Shown here: positions 1 through 64,000 of the stretch, piece by piece | Layout: every line of letters starts with the position of its first letter | Numbering within the stretch: position 1 is the stretch's first letter | Virus record (IMG/VR): IMGVR_UViG_3300043078_000170 | Source: a virus | Lineage: Duplodnaviria; Caudoviricetes | Length of the DNA stretch: 64,000 nt | Reading direction: 5' to 3' (one strand) | Program-made: the position numbers and the translations under genes | The notes under the pieces: model-generated | Seen by the model: only the letters and a program-made list of their open reading frames with translations | Told to the model about the DNA's origin: nothing | The model's database searches: none

Positions 1-144
1 GAAATATTAGAAATAATAACTAAAAATAATAATACTATATTTCCTTTCTAAATCGTAATAAACTTATGAATTAAATTTATATTATTATTATGATTAAACT
101 GTTCGTTAACAAAAATATAGAACAGAATGAAAGGAGTCATTATT

Positions 145-468
145 ATGACAGCATACGACGCATATGTATTAATGAGTGAGGTTACTGTTGCCTCGTTCAT
201 TGAAGCTATGGGTGCTCTTATTGGAGCAATCTTCTTTGGTGCTATTACAATGAGCATCTATGGAGGAAAAAAGAGAAACTATCGTTGCTGTGGTTTCTCA
301 AGATTGCTTGGAGGAATTACTAGATTCTTCTGGGTAATTTTTATCTTCACAATTTCTATTACTGTAATATCCACTGCAGTTCTTGCACTTGATAGTTTGA
401 ATTACGGTACTGGAATTATTGATCATATGAAAGAAATGTTTTTGAGCATTTTACATATGATCTTTTAA
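145..468 (+). CDS. small multi-pass membrane protein, single-gene early cassette
   Basis: ORF track 127..468; SD AAAGGAG (130-136) favours ATG at 145; about three hydrophobic segments; own promoter and terminator. Confidence 0.7.
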   Translation: MTAYDAYVLMSEVTVASFIEAMGALIGAIFFGAITMSIYGGKKRNYRCCGFSRLLGGITRFFWVIFIFTISITVISTAVLALDSLNYGTGIIDHMKEMFLSILHMIF

Positions 469-474
469 AAAGTT

Positions 475-526
475 AGGCACTCCCATAATATTTCAAATTA
501 AATATATGGGAGTGTCTTTTTTTTTT
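475..526 (+). terminator. intrinsic terminator
   Basis: AGGCACTCCCATA ... TATGGGAGTGTCT followed by a T run. Confidence 0.85.
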
Positions 527-553
527 CATAGTTATATATAAATTTTATAATCC

Positions 554-565
554 AACATTCAATTA
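554..565 (+). promoter_or_regulatory. late-type promoter AACA-N6-TA
   Basis: AACA-TTCAAT-TA upstream of endolysin. Confidence 0.75.
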
Positions 566-591
566 TTCTAATTTGAATGGAGTGTTATTTT

Positions 592-1692
592 ATGTCTAAT
601 TATGTATATTCAGGTGTTGATTTATCACAGCACAATGGACAAGTTGATTTTAAAAAGTTAAAAGCTGGCGGTTATGACTTTGTTATTTTAAGAGCAGGCT
701 ATGGTAGATTAACTTCTCAGAAAGACAAAATGTTTGATTCTTATTATAAAGATGCAGTTGCAGCAGGATTAGAAGTTGGTTGTTATTGGTTTAGTTATGC
801 AACAACTATTGAAGAAGCTAAACTAGAAGCTAAAGCTTTCTTATCTGTAATTAGTGGTAAGAAGTTTTCATTCCCTTGTTACTATGACGTAGAAGATACT
901 AAGACTTCTTTAAAGAGTAGTACAAGTAAAGCAACAGCTACAGGAATGGTTAATGCTTGGTGTAAAGCTGTTGAAGATGCAGGTTATAAAGCAGGTCTTT
1001 ATACTTTTTATTCAGCTATTAATAGATTTAATATTAGTGAAATTAAATATGAAAAATGGTTAGCTAAATGGTCTTCTTCTATGGGCACTTGCTCTTCTAC
1101 AGATTGGGCTATGTGGCAATATGCTGTTATGGGTTCTTCTTCTGAAAGCACAAAATCTGGAAAAGTTCCTGGATGTGAAAATTGCTCTGGTGTAGATATG
1201 GATTATTCTTATAAAGATTACCCAAAGATTATTGGTGTGTCTTTCTCAGGTAAAACAACAACTACAACTACAACAACTTCTAATACATCCACATCTACTA
1301 CAACAAGCACTTTAAAGTCTGTTGAAACAATTGCTAAAGAAGTAATTGATGGTAAGTGGGGTAATGGTGATGCTAGAAAGAAAGCTTTAACAGAAGCTGG
1401 ATATAATTATACAGCAGTTCAAACAGCGGTAAATAAATTAGTAAGTAGCTCATCTTCTACTAAGACTACTACGGTTATTAAGACTGGTAGTAAATTAACT
1501 TTAAAGAATGTTAATTTATATGCATCCGCAACTAGTGCATCTGCAACTAAGAAATTAACTGGTACTTATTATGTTTATTCAGATTCAAAGACTAATAATA
1601 GAATTAGAATAACTAATTCAAGTTCTAATGTTGGAAAAACTCCTGCTGGTAATTATGTAACTGGTTGGGTTAAATATTCTGATATTATTTAA
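592..1692 (+). CDS. endolysin: GH25 muramidase, Thr/Ser linker, Cpl-7 (CW_7) repeat, C-terminal SH3-like domain
   Basis: GVDLSQHNG and YYDVED GH25 motifs; IAKEVIDGKWGNGDARKKALTEAGYNYTAVQTAVN is a CW_7 repeat; SD GGAG favours ATG 592 over 577. Confidence 0.9.
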   Translation: MSNYVYSGVDLSQHNGQVDFKKLKAGGYDFVILRAGYGRLTSQKDKMFDSYYKDAVAAGLEVGCYWFSYATTIEEAKLEAKAFLSVISGKKFSFPCYYDVEDTKTSLKSSTSKATATGMVNAWCKAVEDAGYKAGLYTFYSAINRFNISEIKYEKWLAKWSSSMGTCSSTDWAMWQYAVMGSSSESTKSGKVPGCENCSGVDMDYSYKDYPKIIGVSFSGKTTTTTTTTSNTSTSTTTSTLKSVETIAKEVIDGKWGNGDARKKALTEAGYNYTAVQTAVNKLVSSSSSTKTTTVIKTGSKLTLKNVNLYASATSASATKKLTGTYYVYSDSKTNNRIRITNSSSNVGKTPAGNYVTGWVKYSDII

Positions 1693-1699
1693 ATAAAAT

Positions 1700-1729
1700 C
1701 CCTATATGGTTTTTTTAAACCATATAGGG
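1700..1729. terminator. bidirectional terminator hairpin
   Basis: CCCTATATGGTTT/AAACCATATAGGG between convergent genes. Confidence 0.8.
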
Positions 1730-1735
1730 TAATTT

Positions 1736-2146
1736 TTAATTATTCTGATATAAAATAGTCTTATCGTATTTAGTTGCAATTGTATGTTCAATAACACAAC
1801 CACGATACTTTTCCCAATCTTTACAGAAGAAAACATAATCGCAATCAGACATCTTTACAATTGACTGACCTAATAAATAAACTGCATTATTTGAGCTTGT
1901 ATTATATCCATCAATGAATTTAATATTTACATAAGGATTAATAGCTTTAATTAAAACTTCTGCATCATGCTGAGCTTTTTCAATATTACTTAAAATATCA
2001 TTTTCATTTTTTCCATTCATAGGAAGACTGATAAAACATTTAACTTCATTTCTAATTTCTTTTTCTCTTTCATCAACTACTGCTTTTCCAATAACAGTAC
2101 CTAAAATTAAACCTGAAACTAAACCAATTGCTGTTGAACTTTTCAT
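1736..2146 (-). CDS. DUF4406 / nucleoside 2-deoxyribosyltransferase-like protein
   Basis: FISLPMNG ... CDYVFFCKDWEKYRGCVIEH pattern. Confidence 0.65.
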   Translation of the reverse strand: MKSSTAIGLVSGLILGTVIGKAVVDEREKEIRNEVKCFISLPMNGKNENDILSNIEKAQHDAEVLIKAINPYVNIKFIDGYNTSSNNAVYLLGQSIVKMSDCDYVFFCKDWEKYRGCVIEHTIATKYDKTILYQNN

Positions 2147-2161
2147 AATAAAATTTCCTCC

Positions 2162-2638
2162 TTAAATACAATATCTCATATAAATAATATTATCCTTTAA
2201 TGAAACCTTAATTTCAAATACAGTTGTCCATAATAAACCTCTTAAAGTTTCATTAATATCACCATAAATCTTTTTTAAAGTTTCATCTTCATTAATAATA
2301 GTTAAAATAGCTAATGTTGTTTTATCTAAGATTTGTTCATTAATTTCTTTAACTATCTTATTAATCTCTATACTTTGTTCAGACTTTTTAGAAAGTCTTT
2401 TTTCATCATATATATAACCCTTTTTTCTAATTGTGAAAATAGGTGTATTTAAACTAATAAATTTTCTTTTACTTGCTGAAGTAAATTCAAAATCTTCTGA
2501 ATCATCAATTAGATTCCTAATTAAATCAATAAAATTTGATAAACCAATATTCTTAAGAATATTCTTTCTCATTTTTTGAATTTGTTCTAGTTCTTGAGTA
2601 TCTTCTTCAGTAAATAAATTTTCTAAATTATTTGGCAT
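2162..2638 (-). CDS. hypothetical protein
   Basis: ORF in operon with neighbours, SD present. Confidence 0.7.
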   Translation of the reverse strand: MPNNLENLFTEEDTQELEQIQKMRKNILKNIGLSNFIDLIRNLIDDSEDFEFTSASKRKFISLNTPIFTIRKKGYIYDEKRLSKKSEQSIEINKIVKEINEQILDKTTLAILTIINEDETLKKIYGDINETLRGLLWTTVFEIKVSLKDNIIYMRYCI

Positions 2639-2641
2639 AAG

Positions 2642-3184
2642 TTATTTCATCCTTTCTAATAAAAAGTTTTTTATTTCTTCGTTATCAACTTTTTCATCTA
2701 TATTATTATTTAGTCCATATTTCTTTTCAATATTTTCAGAAATTATTTCACTATCATTATTAAAAAATATTTTTTCTAAACTATCATAAATTGTTTTAGC
2801 ACAATTATCTATATCTGGTTTTTTATTAAAAGGTATATAACCATTTAAAGCATTATATTGTTTTGATATAGACCAACTTAATAGAGGTTTAGAAGTTAAT
2901 GATATATAGCTTTTTATACTATATTCTTCTCCTAAGAAACAAGGTATATTTTTTAAATCAATTTCAGTTAATATTTTTTTCCTTATAACTTCTTTATAAG
3001 TTTTCATGGGATCATAGATATTTCTAAATTTTCCTGAACGAGGTCTCATTTGTGGTTCAATTAATTGATCTATATTAATTTTATAAATATAATGATTATC
3101 ATCTACTTTTTCATAATCAACTGTAATAATAGATTCTTTAATTTTATCATTTTTATTTTTTATAGTATTTTCTGCTATACCCAT
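2642..3184 (-). CDS. rusA: RusA-like Holliday junction resolvase
   Basis: KPDIDNCAKTIYDSL ... NDSEI signature. Confidence 0.85.
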   Translation of the reverse strand: MGIAENTIKNKNDKIKESIITVDYEKVDDNHYIYKINIDQLIEPQMRPRSGKFRNIYDPMKTYKEVIRKKILTEIDLKNIPCFLGEEYSIKSYISLTSKPLLSWSISKQYNALNGYIPFNKKPDIDNCAKTIYDSLEKIFFNNDSEIISENIEKKYGLNNNIDEKVDNEEIKNFLLERMK

Positions 3185-3287
3185 AACGTTACTCCTTTAT
3201 TGATTTTATACAAATATGTTAGTTTTATATTTAAATATAAAACTAACTTAATATTATAAAAATTCCATATAGAAAGAAGGTTTATCC

Positions 3288-4100
3288 ATGAATAATCAAC
3301 TTAATGATTTCATAAAACCATTAAAAGGTAGAGTAGAAATTTTTGATGATAAAGGAAATAAAATTAGAGATGTTAATAACTTAATTTTAGGTTCTACTAG
3401 ATTAGCTATTTTATATAATTTATTCAGAGATCCAAAGATATTAGCAACAGGAATTACAGAAGGTTATTTTAAAAAATCTACTAATGATGCTAAGAAAAAT
3501 TATATTCCAACTATTTGTGGATTTATGTTTGGTTGTAATGGTGCAAACGTTTCTAATCCAAGTATATTAAGAGTACCAAGTCCTAGAGATAATTTTACAT
3601 CAACTGGATCATTAGATAATAATAGTACAAGTTTTATTCCTGTTTCATTATTATCTTTAGCTAGTACAAGTGGTGAAATGCTTAATACTTCAGGAAGCTT
3701 TCAGAATGTTGATGAATTCATTACAAACCCTGTAATTAGTTCTTCAGTTATTTCTAATCAAGAAACAAGCACTGTTAAATATTTTACGCCTGATTCATTA
3801 GAAGATGAAGGAAATTATTATTGTAAAGCAATTAATACTTCTAACTCTTCTATTAGTATAGATTCAGAAAATTATGAAATTGAATATATTATTAAATTTG
3901 AAATTGGACCTTATGATTTAATTGGTAAATCATTTAATGAAATTGGTTTAGTATTAGCTAATTGTGATTTAACAAATGGTGTAATTACTGATGTTGATAC
4001 TTCAACAGTAGTATTAGCAAGTAGACTTACATTTGATGAAATTTCATTATCAAGACAGCTTTTAGCTTCATTTAATATTAGATATCATATTTACATTTAA
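3288..4100 (+). CDS. putative virion (tail/baseplate) structural protein
   Basis: GRVEIFD..NLI, FNEIGL, ASRLTF pattern seen in baseplate-associated proteins; late-type promoter. Confidence 0.5.
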   Translation: MNNQLNDFIKPLKGRVEIFDDKGNKIRDVNNLILGSTRLAILYNLFRDPKILATGITEGYFKKSTNDAKKNYIPTICGFMFGCNGANVSNPSILRVPSPRDNFTSTGSLDNNSTSFIPVSLLSLASTSGEMLNTSGSFQNVDEFITNPVISSSVISNQETSTVKYFTPDSLEDEGNYYCKAINTSNSSISIDSENYEIEYIIKFEIGPYDLIGKSFNEIGLVLANCDLTNGVITDVDTSTVVLASRLTFDEISLSRQLLASFNIRYHIYI

Positions 4101-4106
4101 TAAAAT

Positions 4107-4132
4107 CCCTAATACCTTAAATGGTATTAGGG
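4107..4132. terminator. bidirectional terminator hairpin
   Basis: CCCTAATACC/GGTATTAGGG between convergent genes. Confidence 0.8.
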
Positions 4133-4138
4133 AAAAAT

Positions 4139-4981
4139 TTATTTACAATTACATATTGCTTTTAAATTCTTAAATTCTACTAACTTTAATGTATTAGCAG
4201 TTTCCATAATAGTATAGTCTAAAATAGTTTCAAGCATTGCCATATCCTGAAGATTATCTGGATCAGTTAAATCTGTATTATCAATAGTTTCTTGAATATT
4301 ATTTTCAAATAAATATCTAAATAATGATTTACTAGGATCTACATATTTTTCTTCATTTATCAAAGATTCTTTAATAATTGATGCTTTCTTTTCATTCTTT
4401 AAACTATCAGCAGTTTTAAGCTTAATACATTCAATAACATATGAAGTTAGCATATTTTCGCTATTTACAGTATTTTCAATTACTCTACCTAAATCACAGC
4501 TATTATGATTAACTAATTCTTCTTTAAGCATATAAACACCAGTCTGAAAAATATCATCAAAACCACTATTTTCTTTAATAGACATCATTCCATTTTGATT
4601 ACATAAATCATAGAATTCATTAGTATGCTCTCTAATATATTGATAGTTAGCATTCTTAATAACATCATCTACTAATAATGATTCATATACAGTATAGAAG
4701 AATAAATCTCTTGTAAGATTATCAATTTGTTCATTAATATAATTAGTCTTCTGATTTACTTCATATGTATCATTCTTTTCCATTTTATGCCTTGTTGAAA
4801 TATTTGAATAAAAACTTTCTTTTAAAGCTTCATGCTTTTTATAATCAATAATATCATCAGTTTCTCTTAAAGCATCAAATGATTCTAAAAGTTCTTGAGT
4901 TTTAGCAGATCTTTCTCTTCTCTTCTGAGCTGCTTTAGTATTATAGGTACTTAGAATTTTTTCTTCATGAAAATGTTGCAT
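4139..4981 (-). CDS. hypothetical, possibly virion/head protein
   Basis: 280 aa ORF with late-type promoter. Confidence 0.55.
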   Translation of the reverse strand: MQHFHEEKILSTYNTKAAQKRRERSAKTQELLESFDALRETDDIIDYKKHEALKESFYSNISTRHKMEKNDTYEVNQKTNYINEQIDNLTRDLFFYTVYESLLVDDVIKNANYQYIREHTNEFYDLCNQNGMMSIKENSGFDDIFQTGVYMLKEELVNHNSCDLGRVIENTVNSENMLTSYVIECIKLKTADSLKNEKKASIIKESLINEEKYVDPSKSLFRYLFENNIQETIDNTDLTDPDNLQDMAMLETILDYTIMETANTLKLVEFKNLKAICNCK

Positions 4982-5059
4982 TTTCGGTACACCTCACTTT
5001 TCTTAAAAAATATAACTTTTTGTTTTAAATGTTAAAATGTATTTAATTATAATACTAAA

Positions 5060-5069
5060 TATATATTAT
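5060..5069 (+). promoter_or_regulatory. early-type phage promoter TATATATTAT
   Basis: same 10-mer upstream of co-oriented genes at eight sites. Confidence 0.75.
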
Positions 5070-5146
5070 AATTGTGATAAGAGAGTAATGCTCCCTATAA
5101 AGACTCCTTATCTTATTTATAATTTATGGGTGCGGAAAGGTCTATT

Positions 5147-5416
5147 ATGGCTACTATTTATTTAACTTCAAAGGCAAAACTCAACATTCAGCTTACTGAG
5201 GGCGGTAGTCCTCTTTATGCCCGTGTCGAGGTGGAAGGACTTCCTCTCCAGCCTAGAAGCAACCTTGGCGGTATCTATCCTAATTTGGAAGATATCGTAG
5301 AAGGACTTGGATTCTATGGATTCACCTTCACAGACTTTGGTACTGATGAAACCGCTGAATCGGTAGGAATTCTTTCCAATGAGAAGCTTGAAGAGATTAT
5401 GAATATTGTCAAGTAA
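5147..5416 (+). CDS. small hypothetical protein, single-gene early cassette
   Basis: ORF track 5126; GGAAAGG favours ATG 5147; GC-richer than flanks. Confidence 0.7.
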   Translation: MATIYLTSKAKLNIQLTEGGSPLYARVEVEGLPLQPRSNLGGIYPNLEDIVEGLGFYGFTFTDFGTDETAESVGILSNEKLEEIMNIVK

Positions 5417-5490
5417 CTCATGAAAAAAAAAAATACACTATCAAACTGCGTTAGGGAAACCAAGTGGTTATGTGTATTTTTTTTTTAATA

Positions 5491-5523
5491 AAAAGCTAAA
5501 GGTTTAATAAACCTTTAGCTTTT
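5491..5523. terminator. terminator hairpin
   Basis: AAAAGCTAAAGGTTT/AAACCTTTAGCTTTT perfect inverted repeat. Confidence 0.8.
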
Positions 5524-5530
5524 ATTTTTT

Positions 5531-8500
5531 TTATAATTTATAAGTAATATTAATTACATAATCATATGTAGAATATTTAAGTAAATCAAATATATCATCA
5601 CTATATGTAATAGTATCTTCATTAGTTTTAATTACTGATTTCTTTACATTTAAATATTCAGGAACATACACTCTTATTTCATCTTTTGTCATTTCATTAA
5701 AATCAAAATCATTGTCAATTAATTGATAGTCATTATTTTTAGAACTATTATTACTATCTACAATATCACTAAATATACCGTTATATTTAATATATTTAAT
5801 AATTGGGAAATTATTTTGTAATGAAACTATTAAATTGGATATAGGCAATATTAATTCATCGTTTGTTTGTTCTACAAAGTCTGAAATATATTTTTTAATT
5901 TCTTCATCCTTTTCACTAGTAATACTTTCATTAACATATATTGTAAAATCTAATATAATATCAGTTCTTCCTAAATAATTGTACTTAGTATAAGAGTTTG
6001 TAGTTACAACTGTATTTTTATAAGGATTATAATCATCAGCTTCTATATCAACTTCTTCATTAGTTTCAGAATCTAAATAAGTAGTTTTAGTTATAGCTTC
6101 TTTATTAAAATAGAAGTATCTTGAAGGTCCATAAGTATTATAAAACTTCATATCACAGTTTGTATTATTTTCTAATCTAGGTAATAAACTATCAACAATA
6201 TCTATAAATTTATTTAAAATATCATAAATCATTTCTGGTCTAGCCATATAATATCTTAATGAAATTAATGGAACTAATTCTAAATCATAGGTATCATTAT
6301 CTTCATCATAAGTTACTATTGAACTCATAAGACTAGACATATTTTGATACATCTTTACAGTATTTGAATTATTAATTACTGTAGCTAAAACATAGTTACT
6401 AATTTCATCTCTACTATTGGCAGAACCATCTACATCATCATCTGTTCTAGATAATACAATTGAATTAACCAATAATTCATCAGTGCTTACAGCAATTGTC
6501 TTATTACCAGTTGCAGATTTAGTACTTCTATATACATTATAGAACATAACTGCTACTCTATCCATACTATCTACATTTGATAATATACTATAACCTAATT
6601 GACCTAACATATTTACAGCTTCTTTATCTCTTCTATAAATAACAGGGCTTTCTGAATCAGGATCATTATTAGAATAGTCTGTAGAAATTAATTTTACATA
6701 ACTTTCACTATTTTCATCAACATTTTCACTTTCAGTAATTTTAATAATACTTTGAATTTCAAATGTAATATATTTATAACCATCTTTATCAAATGTTTTA
6801 GTAATTTTAATATTATCATTAGTGTTTCCAAAATTAGCTTGTGCTTCATCATAATATAATTTATGACCAATTTCCACATAATAAGTATCATCTGTTGTAG
6901 AAAATACAAAATTAGGAATAACTATTTTAACATAACCATTTAATAATAAATGATTAGTGTCTGCATCTTTATTAGTAACAGGATAAGAATCTTTAATAGT
7001 AATTGATAATTTACCATCTTTAAGGCTATGTTCATTACTAAAATAAGAAATAACACCCATTGAATTTAAATAATCTTCATTACTAGACCAATCAAATTCT
7101 TTATCTTCATAGAATTGATAATTGTTTCCTGATGTACCGCTTGAATTAGAATTATCTAAAGCAACTGGTAAGAATAGAACTGAATCAACACTTCTATAAC
7201 CTTTCCAAGGATCATTATCAGTAGTACTATAATATTCTGATTGATTTGTTAATTCACTACATTCACTAAATTCCATAGGAGAAGTATCTGAAATAATTTC
7301 AACAGGATCTTCAATAGTCTGAATAAAACCAACTGGGAAAGGATAATACCAATCAGCTTTTTCATCTTTAGTTTGTGTAGCTGCTAAGTTTTGATCGTAT
7401 AATAATATACCTATTTGGAAACAAATATCTTCTTCAATAGGAACTGATTTATATAATTGACTTCTATAATTATCGCTTGATGAAGAATTCTTATATAAGC
7501 AATTATACATATTAAGCATTCCACTATTAAATGTATAATCAGTAGCTAATTCTGCTTCATAAGTATAACTATAAGAAACTACACCAGATGTATTTGTTTC
7601 AACATCTTTTAATTTAAAGAAGAAATGACCAAATGTTTTAGAATCTTTTGCATCAGTCATAATACATTTAATAACTACTTTATTCTTTAAATCACTATAA
7701 CTTAAATTAGTATTTAAATTAAATGATAATTTATATACATTAGAATCTAGTGTATATTTATTTGTAGCTGTAGGACTAATATCTTTAGATATTGAAAGAG
7801 TACTTATACTAAATGATGCACCTACTTTACTATTTAAATATTTATAGTCTAATGAAACGCTATTGTTAATATCCATATTATAATAAGTAGCTTTTAAAAA
7901 TGGTTCAGTTTCAATAGAAATCATAAATGGAATAGTATATACTAATTCATCACTATCTACTTCAAAGAATTGCATTATATCATATATACTAGTTAAATTA
8001 TCAAGAGCTATTTCATAAGAAGCTTTCTTTTGATCAATAATATTTTGGAAATAATTATTGTCTAAAATATATTTGATATAATCTTGTGAATATCTTATAT
8101 TATTAGTTTTATCAAAATAATTTTCAAAATTATCTACAACTAAGTCACTATCTGTTTTTAAAGCATTATAATTAGGAACATCTCTTACATAGTTACATTT
8201 AACTATAGAATGTTCTTTAATAGCTAATTTAGTTTTTTTAGTTTCACCATTAGATGTTGAAGTTGTATCACCTACAGAAAGTAAATCGTCTGCTTTAATA
8301 ATTAAATGAGGAGCTGTATTAGTAGGTAAAACACGTTCATTTTCATCTCTTAATAATAAGAAATTACAATAAATTCTTTTAATTACATCATCCTGCTTTT
8401 TTAAGAATTGAATTGTACTACCATTTATATTTAAAGATTCATTAACAGAATCAAAGAATTTTAATAAATCATTATCAGTAATAATATTATTTCTAGTAGT

Positions 8501-9703
8501 AAGTCTTTCTAGAATTTTAGTTTTTTGTCCATAGATATCTAATCTATCTTTACCACCAGAAGCACCATCACTGATAGTTTCACAAGTGAAGTCTAAATAA
8601 CTATATGTAGAGTTATTAGTAAACTTCATAGTTACTCCACCTGAATAATCAAAATTAGCAGCAGTACCTAAAGTAGTATAAGTTCTAAAATAAATAGTAG
8701 AACCAGATGTTGGCACAAATCCATTAATACTATCTGAAGAAAATGATATTTGAAGAGTATTATCGTTTAAATAAGTATAATAAGCATAATATTCTTCTTC
8801 AGTAGGAGTATAAATATTATTAAAATAAAGATTTAAATTAGTCATTACTCCATTAAATTCGTATCTAGCATCAAAGAATGCTAATTGATTATCAAATGTA
8901 AATGTATGATATAAACTACTAGGATTACTTTCTGAAGTTGTAATAGTTACTTCATTAGTGGTCTTTTCAAATTGATATACTTGGAATCCAATATATACAT
9001 AATCTACACTATCTACATTTTCTTTCCAAACTTTTAAATAAGGTAAAGTACCTTCTTCTTCAGCAGGTGGAAAGCTTTCTGAAGTTGTATCATAATTTAC
9101 AGTATAACTATATGAATAATCATCATCAGATGAACCACTAATTTGTTGTATAGTTAATATAATTGGATAAGGTAAACTAAAATTATAATTACTTATAGTA
9201 AATAAAGTATTATCTCTAGTGAATGTTAGAGTATATACTTTTAAAGTATTTGAATCAGCATTAGTAACAGTATCTAATGATACTTCTTTTAGCATAGAGC
9301 TACTAGTTAAGCTACTTTCACTAATAGACATTTTAAGATACATTGTAGAAGGTGTAGCAGTATCAATTGGTACATTATAAATTTTTGCAAAATTATAAAC
9401 ACTTTCTGGTAATATAGCTGTATTTAAAAAATGTTCATCGTATAAGAAATTTTTATGATATACAGCATTTTTAATTTCATTAGAAGCTAATTCATTAAAA
9501 TAACCAAAAAATGAAGATTTTAAAGTACTGATATAAGGATTTCCTGAATTATCAATACCAAAATACTTTTGAATTAAATCAGACCAGTTATCAAATACAT
9601 TATAAGATGTTGAATTAATCTTAATTAAAGACTTTTCAACTGTATCTACAGATGGATCTGAATAATCTGTAGTAGGTATATTATTTGTAATATCAATAGC
9701 CAT
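5531..9703 (-). CDS. large baseplate wedge protein (T4 gp6-like)
   Basis: 1390 aa; FLNTAILPESVYNFAK, YTTLGTAAN, ASGGKD, TRNNIITDND match the gp6/baseplate J pattern. Confidence 0.65.
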   Translation of the reverse strand: MAIDITNNIPTTDYSDPSVDTVEKSLIKINSTSYNVFDNWSDLIQKYFGIDNSGNPYISTLKSSFFGYFNELASNEIKNAVYHKNFLYDEHFLNTAILPESVYNFAKIYNVPIDTATPSTMYLKMSISESSLTSSSMLKEVSLDTVTNADSNTLKVYTLTFTRDNTLFTISNYNFSLPYPIILTIQQISGSSDDDYSYSYTVNYDTTSESFPPAEEEGTLPYLKVWKENVDSVDYVYIGFQVYQFEKTTNEVTITTSESNPSSLYHTFTFDNQLAFFDARYEFNGVMTNLNLYFNNIYTPTEEEYYAYYTYLNDNTLQISFSSDSINGFVPTSGSTIYFRTYTTLGTAANFDYSGGVTMKFTNNSTYSYLDFTCETISDGASGGKDRLDIYGQKTKILERLTTRNNIITDNDLLKFFDSVNESLNINGSTIQFLKKQDDVIKRIYCNFLLLRDENERVLPTNTAPHLIIKADDLLSVGDTTSTSNGETKKTKLAIKEHSIVKCNYVRDVPNYNALKTDSDLVVDNFENYFDKTNNIRYSQDYIKYILDNNYFQNIIDQKKASYEIALDNLTSIYDIMQFFEVDSDELVYTIPFMISIETEPFLKATYYNMDINNSVSLDYKYLNSKVGASFSISTLSISKDISPTATNKYTLDSNVYKLSFNLNTNLSYSDLKNKVVIKCIMTDAKDSKTFGHFFFKLKDVETNTSGVVSYSYTYEAELATDYTFNSGMLNMYNCLYKNSSSSDNYRSQLYKSVPIEEDICFQIGILLYDQNLAATQTKDEKADWYYPFPVGFIQTIEDPVEIISDTSPMEFSECSELTNQSEYYSTTDNDPWKGYRSVDSVLFLPVALDNSNSSGTSGNNYQFYEDKEFDWSSNEDYLNSMGVISYFSNEHSLKDGKLSITIKDSYPVTNKDADTNHLLLNGYVKIVIPNFVFSTTDDTYYVEIGHKLYYDEAQANFGNTNDNIKITKTFDKDGYKYITFEIQSIIKITESENVDENSESYVKLISTDYSNNDPDSESPVIYRRDKEAVNMLGQLGYSILSNVDSMDRVAVMFYNVYRSTKSATGNKTIAVSTDELLVNSIVLSRTDDDVDGSANSRDEISNYVLATVINNSNTVKMYQNMSSLMSSIVTYDEDNDTYDLELVPLISLRYYMARPEMIYDILNKFIDIVDSLLPRLENNTNCDMKFYNTYGPSRYFYFNKEAITKTTYLDSETNEEVDIEADDYNPYKNTVVTTNSYTKYNYLGRTDIILDFTIYVNESITSEKDEEIKKYISDFVEQTNDELILPISNLIVSLQNNFPIIKYIKYNGIFSDIVDSNNSSKNNDYQLIDNDFDFNEMTKDEIRVYVPEYLNVKKSVIKTNEDTITYSDDIFDLLKYSTYDYVINITYKL

Positions 9704-9723
9704 CTTCTATATTTCCCTCCTTA

Positions 9724-11394
9724 TTATAAGAATCCACCGAAATATTTTAAGAATGTTTCGGTTGCTGCTGATGCTTGCTCATAAACAGATTGCTTTGTTT
9801 GATTTATATATTCATTTAATGTAGCAGGCATTGAAGTTCCAGTAGTCGCTGCAGTTTCTAATAATTTTTGAAAATTTGCTGTTCTTACTGCTGTTTTATA
9901 TTCAGAACTATTAGAATATTCTGATCTAGATAAAATCTTTTCAGATTTCTGTTCAACAGTAGTTTCATAAGTTTCTAACTCTTTTTTATATTCATCTTCA
10001 GTTAATTCTCCATTATCATATAATTGCTTTAATGCTTCTTTTTTAGCATTAACTGTATCATCATCTATTTCTAAAGCTTTTTTAGTTTTTTCTACATAAT
10101 CATTATAAACACTTGTGTTACTAGATGTTATAACACCCATTTTTAATTCAGACATAGTTTCAACTGCATTTGATAAAATATTTTGTCTTAGTTGATCCCA
10201 ACTTGATGTTGAATAATTTGAATTAGTTGCTGCTGTTTTAGAATCACCTGTTGATCCTGATTCATTTGCATTATTACTAAAACACATTACTAAAGTACGT
10301 TTAGTAGAATTTTCTGCACTATTAAATGCTGTTTTACTATTAGTAGTATCATAACTTCCTTCACTAGATGTTTTTATTTCTACATGGTCATAATTCTTTT
10401 CAAACATAAAATCTCTTCCATCATTACTAAATGTATAACTATTAGATGAAGAAGAATTAGATGAAGTGCTACTTGAAGAAATAACTGTTGTATCTTCATT
10501 AGGATCATATACATTAAAAGTAGAATAACCATAATTACTTTGTAAAGAGCTTAATGAAGCTGTTGCAGTATCTGAAGAACCATCACTAGATTCTTTTTTG
10601 GTATAATTAAATATATTTGCAGTAGAATTAGATACTGCATTAAAATCATATATAATTTGAGGATTTAATTCTTCTTTATATTGATATGCAAATGTAATTG
10701 TTGTTTCAATAGCATTTCTTGAAGTAATATCACTCAATACTAAACTTGATAAAGGAACATTAGTTGGATATATTCCAGTATATTTAGTAAAATATAAAAC
10801 AGTTCTCATATCAAAGTCTAATAAAAAGAAATAAAGAGAAGATGTAAAATCTAATATACGATTATCTCTAGTTGTTTGTGTTGGTTCGTGTAAACCATAA
10901 CTAGTTACTTCTATATAAGTCATCCATGCATAAAATATTTTAGTAATATCTAAATTTTTAGTTTCTGCAAAGTTAACTGTTAAAGAACTTTCAGCAGTAA
11001 AATTATCAATAGTTGATGCAGGTAATATTTGTTTCCAACCATAATAGTTTTCATAATCTTCAATAGTTTTCATACCAAAGTCTTTTAATGTAATACCTTT
11101 AAATCTATTAGTACATAATTTAATAAAAGGAGATGTAGAGCCTCCTCCTGAATATTGTAGCTGTTTTAATATATATGAATCGGTACTATTTAAATAAGAA
11201 AATAATTGATTAGAGTCTAATAATGTTTCACAACAATCACCATTTTCATAAATATTCATAGAAGGTGTTGTTAAAAAAACTATTGGTAAACCACCCATAA
11301 ATGGTTCAGTGTTTTCTCTTAGTCTATATGGATTAAAATTATTATATATATTAACTTCACCATATTTATTACTTACTATACTTGCAGCATTCAC
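9724..11394 (-). CDS. putative tail tube-like/baseplate structural protein
   Basis: FYAWMTYI ... YTGIYPTNVP ... ITFAY tube-fold pattern; co-transcribed with wedge gene. Confidence 0.5.
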   Translation of the reverse strand: MNAASIVSNKYGEVNIYNNFNPYRLRENTEPFMGGLPIVFLTTPSMNIYENGDCCETLLDSNQLFSYLNSTDSYILKQLQYSGGGSTSPFIKLCTNRFKGITLKDFGMKTIEDYENYYGWKQILPASTIDNFTAESSLTVNFAETKNLDITKIFYAWMTYIEVTSYGLHEPTQTTRDNRILDFTSSLYFFLLDFDMRTVLYFTKYTGIYPTNVPLSSLVLSDITSRNAIETTITFAYQYKEELNPQIIYDFNAVSNSTANIFNYTKKESSDGSSDTATASLSSLQSNYGYSTFNVYDPNEDTTVISSSSTSSNSSSSNSYTFSNDGRDFMFEKNYDHVEIKTSSEGSYDTTNSKTAFNSAENSTKRTLVMCFSNNANESGSTGDSKTAATNSNYSTSSWDQLRQNILSNAVETMSELKMGVITSSNTSVYNDYVEKTKKALEIDDDTVNAKKEALKQLYDNGELTEDEYKKELETYETTVEQKSEKILSRSEYSNSSEYKTAVRTANFQKLLETAATTGTSMPATLNEYINQTKQSVYEQASAATETFLKYFGGFL

Positions 11395-11423
11395 TTTAAT
11401 TCACTTCCTTTATATAAAATTTA

Positions 11424-11435
11424 TATTAGTTTGTT
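11424..11435 (-). promoter_or_regulatory. late-type promoter AACA-N6-TA
   Basis: AACA-AACTAA-TA upstream of tube/wedge operon. Confidence 0.75.
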
Positions 11436-11457
11436 GTATATAGTAAAATTTAATAAA

Positions 11458-11467
11458 TATATATTAT
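11458..11467 (+). promoter_or_regulatory. early-type phage promoter TATATATTAT
   Basis: upstream of 11589. Confidence 0.75.
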
Positions 11468-11588
11468 TTACATGGAAAAGGAGTTAGACTGCATCCACGT
11501 ATCTCTATAAAAAACTTAATATTGTAGGCTAAACAACGGTCGTGTCTACATGCTCTTTCCTAATATTAAATTTTAGGAGGAGATTATT

Positions 11589-11774
11589 ATGGTTTTTAAA
11601 AATAATAATAAAAAATTTAAATCTACAAATAATAATAACAAGGTTATTGAAGATAAATTTCCATTCCCAGAATGGTGTAATTTATTTCCGAGCAAAAACA
11701 ATTTTAACAAACATCAAAGTAAAAATATCGGAGATGCAATAGCTTGTTTAATATCATTAATTTTGGACCATTAA
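11589..11774 (+). CDS. small hypothetical protein, single-gene early cassette
   Basis: strong SD AGGAGG, upstream TATATATTAT, downstream terminator. Confidence 0.6.
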   Translation: MVFKNNNKKFKSTNNNNKVIEDKFPFPEWCNLFPSKNNFNKHQSKNIGDAIACLISLILDH

Positions 11775-11821
11775 AAAATTAGTGATAAAAGCCTAATTAT
11801 CTTTTCTAAAGAGTTACGTGG

Positions 11822-11858
11822 AGGGCAATATTTACTTTTGAATATTGCCCTTTTTTTT
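11822..11858 (+). terminator. intrinsic terminator
   Basis: AGGGCAATATT/AATATTGCCCT plus T run. Confidence 0.85.
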
Positions 11859-11870
11859 AACAACTTTTTA
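11859..11870 (+). promoter_or_regulatory. late-type promoter AACA-N6-TA
   Basis: AACA-ACTTTT-TA upstream of 11899. Confidence 0.75.
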
Positions 11871-11898
11871 TATTTTTATTAGAAAGGAATGATAATTT

Positions 11899-13245
11899 AT
11901 GGCAAGTTTTAACGACTTTATTCAAAGAGCTGCAGGACGTGCAAATAGAAGAGTAAGTGCTGGTAAGACTATTGATATTTATAATGGAAATTCTATTAAA
12001 AAAATGACCAAAGATATGATATTACAATTTCCTATTTTAGTATCACAGAATATTTCTCAAGATACAGTTGCAACTTTAGCTGCAGGATTTGAAGTTGAAA
12101 ATACAATCATGTTAAGATTATTGTTACAGAATGATTTTGGTACTCTAACAAATGGTTCTGGCGATTTAATTTCATCTTTAAGAAAAATTCATACAAATAT
12201 AGAAGGAAATCCAACATTTTTGGAAAGTTTAAAAGAGTCTAATAAATCTCTTTCAATTCCACTTGAGGAAAAGTTTTGTATGTGGTCTTTAAACGAAAGT
12301 ACTTTACCTAAATACTTAAATGAAGATAGTCATTCAGAAGTAGATAACGATGCTAGAAATAATAGAAATATTGATTTAGGTCCTTTAAGTGTTAAAGATA
12401 ATTTACATAGACAAAATAAAACAACTACTGATGTGAAATTTATAGATAATGCTCCATTTAATCCAGATATGTTTAAAAAGGTAAATGATTTACAACCAAC
12501 TTTCGTTAAAATAAAGATTTCAGTTTCAAATTCAACAACAACCGAAAGAGAAGGTGGTTTTGGAGTTAAACTTGGTAAATTTGGTATGAGTAAAGAAGGT
12601 AGTCCTTTAAGTGTTGGTAGCGATTTAAATGTAGGATATGGTAATACAAAAAATATATCAAGAACTTCTTTAGATGAAAAAGAAATTATTTTTGGTGTAA
12701 AGTGTATGGCACATCCATTAAAATCTGAAGATATTATATTTAATATTGGTAATGAATTTAAAAATTCTACTTTATTTAAGTTTGTTAAATGGACCACTGG
12801 TGAGTATGGATTCTTTAAGGGACTTGGAGAAATAGTATTTGACTTTACTAATATGAAAAATACTGGTATTCAAGCTGCTAAAACTTCTAACTATTGGTGG
12901 TATAAACTTAGAAAAATGAAGAATGAAAATAAACAAATTTTCCATTCTTCAACAAGTAATAAAAATGCTCCTATTAAGACATCTACATTAGTTATAACTA
13001 AAGATGAAGTTGATTATATTGCGACAACTTATAGAATTGATTTATCAATGCCTAAATTTGCACAAAAATTAATGAATTCTCTTTATTTATTAAATTTTGC
13101 ATATATTGATGAATCTACAGAAACAGTTTATCTTTATGATGAACCATCTGCTAGTTATACTGTTAAAAAGTTTAATGATTTTAAGAAACAAAAGAAAGCA
13201 ACACCAATTAATATTGATGATATTAAATCATTATTCGGTAGATAA
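11899..13245 (+). CDS. putative virion structural protein
   Basis: 448 aa, late-type promoter, SD AAAGGA. Confidence 0.55.
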   Translation: MASFNDFIQRAAGRANRRVSAGKTIDIYNGNSIKKMTKDMILQFPILVSQNISQDTVATLAAGFEVENTIMLRLLLQNDFGTLTNGSGDLISSLRKIHTNIEGNPTFLESLKESNKSLSIPLEEKFCMWSLNESTLPKYLNEDSHSEVDNDARNNRNIDLGPLSVKDNLHRQNKTTTDVKFIDNAPFNPDMFKKVNDLQPTFVKIKISVSNSTTTEREGGFGVKLGKFGMSKEGSPLSVGSDLNVGYGNTKNISRTSLDEKEIIFGVKCMAHPLKSEDIIFNIGNEFKNSTLFKFVKWTTGEYGFFKGLGEIVFDFTNMKNTGIQAAKTSNYWWYKLRKMKNENKQIFHSSTSNKNAPIKTSTLVITKDEVDYIATTYRIDLSMPKFAQKLMNSLYLLNFAYIDESTETVYLYDEPSASYTVKKFNDFKKQKKATPINIDDIKSLFGR

Positions 13246-13266
13246 TAAAAGAAAGGAGAGTTTAAA

Positions 13267-14442
13267 ATGGCATATATTAATAATATAAATCCAGATAGAT
13301 TTTGTATTGATTATATTTTAACTGAAAATTTTTATGATAAAGATTCTGTATTAATTTCTTCTAATTTTTTAGCAAGTCTTAATGAAGAACAAAAAATGAA
13401 TTTAGCAGATATGATGGGAACAAGTGCGGTTAAAAATTCTGAAAAGAAAATTGAAAAGCTTACTAGAAAAGGTGCTTTTTTTGATTTACCTAAAACCAAA
13501 GGTGATTTTAAAAAATCTAAAGCTTATCCTATTACAAAACAATGTATTTCTATGCTTAAACCTATAATGGATAAAGCAAAGGGTAAAAATACAGTAGAAG
13601 CTGTTACTGCTTTTCAAGCTTGTGATGCAGCAGTTTCTAATCTCGAAAAAAATATAAAGTATTTTGAAAGAGCTTTTAGTACAAATGACTCTGCTAATAT
13701 TTTATGTTATTTAACTATTGCAGCAGCAGTTGTTGAATTTACATCAATTATTTTAATTAATTCTACTTCAATTACTGAAGAAAATATTTTAATTTATAGA
13801 GATCCTCCTAAGAATAGCTTAATAAAAAATATTCTTTACAAGAATATTAATAAATTTAATGATATTTGTAGAAATAATAAATTAAAATTAAATGAAGAAT
13901 TAGAAGCTAAAGTTGAAGAGTATAATATGATTCATCACGAAGCAATCGGAGAAATTGCTACAATTGCTGGTGGTGTTGGTACAAAATTAGCAGGTATGGG
14001 TGCTGCTGTTAGTGCTGGATTAGCTGCTCATCCTGTATTAGCTGCAGGTGTTGGTGTTGGTTTAATTGCTAGTAGTATATTAGCTCTTGTTTATTTAACT
14101 AGAACTCTTATTTGCTATTTCTATTTTAAGAAAATTCAACTTTCTGAAAGCTTAAAATATGTTAGTGGTATGGTTGAAGCTAATGGTTTAGCTGTTAGTA
14201 ATGGCAGTCCTAAAGATAAGAAAGTTGGAACTAAACAATCTAATTTAGCTGTAAAATTAAAGAAGCTTGGTGAAGCCCTCGATAATGATAATAAACAAGC
14301 TCAACATAATACTGTTGCAACATTAAAGAAAGAAGATGCACAAACATCTAGAACTATTGAAGATAAACTTAGTCCTGATAATAGACAGGAAGTTACACCT
14401 AGATCTGATATTGATAACCTTGGCGATAGTTTATTTATATAA
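13267..14442 (+). CDS. putative virion protein with Gly/Ala-rich hydrophobic segment
   Basis: 391 aa, co-transcribed with previous gene. Confidence 0.55.
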   Translation: MAYINNINPDRFCIDYILTENFYDKDSVLISSNFLASLNEEQKMNLADMMGTSAVKNSEKKIEKLTRKGAFFDLPKTKGDFKKSKAYPITKQCISMLKPIMDKAKGKNTVEAVTAFQACDAAVSNLEKNIKYFERAFSTNDSANILCYLTIAAAVVEFTSIILINSTSITEENILIYRDPPKNSLIKNILYKNINKFNDICRNNKLKLNEELEAKVEEYNMIHHEAIGEIATIAGGVGTKLAGMGAAVSAGLAAHPVLAAGVGVGLIASSILALVYLTRTLICYFYFKKIQLSESLKYVSGMVEANGLAVSNGSPKDKKVGTKQSNLAVKLKKLGEALDNDNKQAQHNTVATLKKEDAQTSRTIEDKLSPDNRQEVTPRSDIDNLGDSLFI

Positions 14443-14450
14443 ATTAAAAA

Positions 14451-14475
14451 CCCTTAAGGATTTATTCCTTAAGGG
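14451..14475. terminator. bidirectional terminator hairpin
   Basis: CCCTTAAGGA/TCCTTAAGGG. Confidence 0.8.
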
Positions 14476-14481
14476 TTTATT

Positions 14482-14937
14482 TTATCTAAAATTTACTATA
14501 GGATATTGATAATAATAATATTTATTATAATCAACATCTGTAATATTTAATTCTTCTAAAATGGTATTAATTAATAATAAATTAACTGGTTTACTACCAA
14601 ATATCATTCTTTTTAAATAAAAGTCATCTTCATCATTATTACAATTGAAAAAATTATTAAGAAATTGATTTAACTTATTTTCCGATAGAATAAAATTATC
14701 TTTTAGATTAAATTTTTCATATCTTTTATAAATATCATAAATCATAATAATAGATCTAGATAAATCTTTTTTAGTTGGAATTGATTTATTAGCATCTGTA
14801 TAATAAAATCTATCTTCATCTAAATTATATTCTAAAGAAATTTCATATGAAATTTCTTTCATTTTAGCTTTTCTAAATAACTTTTTAGGTTGTTCTTCAA
14901 CTTCAGTAATTTTGAATTTTAAAATTGGAATATTCAT
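14482..14937 (-). CDS. hypothetical protein
   Basis: SD AAAGGAGG upstream. Confidence 0.7.
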   Translation of the reverse strand: MNIPILKFKITEVEEQPKKLFRKAKMKEISYEISLEYNLDEDRFYYTDANKSIPTKKDLSRSIIMIYDIYKRYEKFNLKDNFILSENKLNQFLNNFFNCNNDEDDFYLKRMIFGSKPVNLLLINTILEELNITDVDYNKYYYYQYPIVNFR

Positions 14938-15027
14938 CTATCTTTCCTCCTTTATTTATAATAATTATTTATTATTTTTAAAATTTATATTTTTTAACAT
15001 TAGGTTATATTTTTTATTTAGAAAGGA

Positions 15028-15582
15028 ATGATAATTATGATGGCAAGTGAAGTTATGCAAGTAATTAATAATGCTGATAAAATTGGCAATAATGTATTTA
15101 ATTTCTTTGTAAAATTTAAACCATATGAACTATTATTAGTTGAAAAGAAAAAGCCTTTAACTGCTGATGGAAATTCACTTTTAGACAGAGATACTTTAAT
15201 TGAATATATAAATGATCCAACAAAACCTCAATATAATAAGAAAAATTTAATTCCAATATATGATGATATTAAAGCTAGAATGGATTGGAAAGAAGTTTCT
15301 GCTATTTGGCAAACAACTCAAACAATGATTGATTGTGAAAGATATGATCTTACTAATGCCAAATTAGAATCAGAAAACTGTGTTTCTTTTGTTGATAGAA
15401 CAAATGGTGAAAGATTATATATGGCTTCTGATCAGGTTCTTAATATTATGACATATGAATATAAAGAAAAATGTAAAATGGTTAATCCTGAAACTGGAGA
15501 AGTTGAAGAAGTATTAATTAATCAAGGTAATGATTCTCGTGGAACTGAAAAACATAGAACAGCTCTTTGGTATAGAGATTAA
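15028..15582 (+). CDS. hypothetical protein (late)
   Basis: ORF with late-type promoter; true start may be ATG 15037 or 15040. Confidence 0.7.
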   Translation: MIIMMASEVMQVINNADKIGNNVFNFFVKFKPYELLLVEKKKPLTADGNSLLDRDTLIEYINDPTKPQYNKKNLIPIYDDIKARMDWKEVSAIWQTTQTMIDCERYDLTNAKLESENCVSFVDRTNGERLYMASDQVLNIMTYEYKEKCKMVNPETGEVEEVLINQGNDSRGTEKHRTALWYRD

Positions 15583-15588
15583 TAAATT

Positions 15589-15613
15589 CCCTAATGACTA
15601 TAAGTCATTAGGG
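15589..15613. terminator. bidirectional terminator hairpin
   Basis: CCCTAATGACT/AGTCATTAGGG. Confidence 0.8.
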
Positions 15614-15619
15614 TTATTT

Positions 15620-16993
15620 TTATATTTGAATTAATTCAATAGCAGATGTTGTATTAAAAGCAGAGGTTTGATTGTTACTATCACTAACTCTGCTAAATCT
15701 AAAATAATATCCATTCATACTATATCTACCATTTAAACTTTCATAATTTTCTGATTCAAATTCAATAACAAATGGTTTAAACCAAGAACTAGGATCTAGT
15801 ATAGCTTCATTTAATAATAATTCTATTTGTCTTGTATAAGCTGATTGTAGCAAATATTCTTTTTCCTTATTAGTATTATTATATTTATTAATATAAGATT
15901 TAACTTTTTCAATACTATTTTCTTCTGTATCAGTATAATCATATTCTCTTACTTGTTCATAATATGCATTATCATCTCTTGAATAAGTATTTACAATAGT
16001 ACCTAAAGCTTCTTTAATATATTGTCTTCTATCTAATATCTTAATTTTATCTGGAGTAATTGTTATATAATTATCATCTCCAATTTTAGCTAATCCACCG
16101 CCAGTATAAGTAGTAAAATCAATACCTTCTTCTAAATTACTAGAAAATGATACATTAACTTTATTAATACCAGTTTCAATATAATAATTCTTAGGCATTA
16201 CAATACTTTGATCAAAACCATAAAACATCTTTAAACCTCTGTCATATACACCATAATATTGGTCAAGATATTCTATAGCATAAAAAATATTTGATGGAGG
16301 AAAAATAATTTGTTTATATTCTCTTATATTATCTGGACTAACTATATAAGTTTTATTATTAAGATTTTCAGTAATTAGTGCTAGCATTTGCATTATATTA
16401 CAATTTCCATAAACACCTGAAAATAAACTTTTATTAGCGTTTAAACATTCTACTGGAATCATCTTTAATTCTATTGGTGCAAATTTAGTATATTGATCAT
16501 TTTGTTCATATAATAATTCATCTGTATTAATAGGTGAACTTTCCTGTTTAACTTTTTTCATATTAAATGACCATAATGTATCATACATATTTGCAGTATC
16601 TACTTCTGTAGTTGCATTATACATTAATTCAAATTTAATTTCTAATTCATCATCAAATTGTATTCTAGGAATATAAGTAATTGGTACATCTAATCTAAGA
16701 GATATTAAAGGAAATACATAATGATCTAAATTTACTTCAACTTGTACTATAGTTGTATAATTTAATAAATCATATACTTCTCCATTTGAAAATATTAAAG
16801 ATAAATTAGGTACATAACTATATCTTTTTGGATAAGAAGACTTTGAAGAAGAAACATCTTCAGTAGCATTTGTATTATAAACTTCTTGATCGGTTGCTAC
16901 ATAATTCATAGAAGCTTTAATATTATCTAATCTATCACTAGTAGTTTTTTCTTTTTCTAATGTTTTTAATATTTTTTCAGTTTCTACACCCAT
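15620..16993 (-). CDS. putative baseplate hub protein (gp27/gp44-like)
   Basis: 457 aa; C-terminal LNGRYSM ... FNTTSAIEL pattern; context. Confidence 0.4.
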   Translation of the reverse strand: MGVETEKILKTLEKEKTTSDRLDNIKASMNYVATDQEVYNTNATEDVSSSKSSYPKRYSYVPNLSLIFSNGEVYDLLNYTTIVQVEVNLDHYVFPLISLRLDVPITYIPRIQFDDELEIKFELMYNATTEVDTANMYDTLWSFNMKKVKQESSPINTDELLYEQNDQYTKFAPIELKMIPVECLNANKSLFSGVYGNCNIMQMLALITENLNNKTYIVSPDNIREYKQIIFPPSNIFYAIEYLDQYYGVYDRGLKMFYGFDQSIVMPKNYYIETGINKVNVSFSSNLEEGIDFTTYTGGGLAKIGDDNYITITPDKIKILDRRQYIKEALGTIVNTYSRDDNAYYEQVREYDYTDTEENSIEKVKSYINKYNNTNKEKEYLLQSAYTRQIELLLNEAILDPSSWFKPFVIEFESENYESLNGRYSMNGYYFRFSRVSDSNNQTSAFNTTSAIELIQI

Positions 16994-17120
16994 TTATAAA
17001 TCAACTCCTTTTTTATAATAATTTTTTATTATTTTATTTTTTTAATATAAAAAATTAAAATTAACAAAAAATTTATAAATTATATAATATTAATATTAAT
17101 AAGTTAAAAGAGGTGATAAT

Positions 17121-17735
17121 ATGGCTAAATTTGATCAAAGTTATATTGATGCAATTAATAGATCAGCTAAAGGTATTAATTTAAATACAAGTGATTTATA
17201 TCAAATTTATAAAGAAAATAGCACTGAAGAAGCTAATCGAATTATAGAACAAATGGTAAAAGCTAATCAAGAAGCTGTTTTAAGTAATAGTACTAATACT
17301 GAAATTAGAGATATATCATTAAATGTTACCGACTTTAGAAAATTAGAAACTTATATGAATAAAGAAGCTGTAGCTAGAATGATTCAACATATTTTAATCA
17401 CCAAGCAAGGAACTTATCCAAATAATCCAGATTTTGGTGTAGGTATTGAAGATTATTTATTTGAATTGGCTACTACTAGTGTTAAAGCTGAACTACAATC
17501 TGTTATTACAACTCAAATGAATAAATGGTTAAATAATGAATTAGGTAAAACTGATATAACTACAAAACAAGAAATTCAATTTTTAAGATCAAATAATGAT
17601 GCATATGTAACTTTAGCTATTTTTTTCACTGTATATGATACAAATCAAAATGGTAATACAGATGAATATAAAGTTAGTTTATTTTATACTGGTGATTCAT
17701 CAAATAGAAAAGTTATATCCAAGATGGATTTATAA
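17121..17735 (+). CDS. gp25/GPW-like baseplate wedge protein
   Basis: IQHILITKQGTYPNNPDFGVGIEDYLFE. Confidence 0.8.
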   Translation: MAKFDQSYIDAINRSAKGINLNTSDLYQIYKENSTEEANRIIEQMVKANQEAVLSNSTNTEIRDISLNVTDFRKLETYMNKEAVARMIQHILITKQGTYPNNPDFGVGIEDYLFELATTSVKAELQSVITTQMNKWLNNELGKTDITTKQEIQFLRSNNDAYVTLAIFFTVYDTNQNGNTDEYKVSLFYTGDSSNRKVISKMDL

Positions 17736-17765
17736 AAAATATATAATTAGAAAGGAATAAATACT

Positions 17766-19037
17766 ATGGCTAAAAAAGTTGCTTTTACACCAGATGATAT
17801 GGTGAATAATGATACTGGTGCTAATCCAGAGATGCTAGCAGCTATGGAACGTGCTAGAAATGAAATGAGTGGAGGTTTAGATCTTAAAGCTCCTTCAACT
17901 AATAATGGTGATTCTTCTTCTACAACTACTAAGAAAAGAAGTACTTCTAAGAAGAATAATACACCTACTAAAAAGGATGGAAGTCTTTCTTCAAGAGAAA
18001 TTATTACACAGAAAGAAAAGGCTAATCCTAGCCCTCTTTATATGAGTGATAGACATGAAGTAGTTACTGATATGAAGGTAAAGATTAATGAATTACTTCC
18101 TAATATGAATATTGATTTAAATAATATTGTAATTTCAGATAGTCTTAATAGCCTTGAAAAGCATACTAACCTTGATTTAGTATTCAATAGTAAGCCTACT
18201 TTCCAAGTAGCTTTACCTCAGAGTTGTTATACTGTTTATATGGAAGCTCTTAAGTATCAAGATATTGATGCTATTACTACTTCTACAATGGATGAATATC
18301 ATACTACATTAAAAATGTATCAGATTATTCATAGTAGAATGCAGGCTACAAGTATTGGTGCAATTAGTTTTGATACTTTCTGTGAATGTACTTCATTCTT
18401 TGATTTACAGAATCTATTTTATGGCTTACATATGCAGACATTCCCAGGAACTACTAATTTTGATTTTAAGTGTATTCATTGTCAGCATTCATTCTCACAA
18501 GCTATTCCAAATGATTCTCTTGTATTTAGTAAAGATGCAAAGATCTTTGAAAGACTTGAAGAAGTTGCTAAGAATGCAGATACACCTGATAAGGTTAAGG
18601 CTGGTTCATTAATTGCAGAACATAAGAGAATTTGTCTTGATCAGTCTAAAACTATTATTGATATTCGTATTCCATCTCTTAAGGATCAGCTTAATATTCT
18701 TAAGTCAACACCTGCTGATAAAATGGAAGAAATGGCTGATGATTTAGCTACATTGTTATTTATTAAGAATGTATTAATTCTTAATGTACCAGAAACTATT
18801 GCTAAGAATTCTCCTGTTTATTATCCAGTGACAGCACAGAATCAGGTTATCAATGTACTTAAGGAATTATCTATTAATGATACAAAGCAGTTAGCAAAGG
18901 CAATTGATGAATGGACCGATAAGTATAAGACTGAATATAGAATTCCAAGCTTTAAGTGTCCAAGTTGTAAGAAAGAACTAGGCAATATGCCAGTTGACAT
19001 GGAAAATGTACTTTTTCGTCTAATGCTCAGCCAATAA
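17766..19037 (+). CDS. baseplate hub/tail assembly chaperone (T4 gp26-like, two CxxC)
   Basis: FKCIHCQH and FKCPSCKK zinc knuckles; follows the gp25-like gene. Confidence 0.6.
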   Translation: MAKKVAFTPDDMVNNDTGANPEMLAAMERARNEMSGGLDLKAPSTNNGDSSSTTTKKRSTSKKNNTPTKKDGSLSSREIITQKEKANPSPLYMSDRHEVVTDMKVKINELLPNMNIDLNNIVISDSLNSLEKHTNLDLVFNSKPTFQVALPQSCYTVYMEALKYQDIDAITTSTMDEYHTTLKMYQIIHSRMQATSIGAISFDTFCECTSFFDLQNLFYGLHMQTFPGTTNFDFKCIHCQHSFSQAIPNDSLVFSKDAKIFERLEEVAKNADTPDKVKAGSLIAEHKRICLDQSKTIIDIRIPSLKDQLNILKSTPADKMEEMADDLATLLFIKNVLILNVPETIAKNSPVYYPVTAQNQVINVLKELSINDTKQLAKAIDEWTDKYKTEYRIPSFKCPSCKKELGNMPVDMENVLFRLMLSQ

Positions 19038-19234
19038 GTAAAGATATTGTTGGAAATGAAAGAGTTAAAGAACAATACAAAAATAGTGCTACATTTTTAT
19101 TATACTTAGTTGATCTATTTGAAGGAAAGATATCTATAGATCAATTATTAAATATGGAATACTCTTTATTATTAGCTATGAAAGAAGTTAAAGAAAAGAG
19201 TATTGAAGAGAGTAGAAAGAAATCACAGCATTAA
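18998..19234 (+). CDS. start-less -1 frame ORF, probable frameshift extension of the chaperone
   Basis: 78 sense codons ending FLLYLVDLFEGKISIDQLLNMEYSLLLAMKEVKEKSIEESRKKSQH; overlaps upstream gene across GGAAAAT and CTTTTTC. Confidence 0.65.
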   Translation, partial: HGKCTFSSNAQPISKDIVGNERVKEQYKNSATFLLYLVDLFEGKISIDQLLNMEYSLLLAMKEVKEKSIEESRKKSQH

Positions 19235-19280
19235 TGACTGAGCATATATTTTATAATTTATAGAAAGTTGGTTGAATCAT

Positions 19281-19634
19281 ATGATTTATTTTTATTATAA
19301 TGATCTTTTACAACCATCTGACCATTTAGATAAAAGTAAATTGGAAATGTTAACTGATTTTGATAAAGACAATTTCATAGAATCGTTAGGTAAAAAATTT
19401 GGATACCAATTTAATTGTCTAATAAATATTTTAAATTTAGAAAATATCCCTTATGATGTTATAAAGGGATTTAATTATATATCAGAAGATAGAGAAATTT
19501 GTAATTTTGAAAAAATATCGTTTGAATTTGATAATTCAAACGATATTAACGATATTATAGATAAATATGGTTTAGATGGTATATTCAATATAGATAAAGA
19601 AAATAATAATTATACATTTATTATAAAACATTAA
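19281..19634 (+). CDS. hypothetical protein
   Basis: ORF track 19272; first ATG 19281. Confidence 0.65.
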   Translation: MIYFYYNDLLQPSDHLDKSKLEMLTDFDKDNFIESLGKKFGYQFNCLINILNLENIPYDVIKGFNYISEDREICNFEKISFEFDNSNDINDIIDKYGLDGIFNIDKENNNYTFIIKH

Positions 19635-19646
19635 GGAGCTAATAAT

Positions 19647-21308
19647 ATGGAGAATAAACTTATATCAAGTAATTCTTCAAATATTGTTGAAGAAAATGAT
19701 TATAGAAATATTTCTGAAAAGACTTTAGAAACTATTGCTAATAGCTTAAGAAATTCTTTAGGCTATTATGGTTCTTCAACTATTATTGAAGATAAAGTTA
19801 ATGGACATGTTGCGACTAAAGATGGTTATACTATTTTATCATCTTTAAAATTTGAAAGTCCTTTAGCTACAACTATTTATGAAATTATTAAGAAGATTTC
19901 ATTTAATTTAGTACAGACCGTAGGTGATGGAAGTACTTCTTCAGTAGTTATAGCACAATCATTATTTACAGTATTAAATAATGCTATGAAAGATGATGGA
20001 GCACTTAGTAAGTATTCACCTAAAGAAGTCTTTGATACATTAAAATCTATTGAAGAAATTATTTCAAAAGGTGTTAAAGAAATGGCTACACCTATTGATG
20101 AAGATAATTTTGATATTATTAGAAAAATTGCTGAAGTATCTAATAATAATGATGCTAAAGTAGGTTCTAATATTTATGATATTTATAAGGTTATTGGAAA
20201 TGATGGTTTTATTTATTTAGAGAATTCTAATGATTCTGAAGATCATTTTAAATATTTAAATGGTCTTGAATTTGCTACAGGAATGATTGCAGAGGATTTT
20301 TCAAATAATAAGAATAAACCAGAATGTAATTTTAAAGAACCTTTTATTTTTATGTGCAATGATAGATTAGATTCTACTGACTTAAATTATATGGTAGATT
20401 CTGTAGGTAATTTAGTTGCTAGACATACTAAACCTATGGTTATTATTGCTAAAAGCTTTTCAGCAGAATTTGTTTCTTGCTGGATCATAAATAAAAAGCA
20501 AAATCCTGATTTTAATATTTGTTTAGTTGATTTTAATTTTGCTAATAAAAATCAAGAAGAAATATTTAAGGATATTGCTTTATATACTAAGAGTACTATC
20601 TACGATAAGACTTTTAATTCAGCAGATGATTTTAAAAAGAATTTTTATACTATGCTAGGTTCTTGTGATGAAATTTCTATTAGTAATAAAACTACTAAGC
20701 TAGTTGGTCGTAAATGTTCTGATAAAGAACTTGAAGATCGTGTCAAGTATATAGATGAAGAGATTCAAAAGTTTAAAGATCTTAAGGATGAATCATTCGA
20801 TAGTAGAATTTTCCAATTAGAAACTAGAAAAGCTAATTTAAATTCTACAATTGTTAAATATTATGTAGGTGGGGATACTGAATTAGAAAAGAATAATCGT
20901 AAGTATCTAATTGAAGATAGTATTTTTGCTTGTAAAGCAGCTTTAGAAACTGGTTATGTTTGTGGTGGTAACTTAGCTATTCCAAAGTTTATTAATACTT
21001 ATATGAGTAAAACTGATATGAGTAGTTTAGAAAATATTTTATTTAAATTAGTTAAAGAATCTTTCATTCAATGTTATAAATGCGTTTTAAATAATGCTTC
21101 TATACCTTCAAATGATATTAATAATATTATTGAACAGTGTGTTAATAACGATGTTATTTATAATCTTAAGACAAAGCGATATGAAACTGAAAAGGAAACT
21201 TACATTGTAAATTCAGCTAAGACTGAAATTGAAATACTAAAAGCAGTAATTAGTATTATTGGTATTCTAGTAACATCTAATCAATTTATTTGTAAGAGCT
21301 TAGTTTAA
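19647..21308 (+). CDS. groEL: phage chaperonin (GroEL/Cpn60-like)
   Basis: TKDGYTIL, VGDGSTSSVV, IEDSIFACKAALETGYVCGG; 553 aa. Confidence 0.9.
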   Translation: MENKLISSNSSNIVEENDYRNISEKTLETIANSLRNSLGYYGSSTIIEDKVNGHVATKDGYTILSSLKFESPLATTIYEIIKKISFNLVQTVGDGSTSSVVIAQSLFTVLNNAMKDDGALSKYSPKEVFDTLKSIEEIISKGVKEMATPIDEDNFDIIRKIAEVSNNNDAKVGSNIYDIYKVIGNDGFIYLENSNDSEDHFKYLNGLEFATGMIAEDFSNNKNKPECNFKEPFIFMCNDRLDSTDLNYMVDSVGNLVARHTKPMVIIAKSFSAEFVSCWIINKKQNPDFNICLVDFNFANKNQEEIFKDIALYTKSTIYDKTFNSADDFKKNFYTMLGSCDEISISNKTTKLVGRKCSDKELEDRVKYIDEEIQKFKDLKDESFDSRIFQLETRKANLNSTIVKYYVGGDTELEKNNRKYLIEDSIFACKAALETGYVCGGNLAIPKFINTYMSKTDMSSLENILFKLVKESFIQCYKCVLNNASIPSNDINNIIEQCVNNDVIYNLKTKRYETEKETYIVNSAKTEIEILKAVISIIGILVTSNQFICKSLV

Positions 21309-21321
21309 TTTATTTTTTTTT

Positions 21322-21359
21322 TACTCTAAAGGAAGAAAATTCCTTTAGAGTATTTTTTT
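21322..21359 (+). terminator. intrinsic terminator
   Basis: TACTCTAAAGGAA/TTCCTTTAGAGTA plus T run. Confidence 0.8.
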
Positions 21360-21362
21360 AAG

Positions 21363-21372
21363 TATATATTAT
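21363..21372 (+). promoter_or_regulatory. early-type phage promoter TATATATTAT
   Basis: directly after terminator, upstream of hicA-like gene. Confidence 0.75.
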
Positions 21373-21430
21373 AGCTTTGATTATTAAATTATTTATAATC
21401 AAAATAAATATTATAATGAGGTGTATACTT

Positions 21431-21622
21431 ATGAACAAAATTAAAATTAAAGATTTTGAACGAGTACTTAATGAAAATAATTTTATATATGTACGATGTA
21501 AAGGAGGACATCGAATATATAAAAGAACGACCGATAATGCTATTTTTGTATTACCAGGTCATAAAGGAAAGGAAGTGAATGGTGTTATCATGTGTAATTT
21601 CAAAAGAAAATATTTAACTTAA
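21431..21622 (+). CDS. hicA: HicA-like mRNA interferase
   Basis: 63 aa basic; FERVLNENNFIYVRCKGGHRIYK ... VLPGHKGKEV matches the HicA pattern with the catalytic His; SD GAGGTG. Confidence 0.75.
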   Translation: MNKIKIKDFERVLNENNFIYVRCKGGHRIYKRTTDNAIFVLPGHKGKEVNGVIMCNFKRKYLT

Positions 21623-21632
21623 TAAAATTAAT

Positions 21633-22715
21633 ATGTTAAAAATTATTAAATTTAAATTTCAGGAGGAAAAAAAAAATATGAACAGTGTATTTTCAAATAG
21701 AATTTGTATGTTAAATGATGGAAAGGTTATTTGGGAAAATTATAATGAAGAAAAAGATTATGTTAAAAATATTATATTGAATAATGATAATATTTTTCTT
21801 ATAATTGATAAATTCAATAAAGGCTATGATATTTCCGAAATATTTTCAGAATTTATGTCAACTGATAATAATTGTCATTTAATTTATGATAATGATTATA
21901 ACGTTAAAAAATCATATAATGAAGTAAAAACATATGACGAGATTTTTAAATTAGTATCAACTGATATTTTAAATGATGTAATTGATTGGGATATAATTAA
22001 TGATATTGTAAAAATAATTAATGATATTAATGATTATGGAAAGAAACTTTGTAATAATAGAAATTTTTCAGATTTATTAAAAGAATATTGTGATGTTGAT
22101 GATGTTAAATTAAATTTAGAAGACATTGATGAATCAGAAAGAGAAACTAATAAATTTGATAAATTTAAAAATCAAGTAATAAATGATATAAAAGATTATT
22201 GCAAAAAAAGAAAAGTTGATATTGATTATGAAGATGACAATCCAAAAATTCCTATTGTACCATCTGATATAAATAAAGATTCATGGGATATTTTAAAAAA
22301 TTTTTACAATCCAGCCGACTATAAAAAATGCTCTAATAGTTATTATAATTCATCAATTTATTATGAAAAACGTGCTACAATGTTTTTATATAATTGTTAT
22401 TATTATGATAATTATATTAGCAATTATTCAAATTATTTTATATTATTCTTTATAACAGAACAAATGGATGTAAAAAAATTTACAAAAGAAAATTTGTCTA
22501 ATACATCAATGATTATTAATTTATCACTTTTAGCTAAAAGCTTAGAAGAGGGTAATGTTCTAAAAATGATAAAAGATTTTTTGTTAGATGTTATTAACTA
22601 TTTAGATTGTAATTTTGATAGATTAAACGATAATTTATACAATCAATATAGTTGTATAAATTATTTAATGAATATTAATAAAACTTGTAACGAAATGTAT
22701 TCTTTATTTATTTAA
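21633..22715 (+). CDS. hypothetical protein (early)
   Basis: long ORF; AGGAGG favours ATG 21678. Confidence 0.7.
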   Translation: MLKIIKFKFQEEKKNMNSVFSNRICMLNDGKVIWENYNEEKDYVKNIILNNDNIFLIIDKFNKGYDISEIFSEFMSTDNNCHLIYDNDYNVKKSYNEVKTYDEIFKLVSTDILNDVIDWDIINDIVKIINDINDYGKKLCNNRNFSDLLKEYCDVDDVKLNLEDIDESERETNKFDKFKNQVINDIKDYCKKRKVDIDYEDDNPKIPIVPSDINKDSWDILKNFYNPADYKKCSNSYYNSSIYYEKRATMFLYNCYYYDNYISNYSNYFILFFITEQMDVKKFTKENLSNTSMIINLSLLAKSLEEGNVLKMIKDFLLDVINYLDCNFDRLNDNLYNQYSCINYLMNINKTCNEMYSLFI

Positions 22716-22718
22716 TGA

Positions 22719-23276
22719 ATGAAAGGAAATGACTTTATGTTTACTAATATAAAAGAAAAGAAGCCAAAAGAAGAAGGTTTATACGTTTGTAGAATTCTTA
22801 ATGATGATGGCTCAATTGATTATCGAATTGATGAATATCGCATTCCTACAGTATTTGAAGAAAAATATGAAGGAATAGTAGAAGGATTCCAAAAAGATTT
22901 CGGTAGTCTTTTAAAGACTGAAGGTTATATGAAAATATCAGATGATTATGAAAAGCATATCATAAAATTTGATAAGAATGGAGTAGCTTCTATATTTATT
23001 AAAGGTGAAGAATTTAATCTTCAATTGGGTAATTGTAAATTAATTAATGGAGATACTAATCCAAAGATTTATGAATATCCATTAATTGGTTATTATGGAG
23101 ATACTACTATTAATTCTTATATTGATATTTATTGCTTTAATGATAAAACAAATAAAGTAGTAGTTCCTGAAAGTGAATTCACTAAAATTATAGAAGAATC
23201 AGGTGATGAAACTTTAAAAGAATATATGAATAAGTATTTTAGTATAAATATTTTAGACTTATTTAATAACAGATAA
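22719..23276 (+). CDS. hypothetical protein
   Basis: ORF in operon; likely start ATG 22737. Confidence 0.7.
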   Translation: MKGNDFMFTNIKEKKPKEEGLYVCRILNDDGSIDYRIDEYRIPTVFEEKYEGIVEGFQKDFGSLLKTEGYMKISDDYEKHIIKFDKNGVASIFIKGEEFNLQLGNCKLINGDTNPKIYEYPLIGYYGDTTINSYIDIYCFNDKTNKVVVPESEFTKIIEESGDETLKEYMNKYFSINILDLFNNR

Positions 23277-23388
23277 AAAACTTTTAAAATTATTTTAATT
23301 TGGTTACCATATTGTATTTAATTATACAATATGGTAATCTTTTTTTTTTGGAACTTTTTATTATATTTTATAAGAAGGAAGTGATTTT

Positions 23389-24066
23389 ATGGCTAATAAT
23401 TCTAGATTACAACTTAATCCAGAAGATTTGGATAAAGAATATAATATGCTAGAATCTGAATTAGAATCATTAGATTTATTATTTAATGATGCTAAAGCAA
23501 GATTAGATGCTATGTCAAAATATCCTACAAAATCTAATCCTGTTTTCATGGCTTCTCAAACAGCTAATTTAATTTCTATTAAAGAAAAACGTTTAAATAT
23601 AATTAAAGAATTAACTAATATTAAAAAATCTAAAATGGATATGGAACTTAAAATGTTTACAGCTAATAATAAACTTGATGACCAAAATACAGGCGTTAGT
23701 AAAGAAATTCTTGATATTTATAGACTACTTAACAAAAATGATAAAAGTACTTTATTAGAAGAAACTATTAATGATAATAAAGAAGAATTAATTAATGAAC
23801 CAAGTGATGAAGAAATTGATAGAATATTTAAAGAAAGATTATCTGAAGATGAAAAAGAAAAGAAAGATCAAACTAAATTAGAGCAAATTTTGCCTGATGA
23901 ATATAATATTGTATGTACTAAAGATAAGACATTATATATTATAGATGAAGATTATAATATTATTGATGATTGTAATTTTGATACTTCAGTTATTAATATA
24001 GTTAAAGTTGAAGATGAATACGCATATGATGAAGATAATAATACATATGAGGTGGTGGAAATATGA
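23389..24066 (+). CDS. hypothetical coiled-coil protein (late)
   Basis: SD and late-type promoter. Confidence 0.7.
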   Translation: MANNSRLQLNPEDLDKEYNMLESELESLDLLFNDAKARLDAMSKYPTKSNPVFMASQTANLISIKEKRLNIIKELTNIKKSKMDMELKMFTANNKLDDQNTGVSKEILDIYRLLNKNDKSTLLEETINDNKEELINEPSDEEIDRIFKERLSEDEKEKKDQTKLEQILPDEYNIVCTKDKTLYIIDEDYNIIDDCNFDTSVINIVKVEDEYAYDEDNNTYEVVEI

Positions 24067-24482
24067 ATAGTTCTAATTATTTAGTAGAAGGTATAATCCA
24101 AAATATTAAATTAAAAAATAAAATGAAAAAAGATGCTGCCGCTCAAAATAAAAAAAGCAATGAAAGACAGTTAAAATATATTGCATATCAACAACGTGGT
24201 GGTAAATTAAGTATTGAAAATTTTGAAGATCCAGAAATGTTACAATATGAAAAAGATCATAATAAAAATCCTAAATTATATAAGAACTTTAAAACATGGA
24301 AAAAGATTAAATATCAAGAAGCTACTGATAAAGCTAACTTAGAAGAAAAGATTTCTAAGAATAAAAGAAGAAGAGCACAGGCGGAGCATGAAAGTTCTAT
24401 AGCAGAAAAAAATAGAATTAAAAATAAACAAATGGAAAGTTATATGGAAGGATATCGAGATGCTTTGTTAGAAATTTTATAA
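24063..24482 (+). CDS. hypothetical basic protein
   Basis: ATGA overlap with upstream gene. Confidence 0.7.
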   Translation: MNSSNYLVEGIIQNIKLKNKMKKDAAAQNKKSNERQLKYIAYQQRGGKLSIENFEDPEMLQYEKDHNKNPKLYKNFKTWKKIKYQEATDKANLEEKISKNKRRRAQAEHESSIAEKNRIKNKQMESYMEGYRDALLEIL

Positions 24483-24555
24483 TGCTTAAATATTCCTATA
24501 GAGAAAATAATCTCTATAGGAATATTATTAAACCGTATTAAATCATATATTTGTA

Positions 24556-24565
24556 TATATATTAT
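24556..24565 (+). promoter_or_regulatory. early-type phage promoter TATATATTAT
   Basis: shares TATATATTATAATTGTGA with the 5060 site. Confidence 0.75.
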
Positions 24566-24754
24566 AATTGTGAATAAAGTAAATAATTACTTATATTCAT
24601 ATATTAGAGTGGATATTTAATTCTAGTGGCTCTTAAATAAATACTAGAGTTTATATGTTCCCTTGAAGAAACTCATTGCCTGAAAAGATAGGGCGACTGA
24701 TATGAGATAACAGAGTAGGGGTAAAATAATATAAATAATATCTTGGAGGCTATT

Positions 24755-25003
24755 ATGGCTAACTTCAATTCTACAAAGAAAAACTACAATAAGGGTTACA
24801 ACAATGGATATTGCAATGGTAAGAATGTCGGTACTATTGTTGGATTGGCTGTTGGAGCATCTATTGGAGCATGCTTTGGAGCAATGATTTCAGGTCTTTC
24901 TCATGATTTCAGTGACATCAGAGAATATGACCGTATTAATCATGACGCTGAAAAGCTTATTGAGAGACAGGAGAGATTGAATAATATTTATAGAAATAAG
25001 TAA
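24755..25003 (+). CDS. small single-pass membrane protein, single-gene early cassette
   Basis: SD GGAGG before ATG 24755; GxxxG-rich hydrophobic helix. Confidence 0.7.
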   Translation: MANFNSTKKNYNKGYNNGYCNGKNVGTIVGLAVGASIGACFGAMISGLSHDFSDIREYDRINHDAEKLIERQERLNNIYRNK

Positions 25004-25035
25004 TTCAGTTTTCTTCTAGCTCTAAAAAAAAATAT

Positions 25036-25088
25036 ATGTGGGCGCTGCAATTGAAAAACTAATGTTTCAGCGCCCATATTTTTTTTTT
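25036..25088 (+). terminator. intrinsic terminator
   Basis: ATGTGGGCGCTG/CAGCGCCCATAT plus T run. Confidence 0.85.
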
Positions 25089-25145
25089 ATATATAAAAAC
25101 TACTATTTATTATAATTTTTTTTTTTGATAGGAAGGTGTAAAATT

Positions 25146-25883
25146 ATGCTTAAATTTTTAGAGCAAGATGGAGATTCTATTAGATTTACTGGAGATATTT
25201 TAAATGTATATATACCGAAAAATTATTTTGAATCAAATATAGCTGTTTATAACGGTAATGAAGTAAATACTATAGCATATTTCTTTTTTGAAGTAAAATC
25301 ATTTGCTATGGAAGAAAAAGATGAAATGGGTCATATTTATACATTTAAACTTCCATCTAGAATTGTATTTGAATTTGATGATAAAAATTCTAAAACTTTA
25401 AATATTAAAGATACTGGTGAAATTCAATATGATGTATTAACAATGAATCGTGGTTCTATATTTGTTAAGAATATTAATGTAGAAGAATCTGGTAAAAATG
25501 CTGGTGACTTTTTAAATATGTTATTATATGGAAGATTTTTACCATTAATACCATATGAAGAAATTGTTAAAATTTTTATGGAAAATATGTCTATTAATAA
25601 AATGGATTTAGGTTGCCAGAATATAATATATGAAATGATGATCGGTGAATTAATGAGAAATAAGAAAAATGTTAAAGAGCCTTTTAGAAAAGCTATTAAT
25701 AAGCAAAATATTAATTCAATTGATTATAAAAATATTAATCTTAAAAATATTGCATTCTTTAATAGTACTTATACTGCAATTGGATTTGAAGATTTTAATA
25801 AGGCAATGATTACTTCTACTGCTAAAAATATTAACAATGAAAAAGAAATTATTTCTCCTGTTGAAAAGATTCTTAAATATTAA
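25146..25883 (+). CDS. RNA polymerase beta-prime C-terminal fragment (split subunit)
   Basis: IYEMMIGELMR resembles RpoC HIEVIVRQMLR; NSTYTAIGFEDFNKAM resembles TESFISAASFQETTRVL. Confidence 0.6.
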   Translation: MLKFLEQDGDSIRFTGDILNVYIPKNYFESNIAVYNGNEVNTIAYFFFEVKSFAMEEKDEMGHIYTFKLPSRIVFEFDDKNSKTLNIKDTGEIQYDVLTMNRGSIFVKNINVEESGKNAGDFLNMLLYGRFLPLIPYEEIVKIFMENMSINKMDLGCQNIIYEMMIGELMRNKKNVKEPFRKAINKQNINSIDYKNINLKNIAFFNSTYTAIGFEDFNKAMITSTAKNINNEKEIISPVEKILKY

Positions 25884-25889
25884 AAATTT

Positions 25890-25914
25890 CCCTATAGAGT
25901 TAATCTCTATAGGG
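25890..25914. terminator. bidirectional terminator hairpin
   Basis: CCCTATAGAG/CTCTATAGGG. Confidence 0.8.
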
Positions 25915-25924
25915 TTATATTATT

Positions 25925-26704
25925 TTATTTGTTACAATATTTCTTAATAATAAGATTCTGTACTTTATAAATCTTATTAGAATTAAAAGCAACATCTAAA
26001 ATATTCTTTTTAAAATTATCACCATAACTAATATCTACAAAATCATTATCAATAAAAATTTTAGTACACCAGAAATTACATTCAATCATTGGATCATTAG
26101 CAATCATTAATTCAATTAAATCTTCAGCATATAATTTATATTCTTTAATAGTTTCAATGTTTTCTAAGAAATTATAAATTTGATTTAAATATTCGTTAGG
26201 AATAATTCCTTTAAAATTAATATAAGTCTGATCCTTAGTATTAATAGTTCTATTAGGAAATTCTTTAATGTGATCTATAAAATAATTATAAAATAAACTT
26301 TCTATACCATCTTCTATATAATTAATTAAGAAATTATAAATCATATGAATATAATGAATTTTATCATCAATAAGTAAGCTTTCACTAAATGTAATTTTAA
26401 AATCAAATTTATTTTCAATATTATTTAAAATATCAATAATAATTTCTTCTACTGTCTGTTCTAAGCTAGGAATAAATTCTTCATTATCTTTATATTTTTC
26501 TTTAAGAAATTTATATTTCTGTATAAAACTTTCAAATACGTCACTACTATTTCTAGGAGGTTCATCTTCATCAAAAATTCTATCAATCTGTTGATTAATT
26601 GTATCTAAAGAAATCTCTGAAGAAAGATTACTTAAAATATCCTTTTGGTCATAATTGCTTAAACTAGTATCTTCTTTTTCACTAAGCATCATTATAGTTT
26701 CCAC
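25925..26704 (-). CDS. hypothetical protein (late)
   Basis: 259 aa ORF; probable start ATG 26692. Confidence 0.7.
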   Translation of the reverse strand: METIMMLSEKEDTSLSNYDQKDILSNLSSEISLDTINQQIDRIFDEDEPPRNSSDVFESFIQKYKFLKEKYKDNEEFIPSLEQTVEEIIIDILNNIENKFDFKITFSESLLIDDKIHYIHMIYNFLINYIEDGIESLFYNYFIDHIKEFPNRTINTKDQTYINFKGIIPNEYLNQIYNFLENIETIKEYKLYAEDLIELMIANDPMIECNFWCTKIFIDNDFVDISYGDNFKKNILDVAFNSNKIYKVQNLIIKKYCNK

Positions 26705-26801
26705 CTTTCATTTATAAATTATTAAGTTGTTATATTTAATTTTTTATATTAAAATTTATAATTAACTAATTAATTAGTATTTTAAATAAGGAGTGAAATA
26801 A

Positions 26802-27482
26802 ATGAAATCTGAAATACATGAAGAACATGAATTCTATGATAAAAATAAGGATAAAGACAAAAAAGATAAAAATGAATGTCAGGTATATTGTGTACCTAAT
26901 CTTAAAGATATTATAGAAAATTATAAGAATATAGATAATAATGATCCATATTCAATTGATAAAGCTAACTGGAGTTTTACTTATAATCAATTACAATGTG
27001 TTAAGAATTTTCCAGAAAAAGAAGCAGAAGAATTTATTAAGAATAATTTAAATTCAGAGGATATAATTCATCCAAAAGTATTACAACAATTAATAGAAGA
27101 AAAAGTAAATGATTTAATAGATAATGGAGAAGATATTTCTAATAAATTAGTAACTGCTAGAATTTCATTAGATAATGATTTTAATAGAGTTATTAATATT
27201 GATGTAAATGAAAATGCTAATTTCTCTAATTGCATGGTTGAAAGTGTAAATGTTGAATTACCACCTTTTAATGATTTAATTAAAGAGCAAATTAAATTAT
27301 TATGTAATACTATGATGTGTGGTTATTTAGATGATGAAGAATTAGAAGAATTTATTAAAGAAAGAATTGAAGACTATAAAGAAAGTCCCTATACTACAGA
27401 TTGGTTAGAAGGTTATATTGAAGGATTCTTAGATAATGATGGATATATCGATGGAATTATTGAAGGCTTTAATAATGATTAA
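26802..27482 (+). CDS. hypothetical acidic protein
   Basis: SD AAGGAG. Confidence 0.7.
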   Translation: MKSEIHEEHEFYDKNKDKDKKDKNECQVYCVPNLKDIIENYKNIDNNDPYSIDKANWSFTYNQLQCVKNFPEKEAEEFIKNNLNSEDIIHPKVLQQLIEEKVNDLIDNGEDISNKLVTARISLDNDFNRVINIDVNENANFSNCMVESVNVELPPFNDLIKEQIKLLCNTMMCGYLDDEELEEFIKERIEDYKESPYTTDWLEGYIEGFLDNDGYIDGIIEGFNND

Positions 27483-27550
27483 CAGATTATTATTGTATTA
27501 TTTTTACCGCAGATACAATAAACCATGTATAAAGGGGATGAAAAAATTTT

Positions 27551-27697
27551 ATGTATGAACCAACATTCGAAGATATGTTAAAAGATATTAATAAAGATCT
27601 ACCAGAATCTGAAATAACTAATCATTTTAAAGGACAAGATGATCGTGGTTGGTACACTGGAGAATGTAATTATCAATATAAAGATTGGAATGATTAA
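27551..27697 (+). CDS. 48-aa small protein (not in ORF track)
   Basis: MYEPTFEDMLKDINKDLPESEITNHFKGQDDRGWYTGECNYQYKDWND; AAGGGG upstream, hairpin downstream. Confidence 0.55.
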   Translation: MYEPTFEDMLKDINKDLPESEITNHFKGQDDRGWYTGECNYQYKDWND

Positions 27698-27738
27698 TAA
27701 TAAAAGAAATAAAGCTTAATAAGCTTTATTTCTTTTTT

Positions 27739-29070
27739 TTATTTATTATTTTTTAAATCTTTTAAGAATTGATCCAATTCTTTTTCAGATTTACTATCTT
27801 CTCCCATTAATAAATTAATTCTATTTAATATACCCATATCAGCATAACATACAACTGTATAAGTAGTATTTACCATAGGATTCTTAGTTTTAAGAATTAA
27901 ATCTTTTTCATCAACTTCATAATTTTCTGGGAATAATAATCTACCATTAATATATAAATCTATTGTAAATACTTTACTCATTTTAATTTTATATTTCTTT
28001 AATAAATCACAAGCTTTATGCACATTTAAAGGTAATACTGATTTAAGGTCAACTTCATCATATTCAACATTAACTTCAGGTAAGAAATTTCTTTTCATTA
28101 GAATATTTCTATTATCTTTAGTATATGGTATATAATCTTCATTCATAACTAATGAGAATCTATAAGTACCATCTTCATAATCATTAGGATTAGTTAATTT
28201 TACATTCTTAAATCTTTCCATATTATCTAATTCCATAATAAATGTTGATGGTGTCCATAATTCAGCTGTTATATTATATTCAATTTGAGAATTTTGAATA
28301 ACATTTTGTCTCATATTTCTATTTTGATTAGACATATCAGGATAGTTTATTAATATATTAGCAGGATATCTGAACATAAATCGATTATTACCAGTACTTA
28401 AATCTTTAGCCATATAAATACCATTATAAGAATATTGTAACATAAAATCTTCCATACGTTCTAAATCTGCATTTTCATTTAAATTATAATTAAGCCTATT
28501 TGCAATATTTTGAATTATAAATGGAGGTACTTGTGTTTGCACGAATACTTTATTAAGAAAAAACCATCCATTAGTTTGGAAATTTTGATCTATATAGGAA
28601 ATAGTATTCCATCCTTGAAGTTCTGAATTAACCCTAATACCTATTCTAAAATTAATTTTAGTTCTTTTAAAAGCATTAAATATTCTTATACCAGTATTTT
28701 GATCTTCAAATATAAGATTATAATTCTTTCTTAATTTTTTTAAATATACCCAAGAAGTATCTGTAAATAAAGTAGGTAAATCTCCCATATATCCTTGCGT
28801 TAAATCAAATTGAGGTTGAATAAATAAATAAGGACGTTTTTTAACTTCAAAGTAATCTTTTTGAATAGCACTTGCAGCCATTGTAGTTGATATATAAGTT
28901 TCCTTAAAGAAGCTTTCAGGAAATTTAGATTTAAAATATTCAGTAATATAACTAGTAACTGAACCAATAATTGATGATAAAGAATTGGTTGAACTACATA
29001 CTGAAATAGTGCTATAAGTTTGATTTACTATTTTTTCTTGATTAGCTGGATTTCCAAAAGTAATATTCAT
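27739..29070 (-). CDS. putative virion structural protein
   Basis: about 443 aa, late-type promoter; ATG 29070 favoured by SD. Confidence 0.55.
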   Translation of the reverse strand: MNITFGNPANQEKIVNQTYSTISVCSSTNSLSSIIGSVTSYITEYFKSKFPESFFKETYISTTMAASAIQKDYFEVKKRPYLFIQPQFDLTQGYMGDLPTLFTDTSWVYLKKLRKNYNLIFEDQNTGIRIFNAFKRTKINFRIGIRVNSELQGWNTISYIDQNFQTNGWFFLNKVFVQTQVPPFIIQNIANRLNYNLNENADLERMEDFMLQYSYNGIYMAKDLSTGNNRFMFRYPANILINYPDMSNQNRNMRQNVIQNSQIEYNITAELWTPSTFIMELDNMERFKNVKLTNPNDYEDGTYRFSLVMNEDYIPYTKDNRNILMKRNFLPEVNVEYDEVDLKSVLPLNVHKACDLLKKYKIKMSKVFTIDLYINGRLLFPENYEVDEKDLILKTKNPMVNTTYTVVCYADMGILNRINLLMGEDSKSEKELDQFLKDLKNNK

Positions 29071-29131
29071 ATAAAACACTTCCTTTCTTTTATATTTAAT
29101 AAAGAGATGTTGAATTATAAAAAATTATATA

Positions 29132-29156
29132 CCCTTATGGAATAAATCCATAAGGG
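29132..29156 (-). terminator. terminator of the tRNA transcript
   Basis: CCCTTATGGA/TCCATAAGGG. Confidence 0.75.
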
Positions 29157-29231
29157 TATATTGAAACTTTTCTACTATCATTATTTTTTACCATAAAAGG
29201 AGTCATCATAAAATAAAAAGGAGGAGACTCA

Positions 29232-29319
29232 TGGTGGATGAGGTAGGAATCGAACCTACGGTGTTTCAAGTGTAACAGATTTACAGTCTGCCGTCATCGC
29301 CAACTAGACATACTCATCC
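29232..29319 (-). tRNA. tRNA-Tyr(GTA)
   Basis: acceptor GGATGAG/CTCATCC plus ACCA; anticodon arm GCAGA-CTGTAAA-TCTGT; T-loop GGTTCGATTCC; long variable arm. Confidence 0.95.
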
Positions 29320-29324
29320 ATTTA

Positions 29325-29336
29325 TATAAATTTGTT
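29325..29336 (-). promoter_or_regulatory. late-type promoter AACA-N6-TA for tRNA-Tyr
   Basis: AACA-AATTTA-TA ending 6 nt before tRNA 5' end. Confidence 0.75.
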
Positions 29337-29414
29337 ATTATATATTTTTATAATTAATTTTTTTATATTAAAAATAACATTTATATAAATAATATAAAAA
29401 AGGAGCTGAAAATT

Positions 29415-29936
29415 ATGGAAGAAAATGCAATAGATATTAATGAAACAACTTCTAAAGAGAATAAAGAATTCGAACAACCAGATGTTGAAATTTTTGATAG
29501 CTTTGAAAATTTCGATGTTTTAACTGATTTAGTATTTGAAGGTAAAGAAGATGTTAATCTTAGAGATATTGATTATATGTGCAATTATATTTCTAAATAT
29601 GAAGGTTGTGAAAATTGTATACTAAATTCTGGAAGGGTATGTGGTTTTGCTCTTCTATTAAAGAAATTTGGTACGACTAGTAGTTTAAATAATAATATCT
29701 TAAATTGGCTTAATGATAATCCGCCGACAAGTTTCTTAATGGATATTAAAGAAAAAATGCCTAATGTAGATATTGATGATTATAATATACCAAATTTTTG
29801 TGTACAAAGTATTTATGGAAAAGATTGTTGTGAATGTCTTATAGAAGATTCTAGTAAATTTGATAAGAAAGATATTTTATGTAGAAAGTGTTGGAGAACA
29901 CCTATGGAAGAAGAAATTAGAAAAGATTATCATTAA
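29415..29936 (+). CDS. Cys-rich hypothetical protein
   Basis: CENC, CCEC, CRKCW motifs. Confidence 0.7.
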   Translation: MEENAIDINETTSKENKEFEQPDVEIFDSFENFDVLTDLVFEGKEDVNLRDIDYMCNYISKYEGCENCILNSGRVCGFALLLKKFGTTSSLNNNILNWLNDNPPTSFLMDIKEKMPNVDIDDYNIPNFCVQSIYGKDCCECLIEDSSKFDKKDILCRKCWRTPMEEEIRKDYH

Positions 29937-29978
29937 AAATAACTCTTAAGGAATATAATTTCCTTAAGAGTTTTATTA

Positions 29979-30641
29979 TCAAGAATTAGAATGAGTATGA
30001 TTAATATAATCACTAATAATAGTATCTACTGAAGAAGCTATCAATGAATCAATATATTCTTTAAGATTAGCATAACTAGATACTAAGTCTTCATCTAAGA
30101 AGTCCATAATATTTTCAATATTTTCTTCATCTGTGTCTAATCTTTCATTAATATCATCAATAGTACTAATTTTATTTTCTTTAAATTTATAAATCTTATT
30201 AGTATTCGTAACTGTTTTATCTTCATCTACTTCAATAATATCAGTTAATATTTCATTATTATTTTCTACTAAAGCTGAAGTATCTTCAATATTAAGATTT
30301 TCATCTAGATTTCTTAATAAAGCGTAATCGTGTGAAGACATTAATCCATTATCTGAAGCAGTTGATAAATCAGATTTACTTCTAGATTTTAAATAATTAT
30401 CGGTACTATTATAGAATATTTGTGTATCACCGCCATTATATCTTAATAATAATGCTCTATTAGCACTTGAAGTATCATTCATATTATCAACTACATATGC
30501 CACATAATTATCCGAATTTAATTCTAATGTTTGTATGGTATCTTCAAGATAATCATTAAAATCTTCAGGTGTTTTTGTAGTATCTGAAGTATTATCAGTT
30601 ATAATTCTAAATTCTAATTCAATTGAATTACTATCTGCCAT
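29979..30641 (-). CDS. putative baseplate/fibre-associated protein
   Basis: GLMS..D motif; C-terminal NHTH as in spike tips; downstream of gp5-like gene. Confidence 0.4.
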   Translation of the reverse strand: MADSNSIELEFRIITDNTSDTTKTPEDFNDYLEDTIQTLELNSDNYVAYVVDNMNDTSSANRALLLRYNGGDTQIFYNSTDNYLKSRSKSDLSTASDNGLMSSHDYALLRNLDENLNIEDTSALVENNNEILTDIIEVDEDKTVTNTNKIYKFKENKISTIDDINERLDTDEENIENIMDFLDEDLVSSYANLKEYIDSLIASSVDTIISDYINHTHSNS

Positions 30642-30654
30642 TTATATCATCTCC

Positions 30655-31194
30655 TTAATTATAAGACCATTTAATTTTAGTTGATACATTAACTTTAGAA
30701 GTATTTCTAGTATTATTTTCACTTTCAACTTTAATAGTAGTAACTCCATCAACTTTATTACTTTCAATTAATGCAATAGATTCTCCTTCAGTTAAGAATA
30801 ATACATTTTCATAAATACAATTATTAGGATTATCATTTAAAAATGATACTAATACTTTTTCACCAACATCTGGTACTACTTCTTTAATAAATTCTTCCTT
30901 AGTAGTAGTTGTAGTACTTCTATCTAGTAATACTCTAGCATATACATATTCTTGTTTATCTATTTTAGTAGTTAATTTTACATCATCATTTAATAAATGA
31001 CTTGTTGATATATCTACTGAGCTATCTATATTATTAATTGCAGGATTATACATATAACCAAATAATTCTGGAATAAATACTTTTATTTGTAAGGTATTTT
31101 CAAATTCTGAGTTATCTAATACATAACCTATATAATAACCACTAAAATTAAATCTATCTATAATTTTATTTTCAAATAAACTATAATTATTCAA
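30655..31194 (-). CDS. baseplate spike gp5/GpV OB-fold protein
   Basis: YIGYVLDN ... IKVFIPEL ... VPDVGEKVLVSFLNDNPNN; TTG 31194 favoured by SD. Confidence 0.7.
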   Translation of the reverse strand: MNNYSLFENKIIDRFNFSGYYIGYVLDNSEFENTLQIKVFIPELFGYMYNPAINNIDSSVDISTSHLLNDDVKLTTKIDKQEYVYARVLLDRSTTTTTKEEFIKEVVPDVGEKVLVSFLNDNPNNCIYENVLFLTEGESIALIESNKVDGVTTIKVESENNTRNTSKVNVSTKIKWSYN

Positions 31195-31243
31195 TAAAAT
31201 CACTCCTTTATAATGAAAAGTTTAAATAAGAATTTATTTAAAA

Positions 31244-31253
31244 TATATATTAT
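31244..31253 (+). promoter_or_regulatory. early-type phage promoter TATATATTAT
   Basis: upstream of helicase. Confidence 0.75.
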
Positions 31254-31316
31254 TTTATTGTATTTAAAAATAATTTTTAAATATAATAATTAATTATTAA
31301 AAGGAGGAAAAAAAAA

Positions 31317-32543
31317 ATGATATTAACTAACGAACAAGAAATAGCTATTGAAAAAGCTAAAAAATGGTATCTAAGTGATAATAGAAAACCATTTGTAATT
31401 ATGGGAGGTGCAGGAACTGGTAAAAGTACAATTGTTAAGTATATTATTGAATCAATTGGTATTGATAAAGAAGTTAATACTAAATATGTAACATATACAG
31501 GTAAAGCAGCTTCAGTATTAATCAAGAAAGGTAATAAAACTGCAACAACTATTCATAAACTCATTTATGATCCAATATTTGATAAAGATGGTAATGTAAT
31601 TGGTTTTGATTTAAAAGAATCTTTAGATGAATTTATTAAATTAATTATTGTAGATGAATTCTATATGGTTAATAATCAAATAATGAAAGATCTTTTATCA
31701 TTTGGTATTAAAATTATTTGTCTAGGTGATAATAATCAATTACCACCACCATTTGGAGAAGTAAATGAATTATGTCAAAATCCAGATGCTTTATTAACTG
31801 AACCATTGAGACAATCATTAGATAATCCAATTATTTATTTAGCAGAACAAGCTAGAAAACATAAATTCTTAAAAGTTGGTAATTATGGAGATGGTATTAA
31901 TGTAATTAGAAAATCAGATTTAGATTTAGAACGTTTAATGAATTGTGATCAAATAATTGCAGGTAAAAATGATACAGTTAAAAAACTTAATAGTTTTTAT
32001 AGAAATAATTTTAAAGGAATTAATAAAGATATTTGGATCCCTCAAAAAGGAGAAAAACTTATTTGCTTGAAGAATAATTGGAATTTAATTTGTAGTGAAG
32101 AAAAACTTCAAACTAACTTAGTAAATGGATTAGGAGTTATTTTAGAGGATGATTTAGAAGTTTATAATTCTACAAAACATGGTTTAGCAACAGTTAGACC
32201 AGATTTTTATAATGACCATGCATTTAAGAAAATTATTATTGATCTTCTTTATTTTGAATTTAATTTTAATAAAGAAGAAGATCTTTATAATTCTGATAAT
32301 ATTAAGAACTATAATTATGGTGAATACTTAAAGAAAAGAAAAATATTCTTTGATAATCAATTAAATAAGATTAATAAATTTACATTTGGATATGCAATAA
32401 CTTGTCATAAATCACAAGGTTCTGAATGGGATGATGTTTATTTTATTTTTGAGCCATTTAAAGGTTATAAAGATCCTTTATACTGGCAGATGCTATATAC
32501 AGGTATTACAAGAGCATCTAAAAAATTAACTGTTTGTATTTAA
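31317..32543 (+). CDS. Dda/RecD2-like SF1B helicase
   Basis: GGAGTGKS, VDE, GDNNQLPP, YAITCHKSQGSEW, LYTGITRA. Confidence 0.9.
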   Translation: MILTNEQEIAIEKAKKWYLSDNRKPFVIMGGAGTGKSTIVKYIIESIGIDKEVNTKYVTYTGKAASVLIKKGNKTATTIHKLIYDPIFDKDGNVIGFDLKESLDEFIKLIIVDEFYMVNNQIMKDLLSFGIKIICLGDNNQLPPPFGEVNELCQNPDALLTEPLRQSLDNPIIYLAEQARKHKFLKVGNYGDGINVIRKSDLDLERLMNCDQIIAGKNDTVKKLNSFYRNNFKGINKDIWIPQKGEKLICLKNNWNLICSEEKLQTNLVNGLGVILEDDLEVYNSTKHGLATVRPDFYNDHAFKKIIIDLLYFEFNFNKEEDLYNSDNIKNYNYGEYLKKRKIFFDNQLNKINKFTFGYAITCHKSQGSEWDDVYFIFEPFKGYKDPLYWQMLYTGITRASKKLTVCI

Positions 32544-32633
32544 TAAAAATTATTTATACCTTTAATACTTCGGTATTAAAGGTTTTATTTTAAAGGTAAC
32601 AATCAATTAAATTCCTAGGAGGTACAAGGAAAA

Positions 32634-33899
32634 ATGAAAACTATGCGTGAAACTTTAGATGACATTAAATCTGGCTCAACATCAGCTAGAAAGATAACAA
32701 ATATGAATAAAGGATTAAAAACAATGCAAAGTAGATCCAGTAATAAATTTAAAGGATTTACCATTGATTTGAACAATCCAACAAATGAAATGTTTAATGA
32801 TATTGATTCAATGATTAATGAATGGGAATTCAAGATTAAAGATGAATATGGTATCATTAATAAAAACTTCTTTGAAGATGGTAAAGGAAGATGTGAATTT
32901 TGTGGCAAAGTAGGTTGTAAATCATTATATAGAATTGTAAACCATAAAACTAATAAAAGTATGGAAATAGCATCACAATGTATTAAATTATATCAAATTC
33001 CAACTTATATTGATGGAGAACCAATTTCTATTGAAGAAGGTTTTGATTATATTAATAAACTTAATGATATTTCAAAAAGTGAATATGGTAAGTTATTTAC
33101 AATTTGTAATCAAAATAATTTAATAATTCTTAATAATAATCCTAAATACAAAGAAGAATATTTAAATTATCTTAAAGATTATGGAAGAATTATTTATAGC
33201 GTAATTGATAAAACTGAGAGAGAAGGTAAAATTCCAGATAAGGAAGAATTGAATGAAGTATTTGATGCTCATCACTCTTTTTATATTTTCTCAAAAGATA
33301 TGAATAATGAAGGATTAGTAACCTTCGTTCCAGGTGCTGCAGCAGTATTAAATAATACTTTTAAATATTCAGCAAAATTTAAAGTTATTTTAAATAATTT
33401 ATTAGCAGAATATTGTAGAAATAATACTGAAGATAAAAAGTTTAATTTCTATAATGCAGCTAAAAAAGCTTTTGATATAACTAAAGATTTTAATTGTTTC
33501 GATATTTATTCAATAGCTTCTGTAAGATTTTGGACTAAAGAAAGATTTGTTAAAGAATCTAATAGACCAAATATATTTGATTTAGTTGGTTTAATAGTAT
33601 TAATGCCAAATAATAAAAAAGAAGCAACTGATGTTTTTAAAATGTATAAATTCCCTCAAGAAGTTTTAGGAAAAACGACTCTTAAAGAATATGTTTCAAA
33701 GTATGTTGAATCATTATATAAAAATATCATTAAAAAGGATGATTTAAATGAATTTGATAAATTTATTATTATGATTCATGATGAAGTTATTGGAACTATC
33801 ATGCCTTCTTTCTTAAAAGATAGAGATGATAGAATTGAAAATAAAAATAATAAACCTAAGAAAAATATTCGTCATAAAAGTAGAAATAATTTAGTATAA
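32634..33899 (+). CDS. hypothetical protein with Zn-binding motif
   Basis: CEFCGKVGC ... IASQC. Confidence 0.7.
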   Translation: MKTMRETLDDIKSGSTSARKITNMNKGLKTMQSRSSNKFKGFTIDLNNPTNEMFNDIDSMINEWEFKIKDEYGIINKNFFEDGKGRCEFCGKVGCKSLYRIVNHKTNKSMEIASQCIKLYQIPTYIDGEPISIEEGFDYINKLNDISKSEYGKLFTICNQNNLIILNNNPKYKEEYLNYLKDYGRIIYSVIDKTEREGKIPDKEELNEVFDAHHSFYIFSKDMNNEGLVTFVPGAAAVLNNTFKYSAKFKVILNNLLAEYCRNNTEDKKFNFYNAAKKAFDITKDFNCFDIYSIASVRFWTKERFVKESNRPNIFDLVGLIVLMPNNKKEATDVFKMYKFPQEVLGKTTLKEYVSKYVESLYKNIIKKDDLNEFDKFIIMIHDEVIGTIMPSFLKDRDDRIENKNNKPKKNIRHKSRNNLV

Positions 33900-33916
33900 A
33901 AAAGGAGATTAATAAA

Positions 33917-34156
33917 ATGCTTAAGGTAATTTTAGTATTGTTAATTATTGCATTATTATATGCTTTAAATGGAATTAGAAAGAATATTAAGTATAATAAA
34001 GTTGTATCTGAATATAATAAAATCTTTGAAAAGTATGAAAAGCTTAAGAGAAGATATGAAGATAATGATGAAAGTGTTAAAGAAGAATTAGATGATCTCG
34101 AATTTAAGTTAAATGATCTTGAAGCTCAATTAAGAGTACTTGATTGTGGTTTTTAA
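33917..34156 (+). CDS. small membrane-anchored coiled-coil protein
   Basis: N-terminal hydrophobic helix, SD AAGGAG. Confidence 0.7.
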   Translation: MLKVILVLLIIALLYALNGIRKNIKYNKVVSEYNKIFEKYEKLKRRYEDNDESVKEELDDLEFKLNDLEAQLRVLDCGF

Positions 34157-34211
34157 TTAATTAGGGCTAAGTGAAATATTAATCAAATATTTTACTTAGC
34201 TCTTTTTTATT

Positions 34212-34221
34212 TATATATTAT
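34212..34221 (+). promoter_or_regulatory. early-type phage promoter TATATATTAT
   Basis: upstream of gyrB. Confidence 0.75.
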
Positions 34222-34265
34222 TTAAATGGTGTTAAAAACACTAATAAAATTCATTAAGGAGGATA

Positions 34266-36947
34266 ATGATGAATAAAAGTAATCATTACAATGAAAATTC
34301 AATTAAGGTTTATGAATATCCAGAAAATATTCAGAATAAACCAACTATGTACATCGGAAATATTGGAATGGAAGGTTGTACTCATTTAATTAGAGAATTA
34401 ATGGATAATTCTATTGATGAATGTTTAAATGGTTTTGGTAATAAAATTATTATTAAAATCTCTAATAAAAAAGGTTCTGCTTCAGTAGAAGATTTTGGTC
34501 GTGGTATTCCGCCTACAGCTATTGAAAAAGCATTTTGTACGCTCCATGCATCAGGTAAATTTGATAATAATGAATATTCAGCGTCTGCTGGTACAAATGG
34601 TGTAGGAACTACTGCAGTAAATGCACTATCAAAATCATTTATTGTAGAAAGTGTTAGAGAAAATAAACATTATATTCAGAAATTTAGTAATGGTCTTCCA
34701 ATTACTAAATTAAAATGCACTGGTGATTCAGATAAATCATCTGGTACTAAAGTTTATATTGAACCTAATAAAGATTTTATGGAAGAAGTTAATTTTGATT
34801 TTGAAACTATTAAATTTGAACTTGAAACTAAGAAATATGTCTTAAAGAATGTAGAATTCATTTTAATTAATGAAGATACTAATGAAGAATTTAAGTTTCT
34901 TTCAGCTAATGGTATTGATGATTATATTAAAGATAACATTAAAGAATCAATATGTAGAACTATTAAAATCTCAAATGATGTTGAATTTAATAAAAGAAAT
35001 AAAACATCTAAGTTTAATGTAGAATTAGCTTTTTCATATGATAAGAAATCACGTATTAATATTATTTCTTTTTGTAATTCATTATTAATGAGAGAAGGAG
35101 GTATTCAAGAAACAACTTTTAAAACTTCTCTAACAAGATTCTTTAAAAGCTATATAGAAAATAATAATCTATTAGCTAAAAAGGATGAAGGACTCTTAGA
35201 TAAAATTAATGGTGATCATGTAACTGATGGCTTAGTAGCTATTATTAGTATTAGACATCCTGATCCATTATTTGAAAATCAGACTAAGAATAAATTAAAG
35301 TCTAAAGAAATTGGATTAATTTCTAAACTTATTTCAGAAGCTCTTGATAATTTTGCTAGTTCTAACACAAAAGATATAAAGAATATTTGTAATAAAATTA
35401 TTATTAGCATTAAAGCTTATGAAGCAGCTAAAAAGGCTAGAGAGACCGTTCAGAAAAAAGGAGAAAATCAATTCGCTATTGTAAGTGATCTTTCTAAATT
35501 GGCTAATTGTATTTCAAAAGATACAGAAGTTAATGAAATATTTATTACTGAAGGACGTTCAGCATCTGGTACAGCAAAAGAAGCTAGAGATAAAAATACT
35601 CAAGCAGTTTATAGCTTAAGAGGTAAAATGCTTAATACTATTGGTATGGATACTTTAAAAGTTCTTGCTAATAAAGAATGTGCTGATTTAGCTTATATTT
35701 TAACAGGTATTAAAAATGCCATCGATGATAATTTTAATATTGACTATTTAAAATATGGAAAAGTTATAATGTTATGTGATGCAGATGTTGATGGATATCA
35801 TATTAGTATGCTTGGTCTAACTTATATATTTGAACATATGAGACCAATTATTACAGAAGGTCATATGTATATAGCTATTCCACCTTTATATTCTATTATT
35901 GAAAAAGGTAAGAAAAGATATTTTGTAGACCAGTATGAATATGACCAGTATATTTATGAAAAGATTCTTAAGAATTATAAATTCATTGAAAATAATAAGC
36001 CTGTTAAAACTATTAAGAAACTTACAAGAATATTTGAAGAATATGATAAGATTTCTAAATATATTGAAGAGATTGTCAATAATAATATTGGTGTTAGTAA
36101 GGAATTAATTTTTAGTCTTTTTAATTATTTATTAGATAATGATTATACTAAAGAAAATATTGTTAAATTTTTAAAAGGTTGTAATGATATTATTCTTAAT
36201 GATAAAAAGTATGAAGGATTCTTTAATGAAAATTATGTATATTTTACGTTAAATAATATTATTAGTATTTTTAATAATATCTTTAAATATGCTAATGATA
36301 ATAATATTTCATTCAGTGATATATATTATAATAATGATCAAAGTGATAATTATAATCCTTTTAATATCAGTGTTTATGATGAAATCATTTCAGCAGTAAC
36401 TCCTAAAAGCAGAGTTCGCTTAAAGGGTAAAACCTATGCCCCATATAATAGTAATATTATATAGAAAACTCTTCTAAACAGGGAAACTCTTAATATTATA
36501 AATTAAGACAATCCTGTGCTAATAAAAATGTGCAACGACTATCGAAACCATAGACTATTAAAAATAGTTGATGAAGGGAGTAGAGTACCTCCAAGTGGCA
36601 GGGAAATGAAGAGCTAGTCCTAATTGAAATATTAGGCAGATGATATAGTCTCAACGAGTTTGAAATAACTCCTTCTACTGTGAAATTCAGTAGTCGTCTA
36701 TAGTGATGTAGAGAAGTTCATAAGGGAACTGCATAAGATTAACGACCTTATGTGAAGGTAATTGTTAGGTGAAATGGATGCTAATGAATTAAGAGATACA
36801 ACACTTGATAAAGAAAAAAGAAATATTTATAAAATTGAAATTCCAGATGTTAAAAAAGCAGAGGAATCAATGAATAACTTTATGAATGGTAATTCTAAGT
36901 ATGTTGATTTTAGAAAGAATATACTTTTAACTAAACAGCCAAATTAA
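34266..36947 (+). CDS. gyrB: DNA gyrase/topoisomerase II subunit B, spliced (exons 34266-36428 and 36765-36947, 781 aa)
   Basis: ELMDNSIDE, DFGRGIP, HASGKF, EGRSA, LRGK, DADVDG; splicing restores RLKG|LGEMD. Confidence 0.93.
36429..36764 (+). mobile_element. group I intron (336 nt, ORF-less) in gyrB
   Basis: 5' exon ends in U and pairs GGGU/GCCC (P1); ACCTA pairs with 3' exon TAGGT (P10); P7 elements AACGACTA and GATATAGTC; terminal G. Confidence 0.92.
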
Positions 36948-36964
36948 GGAGGAAAATAAAATAA

Positions 36965-39466
36965 ATGGGAGTAATCAATATTAATTTAACAGATCTTCAA
37001 GAGGATTATATGATTAAATATATGAGATCTGTGTTAGAAGATAGAGCTATTGCAGATGTTAGGGATGGAATGAAGCCTATTCAAAGATATTGTGTTTGGG
37101 ATGAATATAATAATGGTTGTCTTCCTGATAAGCCACATGTAAAGTGTGCTATGACCGTAGGAAGCGTTATTGGTAAATGGAGTCCTCATGGTGATGCATC
37201 GGCTTATGGTGCATTAACTAGACTAGCACAAAACTTTTCAATTAATATTCCAATAATTGATGGACATGGAAATATGGGTAGTATTAATGGAGATTGTCCA
37301 GGTGCTTATAGATACTGTGAGTCGAGACTTTCAAAATATGGTTTATCATTATGTGATGATATTAATAATAATGCAGTAGATTTTGTTCCAAACTATTCTA
37401 ATATGTTTCAAGAACCAACTGTATTACCTGCAAAGGTTTGTAATCTTTTAATTCAAGGTTCTTTAGGTATTGCTAGTGGTTTTGTTTCTTCAATTCCACC
37501 TCATAATATTAATGATGTATGTAATGCTACTATAAAGCTTGTTAAAGAACCAGACACTGATGAGAATTATTTTGCAAGAACTCTTAAACCAGATTTTCCC
37601 ACAGGAGGTATTATATGTAATACTTCTGAAATTCAAAACGCTTATAAAACTGGTAAAGGTAATATTAAAATAAGATCTCATGTAGAAATTAAAACACATA
37701 AAAATGGAAGTAGCTCAATAATTATTAAAGATATTCCTTATCTTGTTACAATTGGTCCAAGAATTGTTCCAGGAGCTTCTAGCAATGATGATGGTGGTCT
37801 AATTAATAGTATTGTAAATAAAATTAAAGATAGTACTATTGATGGTATTTCTGATATTCAAGATCATTCTACTGGTATGGATATTAATATTGAGATAAAG
37901 ATTAAAAAGGATTATGACCCTAATGTAATTTTAGCTCAATTATATAAATATACTAAAATGGAATTCTCTTATAAGATTCAATTAGTTTGTCTTAATGATA
38001 AGAAGTATAGTTATTATTCAATTAAAAAAATTCTTGAAGAATTCATTGAATTTAGAAAGAAGACAATTAAAAGAGTAGTAGTATATAATATCAATAAACT
38101 TAAGAGACGTATTCATATCATTGATGGTCTTATTATGGCTTTGAATGTAATTGATGATGTTATCAAAATTATTAAAAAGTCTAAGGATAAAAATATTGCT
38201 AGAGATAGTCTTAAAAAGAAACTTCCTAAATTAACTTTATTCCAGATTGATGCTATTTTGGATATGAAACTATCTTCTTTAACTAATTTAGAGATTAATA
38301 AACTAGTTGATGAGAAAAATGAAAAAGAAAATAAAGTTAAAGAATTGATTGAAGATCTTAAAGAAGAAAATATCTGTAAAAGAATTATTGATGAACAAAA
38401 TGAATACAAAAAGAAGTATGGTTATCCATTAAGAACAGAATATCAAGATATTGATACTAATATTACTACTGAAGATATTATTGAAAAAGAAGATTGTGTT
38501 TTAGTATTAACTAATGATAATTATATTAAGAGACTTTCTGCTGATAAATTTAAAACACAAAAAAGAAATACACAAGGTAATAATATAACTAATAGCGTTA
38601 AAGATATATTCTCAACAAATACTAAAGATCATTTATTATGCTTTACAAATCTTGGAAGAGTATTTGATATTAAAGTATATAATATTAATGAAGGATCTAT
38701 TAAAAGTAAAGGTATGAGAATTCCACTAAATCTTAAACCAGATGAAAAAGTTATTAAATTCTTATGTCTAAGTGATGAAAAGATTTCTGATCCTAATTCT
38801 TATTTAATGTTTGTTACTAAAAATGGATTAGGTAAAAGAACTTCTCTAGAAGAATTTAAGAATATTAATAAAGCAGGAATTATTGCAATAGACCTCAAAG
38901 AAAATGATAAAATAGTATTTGTTGGTTATATTGACAATAATAAAGATATTCAAGATATTATTATAGCTACAGAAAATGGATTAACTGTAAGATATGATAA
39001 AGAACAATTTAAACCTATTGGAAGAACTACACAAGGTAATGTAGTTATGAAATTATTAGACGATGATCATATTGCAAGTGCTTGTATCATTGATGATGAA
39101 AATGATAAGATATTCTTTATAACACAGAATGGATTAGGTAAAACTACTTTGGTAACAGATAATGTTAAAAAGAAAGATCCTAATACTAAAAAAGAAGTAA
39201 TCATTAATGATGGTTTTCCAAGACTTAAAAGAAGTGCTACAATTAAAGGAAGAATTGGTATAACTCTTAAAAATGATAAACTAGTAGAAATTATTCCTAT
39301 TCATAATAATGATGATATTAAAGATATTATAATTACAACTAAACAAAAAGTTTTAACAATTAGCACTGAAGAATTCCTAGAGCCATTAAAAAGAGCTACT
39401 ATGGGTAAGAAATTAATTAATATTAAAGATGAAAATGATTTTATCGTTAATATTGCACTCAGATAA
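36965..39466 (+). CDS. gyrA: DNA gyrase/topoisomerase II subunit A with C-terminal pinwheel
   Basis: DVRDGMKPIQR, SPHGD, AYRYCESRL (active Tyr), PDFPTGG, CTD repeats. Confidence 0.95.
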   Translation: MGVININLTDLQEDYMIKYMRSVLEDRAIADVRDGMKPIQRYCVWDEYNNGCLPDKPHVKCAMTVGSVIGKWSPHGDASAYGALTRLAQNFSINIPIIDGHGNMGSINGDCPGAYRYCESRLSKYGLSLCDDINNNAVDFVPNYSNMFQEPTVLPAKVCNLLIQGSLGIASGFVSSIPPHNINDVCNATIKLVKEPDTDENYFARTLKPDFPTGGIICNTSEIQNAYKTGKGNIKIRSHVEIKTHKNGSSSIIIKDIPYLVTIGPRIVPGASSNDDGGLINSIVNKIKDSTIDGISDIQDHSTGMDINIEIKIKKDYDPNVILAQLYKYTKMEFSYKIQLVCLNDKKYSYYSIKKILEEFIEFRKKTIKRVVVYNINKLKRRIHIIDGLIMALNVIDDVIKIIKKSKDKNIARDSLKKKLPKLTLFQIDAILDMKLSSLTNLEINKLVDEKNEKENKVKELIEDLKEENICKRIIDEQNEYKKKYGYPLRTEYQDIDTNITTEDIIEKEDCVLVLTNDNYIKRLSADKFKTQKRNTQGNNITNSVKDIFSTNTKDHLLCFTNLGRVFDIKVYNINEGSIKSKGMRIPLNLKPDEKVIKFLCLSDEKISDPNSYLMFVTKNGLGKRTSLEEFKNINKAGIIAIDLKENDKIVFVGYIDNNKDIQDIIIATENGLTVRYDKEQFKPIGRTTQGNVVMKLLDDDHIASACIIDDENDKIFFITQNGLGKTTLVTDNVKKKDPNTKKEVIINDGFPRLKRSATIKGRIGITLKNDKLVEIIPIHNNDDIKDIIITTKQKVLTISTEEFLEPLKRATMGKKLINIKDENDFIVNIALR

Positions 39467-39479
39467 AGGAGAGATTAAT

Positions 39480-39644
39480 ATGAAATCTGTTGTTATTGTA
39501 AGATCTGAAGACACTAAAACAATTTATGGTGTTTTTGAAAATGATGAAAAAGCTGATGAGTATATTAAAGATTTAACTAAAAATAATCCAAATCTTTTTG
39601 ATGAAAATAATAGATTACAAAAGATGCACTGGTCTGTAAGATAA
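39480..39644 (+). CDS. small hypothetical protein (54 aa)
   Basis: SD AAAGGAG before ATG 39480. Confidence 0.65.
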   Translation: MKSVVIVRSEDTKTIYGVFENDEKADEYIKDLTKNNPNLFDENNRLQKMHWSVR

Positions 39645-39658
39645 AATTTTTATATGTT

Positions 39659-39751
39659 CCCTTAGTATATATTAAATATACTAAGGGAATATTTTTTTTT
39701 TGTAAAATATCGAAAAAAAAAATCCCTTAACTATTTTTAAATAGTTAAGGG
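39659..39751. terminator. two back-to-back terminator hairpins
   Basis: 39659-39687 and 39724-39751 inverted repeats with T and A runs between convergent units. Confidence 0.85.
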
Positions 39752-39762
39752 AAATTTATTAA

Positions 39763-41487
39763 TTATCTTTCATAATAGAATACGAAGTTACCACAATCAT
39801 AAATTTTGAGATAACCAGCTTCTCTCATAATTTGGAATTCAGTTTTATCATCAGAATAAATATCTGGGAACTTCTTTTTAAGTTCTTGCTTTCTAAATCC
39901 AAATCTATTATATTTCTTTATATTATTTTTATCAATATAGAAATATGATGGAGAACTTGTATGATCTAATCTAAAATTATTTTTCAAATAAAGATTTCCA
40001 TCAGACCATCTTCTATCAGCATATGTGATAATTCTATTCCATTCAAAATTTCTTTCAAAATATTTAAATAATTTACTAAAACCACCAATTACACAAATAT
40101 CTCCTTCAGTAGCATATCTTGAAAGTTCATAATCAAAAGCAGTCTTATCACTCTTTTGTCCTAAAGAAAGTCTAGGCTTACAGAATGTCATAACTGCTAC
40201 TAAAGTATCTTCACCATTATCTTCTGGATACCAAAGACCAAGTTTAATACTTGCACTATCAGTTCCTTGAATATGATTATCTTCTAAAAATACCTTTTTA
40301 GCAGGTGCAGTAATCTCTTCAATATAACATTTTCTTGCAAATACCTTTCTACCAACATGCTGAGTCATATACTTTAATTTTCTTTTAACAATATCTTGCT
40401 TATTTACCCATTCATCTTCAAATAAATGAATAAGTCTTATACCATTTTTAACTGCTAATTCAGTTTTCTTAATATGATAATCCTTTGGAACAAAATCTTC
40501 TGAATGCCAATAAAGTCCATCAAATTCAATTCCAATTTTATAGTCAGGAAGATAAATATCTATTTCCTGTTTATTACCAAGAATTGTTCGATCATTTCTT
40601 GAGATATTTTCAACACCAATAGATTTAAGATAATCACAAATATCATCTTCATATTTAGATTTACCCATATTAGTGTTACATTTAGGGCATCTTTCAATAG
40701 TCTTATTATCTCTAGTATATGGATGAAGAATATCTACAGGTCTTACTGACCATTCATGACCACACTTATTATGTCTAATTTTTACTTTTTCTTTATTACT
40801 TGAATAATTACTTAATAGAGTATAATTATCTCCTAAAGCTTCTTGGAACGTTTCATTTGTATATTTTTCTGATTTATAACAATTTGAACAACCTTTACCA
40901 AGTAATAAATTAGAAGGTGTTGCTTCAAATAATTTTCCACACTTAGTATGATATACTTTAATCTTAGTATTATTATCAGTATAAGGCTGTTTTAATAATA
41001 CTTCATACTCTTCACCTAAGACTTCTTCAACTCTTGCTTTAAGTGTCTTAATTCCAATTTTATGCTTTTCAGCACCTTGTTTCTTAGAACATTTAGGACA
41101 TCTTCTATTATTAAGAAAACAATCTGGTCTAACATCATATTCTAACCCACAAGTATTATGTTTCATTTTAACCTTGGTTGTAGTATTAACGAAATCACTT
41201 AATAAAGTATATTCATCTCCAACTAAATCAAATATTTCCTTTTTAAAGCTTTCAGTTGTTCTATTACGATTTTTAGGTTTTTTAGCATTTTCTCTATTTG
41301 CAATAGCTCTTGCACATTTAGGACATCTTTTTCCTGCTAAAAAGTTAGTAGGAGAAACGTCATATTTAAGTCCACAATCTTCATGTAATATTGTAACTTT
41401 ATTATGAGTTCCAGTATATTCGGATAATAATTTATATCCTTCATTTTCTTCAACCTTTTTTCTAAAGCTTTCAGTATCCCAACGCAT
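39763..41487 (-). CDS. free-standing Hef-like endonuclease: Zn-ribbon repeats, Vsr/PD-(D/E)xK-like domain, GNAT/Mom-like C-terminus
   Basis: four HxxCG ... CPKC-type repeats; EIDIYLP..IGIEFDGLYWH; YELSRYA ... ITYADRRWS.G.LY. Confidence 0.75.
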   Translation of the reverse strand: MRWDTESFRKKVEENEGYKLLSEYTGTHNKVTILHEDCGLKYDVSPTNFLAGKRCPKCARAIANRENAKKPKNRNRTTESFKKEIFDLVGDEYTLLSDFVNTTTKVKMKHNTCGLEYDVRPDCFLNNRRCPKCSKKQGAEKHKIGIKTLKARVEEVLGEEYEVLLKQPYTDNNTKIKVYHTKCGKLFEATPSNLLLGKGCSNCYKSEKYTNETFQEALGDNYTLLSNYSSNKEKVKIRHNKCGHEWSVRPVDILHPYTRDNKTIERCPKCNTNMGKSKYEDDICDYLKSIGVENISRNDRTILGNKQEIDIYLPDYKIGIEFDGLYWHSEDFVPKDYHIKKTELAVKNGIRLIHLFEDEWVNKQDIVKRKLKYMTQHVGRKVFARKCYIEEITAPAKKVFLEDNHIQGTDSASIKLGLWYPEDNGEDTLVAVMTFCKPRLSLGQKSDKTAFDYELSRYATEGDICVIGGFSKLFKYFERNFEWNRIITYADRRWSDGNLYLKNNFRLDHTSSPSYFYIDKNNIKKYNRFGFRKQELKKKFPDIYSDDKTEFQIMREAGYLKIYDCGNFVFYYER

Positions 41488-41548
41488 AATTTTATTACTC
41501 CTTTAATAAAAAATATTTTTTGTAGTTTATCAATCTAACTACACTATA

Positions 41549-41558
41549 ATAATATATA
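41549..41558 (-). promoter_or_regulatory. early-type phage promoter TATATATTAT
   Basis: upstream of Hef-like nuclease. Confidence 0.7.
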
Positions 41559-41605
41559 GTTATAGTTGGTTTTAAAATTTTTTAATTTATAGTTGGTATA
41601 AATTT

Positions 41606-42712
41606 CTAATTATATTTATTAATAATATCTTCTAATATTATTTCTAGATTATCAAAATCCTTATAAGATATTCGATATAAATCAATATTATGATCTTTAC
41701 AATATTGATCTTTAATTTCATCTCTTTTCTTTTGCATTTCTAATTTCTTTTCACCATATATATTTTTATTATGAAATTCTCCATCATATTCTATTAATAT
41801 AATTTTTCCTGTATCATCTTCTAGCTTAAAATCAAACTCTAATGTTCTTTTATATTTGCAATCTTTTAAACCTTTATAATGCCAAATATATTCATAATCA
41901 TTTGAATCTAACCATTTAGCTATCTTTTCTTCTCCTAATGAAATTCTACAATGTGGACATCTGTTTCCATTTAAAAAATCATCTGCAGTTAATGTAAAAA
42001 TATTATTACATTTTTTACATAATACTTTTATTTTATTTTTTCGTTTAGTATATTTAGTTAATATTTCATAATTATTAAAAGTATCTTTTGGTAATTTCTT
42101 TAAAAATTCTTCATGTGTTAATGTATGCTTTTTAGCTCTTTGTTTTAAAGAGCATTTAGGACATCTTCTCTTTTTATTTAAGAAGTTGTCAGCAGTTGTT
42201 TCAAATATATTATTACATTTATTGTGTTTAATTTTTATTTTAGATTTATTATTAATATATTCATCACTTATTAATGAATATTCATTACCTACTTGATTTT
42301 CCATATCACTTCTTAAGGATTCTATTGTCTTTCTTTTACTTGGATGAGAACAATATGGACATCTATGATTATTATTAAAATTAATAGGTGTCATTTCAAA
42401 TTCTTTATTACATTTATTATGCTTAAATTTAACTTTAGTTTTATTATTAATATACTCAGATATTAATTCATATTCGTTATTAGTAATATTTTTTACTTTT
42501 TCTTTATACATATCAGTATTCATTATATGATTAGAACAATAAGGACATCTATCTCCTTGAATAAATCTATCAGGTCTTACTCTATAAGTATTATTACATT
42601 TATTATGCTTAAGAATAACTTGTGTTTTATTATTAATATATTCTGATTGTAACTCATACTCATCATTAGTAAGATTTTTTAATTTGTCTTTAAATGATAA
42701 AATAATTATCAA
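41606..42712 (-). CDS. free-standing Zn-repeat Vsr-like homing endonuclease
   Basis: four repeats of KHNKC ... RCPxC type; FDFKL ... LIEYDGEFH. Confidence 0.75.
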   Translation of the reverse strand: MIIILSFKDKLKNLTNDEYELQSEYINNKTQVILKHNKCNNTYRVRPDRFIQGDRCPYCSNHIMNTDMYKEKVKNITNNEYELISEYINNKTKVKFKHNKCNKEFEMTPINFNNNHRCPYCSHPSKRKTIESLRSDMENQVGNEYSLISDEYINNKSKIKIKHNKCNNIFETTADNFLNKKRRCPKCSLKQRAKKHTLTHEEFLKKLPKDTFNNYEILTKYTKRKNKIKVLCKKCNNIFTLTADDFLNGNRCPHCRISLGEEKIAKWLDSNDYEYIWHYKGLKDCKYKRTLEFDFKLEDDTGKIILIEYDGEFHNKNIYGEKKLEMQKKRDEIKDQYCKDHNIDLYRISYKDFDNLEIILEDIINKYN

Positions 42713-42763
42713 CTCCTATTTAGTATTTAAATAATAGTTTTCCAATTATAAAAAATAAAAATT

Positions 42764-42788
42764 CCCTAAGACTTAATAAGTCTTAGGG
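42764..42788 (-). terminator. terminator of RNAP beta gene
   Basis: CCCTAAGACTT/AAGTCTTAGGG. Confidence 0.8.
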
Positions 42789-42794
42789 ATTTAT

Positions 42795-45700
42795 TTAAGA
42801 TTGATATATATCTTTTATTTGACGTTTTAATTCTATTAAAGCTTTCGAAGCGTAACCGTCAATAAAGATGTCTAGAGTCATACGGCTGTTTATACTTAAA
42901 GGACTTAATATAGCTTCTACTGGTTCTTCTGGTCTATACTCAGAATATGGTTCTTCACCTTTTTCTAAAACCTTTGAAACAATAGTTTTAAGAGCCGTTC
43001 CGTATATAATTTTATCGCCTATACCTAACTCTTGGTAATATTCTATAAAGAATTCAAACATTACACCATCTATTACATCTTCACCTTTAATTTTATTTTC
43101 AGTTTGTTTTTCAATAATAGGAGCATTTAAAGAATCATAACCTGTTCCTTTTATTTTTTCTATAATAGCTTTTCTAGATTTTTTTGCATTAATATAAGAT
43201 TTAATTACTTTTTGTAAACTTTCTGAATATTCTTCAATATCATTAGTATAATAAATATTTACTTTAGTAACTACACCTGTATATTTACACTTTAATTCAT
43301 TTTTAGCCATCTCGGCAATATTGGCTGCAAATTCATCACCAATTTTACCTAAGATATCATTCATAGATTCATCATTAAATGAATTTTCAAAGATTAATAA
43401 AGGTTCATTAGTTTTAATATTTTGACCTTCTTTAGCTACAAAACTTACTGTAGCATTTTTATCAAGAATCTTTGTCTTTCTCATAGTAACTTTAGTAGCT
43501 AAGCCTTCAGATACTTTATCAGTAACAATAGATGAGTCTTCAAGAGTAAAATCTGCTGAAGCAATAGCTACTTTAGTAGTTCTACCCATACAATATATAA
43601 TATCATCTTTTTTACCATTACCAACAAAGAAATTAGGATTCTTTGCTATTACAGCACCTTTATTGAATTTTTCTCCAGGTGTATAAAGCATTTCAAATTG
43701 CTGTGAGTTATAAAAACCACCATTACTATTGTTGGTTTCAACTATATCTAAATCAATTAAATCTTGTTTACCAGATTTATATTTAAGAATAGCTACTTTA
43801 TTTTTCATATCAACAGATTCTACTACACCATCTTCTTTTGCTTTAAATGCAAATTCATCAGAAATCATATAAGGAGCAGTTTTTTCCAATCCAGAACTAA
43901 TTAATGGTGGTGTCTGACCCAATACTGATACAATATGTTTCTGCTGTACAGATTGCATAGAAATACGAGGAGCATCTGAGTGTGTAGTTGTTGATGGATT
44001 CATTAATTCTGAGAAGTCATATTGAGTTGTAGAGCCATTTCCTTTAGCATTACTTGGATCTACAAAACCATATATATTAGTAATTTTAGGATTATAAGTT
44101 AATTGTCTAACAATACCAACCTGATTTCCTTCAGGAGTGTTAAGACTAATTAAATTCTTCATATTTTCATTATAACCACGAGTTCTTGTAGTGTAAGCTT
44201 CCATTTTAATAATTGGACTATATCTTCATCACTAAATGATGCCTTCCATTTCGGGTAAACCATAAAACCCTACTCTACTCGCTTCGTGTAAATATTTCAA
44301 TTTACCTTATTTTTAACTAGTTTATACTAGTATATTAGCTTTCGATAGTCTCTGAACTCATATCCTATCTTAGTAGGATACTTCGCTGCATCGATTGGAC
44401 TTAAAACTTAATCTTGTTACTATACCTAAGTCTGTTAAACTTCGCCACTAATTATATTACTATCTTAGTTTAGTAATTAAGTTCGTTTAGTCTTTCCTGC
44501 AATTAGGAAGGTTTATTTTTACAATGTCAACAAAGCTTACTTGTTTAATATTATTTATTATAATTATAAATTTCATAATATTTATTTTTATTATACATAA
44601 TGTCATCTTCACTATCATAAAATAACATATTGTATTTATTAATAATAGCTAAAACATCTTCTTCTTCAGCTATATATTTTATTAAATTTTTAATTTCATT
44701 TAGATTTAATTTATATGGAATTCTAAGTAAATTTATTTTATTATTTTGACAATATTCATTTTTAACTAAATCATTTTTACGAGTATTTTCAAATTTATTT
44801 ATTTTTCCACTTGAAAAAGAATTTTTATCAAAATGTTGTTGTCCATCATACTCAATTAATAAATTATATTCTTCTAAATAAAAATCAAATCTTAATTTAA
44901 ATTTTTTACCTTTTAGATCATCATAAGATTTTTCCTTTGTAAATTTTATTTTATTTTCATTTAAAAGATTTTCAATAAATATTGAATTTTTTGAATTATT
45001 ATAATCTATTTCACAAGGACATCTTTCTCCTTTATAAATAAAATTCTCAGGATAAATCATATATTCACTTTTACATTTTTCATGATAAGATTTTACTTTA
45101 GTATGCATTGTAGTAAATTTACCAATAATTTTATATGAAGGATCTAATTCATTTATTTTATTAACAAACTCTTCATGAGACATTTGGTATTTACCAGAAC
45201 AATAAGGACAACCAAAATATTTTTCTGGATATTTATTAGTCTTAACATTTCTTATTAAAATATGTGGTTCAGCTTTAAAATTTTTGTCGCATACATTGCA
45301 TTTAAAAGTAGTTTTTGAATGCGTATTTTTAAAATCTCCTATTAATGTTAATTTACCATTAGTTAATAATTTTAATTTATCTTCTACATTTTTCTTTGAT
45401 TTACTTATATCTGATTGTCTTCTACACTTAGGACATAAATCTTCTAAAAAACGTTTTCTTACTCTTTCTCTAGTAAATTCATTAGGAAAAGTTTCAAAAG
45501 TATTTCCACATTTAATGTGTTTAATAGTACATTTTGTTTGTCCTGATTCAAAGTTAATTAATTTAAATTTATTTCCATATAAATTTAATATATTTTCTTG
45601 AAATTTTTCTTTGGTTAATTTTGGATTACCCATAATACTAACAACTCCTTTAAATTTATTAAAGGATTGTTAGGAATCAATTTATTTTTAAATTTATGGT

Positions 45701-48700
45701 TTTAAGAATTTTTATTGACATTGATCCCAGCAAGCCCCTTCATTGAAGCAGTGCCCATTCTCTCTAACAATTATTACTAATTGGACTATATCATCTTCTA
45801 TAATAATTTATAGAAGCCTTGCACTTCGGACATATTATATCCTACTCTACTCACTTCGTGTAAATATTTCAATTTACCTTATTTTTAACTAGTTTATACT
45901 AGTATATTAGCTTTCGATAGTCTCTGAACGTTCTTCATTTTATTATGAAGCTTCGCTGCTAGATTTCCCATTATTACAATACTTAGATTTTCATCATATA
46001 TCAATTTAATTATTTTTTCCGTCTTTCGACTGCATTCACACTTATCTTTACAGATTATGTTGTAGCTAATTAAATATTAGGGTTTACAAGCAATTCACAA
46101 GGTTATCATACATTATTACTAATATATGAGAGCTAATTACTCAAGAGATGGGTTTAAACTTGAATAAGATTCAATTGTTTTTAATTCCATTAATTTCTTA
46201 GTTAGAATATCTGGATCAACAGTTATCTTGACTGGGTTTTTAGCATGTTTAGAGTCTTTATAATGCTTAAATGAATCAGCCAATACTTTATAAAGCATAG
46301 CAGGTACTTGTTCTGCACCACGAATTCTAAAATTATTTACATCAGTTGGTTCAGAGAAAGAAATATCTTCTAATAATGTATTAGCATATAATAAAACATC
46401 ATAAACATTAGTAGGTAAATTTAATTCTTCCAGTATATCTTTAGTAATAGGATCTATTAATAAAGAAATTGAGTTATGAAATCCCTTTGCAGCATTTCTT
46501 GAATTAAATGCATCACCAAAATAATCAATATAAGGATCTGGTGAATTCATATCTGCAAACACTATCTCAGAACAGTTCATTTCTAATAAACCTGAAAGAA
46601 GCATACTGTTTCTTATCTTAGAAGTATCATAATAAAGATAACCATCTTTAAATTTAATTTTACCTAAATCATCTTGTACGCTTAAAGATCTATTGGTAGT
46701 TTCAAAAGTATACATGACTTTATATCTATCTAATAAATTTAATAATCCTAATTCATATCCTAATAAAACAGCTAATGGAAGTGTTTTATTATTAATTTCC
46801 ATTCTAGAATATGTTAATTTAGTATTAGTTTTAATTTTAGCAGAAGTAATATCTTTAACCTTTTCAGTTGTATTATTATAAACTAATTCAACAATCCATG
46901 AAGATAAAGTAATATCTAATGGCTCATATTTACTACCATTATATAAATAAATCTTTTTATCAATAATATTTGATAAAATTAATTTACTTTTATCTTTAGT
47001 ATACCCTACCATGAAATATTCTTTTTTATCAAAAGTTGCTTTAACAGCAATTTTTTCATTATATAGAGGTTTCTTAATATCCATAATATCTTGGATTTCT
47101 TGTTGATTAAAAATAAATATATAGTTTTCAATATTTAAACTATATAAATAAGATGAAATATCATTATATTCAGAACTTACAGTATATTTACCATTATTCT
47201 TTAATGAATTACCAAATTTAAAATCAAAAGTAGAACCTTGTTTTTTATATTTTAAAAGATTTTGCTTAGTAAATAAAGATTTTAAATAAGTAAGCTTTTC
47301 ACTAAATTTCTGTCCAAATCTTGTTATAAAGTGCTTATTATAGTTTGTAGTAATTTGAACTCTATCTGGTTCTAATTTAACAATTGGTAAAAAAACTATC
47401 TGTTTCATAATTACCTTTTTAGAACCATTTACATACATAAATTTTCCTTCTTTAATTTCTGGCATATTTACTTTAAATTTATGTGTAACATTAGTATCAT
47501 CTTTAAATTCTACTTCAAGGAGTTGTTGCTTGTTCATATCAGTATTATTAGATTTTAAATTAATCTTATTAACATATACACCAATATCATTATCATCATT
47601 AAATGATTTAAGAACTTTTGCAACATCTTTATTAAACTTTTTTTCCATATAAGTATCATCATAATCTTTTAATGTACTTGTAAGGATTTCTTTATTAGTA
47701 ATATCTTTAATATTACCATCAGATATTTCTTTAGTATCTATTTTTTTATTTTCATAATTTTCTTTAAGATCTTTTAAAGAAACATCATTAAACATAATTT
47801 TTTCTTGTTGTATTTTTAATTGTTCTGCATTTTTTCTACGATCCCCATCTAATTTATCCTGCTGAACTTTTATTAAAGTATCTTTAAAAGCTTTATCATT
47901 AGTCATTAATTCCATCATTTGTTCTTCAGTCATATCAGTATCTTGATATTCATCAACAACTTCTTCAATTTTTTTATCTACTTCAGAAATATTGTCATCA
48001 TCTTCATTAACAGAAATACCAATTTCTTCAGCCATTTTTTCTTTAATATTATTTTTAGTAATTTCTTTTTCATCTGCTACAACATTCTTTGAATTAACTT
48101 TTTCTATAAAATTACTTGAAGGAGTATTATTAGATACTTCATTTGTTTCAATACCTTCTTCAGATTTTATAACTTCTTCTAATTCATCAGAACTTAATAA
48201 TAAATGATTAATTCTAATATTGAATTTTTGTTTATTTTTATAAAAATCATCATCTACTGTAAATTTAAAGAATGTTTTATTCTTAGCAGATAAGAATATA
48301 AATTGTACTCCTTTAAAATACTCTAAGAAATAGTCAACTCTTTTCTTAATTGCAGTTACAAAATAATAGAGAAAACTTGTATTATCAGTAGCATCCATTC
48401 CATCTACATTAAATACAATAGCTTTATAATCATATTTAAATTCATTATATTTAACATTAATTTCATCAAAGAAATCTTTCATTTTTACTAAAGGACTCTT
48501 TTTAGTAGACTCTTGATTAATTAATAAATAAGGTGTCATATCATAAAATAAATTAAGATTTTTATAGCTACTTATATTTTGTCTACAAAGTAAATTATAA
48601 TTTACTTTTTCTAAGAACTCTTTATAATGATTTGACTGATTAACCATTTTTCTTATTTTTTTATTATCTGAAACTAATAATCTTTCTCTATAATAGCTTT

Positions 48701-48872
48701 TATAATAAGCTGGCATAAATATATTTGAATTAATAGTCTCTATAAAATTTTCACTAGTTTTACCAATATGTAGAATTAATTGATTCTTTCTTAATTCTTT
48801 ATTCTCACTTGATAAATTTTTAATAGGCTTCTTTATAAGTTTATAATCTTTATATTTATCTAAAACTATCAT
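42795..48872 (-). CDS. phage multisubunit RNA polymerase beta-like subunit, three exons (48872-46140, 45767-45714, 44201-42795; 1397 aa), probably the virion RNAP large beta part
   Basis: GKFMYVNGSKKVIMKQ, joined LNPSLE|LERMGTASMKGLAGINVN|EAYT, TPEGNQVG, HSDAPRISM, EDS, GDK, LSPLSINSRMT correspond in order to RpoB motifs. Confidence 0.88.
44269..44357. repeat. 89-nt direct repeat copy A (intron 2 core)
   Basis: 88/89 identical to 45841-45929. Confidence 0.95.
44551..45633 (-). CDS. intron-encoded Zn-repeat Vsr-like homing endonuclease
   Basis: KHIKCG..CPKC repeats; RFDFYL..LIEYDGQQHF. Confidence 0.85.
   Translation of the reverse strand: MGNPKLTKEKFQENILNLYGNKFKLINFESGQTKCTIKHIKCGNTFETFPNEFTRERVRKRFLEDLCPKCRRQSDISKSKKNVEDKLKLLTNGKLTLIGDFKNTHSKTTFKCNVCDKNFKAEPHILIRNVKTNKYPEKYFGCPYCSGKYQMSHEEFVNKINELDPSYKIIGKFTTMHTKVKSYHEKCKSEYMIYPENFIYKGERCPCEIDYNNSKNSIFIENLLNENKIKFTKEKSYDDLKGKKFKLRFDFYLEEYNLLIEYDGQQHFDKNSFSSGKINKFENTRKNDLVKNEYCQNNKINLLRIPYKLNLNEIKNLIKYIAEEEDVLAIINKYNMLFYDSEDDIMYNKNKYYEIYNYNK
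45638..45673 (-). promoter_or_regulatory. RBS-sequestering hairpin containing a late promoter (45671-45660)
   Basis: CTAACAATCCTTTA pairs with TAAAGGAGTTGTTAG; 5' arm reads AACA-ATCCTT-TA. Confidence 0.8.
45768..46139 (-). mobile_element. group I intron 1 (about 372 nt, ORF-less) in RNAP beta gene
   Basis: P1 GAGU/GCUC, P2 with GTAA loop, AGCAGCGAAG, AGAGACTA, GATATAGTCC; junction ambiguous by 1 nt. Confidence 0.85.
45841..45929. repeat. 89-nt direct repeat copy B (intron 1 core)
   Basis: 88/89 identical to 44269-44357. Confidence 0.95.
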
Positions 48873-49002
48873 TTCTTAACCTCCTTAATAAAATTATTTT
48901 TATTTTATAAATTTAAATTTTAAAAAATTAAATAAATTAAATTATATTTTATCTAGTTTTATAATAAAAAGTTAAACAAAAAATTTAAATACAAAAAATA
49001 AA

Positions 49003-49012
49003 TATATATTAT
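49003..49012 (+). promoter_or_regulatory. early-type phage promoter TATATATTAT
   Basis: upstream of 49071 operon. Confidence 0.75.
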
Positions 49013-49070
49013 TTTTGTGTCAAAGTATAATTTGACAGAAAATTTTATTTTATAACGGAGGTCATATTAA

Positions 49071-49388
49071 ATGATTAACTCAAAGTTAAAAAAATTCGCA
49101 GAGCAGATGAATCTTAATGTATTGGATAATGAGGAAACTTATTATCTTTCATTGGATGAAATCAGTATCAATGACTACTTAAAGAGTCATGTAAAAGAAG
49201 ATGAAAGTGGTATTTATGCAACAAGTATTAGTACCTCAGATGAAACCCATTCAATTTCATTAATTGAAGATGAAAATAAGAATTTCGTTGAAATTAATTT
49301 CATTGATAATGAAACTGGAAACTATGTCGTTTATTCATTTAATGATGTAATTAATGAATATGTAGAAGAATTAATCGTTGAATTTTAA
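49071..49388 (+). CDS. acidic hypothetical protein (early)
   Basis: SD GGAGG; early-type promoter. Confidence 0.75.
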   Translation: MINSKLKKFAEQMNLNVLDNEETYYLSLDEISINDYLKSHVKEDESGIYATSISTSDETHSISLIEDENKNFVEINFIDNETGNYVVYSFNDVINEYVEELIVEF

Positions 49389-49402
49389 GGAGGAAATTAA
49401 AA

Positions 49403-50590
49403 ATGATTAAGAAAACTAGTAAACGCACATTTACTGAAATGATTACAGAAGCCGATGCAAACAATAATAAGGAGGAAACTAAAATGGCTGGAAAGAGAAT
49501 CACAAAGAAGGTTACTAGAACAATTGAACCTGTAGTAGACGAAATCGATGTAACAGAAGAAGATGTTATTGAAGTAACAAAGCCTGCTAAGACAATTACT
49601 AAGAAGCCTAAGACAATCAATAAGAAGATTGAAATTGATGAAGAAGATGATAATGAAGTAGAAGTAAATAATACTTCAGAAAATGAAGAAGATGAAGATA
49701 ATGATATTATTAATAATGAAGAAGGAGATGAAAATTCCTATGATCCAGAAGGTGAAGAAGATAATGAAGAATTTGAAGGAAACAATGAAAGCGAAGATTC
49801 AGATGAAGATTCAGTTAAAGAAGAAGTTGTAATTAATAAGCCTAAGACTACAACAAAGAAAACATCTGAAAAAGAAATCAGTAATAAGGAAGAAGATAAG
49901 ACTGATAAAGTAGACAATAAACCTAAGCCTAAGACTAAAAATACTGCTAATAAAATTAATAGAGATAAGCTTAATGCTTATAACAGATTAATGGACAATA
50001 TTAATGAAATCAGTAAGCTTCCTATGGCTGGACCTGAAAGAGGTCGTCGTCTTTATGACGAAGATTTTGAAGATACTAAGGTTGTTTCAACAAGAAAATC
50101 AAGCAAGGAAGAAAACCTTGATAGATTTGTTGAAGCTCTTGAACTTAATGGTTTAGACTATATCTTTGGAAAGGTTTCTACAGGTATTGGAAAGAGAAGA
50201 ATTGCTTCTCAGATCTATGAGAGCTTTGAAGAAGCTTTCCTTCGTTCAAGTTTCCTTGATAATAATGGATTTGTATTCCTTGGTGGTTATATTAACGTAG
50301 AACATGTTAATGCAAAGCTCTTTAAGAAATTTAAGGATGGTCCTATGAAGCATGACGTAATTAAGATGGAACATTATAAGATTAATACTGTAAATTGCAA
50401 TTACAATACTAGTCTTGGAAATAGCTATAAGACAAATGGTTCTTATGATATTTCAATTCCAGTTGATGATAATGAAGATGGAACAGTTACTATTGCTGAA
50501 GACAATCTCTTCTTCAAGAAGGGTGATGTTGTAACTATTAATGACGAAGGAAAGGTTGTTAAGGTTACTAAGAAGAAGACAACTAAGTAA
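49403..50590 (+). CDS. Lys/Thr- and Asp/Glu-rich protein with possible HU-like C-terminal domain
   Basis: disordered charged N-terminal half; ASQIYESFEEAF ... FVFLGGYINVEHVNAK weakly HU-like. Confidence 0.5.
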   Translation: MIKKTSKRTFTEMITEADANNNKEETKMAGKRITKKVTRTIEPVVDEIDVTEEDVIEVTKPAKTITKKPKTINKKIEIDEEDDNEVEVNNTSENEEDEDNDIINNEEGDENSYDPEGEEDNEEFEGNNESEDSDEDSVKEEVVINKPKTTTKKTSEKEISNKEEDKTDKVDNKPKPKTKNTANKINRDKLNAYNRLMDNINEISKLPMAGPERGRRLYDEDFEDTKVVSTRKSSKEENLDRFVEALELNGLDYIFGKVSTGIGKRRIASQIYESFEEAFLRSSFLDNNGFVFLGGYINVEHVNAKLFKKFKDGPMKHDVIKMEHYKINTVNCNYNTSLGNSYKTNGSYDISIPVDDNEDGTVTIAEDNLFFKKGDVVTINDEGKVVKVTKKKTTK

Positions 50591-50681
50591 GAATAATTTA
50601 TAAATAACAAAAAGTGATAAGATAGAAAGGAGAGATTATTAAAATCTCTCCTTTTTATTTTTTACATAGGAGGAAAAATAA

Positions 50682-51425
50682 ATGGCTATTTTTAATATTA
50701 TTTCAAATAATCAAATTCAAATTAATATGGTTGAGTTCATTAAAGGACAAATTCCAATTAATGAAAAATTTCCTAATCCAAATAGAGGAAGTAAATTTGT
50801 AAATGTCTTTGACAATATGGTAGGTCAAATTGAAGAAGAGATATATGAAACTAAAGAAGCTTTACACAAAAATGTAAAATTTAAAAGTTCTACTTATCAG
50901 ACGAATGAATCATTGGAAGAATTTGTTGATTCATTTATGTATATTGGTAGTTTACTTGTAGAAGCTGCTAATTATTTTAATGTAGATATTAATGAAATAC
51001 TTCTTGAAGAAAAGTTAAATTATGTAAATATTTATAATAATTATGTAAAAGATAATCTTAATGATAGATGTGTTCCACATGATGAATTTCTTTCTCATAT
51101 TCGTAGAAAGATTTATGATCGTAAATATCATAAAGAAGCTGGACCAGTTCCTGTTAATTATGATACAAAGATTATAAATAGTATTATTGTAGGTGGATTA
51201 CTTCCTAGAATGGGAGATAGTGATTCTTCATTTCATAATAAATATCTAGCTTATAAAATTCCAAAGTTTGTTGATAATATGAATCCTTTTATGCAAGATT
51301 TATTTTTCTGTTATGATAATGGATTCTGTAAATCAGATGATGAAAGAATTAAAACTATTCCAAAGAGAATTTCAACTTTAAATGATATTATTAATAAAAA
51401 GCAGAACTTTATTAGTTCTCTTTAA
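50682..51425 (+). CDS. all-alpha NTP pyrophosphatase-like (MazG/dimeric dUTPase family) protein
   Basis: QIEEEIYE ... SLEEFVDSFMY acidic helix motifs. Confidence 0.5.
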   Translation: MAIFNIISNNQIQINMVEFIKGQIPINEKFPNPNRGSKFVNVFDNMVGQIEEEIYETKEALHKNVKFKSSTYQTNESLEEFVDSFMYIGSLLVEAANYFNVDINEILLEEKLNYVNIYNNYVKDNLNDRCVPHDEFLSHIRRKIYDRKYHKEAGPVPVNYDTKIINSIIVGGLLPRMGDSDSSFHNKYLAYKIPKFVDNMNPFMQDLFFCYDNGFCKSDDERIKTIPKRISTLNDIINKKQNFISSL

Positions 51426-51437
51426 TTAATATATTAT

Positions 51438-51470
51438 CCCATAAGGCTTAAATTAATAAAGCCTTATGGG
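51438..51470 (+). terminator. intrinsic terminator
   Basis: CCCATAAGGCTT/AAGCCTTATGGG plus T run. Confidence 0.85.
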
Positions 51471-51508
51471 ATATTTTTTTTTTTGGTTTTGAGAAATTTC
51501 TATTTTTT

Positions 51509-51520
51509 AACAAGCATTTA
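51509..51520 (+). promoter_or_regulatory. late-type promoter AACA-N6-TA
   Basis: AACA-AGCATT-TA upstream of giant tail protein. Confidence 0.75.
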
Positions 51521-51564
51521 TACTTATTTTATATAAATTATTTTAAGAAAGGAAGTGAAATTAA

Positions 51565-54500
51565 ATGGCTGGTTATAAATCTAGTAAAGAATTGTTAGAC
51601 AAAGGAAAAAACAATTTAAAAGAAATGTCTGGACAAAATAAAGATTTAAATGAAACTATCGCTAGTTATTCTGAAGAGGAAACAAGATTAAATGCTCCTA
51701 CAAGTTCTAGAATGCAAGCAATAGCTGTTAGTGAAAAATTTATAAGTTCATTACAAGAAACTTCATCTTTAATAGAACAAACTAATTCTAGTTTAGTTGG
51801 TTTTAAAAGTGCTTTAGAAGGTGTTGCTTCACAAGCTACAACAGCTACAAATTGTTTATTAGCTTCTAGCTTAGTAAGCTTAACTCAAATTAATAGTGTA
51901 TTAAGTGCTTTTAGAGCAGATTTCTTAATAAATAGCTCTGGTGGAAAAGCTGATGGTACAGGTTATTATGATAAAAATCTTTTAACACAATCTTTAAGAG
52001 ATATTAAAATACAAGATAGAGCAGTATTATCAATATTAAAATATGTAAATAAAGCTGCTAATTATGCTAATAAATCTTCAAATACTGTTAGAAGCCAACT
52101 TGGTAATAATACTATGGCTAAAGATGATGATGATGAATCAAATGGTATTATGGATAAACTACTTGGTGGTCTAACTCAAGCAAAAGGTCTTGCAGGATTA
52201 GGAGCATTTCTACAATTAGCTCCAGGAAAAGGTAAAGTAGGTAAAGCTTTAAATAAAATAGGCGGTAAAGCTGCTAATTTTGCACAAGCTGATACATCTA
52301 GTATAGGTGGATTACTTGAATCATTAATGTCTGATAAACAAAAAGCACAAATACTTGATCCTTTAAAATCTCTTGGTATGGATTTAGGTAATAAAAATGA
52401 CCCTTTAAGCCAAATGCTTGGAGATTTTATGAAAAAGAATGGTCTTTCTAAATCTAAAAAAGAAAAAGAAAAAGACCCTAAATTAGTAATGACATCATTA
52501 GCTCCTTTTGCAGATGATATTAAAGATATGGTTGAAGTAAAAGTAAAAGCTATGCATGCTAGACCAACTTCAATACCTGATTATGCAACTCCTGTATGGG
52601 TTGTTAATAGTGAAGAACAAACAGACTATGTAAAAAATAAAGATAAAACTAAAGATAAAGAATTAACTAATAAAAGAATTGATGAAATATTCCAAGGTGT
52701 TGCCAATAATACTAAAGATAAATTTGGTAATGATTTATTAACTGCTAACTACGGAGAAAATGGTGTTACATATTCTGGTGTATTAGCTGATAAATATAGT
52801 AAAGGTAAAAAAGCTGTTAATGCTAGAAATGAATTAAATGATAAACAAAAAGCATCACAGAAAAAAGTTTATGACAGAAACCATGAAGAATCTAGCTGGA
52901 TAGATGAAAATGGTAAAATACAAAAAGGTGGAGGAGATTTTAAACAAGCAGCTGAAGAATTTAGTAAAAGTAGAGGTGCTGCTGATAACTCTGGTATTTT
53001 AGGTGCAGCAGGTAGTTTACTAAGTGGTGATACTGAAGGAGCTTTGAATGTAGCATTACAAAGTATAATGAGCGGTGATGGTATCTCTGGTGCTTTTGGT
53101 TATGGTAAAGGTTTATTTAATTTAGGAAAATCTGCTTTTGGTGGCATTAAAGGTTCACATAAAGGTGGTAAAAAGAAAGGAACTGGTAGTAAACCATATT
53201 TAGTACAAGTTCATGATAATGAAAGAATTCTTGGACCAGATAATGTAGCTGAACAAACTGCAATAAATGATACATCTAAAATACTCGGTATGACAATTGG
53301 TATGTTAAACTATGGTATTTCATTAACACAAATGAAAAATCAGTTATTTATTAAATATGTCAATAAAGAGAAATTTTCTCCTGAAGAATTACAAACTAAT
53401 AATGAATTATTAGGTGCAGATGCTATTGCACAAATAGGTAAAGTATCTGATGCTTCTGAATATTTAAGAACTATTTCAGATTTAAAACAAAAATTATCTG
53501 GTAAGAAACAAGATAGACAACTTGCAGAAAAACTTGATGATGGAAAACAAGAAAAAAAGAAATCTTTAAAAGATATAGTTAAAGAAAAATTAAAAGATGC
53601 TGAAAAAAAATTAAAAGATAAAGTTCAAGACTTCTTAGGTCTAAAAGAAGAAGAGGAGAAAAAAGATGAAGAAGATAAAGAGAAAAAAGTAGATGAGAAA
53701 AAAGATGAAATAGATCAACAATCTGATGCAGAAGTCTCTGAATATCAAGAAGAAAAAGCACAAGAAGTAGAAGATCAAAAAGAAGAAGTTGAAAAAAATG
53801 CACAAGCACAAGTTGCTGCAAACCAAGAAAAAATAGATCAACAAGTAGAAGATCAAGAAAAAGCACAAGAACAAGAAGGACAAGCACAAGTTGCTGCAAA
53901 CCAAGAAAGAATAAATCAAGATGTTAAGCAAAAAATTGAAGAAGATAATGAAAATGCTGAAGAAAGAAAGAAAATAATTGATAAATATGAAAATAAAATT
54001 AATGAAGTTGAGAAAAAAAGTAAAATGAAAGCTTTAAAAATAAAAATTAAAGGAACTAAAAAAGCATTAAAAGAAAAAATGAAAGGTGTTAAAGAAGCTT
54101 TTAATCTTTCAATGTTAGCTAATATTGATTTAAGTAATCTTAGTATTGATGGCATAAAAGAAATAATAAAAGATAAAATAAATGATATTAAAAGAAGTTT
54201 AATAAATAAATTAAAAGCAAAAGCTAAAATTATTCTTAAAAGTTTAACAAAGAAAAATCTTATAGAAACATTAAAAACTGAAAAGACTAATTTACTTGAA
54301 CGTATTAAAGGTATGGCTCATAATGCATCCGATATTATAGAAACTATTGGTACTGGTATGGGTGCAGCAGTAGATGCTTTAGAAGCAGTTCCTATAGCAG
54401 GTCCAGCCTTAAAATTAGCAGCAGGTATTGCAGCAGGCACAGCAGTTGCAGGAATTGGTTTAGCAATTAAAAAAGCTATTGATAAGGGTAAAGAAGCTAA

Positions 54501-57500
54501 TGTAAATGCAGATAAAGAAACTAAAAAATTTGAAAAATCAGCGGATAAAGAAAAAAAGAAAGCAGAAAAAGAACAAGAGAAAAAAGATAAAGAAAAAGAA
54601 AAAGAAGAAAATTCTAAAGCTAAAGCTTCAACAACTCAAGAAAAAGAAAAAGATGATAAAGATATAGATAAAACTAAAGATGAATTAGATAAATTTAAAA
54701 CTGATGATGAAAAAAATGGAAAAGCTAAACCTCATAAAAAAGGTGGTTTATTAGGTGCTTTGCTTGGTGGACCAAAAAATGATTTATTACATTATTTAAA
54801 TAAAAATCAAATAAAAGCTTTAGAAACAGGTTCTAAAAGCAAATTTGCTAATTTAATGCTAAAAGATCCTAAAAAAGCAGCAAATATTATATTTATGCTT
54901 AATGGTGGACCAATGCTTTTAGGGTTTAAAGATACTAAAACAGAAGATTTAAATAATCTTGAGAGTGTTACAGCTACCAATTCTAATTCAAACTCTAGTT
55001 CTAGTAGTAAAAATACTATTTGGTCTAAATTAAAAAATAAACTTAGTCAAAAGAAATTACTTTCTGATGATTTAAGTGATGAAGGATATTCTCAGAATAT
55101 TGAAACTGCTGCTTTACAATATGAACAAACTAAAAATAGTGCTAATATAATTTCTGCTTTTGCTAGTGGATTAGGTTTTGCAAAATTAGAAGATGACTCA
55201 GGAACTTCACTATTTACAACAACTATTAGAAAAACAGCACAGCAAGAAGCTTTAACTAAAAACTTAGGAACAGCAACTGCTGCTTCTACAACTTCAACTG
55301 GTACAACTGCTGCTTCTACAACTTCAACTGATGATGATAGTAGCTCTTCAGACAATCGATTTAATGGTAGTAAATATATTGGCTATGATGAGGATGGTAC
55401 TTGGAGTAATAGTACTACTAATAGTGATATTGATAGTAGTGGTTATTTTTCTAAAAGTAATTCTTCATCGTCAAAAACTTTAGTTACAAAAATATTAAAT
55501 AATAACTGGCTTAAATATAAAAATGATAATAATATAACTGATACTACAACAACTAATGGTAGTTCTTATCCTAGAAAATTTTTAAATTCTGAATATGATA
55601 AAATGTATACTGCATTTATTAGTGGTGTTCCTTTTAGTGGAACAACTTCTAAAAATTATATGCATTCTAAATTAGCAAGTTCTATTAGTGAATCAGATGC
55701 TTGGACTGTTCCAGATTCTATTAAAAACTCAGATACAGAAAAAAATGCTGTAAGAGATTATATAAATAAAAAATCTGGAGTTAAATACACTAAATATGGT
55801 TTAGGTATTTCTGGGTTATATGGATTAGGTGATGAAAATGATGAAGACTTCTTAGATGCTTCAGGATATGCTCTTTCTAAAGGTTACAAAGAAAAAGATG
55901 GTGGTACTTACCCTCAATTCTTTACAGACTATCTTAAAAAAGATAATATCGAAGTAGAAAATGCTGGAAGTGTTAATAAAATAAAAAATAGATTAGCTAG
56001 TGGTAGTCCAGTAATTCTTATGGGTAAAGATGAATCAGAAAATGGTACAACTCCTTATGGAGCAGAACCTCACTATGTAGTAGCTACTGGATATGACGGT
56101 AAAAATATTAGAGTAGTTGACTCTGAAAGTACTAATGATTATGATATTTATAATGCCGATAAGGTATTAAGTCATTCATCAATTAAATTAGGAACTACTA
56201 ATAGTAAAAAAGGTAAAGGAAGAAAAGTTAGAAGTAAATCTGGAAGAGCTAGAAAAACTTCAAAAAATAAAAAATATGATAATAAAAGAACAGTTGGTGG
56301 TTCTAGAACATATAGTACAACTATAATAAAATCTGCTTCTGATTACGGTACTTCAAGTTCTTCAAAAATTTCTAATAATTATTCAAAACAAAATAATTCT
56401 TCTAGAAGAGTTAGTAATAATAGAAGAAAGAGTTATTTAAAATCAGGGAAAGGAAAATATGGAAGAGGTTATGTTGAACAAATTAATGCAAATCCAGAAT
56501 TATTAAAAGGTGCTCAAGATGGTTGGACTATGTATGGTATCTTAGCATCAGTAACATTAGCACAGTCTATTATTGAATCTGGTTTTGGTACTTCTAATTT
56601 AGCAAAGAATTATCATAACTGGTTTGGACATACTGCTGGATTCGCTAGTGATAAATATATGACTGGTACATATCAAGGATCACATGAATGGGCTGTATAT
56701 ACTTCTGATGGCGACTGCTTTAGAGACCATGCTTATGTATTATCAGGTCAATCAGGTAACACTAGATACATGGCTGCAGTAGGTGAAGCAGATCCTAGAG
56801 CTTCTATTACAGCAATTGAAAATGGTGGTTATTGTGAAGGTGATCCAAATTCTTATATTGATAAAGTAATGAATATTATTGATAGTTATAATTTAACTCA
56901 ATTCGATGTAGGTGAATATAATGGTGTTGCAGCAGGCAGTGGAGCAGTAGTTTATTCTAAGACTTGTTGGACTGGTGACTCACGTACAGAACAAATGGCT
57001 AATTACTTTAGTGATTTAGAAGTATACGCTACAAAAGGTGGACAAACTATTGATTACTTTAATCAACATTATTCAGAAATTTCTGATAAAGAAGGTTATA
57101 ATATTTTCTGTTGGTATGGTGTAAATGGTGCAACAGCATCTGGAGCACAAAAGACAGCAGAAGCTTATAATAAATTAGCTACAGATTTAAAAGGTAAATC
57201 ACAAGTATTCGCTGGTACTATTGGTCATTGTCCTAATGGTACAGGAAGTGGTAAAGTAGAAGGCGGTGCAGGTCAATCTATTGAAACACAAAATGAAGGT
57301 GTTGTTACATTCAATACTGAATTATTACAGAATCTTTCAAGTGATATTATAGTTATTGATACTTATACTTATATTAAAAGTCTTGAAGATAGTATGGGTG
57401 CAGAAGCCATGACTACAGATAACTTACATTATACTAAAGAATGTAGCCAGAAAATTAGAGAATATGTAAATCAACAAATTCAAGCAGCTTCGGCAACAAC

Positions 57501-58155
57501 TACTACGGCTACTTCAGATGCAGGTGTTGCTATTGGTGATTTATATGTAACATTAGAAGGTTATGTTGATGCTAAAGATATTTTATCACAGTATGCTTCT
57601 GGAGATGATATATGGGATGGTGTTTCATCTTATAATTATGCAGATAGTTCTGATTATACATCTACTGCTGCTGCAAATTATGATCCAACAAGTAGTAGTG
57701 AAGATGACGAAACATCTACCGCAACTCCAACAGCTTCTAGCAGTTCTTCATCTACACCAACATCTAGTAGTACACCTTCTTCTAGTGATAGCACTTCTAG
57801 TTCTACTAGTAGTAGTACACCTTCTTCTAGCGGTAGTACTTCTGGTTCTACTAATAATCCTACTACAACAACTACTACTACAACTCCAACAGTATCTACG
57901 CCAACTGATAGCAATACATCTACAGAAATATATCAAAGTAATGGTACATTATATGTAGTAAATAATATTGAATATGGAATTAAAGCTAATATAGCAGATA
58001 TTCTAAAAGAATTTAATGAATTAAATGATATACAAGATGATAGTTTAGATGTATTAAATGTAATATATCAAAAATTATTAAAACGTAATGGAAAAAGTAA
58101 AAATACAAAAATTGATGGTTATGACTATTCTTTAAAGTATAGAAGATTCGTATAA
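51565..58155 (+). CDS. giant tail/tape-measure-like protein with C39-like His half, GH73 glucosaminidase and SGNH hydrolase domains
   Basis: PVILMG..PHYVVATGYD..VVDS; TLAQSIIESGFG..NWFG; TGDSRT, GVNG, DNLHY. Confidence 0.8.
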   Translation: MAGYKSSKELLDKGKNNLKEMSGQNKDLNETIASYSEEETRLNAPTSSRMQAIAVSEKFISSLQETSSLIEQTNSSLVGFKSALEGVASQATTATNCLLASSLVSLTQINSVLSAFRADFLINSSGGKADGTGYYDKNLLTQSLRDIKIQDRAVLSILKYVNKAANYANKSSNTVRSQLGNNTMAKDDDDESNGIMDKLLGGLTQAKGLAGLGAFLQLAPGKGKVGKALNKIGGKAANFAQADTSSIGGLLESLMSDKQKAQILDPLKSLGMDLGNKNDPLSQMLGDFMKKNGLSKSKKEKEKDPKLVMTSLAPFADDIKDMVEVKVKAMHARPTSIPDYATPVWVVNSEEQTDYVKNKDKTKDKELTNKRIDEIFQGVANNTKDKFGNDLLTANYGENGVTYSGVLADKYSKGKKAVNARNELNDKQKASQKKVYDRNHEESSWIDENGKIQKGGGDFKQAAEEFSKSRGAADNSGILGAAGSLLSGDTEGALNVALQSIMSGDGISGAFGYGKGLFNLGKSAFGGIKGSHKGGKKKGTGSKPYLVQVHDNERILGPDNVAEQTAINDTSKILGMTIGMLNYGISLTQMKNQLFIKYVNKEKFSPEELQTNNELLGADAIAQIGKVSDASEYLRTISDLKQKLSGKKQDRQLAEKLDDGKQEKKKSLKDIVKEKLKDAEKKLKDKVQDFLGLKEEEEKKDEEDKEKKVDEKKDEIDQQSDAEVSEYQEEKAQEVEDQKEEVEKNAQAQVAANQEKIDQQVEDQEKAQEQEGQAQVAANQERINQDVKQKIEEDNENAEERKKIIDKYENKINEVEKKSKMKALKIKIKGTKKALKEKMKGVKEAFNLSMLANIDLSNLSIDGIKEIIKDKINDIKRSLINKLKAKAKIILKSLTKKNLIETLKTEKTNLLERIKGMAHNASDIIETIGTGMGAAVDALEAVPIAGPALKLAAGIAAGTAVAGIGLAIKKAIDKGKEANVNADKETKKFEKSADKEKKKAEKEQEKKDKEKEKEENSKAKASTTQEKEKDDKDIDKTKDELDKFKTDDEKNGKAKPHKKGGLLGALLGGPKNDLLHYLNKNQIKALETGSKSKFANLMLKDPKKAANIIFMLNGGPMLLGFKDTKTEDLNNLESVTATNSNSNSSSSSKNTIWSKLKNKLSQKKLLSDDLSDEGYSQNIETAALQYEQTKNSANIISAFASGLGFAKLEDDSGTSLFTTTIRKTAQQEALTKNLGTATAASTTSTGTTAASTTSTDDDSSSSDNRFNGSKYIGYDEDGTWSNSTTNSDIDSSGYFSKSNSSSSKTLVTKILNNNWLKYKNDNNITDTTTTNGSSYPRKFLNSEYDKMYTAFISGVPFSGTTSKNYMHSKLASSISESDAWTVPDSIKNSDTEKNAVRDYINKKSGVKYTKYGLGISGLYGLGDENDEDFLDASGYALSKGYKEKDGGTYPQFFTDYLKKDNIEVENAGSVNKIKNRLASGSPVILMGKDESENGTTPYGAEPHYVVATGYDGKNIRVVDSESTNDYDIYNADKVLSHSSIKLGTTNSKKGKGRKVRSKSGRARKTSKNKKYDNKRTVGGSRTYSTTIIKSASDYGTSSSSKISNNYSKQNNSSRRVSNNRRKSYLKSGKGKYGRGYVEQINANPELLKGAQDGWTMYGILASVTLAQSIIESGFGTSNLAKNYHNWFGHTAGFASDKYMTGTYQGSHEWAVYTSDGDCFRDHAYVLSGQSGNTRYMAAVGEADPRASITAIENGGYCEGDPNSYIDKVMNIIDSYNLTQFDVGEYNGVAAGSGAVVYSKTCWTGDSRTEQMANYFSDLEVYATKGGQTIDYFNQHYSEISDKEGYNIFCWYGVNGATASGAQKTAEAYNKLATDLKGKSQVFAGTIGHCPNGTGSGKVEGGAGQSIETQNEGVVTFNTELLQNLSSDIIVIDTYTYIKSLEDSMGAEAMTTDNLHYTKECSQKIREYVNQQIQAASATTTTATSDAGVAIGDLYVTLEGYVDAKDILSQYASGDDIWDGVSSYNYADSSDYTSTAAANYDPTSSSEDDETSTATPTASSSSSSTPTSSSTPSSSDSTSSSTSSSTPSSSGSTSGSTNNPTTTTTTTTPTVSTPTDSNTSTEIYQSNGTLYVVNNIEYGIKANIADILKEFNELNDIQDDSLDVLNVIYQKLLKRNGKSKNTKIDGYDYSLKYRRFV
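52240..52352 (+). repeat. 113-nt exact repeat shared by the two giant paralogs (other copy 58888-59000)
   Basis: base-by-base comparison. Confidence 0.9.
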
Positions 58156-58179
58156 TTATTGAGATAGGAGTGATAAGAT

Positions 58180-61100
58180 ATGGCAAATATGAAATCTTCA
58201 AAACAGACAGCTAATCAAGCTACTAACAATCTTGATCCAAATATGAGTAAAATAGCTGAGCAAACAAGTGCTATAGCATCAAGCTTATCTCAACAAAGTA
58301 GTTCGATTCAAGCTTTAAAAGATTCTATATCTAGAAAAGAAGCTAGTGATGAAAAATCTAATAAACAAATTACTTCATCATTACAAAATTCTGATAAATA
58401 TATACTTTCTATTAATACTAATTTAAAAAATATGAATCAAACAATAAGCTCTATGTCAAGTGTTGTATCTAATATGACAATGAATAGTAGCGCTACAGTA
58501 TCGTTGTTAGGTTCTATTCAAACAAGTTTAGTACAAATTACAAGCGTATTAGCAGCTTTTAGGTCAGATTATTTATTAGTAAATAGTGGTAATAAAGCAG
58601 ATGGTACAGGTTATTATGATATGAACCTCTTAAAAGAAATTGGTAGTTCTTTAAGAGGTGTTAAAAGTGCTGAATTACAAAGACAAATTAATTCAATTAT
58701 GAAAGCTGCTAATTATGCTAATATGGCTTCTAATTCCGTTAGAAGTAAGCTTGGTAATAAAAATATGGCTAAAGATGGTGATGAACCAACAGGTGCTATA
58801 GACAAATTATTAGGCGGTTTAACACAAGCAAAAGGTCTTGCAGGTTTAGGAGCATTTTTACAATTAGCTCCAGGAAAAGGAAAGGTTGGTAAAGCTTTAA
58901 ATAAAATAGGCGGTAAAGCTGCTAATTTTGCACAAGCTGATACATCTAGTATAGGTGGATTACTTGAATCATTAATGTCTGATAAACAAAAAGCACAAAT
59001 TTTAGATCCTTTAAAAAGTTTAGGAATGGACTTAAAAGGTAAAAATGATCCTTTAAGCCAAATACTTGCTTCTTTTATGGATAAAAATGGATTATCAAAA
59101 GATAAAAAAGAAAAAGAAAAAGACCCTAATCTAGTTTGGTCGGCTTTAGCTCCTTTTGCAGATGATATTAAAGATATGGTTGAAATGTCTTATGAAGGAG
59201 TTAAAAAAAGACCTAAAGCTATTCCTATATATGCTACACCTGTATGGGTGGTTAATAGTAAAGATCAAAATAATTATGTAGATCATTCTAAAGGAACTAA
59301 TGAAAAAGATTTACTTAATAAAAGAATAGATGAAATATTCCAAGGTGTTGCTAATAATACTAAAGATAAATTTGGTAATGATTTATTAGTTGATAATGGT
59401 GGAACATATTCTGGTGTATTAGCTGATAGATATAGCAAAGGTAAAAAAGCAATTAATGCTAGAAATGAATTAAATGATAAAAGAAATGCTGCTAGTAAAA
59501 AAGTTTATAATAGAAACCATGAAGACTCTAGCTGGATAGATGAAAATGGTAAAATACAAAAAGGTGGAGGAGATTTTAAACAAGCAGCTGAAGAATTTAG
59601 TGGAATTGCAGGAAAAAAATACGGTCCAAACGGTGAAATTTCTGGCGGTTCTGGTATTTTAGGTGCTGCAGGTAGTTTACTAAGTGGTGATACTGAAGGA
59701 GCTTTGAATGCTGCTTTACAAAGTATAATGGAAGGTAACGGAGTCTCTGGCGCTTTTGGTTATGGTAAAGGTTTATTTAAAATGGGAAAAGCTGCTTTTG
59801 GTGGTATTAAAGGTTCACATAAAGGTGGTAAAAAAGGTAAAGGTGTAGATCCACGTAAAAAAAATGATAAAAACTCTTATGAAAATAGAGATGAAACTAC
59901 TAATGAGCATGAAGTAACACCTATTACTGCAGAAACTACTATTTTAAATGAAAAAGATACTAAAGAAGCTAAAACTAATAGAGATATTTTAACAGGACAA
60001 ATTACTGTAGCAGGTGCTATCAATGCTTTAGTAGATATGACTACACAAGAAAATATTTATTTAAGTCAAGCTGTAAATAATGGTAAAGTTGATCCAACTA
60101 AAGTTAAAAAATATCCAAGTTCTTTTGATAGTTTAATAAAATTAGCATCTTCTTTAAAAATAGATAAAGCAGGTTTAAAAGCTATTAGTCAATTTAAAAA
60201 AGTTTCTGATTTAACTAAAGTTATTAAAAAACCTAAAAATAAAACTATGACAACTTCTGAATATTTTTATGGCAAAACTCCTGAAGAATTAGAAGAAGAA
60301 AATAATGAAAAAGAAGGAGAAGAAAAGAAAGAAACTCCACTTGAAAAACTTATGAATAAAATTAATGACAAGAAAAAAGATATTACTGATAAATTAAAGG
60401 ATAAAGTTACAGGTAAATTAAAAGATAAAGTTATGCCTAAAGCTAAAGAATTAGGAAAAAAAGTATTAAATAAAGTTGAGAATAAGTTTGGAATGGCAGC
60501 AGGATCTGTAGGTAAAAAAATTAAATCTATGAAAGATATGAAAAAAAATTTTGAGGATAAAGTAGATAAAAAAGTAGATGCTGCTCTTGATAAAGGTATG
60601 GATTTAGCTGCAAAAGGTGCTAAAAAAGTTGGTGGTGCTTTAGTAGGTCTTGGTAAAAAAATGGCTAATAAAATGAAAAAGAAAAAAGACCCAAATGCCG
60701 AACTTGAGAAAATGTATGAAGACCAATTAAAAGCTAAACGAGGTGTTGGTGAAAAAGAAATAGAAGCAGCAGAATATGCAGTTGGTGCAGAAAAGGATGC
60801 AGCAGAAGATGCAGCAGCTAAAGAAAAAGAAACGGCACAGGAAATATCGGATGAAGAAAAGAAGGCTGCAGAAGAAAGAGAAAAAACTAGAAAAGAAAAT
60901 GAAGAAAAGCTTAAAGAAAAAAGAGAACAAGCTCAAGAACAAGAAATTGCACATGAACAAGCTGCTGCAGATGCTGAACTAGCAGTTAAAACAACAACTG
61001 CTGAAACTGAAGGAGCAGTTCAAGAAGCTGCAGCTACTGGCGAATCTGGTTTTAGTATTACTGGTGCTATTAAAAATGCTATAACAAAAGTTTCTGGTTT

Positions 61101-64000
61101 GCCATTGCCTGCTAAAATAGCATTAGGTGCTGCTGGTGTTGCTGCAGTAGGTGCTTTAGGAGCAAAGTTAATTAAGAAAATTAAAAAAATGGCATCAGGC
61201 AAAGGTGGAAAAGGTTCTGGAGATTCTGGTGGCAGTGAAGCAAAAGCTTCAGTTAGTAAAGATGCTACAAAAGCTGCTAAAAAAGAACAAAAGAAACAAG
61301 AAAAAGAACAAAAGAAACAAGAAAGAAAAGAAAAAAGAGAAAAAGCTAAAAAGAAAATAAAAAGAGGTGCAAGATCTTTTCTTAATAGATTAACTGGTGG
61401 ATTAACTGCTGCAAAAGTTTATGTAGATGAAAATGGTGATGTTTTAAAATCTAAAGGTGACCAACCAATCATGATGTTAGATGATAATGGTGATGAAACA
61501 GACCAAACTTTAAATGTTAAAGATAGTGATGGTAAAAAGCAGTTTCTTAAAAGATTAATGAAAAGAGAATTTAAAATAGATAAAGGTAAAGCTCTTAAAC
61601 AAACTTTAAATAAAATTAAAAATAAAGCTAAAGAAAAAATAGAAGCTGCTAAAGAAAAAATATCTGAAGGTAAAGAAAATGCTAAATCTTCTTTAAAAAA
61701 AGGTCTTGGAATTGCAGGAAAAATAGGTCTTGGATTAATAGGTGGTCCAGGTGCTTTAATTGCAGGCGGTTTAGCTAAAAAAGCTATTGGTGGATTAACT
61801 AAAAAGAAAAATGAAAAAGCCGATAAATTAAATCAATTATTATTAATGTCATCTTCTGCTTATTTATTCATGGATTCTAAACTTCAAGAACAATTAGAAA
61901 ATATTGAAAATAGTGATTTTGGTAAATTAATAAATGAAAATCCACAACAAGCTTCTAGTTTATTATTTAGTACTGCTGCAAGTAGTCTTAATAGTATAAT
62001 TAGTGGAGTATCAGATGTTACAAGTGATTTATCGTCTGTTGTAAGTAGCTTAGTCGATAAGGTTACTGGTGATGATGAAGAAACTAAAGCTAAGTCTGCA
62101 TATTCTTCAGACTTATCGGATGGCTCTTTCAGTGAAAGTGCTACAGTTGCTTATGCACAGATGAATGAACGTAATAATAATAATGAAGTATTAAACTCTT
62201 TTGCTAAAAGTATAGTCGGAACAGCTTCTACAGCTAGTGATAATGGTAATGCAATGACTACTTCTAAATTAGTTAATTCAGAAAGAAAAAATAATGCTGT
62301 AAAAATTGGTGTAGTAGATGGTGTAGCAGGAAGTTCAGCAACAGCTTCTAGCGGTAATGGTGGTGCAGGTGTCTTAGCTGCAACAGCTCAAGTCTGTGTA
62401 GCTTATAATAACGCAGGTATTACTGGTAAAGAAGGTGACTATAATCAAGATGGTTTAACTCTTGATATTAATGTTGGTGGACAAACTATTAATACTAGAC
62501 CTGACTGTACTGGTTTGATTGATGCTGTACTTGAATATATGGGTTATGATTCTGAAAAAATGAATTCTCTTAAATTTAAAGAATGCTCAGGTATTAAAGA
62601 CTCTTCTGGTAATATTTCTACAGACTGGACTCTTATTGATAGCCCTGAACTAACTGATATTCAAGCAGGCGATATTTGTATTGTAAATAGTAACGGTAAT
62701 CACCACGGTGAAATTGCTGCTGGTCCTATTGATGATAGTGGTACATTATATGGATTTAACTATGGTTGGGAAACAGGTATGAAAAGATCAAATGCTGCTG
62801 CAGCAGAAGCTTTAGCAGGCACTGATTATTTAACTGCTTGTATTAACAATAGTTCTACAATTAATGGGCATAAATATTATGACCGTATTATTAGATATAA
62901 TGTTGCTACAACTACTAACTCTAATTCATCTTCTTCTGCTTCTGTATCAGCAGGTATGTCCGCAGATACATTCTTTATTAATGATTTAGGATTAGATTCT
63001 TCTAATCCAACATCTAGAGGATTCTCTGCACATAAAGGTACTGACTATAGAGCAGCTTCTGGTACAGCAGTTCATACGCCAACAGGCGGTACTGTTGTTA
63101 AAGCTACTAAGGATCAAGCATCTATTTCATCATCTATGGGTAGATATGTAATAATTAAAGATAATGATGGTAACTATTGGAGATATATGCATTTTAGTGC
63201 TATACCTTCTGTTGCTACTGGAGATAGTTTAACACCTGGTCAGCTTATTGGTTATTCAGGTGGAGATACTAGTGACCCTTATAGAGGTGATTCTACTGGA
63301 GCACATCTTCACGTAGACTTATCATCATCAAGCACAGTTGATGGCAAGAATAATAATATGATGGATGTACAAAAATATACTTTAACTGGTAAAGGTAGAT
63401 CAAGTAATAATCATATTTATCAAAGAGATTATTCTAATTATATTTATAATACCGATAAAGACTCTGAATTACAAACATTAGGTGACTCTGGTTGTGGACC
63501 TGCTGCAGCAACTGCTGTTAAAAGATATTATGTCGGAAGAGGTCTTAAGAAGTATGGTGGAGATAAAGAAGATGATACAACTACAACTGATACAACAACA
63601 GCAACTGCTTCTGAAGATACAACTGATACAAATACTGCAACAGATAGTACAGCAGATGCATCTACAACACAAAAAACTGCAACTGTTGGTGAATCAGTAA
63701 CAGTTGTTGATGAGAAATTTAATCATACTTATGAATTAACTTTACAACAATGTCATATAGATGTATGGAATGGAATAAAAGCTGCAGGACTTACTGACGA
63801 AGCCGCTTGTGGTGTTTTAGGTAACTTTCTATCAGAATGTGGTAGTGGTGACTGGAATGAAGAAGTTGCTAAAGGTAAAACAGGTTATGGCGGTGGTCTT
63901 ATGCAATGGACACCTTATACTAAGCACCAAAATTGGTGTACTTCAAATGGTTATAGTGGTAAAGATACTACAATGGAAGCAAATATAGCTCATGTCGTTT
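58180..64000 (+). CDS. second giant paralog (over 1940 aa, runs off the window): NlpC/CHAP-like, M23 peptidase, C39-like Cys half, phage tail lysozyme
   Basis: SD AGGAG; frame open to window end; RPDCTGL..HHGEI; HKGTD..YMHF..STGAHLH; YQRD..GCGP; AACGVLGNFLSE..GLMQWT; N-terminal region homologous to 51565 gene. Confidence 0.85.
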   Translation, partial: MANMKSSKQTANQATNNLDPNMSKIAEQTSAIASSLSQQSSSIQALKDSISRKEASDEKSNKQITSSLQNSDKYILSINTNLKNMNQTISSMSSVVSNMTMNSSATVSLLGSIQTSLVQITSVLAAFRSDYLLVNSGNKADGTGYYDMNLLKEIGSSLRGVKSAELQRQINSIMKAANYANMASNSVRSKLGNKNMAKDGDEPTGAIDKLLGGLTQAKGLAGLGAFLQLAPGKGKVGKALNKIGGKAANFAQADTSSIGGLLESLMSDKQKAQILDPLKSLGMDLKGKNDPLSQILASFMDKNGLSKDKKEKEKDPNLVWSALAPFADDIKDMVEMSYEGVKKRPKAIPIYATPVWVVNSKDQNNYVDHSKGTNEKDLLNKRIDEIFQGVANNTKDKFGNDLLVDNGGTYSGVLADRYSKGKKAINARNELNDKRNAASKKVYNRNHEDSSWIDENGKIQKGGGDFKQAAEEFSGIAGKKYGPNGEISGGSGILGAAGSLLSGDTEGALNAALQSIMEGNGVSGAFGYGKGLFKMGKAAFGGIKGSHKGGKKGKGVDPRKKNDKNSYENRDETTNEHEVTPITAETTILNEKDTKEAKTNRDILTGQITVAGAINALVDMTTQENIYLSQAVNNGKVDPTKVKKYPSSFDSLIKLASSLKIDKAGLKAISQFKKVSDLTKVIKKPKNKTMTTSEYFYGKTPEELEEENNEKEGEEKKETPLEKLMNKINDKKKDITDKLKDKVTGKLKDKVMPKAKELGKKVLNKVENKFGMAAGSVGKKIKSMKDMKKNFEDKVDKKVDAALDKGMDLAAKGAKKVGGALVGLGKKMANKMKKKKDPNAELEKMYEDQLKAKRGVGEKEIEAAEYAVGAEKDAAEDAAAKEKETAQEISDEEKKAAEEREKTRKENEEKLKEKREQAQEQEIAHEQAAADAELAVKTTTAETEGAVQEAAATGESGFSITGAIKNAITKVSGLPLPAKIALGAAGVAAVGALGAKLIKKIKKMASGKGGKGSGDSGGSEAKASVSKDATKAAKKEQKKQEKEQKKQERKEKREKAKKKIKRGARSFLNRLTGGLTAAKVYVDENGDVLKSKGDQPIMMLDDNGDETDQTLNVKDSDGKKQFLKRLMKREFKIDKGKALKQTLNKIKNKAKEKIEAAKEKISEGKENAKSSLKKGLGIAGKIGLGLIGGPGALIAGGLAKKAIGGLTKKKNEKADKLNQLLLMSSSAYLFMDSKLQEQLENIENSDFGKLINENPQQASSLLFSTAASSLNSIISGVSDVTSDLSSVVSSLVDKVTGDDEETKAKSAYSSDLSDGSFSESATVAYAQMNERNNNNEVLNSFAKSIVGTASTASDNGNAMTTSKLVNSERKNNAVKIGVVDGVAGSSATASSGNGGAGVLAATAQVCVAYNNAGITGKEGDYNQDGLTLDINVGGQTINTRPDCTGLIDAVLEYMGYDSEKMNSLKFKECSGIKDSSGNISTDWTLIDSPELTDIQAGDICIVNSNGNHHGEIAAGPIDDSGTLYGFNYGWETGMKRSNAAAAEALAGTDYLTACINNSSTINGHKYYDRIIRYNVATTTNSNSSSSASVSAGMSADTFFINDLGLDSSNPTSRGFSAHKGTDYRAASGTAVHTPTGGTVVKATKDQASISSSMGRYVIIKDNDGNYWRYMHFSAIPSVATGDSLTPGQLIGYSGGDTSDPYRGDSTGAHLHVDLSSSSTVDGKNNNMMDVQKYTLTGKGRSSNNHIYQRDYSNYIYNTDKDSELQTLGDSGCGPAAATAVKRYYVGRGLKKYGGDKEDDTTTTDTTTATASEDTTDTNTATDSTADASTTQKTATVGESVTVVDEKFNHTYELTLQQCHIDVWNGIKAAGLTDEAACGVLGNFLSECGSGDWNEEVAKGKTGYGGGLMQWTPYTKHQNWCTSNGYSGKDTTMEANIAHVV

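Follow-up and report, generated by a model that had tools for sequence, protein, structure and literature searches.

A C39-like peptidase domain divided between two adjacent giant-protein genes of a Caudoviricetes virus, and its possible reassembly in trans

The C39 leader peptidases of ABC exporters cut beside glycines. The protease of adenovirus is activated by the 11-residue pVIc peptide of another virion precursor, and split inteins are the textbook case of catalytic residues located on separately encoded proteins; to our knowledge, such a division is rare among natural enzymes. In cathepsin B, the light chain corresponds to the N-terminal ~47 residues. Its active double-chain form is described as a 5-kDa light chain and a 22-kDa heavy chain, with Gln23, Cys29, and His199 as catalytic residues (PMC10386206). 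Polyvalent proteins have been described in phages and conjugative elements, with a built-in peptidase proposed to free the other domains (Iyer et al., 2017; PMC5512222). The processing peptidases named in that work are zincin-like, assemblin-like, DD, and LonC; the terms "C39" and "papain-like" are absent from its main text, where a split peptidase is not described either. Regarding endolysins, the N5 module of mycobacteriophage LysA is given as a putative cysteine protease matching a C39-like peptidase of B. anthracis (PMC3314691, Table 1), and a Gordonia phage lysin A is described with a protease C39 domain (PMC12821328). Our literature search returned nothing relevant on C39 domains in tail proteins of jumbo phages, and no papain-like or C39 protease split over two separately encoded polypeptides was found in print.

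In this study, we report a C39-like domain that is divided between two adjacent giant-protein genes, each of which carries one of two complementary pieces. The genes lie in a stretch of viral DNA of 64,000 nucleotides (IMG/VR record IMGVR_UViG_3300043078_000170), hereafter the window. The pieces are called the body (in paralog 1) and the island (in paralog 2), and the features concerned are the following:

51565..58155, + strand, paralog 1, a giant virion/tape-measure-like protein of 2196 aa (from the ORF list and its translation)
51733..53172, + strand, N-terminal module common to both paralogs, paralog 1 aa 57-536 (BLASTP)
55795..55830, + strand, two Y-G-L-G tags starting at 55795 and 55819, paralog 1 aa 1411-1414 and 1419-1422, directly upstream of the body
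55840..56187, + strand, the body, C-terminal two thirds of a Peptidase_C39_2 papain-like domain, paralog 1 aa 1426-1541
56212..56223, + strand, G-K-G-R just past the body, paralog 1 aa 1550-1553
56446..56469, + strand, G-K-G-K-Y-G-R-G just before GH73, paralog 1 aa 1628-1635
56512..56895, + strand, GH73 glucosaminidase domain, paralog 1 aa 1650-1777 (Pfam PF01832, E 2.7e-23)
58180..63999, + strand, paralog 2, cut by the window end after aa 1940
63028..63324, + strand, Peptidase_M23 domain, paralog 2 aa 1617-1715 (Pfam PF01551, E 1.6e-16)
63382..63540, + strand, the island, N-terminal third of a Peptidase_C39_2 domain, paralog 2 aa 1735-1787
63388..63399, + strand, G-K-G-R directly upstream of the island, paralog 2 aa 1737-1740
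63535..63561, + strand, G-R-G-L-K-K-Y-G-G directly after the island, paralog 2 aa 1786-1794
63562..63744, + strand, Thr/Asp-rich linker, paralog 2 aa 1795-1855 (from the translation)
63760..63999, + strand, start of a Phage_lysozyme2 domain, cut by the window end (Pfam PF18013, E 7e-13)

Paralog 1 consists, in this order, of the N-terminal module, a coiled coil, a predicted membrane-like helix, the Cys-less C39 body, GH73, a further domain, and a C-terminal module. The full length of paralog 2, read from the 99%-identical virus record G001, is 2331 aa, and the Phage_lysozyme2 domain is complete in protein P0003 (aa 1857-1992). The reading frames are open through 2196 and 2331 codons, respectively, and great length, K/E-rich repeats, and hydrophobic helices can be seen in both translations, which may point to tape-measure proteins with lytic domains. 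In the PHROG search, the match to "tape measure" was confined to the M23 part, neighbouring genes fell among virion structural proteins, and no family match was obtained for the genes upstream. According to BLASTP, the N-terminal module is 72% identical in the two paralogs across 480 aa; outside it the sole similarity is the GKGKYGRG tag, the remainder being unrelated. Each giant thus joins a peptidase piece to effector domains, paralog 1 having GH73 with the C39 body and paralog 2 having M23 and lysozyme2 with the C39 island. Two conserved regions (56920-57561 and 62380-62979) had no Pfam match at E ≤ 1.

The body carries His1503 (56071-56073) and Asp1519 (56119-56121) and is devoid of the Gln/Cys helix, with the motif PVILMG from aa 1482, HYVV from aa 1503, and VVDS at aa 1517-1520. 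It matched Pfam Peptidase_C39_2 (PF13529) over profile positions 56-142/143 with an E of 5.3e-9 and 37.2 bits, above the cut-off of 24, matches to this family having been obtained by scanning the proteins as short segments. With a family profile built from 29 relatives with an intact domain, the match extended over positions 57-174 (E 3e-38). Neither G-C-G-P nor a profile match to the front part of the domain was found in the 2196 aa of paralog 1, in agreement with the initial annotation of this DNA, which had recognised only the His/Asp half there. The island carries Gln1748, Gln1765 (63472-63474), and Cys1772 (63493-63495), the last of which opens the helix GPAAATAVKRYY; its YQRD motif starts at aa 1747. 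Its match to the Pfam family (profile 11-58, E 0.039, 15 bits) is under the cut-off, while that to the family profile covers positions 6-56 with an E of 1e-7 (Z set to 1e6). This profile match and PF18013 bear out the earlier description of a Cys half in the form of a short island followed by a Thr-rich linker and a lysozyme domain. All motif coordinates then given for the two paralogs were recovered in the translations, and the Cys helix, given as GPAAAA, is to be corrected to GPAAATA.

Across the pair, the traits of PF13529 are present: a Cys at a helix start preceded by the oxyanion Gln, and His and Asp on the beta-sheet half. The catalytic residues are nevertheless on two chains, so the pair is not a contiguous single-polypeptide domain of the PF13529 kind. 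No His half was found in full-length paralog 2, as read via G001, and this check did not refute the discontinuous protease of the initial annotation. Regarding other candidates, the segment G-F-A-N-T-H-F-V located after the last tag of P0003, which resembles the H-Y-V-V strand, was rejected as a His-half remnant because two of seven orthologues have Arg in place of its His and because neither profile gave a match to it. A substitute nucleophile in front of the body was also rejected, since the 45 aa before the body average a pairwise identity of 0.09.

The domain was whole in one giant protein at 34 of the 36 loci of the viral_contigs census and split at the other two. At every split-type locus readable through both positions (7/7: the window, L002, L009, L010, L045, L046, and L050, all from separate assemblies), an island-only gene comes immediately after a body-only gene. 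The only PF13529 matches in G001 were the body and the island, and in G002, a relative that is 100% complete by CheckV, the body was the only one at E ≤ 10, with no intact copy. On the family profile, the paralog-1-type proteins extend from positions 53-58 to 173-174 in nine cases out of ten; the tenth, P0009, matches from position 15, yet it has no Cys upstream. The paralog-2-type proteins (n = 7) extend from positions 4-15 to 55-77. In the model of the intact domain (pLDDT 91.7), the Cys opens a helix formed by residues 41-52, and the split point corresponds to the loop between this helix and the next one (60-69). The Foldseek neighbours of this model were papain-like cysteine proteases with TM values of 0.5-0.6, the C39 leader peptidases being at about 0.56. 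These were also the best sequence match among solved structures, a weak one (E 0.1) in which Cys, His, and Asp are aligned, H1503 and D1519 being paired with the corresponding residues of ComA PEP. PF03412 appeared only as a sub-threshold match in two relatives, and no ABC transporter domain was detected by Pfam in either giant.

A tblastn search with paralog 1 and an intact domain against 50,697 phage records gave only GH73 matches and seven uncultured/unannotated records; no cultured phage relative with this C39-like domain family was found among them. With respect to the origin of the pieces, the nearest relatives of the island form one intact clade (L014-16 and L024/25/28, with 53-62% identity), and the body is about equally near several intact clades (42-53%, the best being L011). 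Because the island and the body differ in their nearest intact relatives, a single simple duplication is not shown by these data, which do not support a simple and recent duplication of a single domain either.

Overall identity among split-type orthologues is about 26-50%, and it is in the two pieces that conservation is concentrated. The mean pairwise identity of the island is 0.72 vs. 0.37 for the whole protein, which makes it the second-best 45-aa window (n = 7), while the body accounts for the first and third best windows of its own protein (0.69 and 0.61 vs. 0.25 overall; n = 9). The flanks of both pieces range from 0.07 to 0.25, and the Thr/Asp-rich linker has a value of 0.25 across orthologues. 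Q1748, Q1765, and C1772 were invariant in the 15 proteins aligned, as were H1503 and D1519 in all nine split-type orthologues. The residues of the body groove (F1453, Y1456, L1457, I1462, I1484, Y1504, and V1506) were also invariant in 9/9.

Modelling the two halves together did not refute the discontinuous protease either. The co-fold of body and island reached a median of 0.73 over three runs, vs. 0.01 for the best of three controls; 116 of 157 solved complexes attained this mark, as did 2 of 215 mismatched pairs. The runs had at least 90% of their contacts in common and a partner pLDDT of at least 64, and the most confident contacts were those of the same invariant groove residues. The island had a pLDDT of 65-70 with the body and of 31 with an unrelated chain 1. 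It must be considered that the input consisted of whole-protein alignments cut by residue number and that both contained the same intact homologues. For this reason, and given that the model may partly reflect a memory of the papain fold, the result indicates compatibility rather than binding. When island, linker, and lysozyme2 were modelled together with AF2 (three-row alignment), the pLDDT was 24-36 for the island and 70-88 for the lysozyme, which is weak evidence against the island being part of the lysozyme2 fold. Taken together, the complementarity of the pieces, the intact relatives, the gene co-occurrence, the invariant residues, and the co-fold support well, if indirectly, the discontinuous protease assembled in trans that the initial annotation had put forward, and on these sequence and model data such assembly appears likely. 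Each giant carries one complementary piece, and therefore the enzyme could probably work only when both proteins meet.

The two pieces and the GH73 domain had also been reported to be bracketed by G-x-G motifs. These motifs are present at the positions listed above and are more frequent than in shuffled sequences: the two proteins together have 9 aromatic-G-x-G motifs vs. 2.0 ± 1.4 in 1000 shuffles (maximum 8) and 14 G[KR]G motifs vs. 4.6 ± 2.1 (maximum 13). Orthologues have a K-Y-G-x-G-type tag at the same spot upstream of the body and [YF]-G-[RK]-[AG] directly after the island. Homologues have kept the tags at their domain borders as well, a further check that did not refute the initial annotation. 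Among 30 distinct intact domains, an aromatic-G-x-G tag was located at the upstream border in 27 and at the downstream border in 21, and 8 had it in the loop that corresponds to the split point; the background density of this motif is 0.0024 per residue. The tags could be mere linker features, or their cleavage could be due to a different enzyme, for example the M23 domain or a prohead protease.

We propose, as a possibility a little short of even, that the split C39_2-type domain reassembles in trans and cuts the giants at the tags, thereby freeing the wall hydrolases. The two paralogs would co-assemble at the same place in the particle, as the similarity of their N-terminal modules suggests. 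The Cys helix of the island would dock into the groove of the body in a manner akin to the nicked two-chain form of cathepsin B, and a Gln-Cys-His-Asp site would be rebuilt. The resulting enzyme would cut both giants at G-x-[GS]-[KR]-[FYW]-G-[RK]-G tags marking the domain borders, including those of the two pieces, and the release of wall-hydrolase modules would be coupled to hetero-assembly. The complementarity, the intact domain of relatives, the gene co-occurrence, the strong conservation, and the border tags are observations; binding, catalysis, substrate, and timing are what we infer, as is self-cleavage at the tag, which would make the giants the self-processing, hydrolase-releasing polyproteins of the initial annotation. 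Doubtful for the present is the obligate two-gene protease, in which a tag-bracketed Cys/Gln peptide of ~50 residues would dock on a Cys-less body. It would act as an assembly checkpoint with the nucleophile provided in trans, it would have arisen by reciprocal loss after duplication, and it would restrict wall-enzyme release to particles containing both giants.

Three other explanations must be weighed against the proposed reassembly and self-cleavage. A wall-peptidase role is a serious rival to self-cleavage, and all the evidence for trans-assembly applies equally to it. According to this explanation, the active cysteine peptidase reassembled in trans would act on the peptide of host peptidoglycan as part of a tail lytic module, the tags being cut otherwise or serving as linker punctuation. 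The domain does sit among wall hydrolases of the GH73, M23, lysozyme, and NlpC/P60 types, and the pseudomurein endoisopeptidase PeiR (8z4h, TM 0.55) is among its fold neighbours. Furthermore, C39-like modules are listed in phage endolysins (PMC3314691, Table 1; PMC12821328), and therefore the substrate could be the cell wall. However, it is the C39-like domain that is constant and most conserved across relatives, whereas the surrounding wall-hydrolase modules (GH73, M23, NlpC/P60, and lysozymes) come and go. Therefore, a housekeeping role for the phage's own protein fits better than a host-specific lytic one. The tags, moreover, hug the domain borders (27/30 and 21/30) and are inside the loop in 8/30. 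We regard a substrate in the wall as rather unlikely.

Reassembly itself would not take place if the body were a pseudo-protease binding a peptide or partner and the island a docking or structural peptide, with their complementarity a by-product of which sub-structures survive alone. Phage tail proteins commonly contain enzyme folds that are conserved but catalytically dead, and the co-fold result can stem from fold memory. A pseudo-enzyme, nonetheless, need not keep its Cys, both Gln, His, and Asp, and these are invariant across orthologues that are 26-50% identical, as is the hydrophobic groove of the body for the missing helix. In addition, the island is modelled as unfolded beside its own lysozyme (pLDDT 24-36) or an unrelated chain (31) and reaches 65-70 with the body, and the two genes are always together (7/7 readable split-type loci). 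A non-catalytic pair is therefore unlikely in our opinion. Much less credit is due to the pieces being decaying remnants of a duplicated domain or an artefact of assembly or frameshifting. Domains commonly become pseudogenised through reciprocal loss once they have been duplicated, and the island alone is under the Pfam cut-off; but the same arrangement recurs in seven loci from separate assemblies and in orthologues with as little as 26-36% overall identity, both pieces rank with the best-conserved segments of their proteins, and neither frame is interrupted over its 2196 or 2331 codons, which makes decay or artefact very improbable.

If the pieces reassemble, this locus would be a clean natural case of reciprocal loss among the parts of one domain, a loss that would lock two paralogs into mutual dependence. 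It would also provide a possible assembly-coupled switch for freeing lytic enzymes from a phage tail, as well as a ready-made, evolution-tested split point for the engineering of two-part cysteine proteases. The tag and the protease together also offer a tangible way to approach the proposal, as yet unproven, that the giant tail proteins of jumbo phages are polyproteins.

With respect to known systems, the intact C39_2 giants of related uncultured jumbo phages (e.g., loci L014-L016, L024, and L011) are tape-measure-like proteins of 3100-5600 aa with a homologous domain. They share with the split pair the border tags, the neighbours (Phage_lysozyme2, M23, and GH73), and the genomic position. 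In them, however, a single chain carries Gln, Cys, His, and Asp, the Cys lying ~75 aa ahead of the PV[IV]LMG strand, whereas in the split pair these residues are on two gene products. The C39 leader peptidases of ABC exporters (ComA PEP 3k8u/5xe8 and PCAT1) resemble the pair in the residue order Gln...Cys(GP)...H-Y...D-P and in a papain-like fold, which for the pair is predicted. Nevertheless, they are single-chain enzymes working with an ABC transporter and a leader peptide, neither of which is the context here, and the similarity is at superfamily level only; their classical site has Gly-Gly at P2-P1, while the tag described here is aromatic-G-[RK]-G. The adenovirus protease offers the likeness of a viral cysteine protease that needs a short peptide of a different structural protein, and since pVIc comes from such a protein, its processing is tied to particle assembly. 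In contrast, pVIc is a cofactor without a catalytic residue, and the island would bring the nucleophile itself. The polyvalent proteins, as they are described (PMC5512222), are giant, multidomain, virion-delivered, and equipped with a peptidase, as are the giants reported here. Finally, the two-chain cathepsin B, an active enzyme of the papain family, resembles the split pair, according to its published description, in that the oxyanion Gln and the Cys are on a small N-terminal chain and the His is on a large one. Its chains, however, are produced from one gene by a nick made once the protein has folded, and a disulfide links them, whereas the pieces of the split pair come from different genes, are embedded in giants, and must find each other.

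The window had a G+C content of about 25% and contained split multisubunit RNA polymerase beta genes, a GroEL-like chaperonin, topoisomerase II subunits and virion structural proteins; in gene content it is a jumbo phage of the AR9/phiKZ type. The HNH/homing-endonuclease ORFs found among the RNA polymerase genes are probably intron- or intein-associated. The window also encodes two adjoining giant tape-measure-like ORFs, paralogs 1 and 2.

Features of the window
19647-21308, phage-encoded GroEL-like chaperonin (PHROG 5725, E 5e-122)
39763-41487, 41606-42712 and 44551-45633, minus strand, three HNH/homing-endonuclease ORFs between the RNA polymerase beta-type genes
42795-44204 and 46137-48872, minus strand, RNA polymerase beta-type genes, within 39763-48872
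51565-58155, plus strand, paralog 1, 2196 aa
51733-53172, N-terminal module of paralog 1
58180 onward, plus strand, paralog 2, 2331 aa, cut by the window end after aa 1940
58363-59787, N-terminal module of paralog 2

The end of paralog 2 was read from virus record G001 (134 kb, about half a genome), which is 99% identical across the last 2 kb. The two giants have in common an N-terminal module of ~480 aa, 72% identical by BLASTP and with long runs identical or almost so; beyond it, BLASTP found them unrelated. From the sequences, such similar modules suggest either a common docking partner or gene conversion between neighbouring genes. Pfam revealed GH73 in paralog 1 and M23 plus Phage_lysozyme2 in paralog 2. 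After GH73, a conserved region (window 56920-57561) in which W-x-G-D-S-R-T and N-I-F-C-W are kept in orthologues could be an esterase-like module, and before M23 (window 62380-62979) there is a Cys...His-His pattern reminiscent of NlpC/P60 or CHAP enzymes; neither region gave a Pfam match at E≤1. G001 also encodes another giant ORF, the third, which is 3502 aa long (L003:3229-13737, minus strand) and matches a 'virion structural protein' PHROG over its N-terminal ~600 aa.

The papain-like domain Peptidase_C39_2 (PF13529) was distributed over both giants, and every motif coordinate in the initial annotation proved correct. In a short-segment Pfam scan, paralog 1 matched profile positions 56-142 of 143 (the His/Asp part or body; E 5.3e-9, above the cut-off) and paralog 2 positions 11-58 (the Gln/Cys piece of ~50 aa or island; E 0.039, below the cut-off). 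In the alignment, paralog 1 and eight orthologues begin exactly at the second helix (F-L-N-A-S-x-Y-A-L), and paralog 2 ends exactly after the Cys helix. A family profile built from 29 intact domains (alignment A4) matched from positions 53-58 to 173-174 in 9 of 10 paralog-1-type proteins (E 1e-36 to 1e-41), while the tenth, P0009, matched from position 15, yet had no Cys upstream. Seven paralog-2-type proteins matched from positions 4-15 to 55-77 (E 1e-5 to 1e-9, Z = 1e6); P0003 is missing from the match table, and its island and the P0002 island are identical. In the model of the closest intact relative's domain (pLDDT 91.7), the Cys lies at the start of helix 41-52 and loop 53-59 separates it from the next helix (60-69), so that the split falls in a surface loop. 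Foldseek neighbours of this model were papain-like cysteine proteases (TM 0.5-0.6), including a CdiA-CT toxin, a toxin/immunity pair, PeiR, AvrRpt2, ComA PEP, a B. anthracis C39-like peptidase and PCAT1. Among solved structures, ComA PEP gave the best sequence match (E 0.1), in which Cys, His and Asp align.

Both pieces are highly conserved. Among seven paralog-2 orthologues, mean pairwise identity was 0.72 for the island, the second-best 45-aa segment of the protein, vs 0.37 for the whole protein, 0.34 for M23, 0.44 for lysozyme2 and 0.25 for the linker. The body comprised the first and third best segments of paralog 1 (0.69 and 0.61 vs 0.25 overall; nine orthologues), with the preceding 45 aa scoring 0.09 and the following linker 0.07. 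Island residues Q1748, Q1765 and C1772 were invariant, as were H1503, D1519 and the hydrophobics F1452, F1453, Y1456, L1457, I1462, I1484, Y1504 and V1506 of the body (9/9).

The body-region search yielded 81 proteins. Among the 19 inspected for motifs, eight short relatives (P0006-P0013, 1555-2234 aa) were without G-C-G-P and kept H-Y-[VI]-V, and 11 long ones (3232-3820 aa) had G-C-G-P. Pfam, run on 14 of the 81, found a contiguous, complete C39_2 (profile ≤13 to ≥141) in 10, with Phage_lysozyme2 usually coming after it; only part of the domain was seen in P0006 and P0013, and P0010 and P0023 gave no match at E≤0.01. The island-region search gave seven proteins, of which one was intact and the other six (P0086-P0091) had only the island, with G-C-A-P in one of them. 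In the viral_contigs census the domain was intact in one giant ORF at 34 of 36 loci (10 with variant motifs, classed after inspection) and split at two (L009, L010). A metagenome scan targeting the split lineage gave seven loci, of which L048 duplicates the contig range of L010, and in L047, L049 and L051 the contig ends fall before one of the two positions. At all seven loci readable at both positions (the window, L002, L009, L010, L045, L046 and L050), a body-only gene was directly followed by an island-only gene. One catalytic domain is thus divided precisely and conservedly, always across paired genes. No split-lineage locus had an intact domain, and no second giant was found beside a single giant among loci with the giant's start at least 2.5 kb inside. 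PF13529 matched only the body and the island in G001, being absent from its third giant ORF, and only the body, at E≤10, in G002 (the record of L010; 305,865 bp, rated 100% complete). Hence, neither piece has a partner in cis, nor is there an intact copy elsewhere in these two records.

The initial annotation had proposed a discontinuous or trans-assembled protease. Co-folding of body aa 1421-1548 with island aa 1736-1797 scored 0.80, 0.72 and 0.73 (median 0.73; best of three controls 0.01), passing a mark attained by 116/157 solved complexes and 2/215 mismatched pairs; since many solved structures have the papain fold and the same intact homologues were in both input alignments, this indicates compatibility of the pieces with a papain fold, not binding. 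The runs had at least 90% of contacts in common, with partner pLDDT of 64 or more. Contacts of the highest confidence joined island 1774-1781 to body 1453, 1456, 1457, 1462, 1484 and 1504-1506, which are the invariant groove residues. The island had a pLDDT of 31 when paired with unrelated chain 1, and was unstructured (24-36; 3-row alignment) when modelled with its own linker and lysozyme2.

The two giants contained 9 aromatic-G-x-G tags (2.0 ± 1.4 in shuffles) and 14 G[KR]G (4.6 ± 2.1). Across 33 giant ORFs (123,431 residues) the aromatic-G-x-G motif occurred 299 times, in the context G-x-[GS]-[KR]-[FYW]-G-[RK]-G. In a set of 30 distinct intact domains, a tag preceded the Cys by 20-60 aa in 27 and followed it by 125-175 aa in 21. 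In eight (L018, L023, L026, L031, L033, L035, L036 and L038) a tag, sometimes doubled, followed the Cys by 8-35 aa, which places it in the split-point loop. The chance expectation at background density is one tag in ~10% of 41-aa windows. In the split lineage, tags stand just before and just after both pieces. Given these positions, the border conservation in homologues on which the initial annotation had staked its self-processing polyproteins holds. The loop tag right after the Cys helix is at the exact division point of the split lineage; should the tag serve as a cleavage site, cutting there would leave loop-tagged intact enzymes as the two chains for which the split lineage has separate genes.

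A further conserved peptide, G-F-A-N-x-[HR]-[FY]-V, was present in 7/7 paralog-2 orthologues, past the last [YFW]-G-[RK]-G tag and just before the Ser-rich tail. Profile comparison ruled it out as a His-strand remnant.
L002:15105-15175 (a locus of G001, beyond the window end), the peptide, paralog 2 aa ~2118-2140

We propose that the common N-terminal module would bring both giants together, that the Cys helix would dock onto the body and rebuild the active site, and that the rebuilt enzyme may cut at the tags, which is the weakest step. A lytic role of the domain instead of self-processing is a serious rival, because phage endolysins are listed with C39-like domains as a putative cysteine-protease module (PMC3314691, Table 1; PMC12821328). 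Against it, the C39-like domain is constant and the best conserved module while the surrounding wall hydrolases vary among relatives, and the tags cluster at its borders. As to ancestry, the island has its nearest relatives in the L024/25/28 and L014-16 clade (53-62% identity), and the body is about equally close to several clades (42-53%, with L011 the best). The simplest account is a duplication with subsequent reciprocal loss, and recombination between lineages could also have produced the arrangement.

In our literature search, no publication dealt with a C39-like domain in the tail proteins of jumbo phages or with a cysteine protease divided between two polypeptides. Self-processing by built-in peptidases, zincin-like and others, has been put forward in print for giant phage 'polyvalent' proteins (PMC5512222), in a paper whose main text does not contain 'C39' or 'papain-like'. 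For an active site rebuilt from two chains, as proposed here, a precedent is provided by cathepsin B, which has an active double-chain form (PMC10386206).
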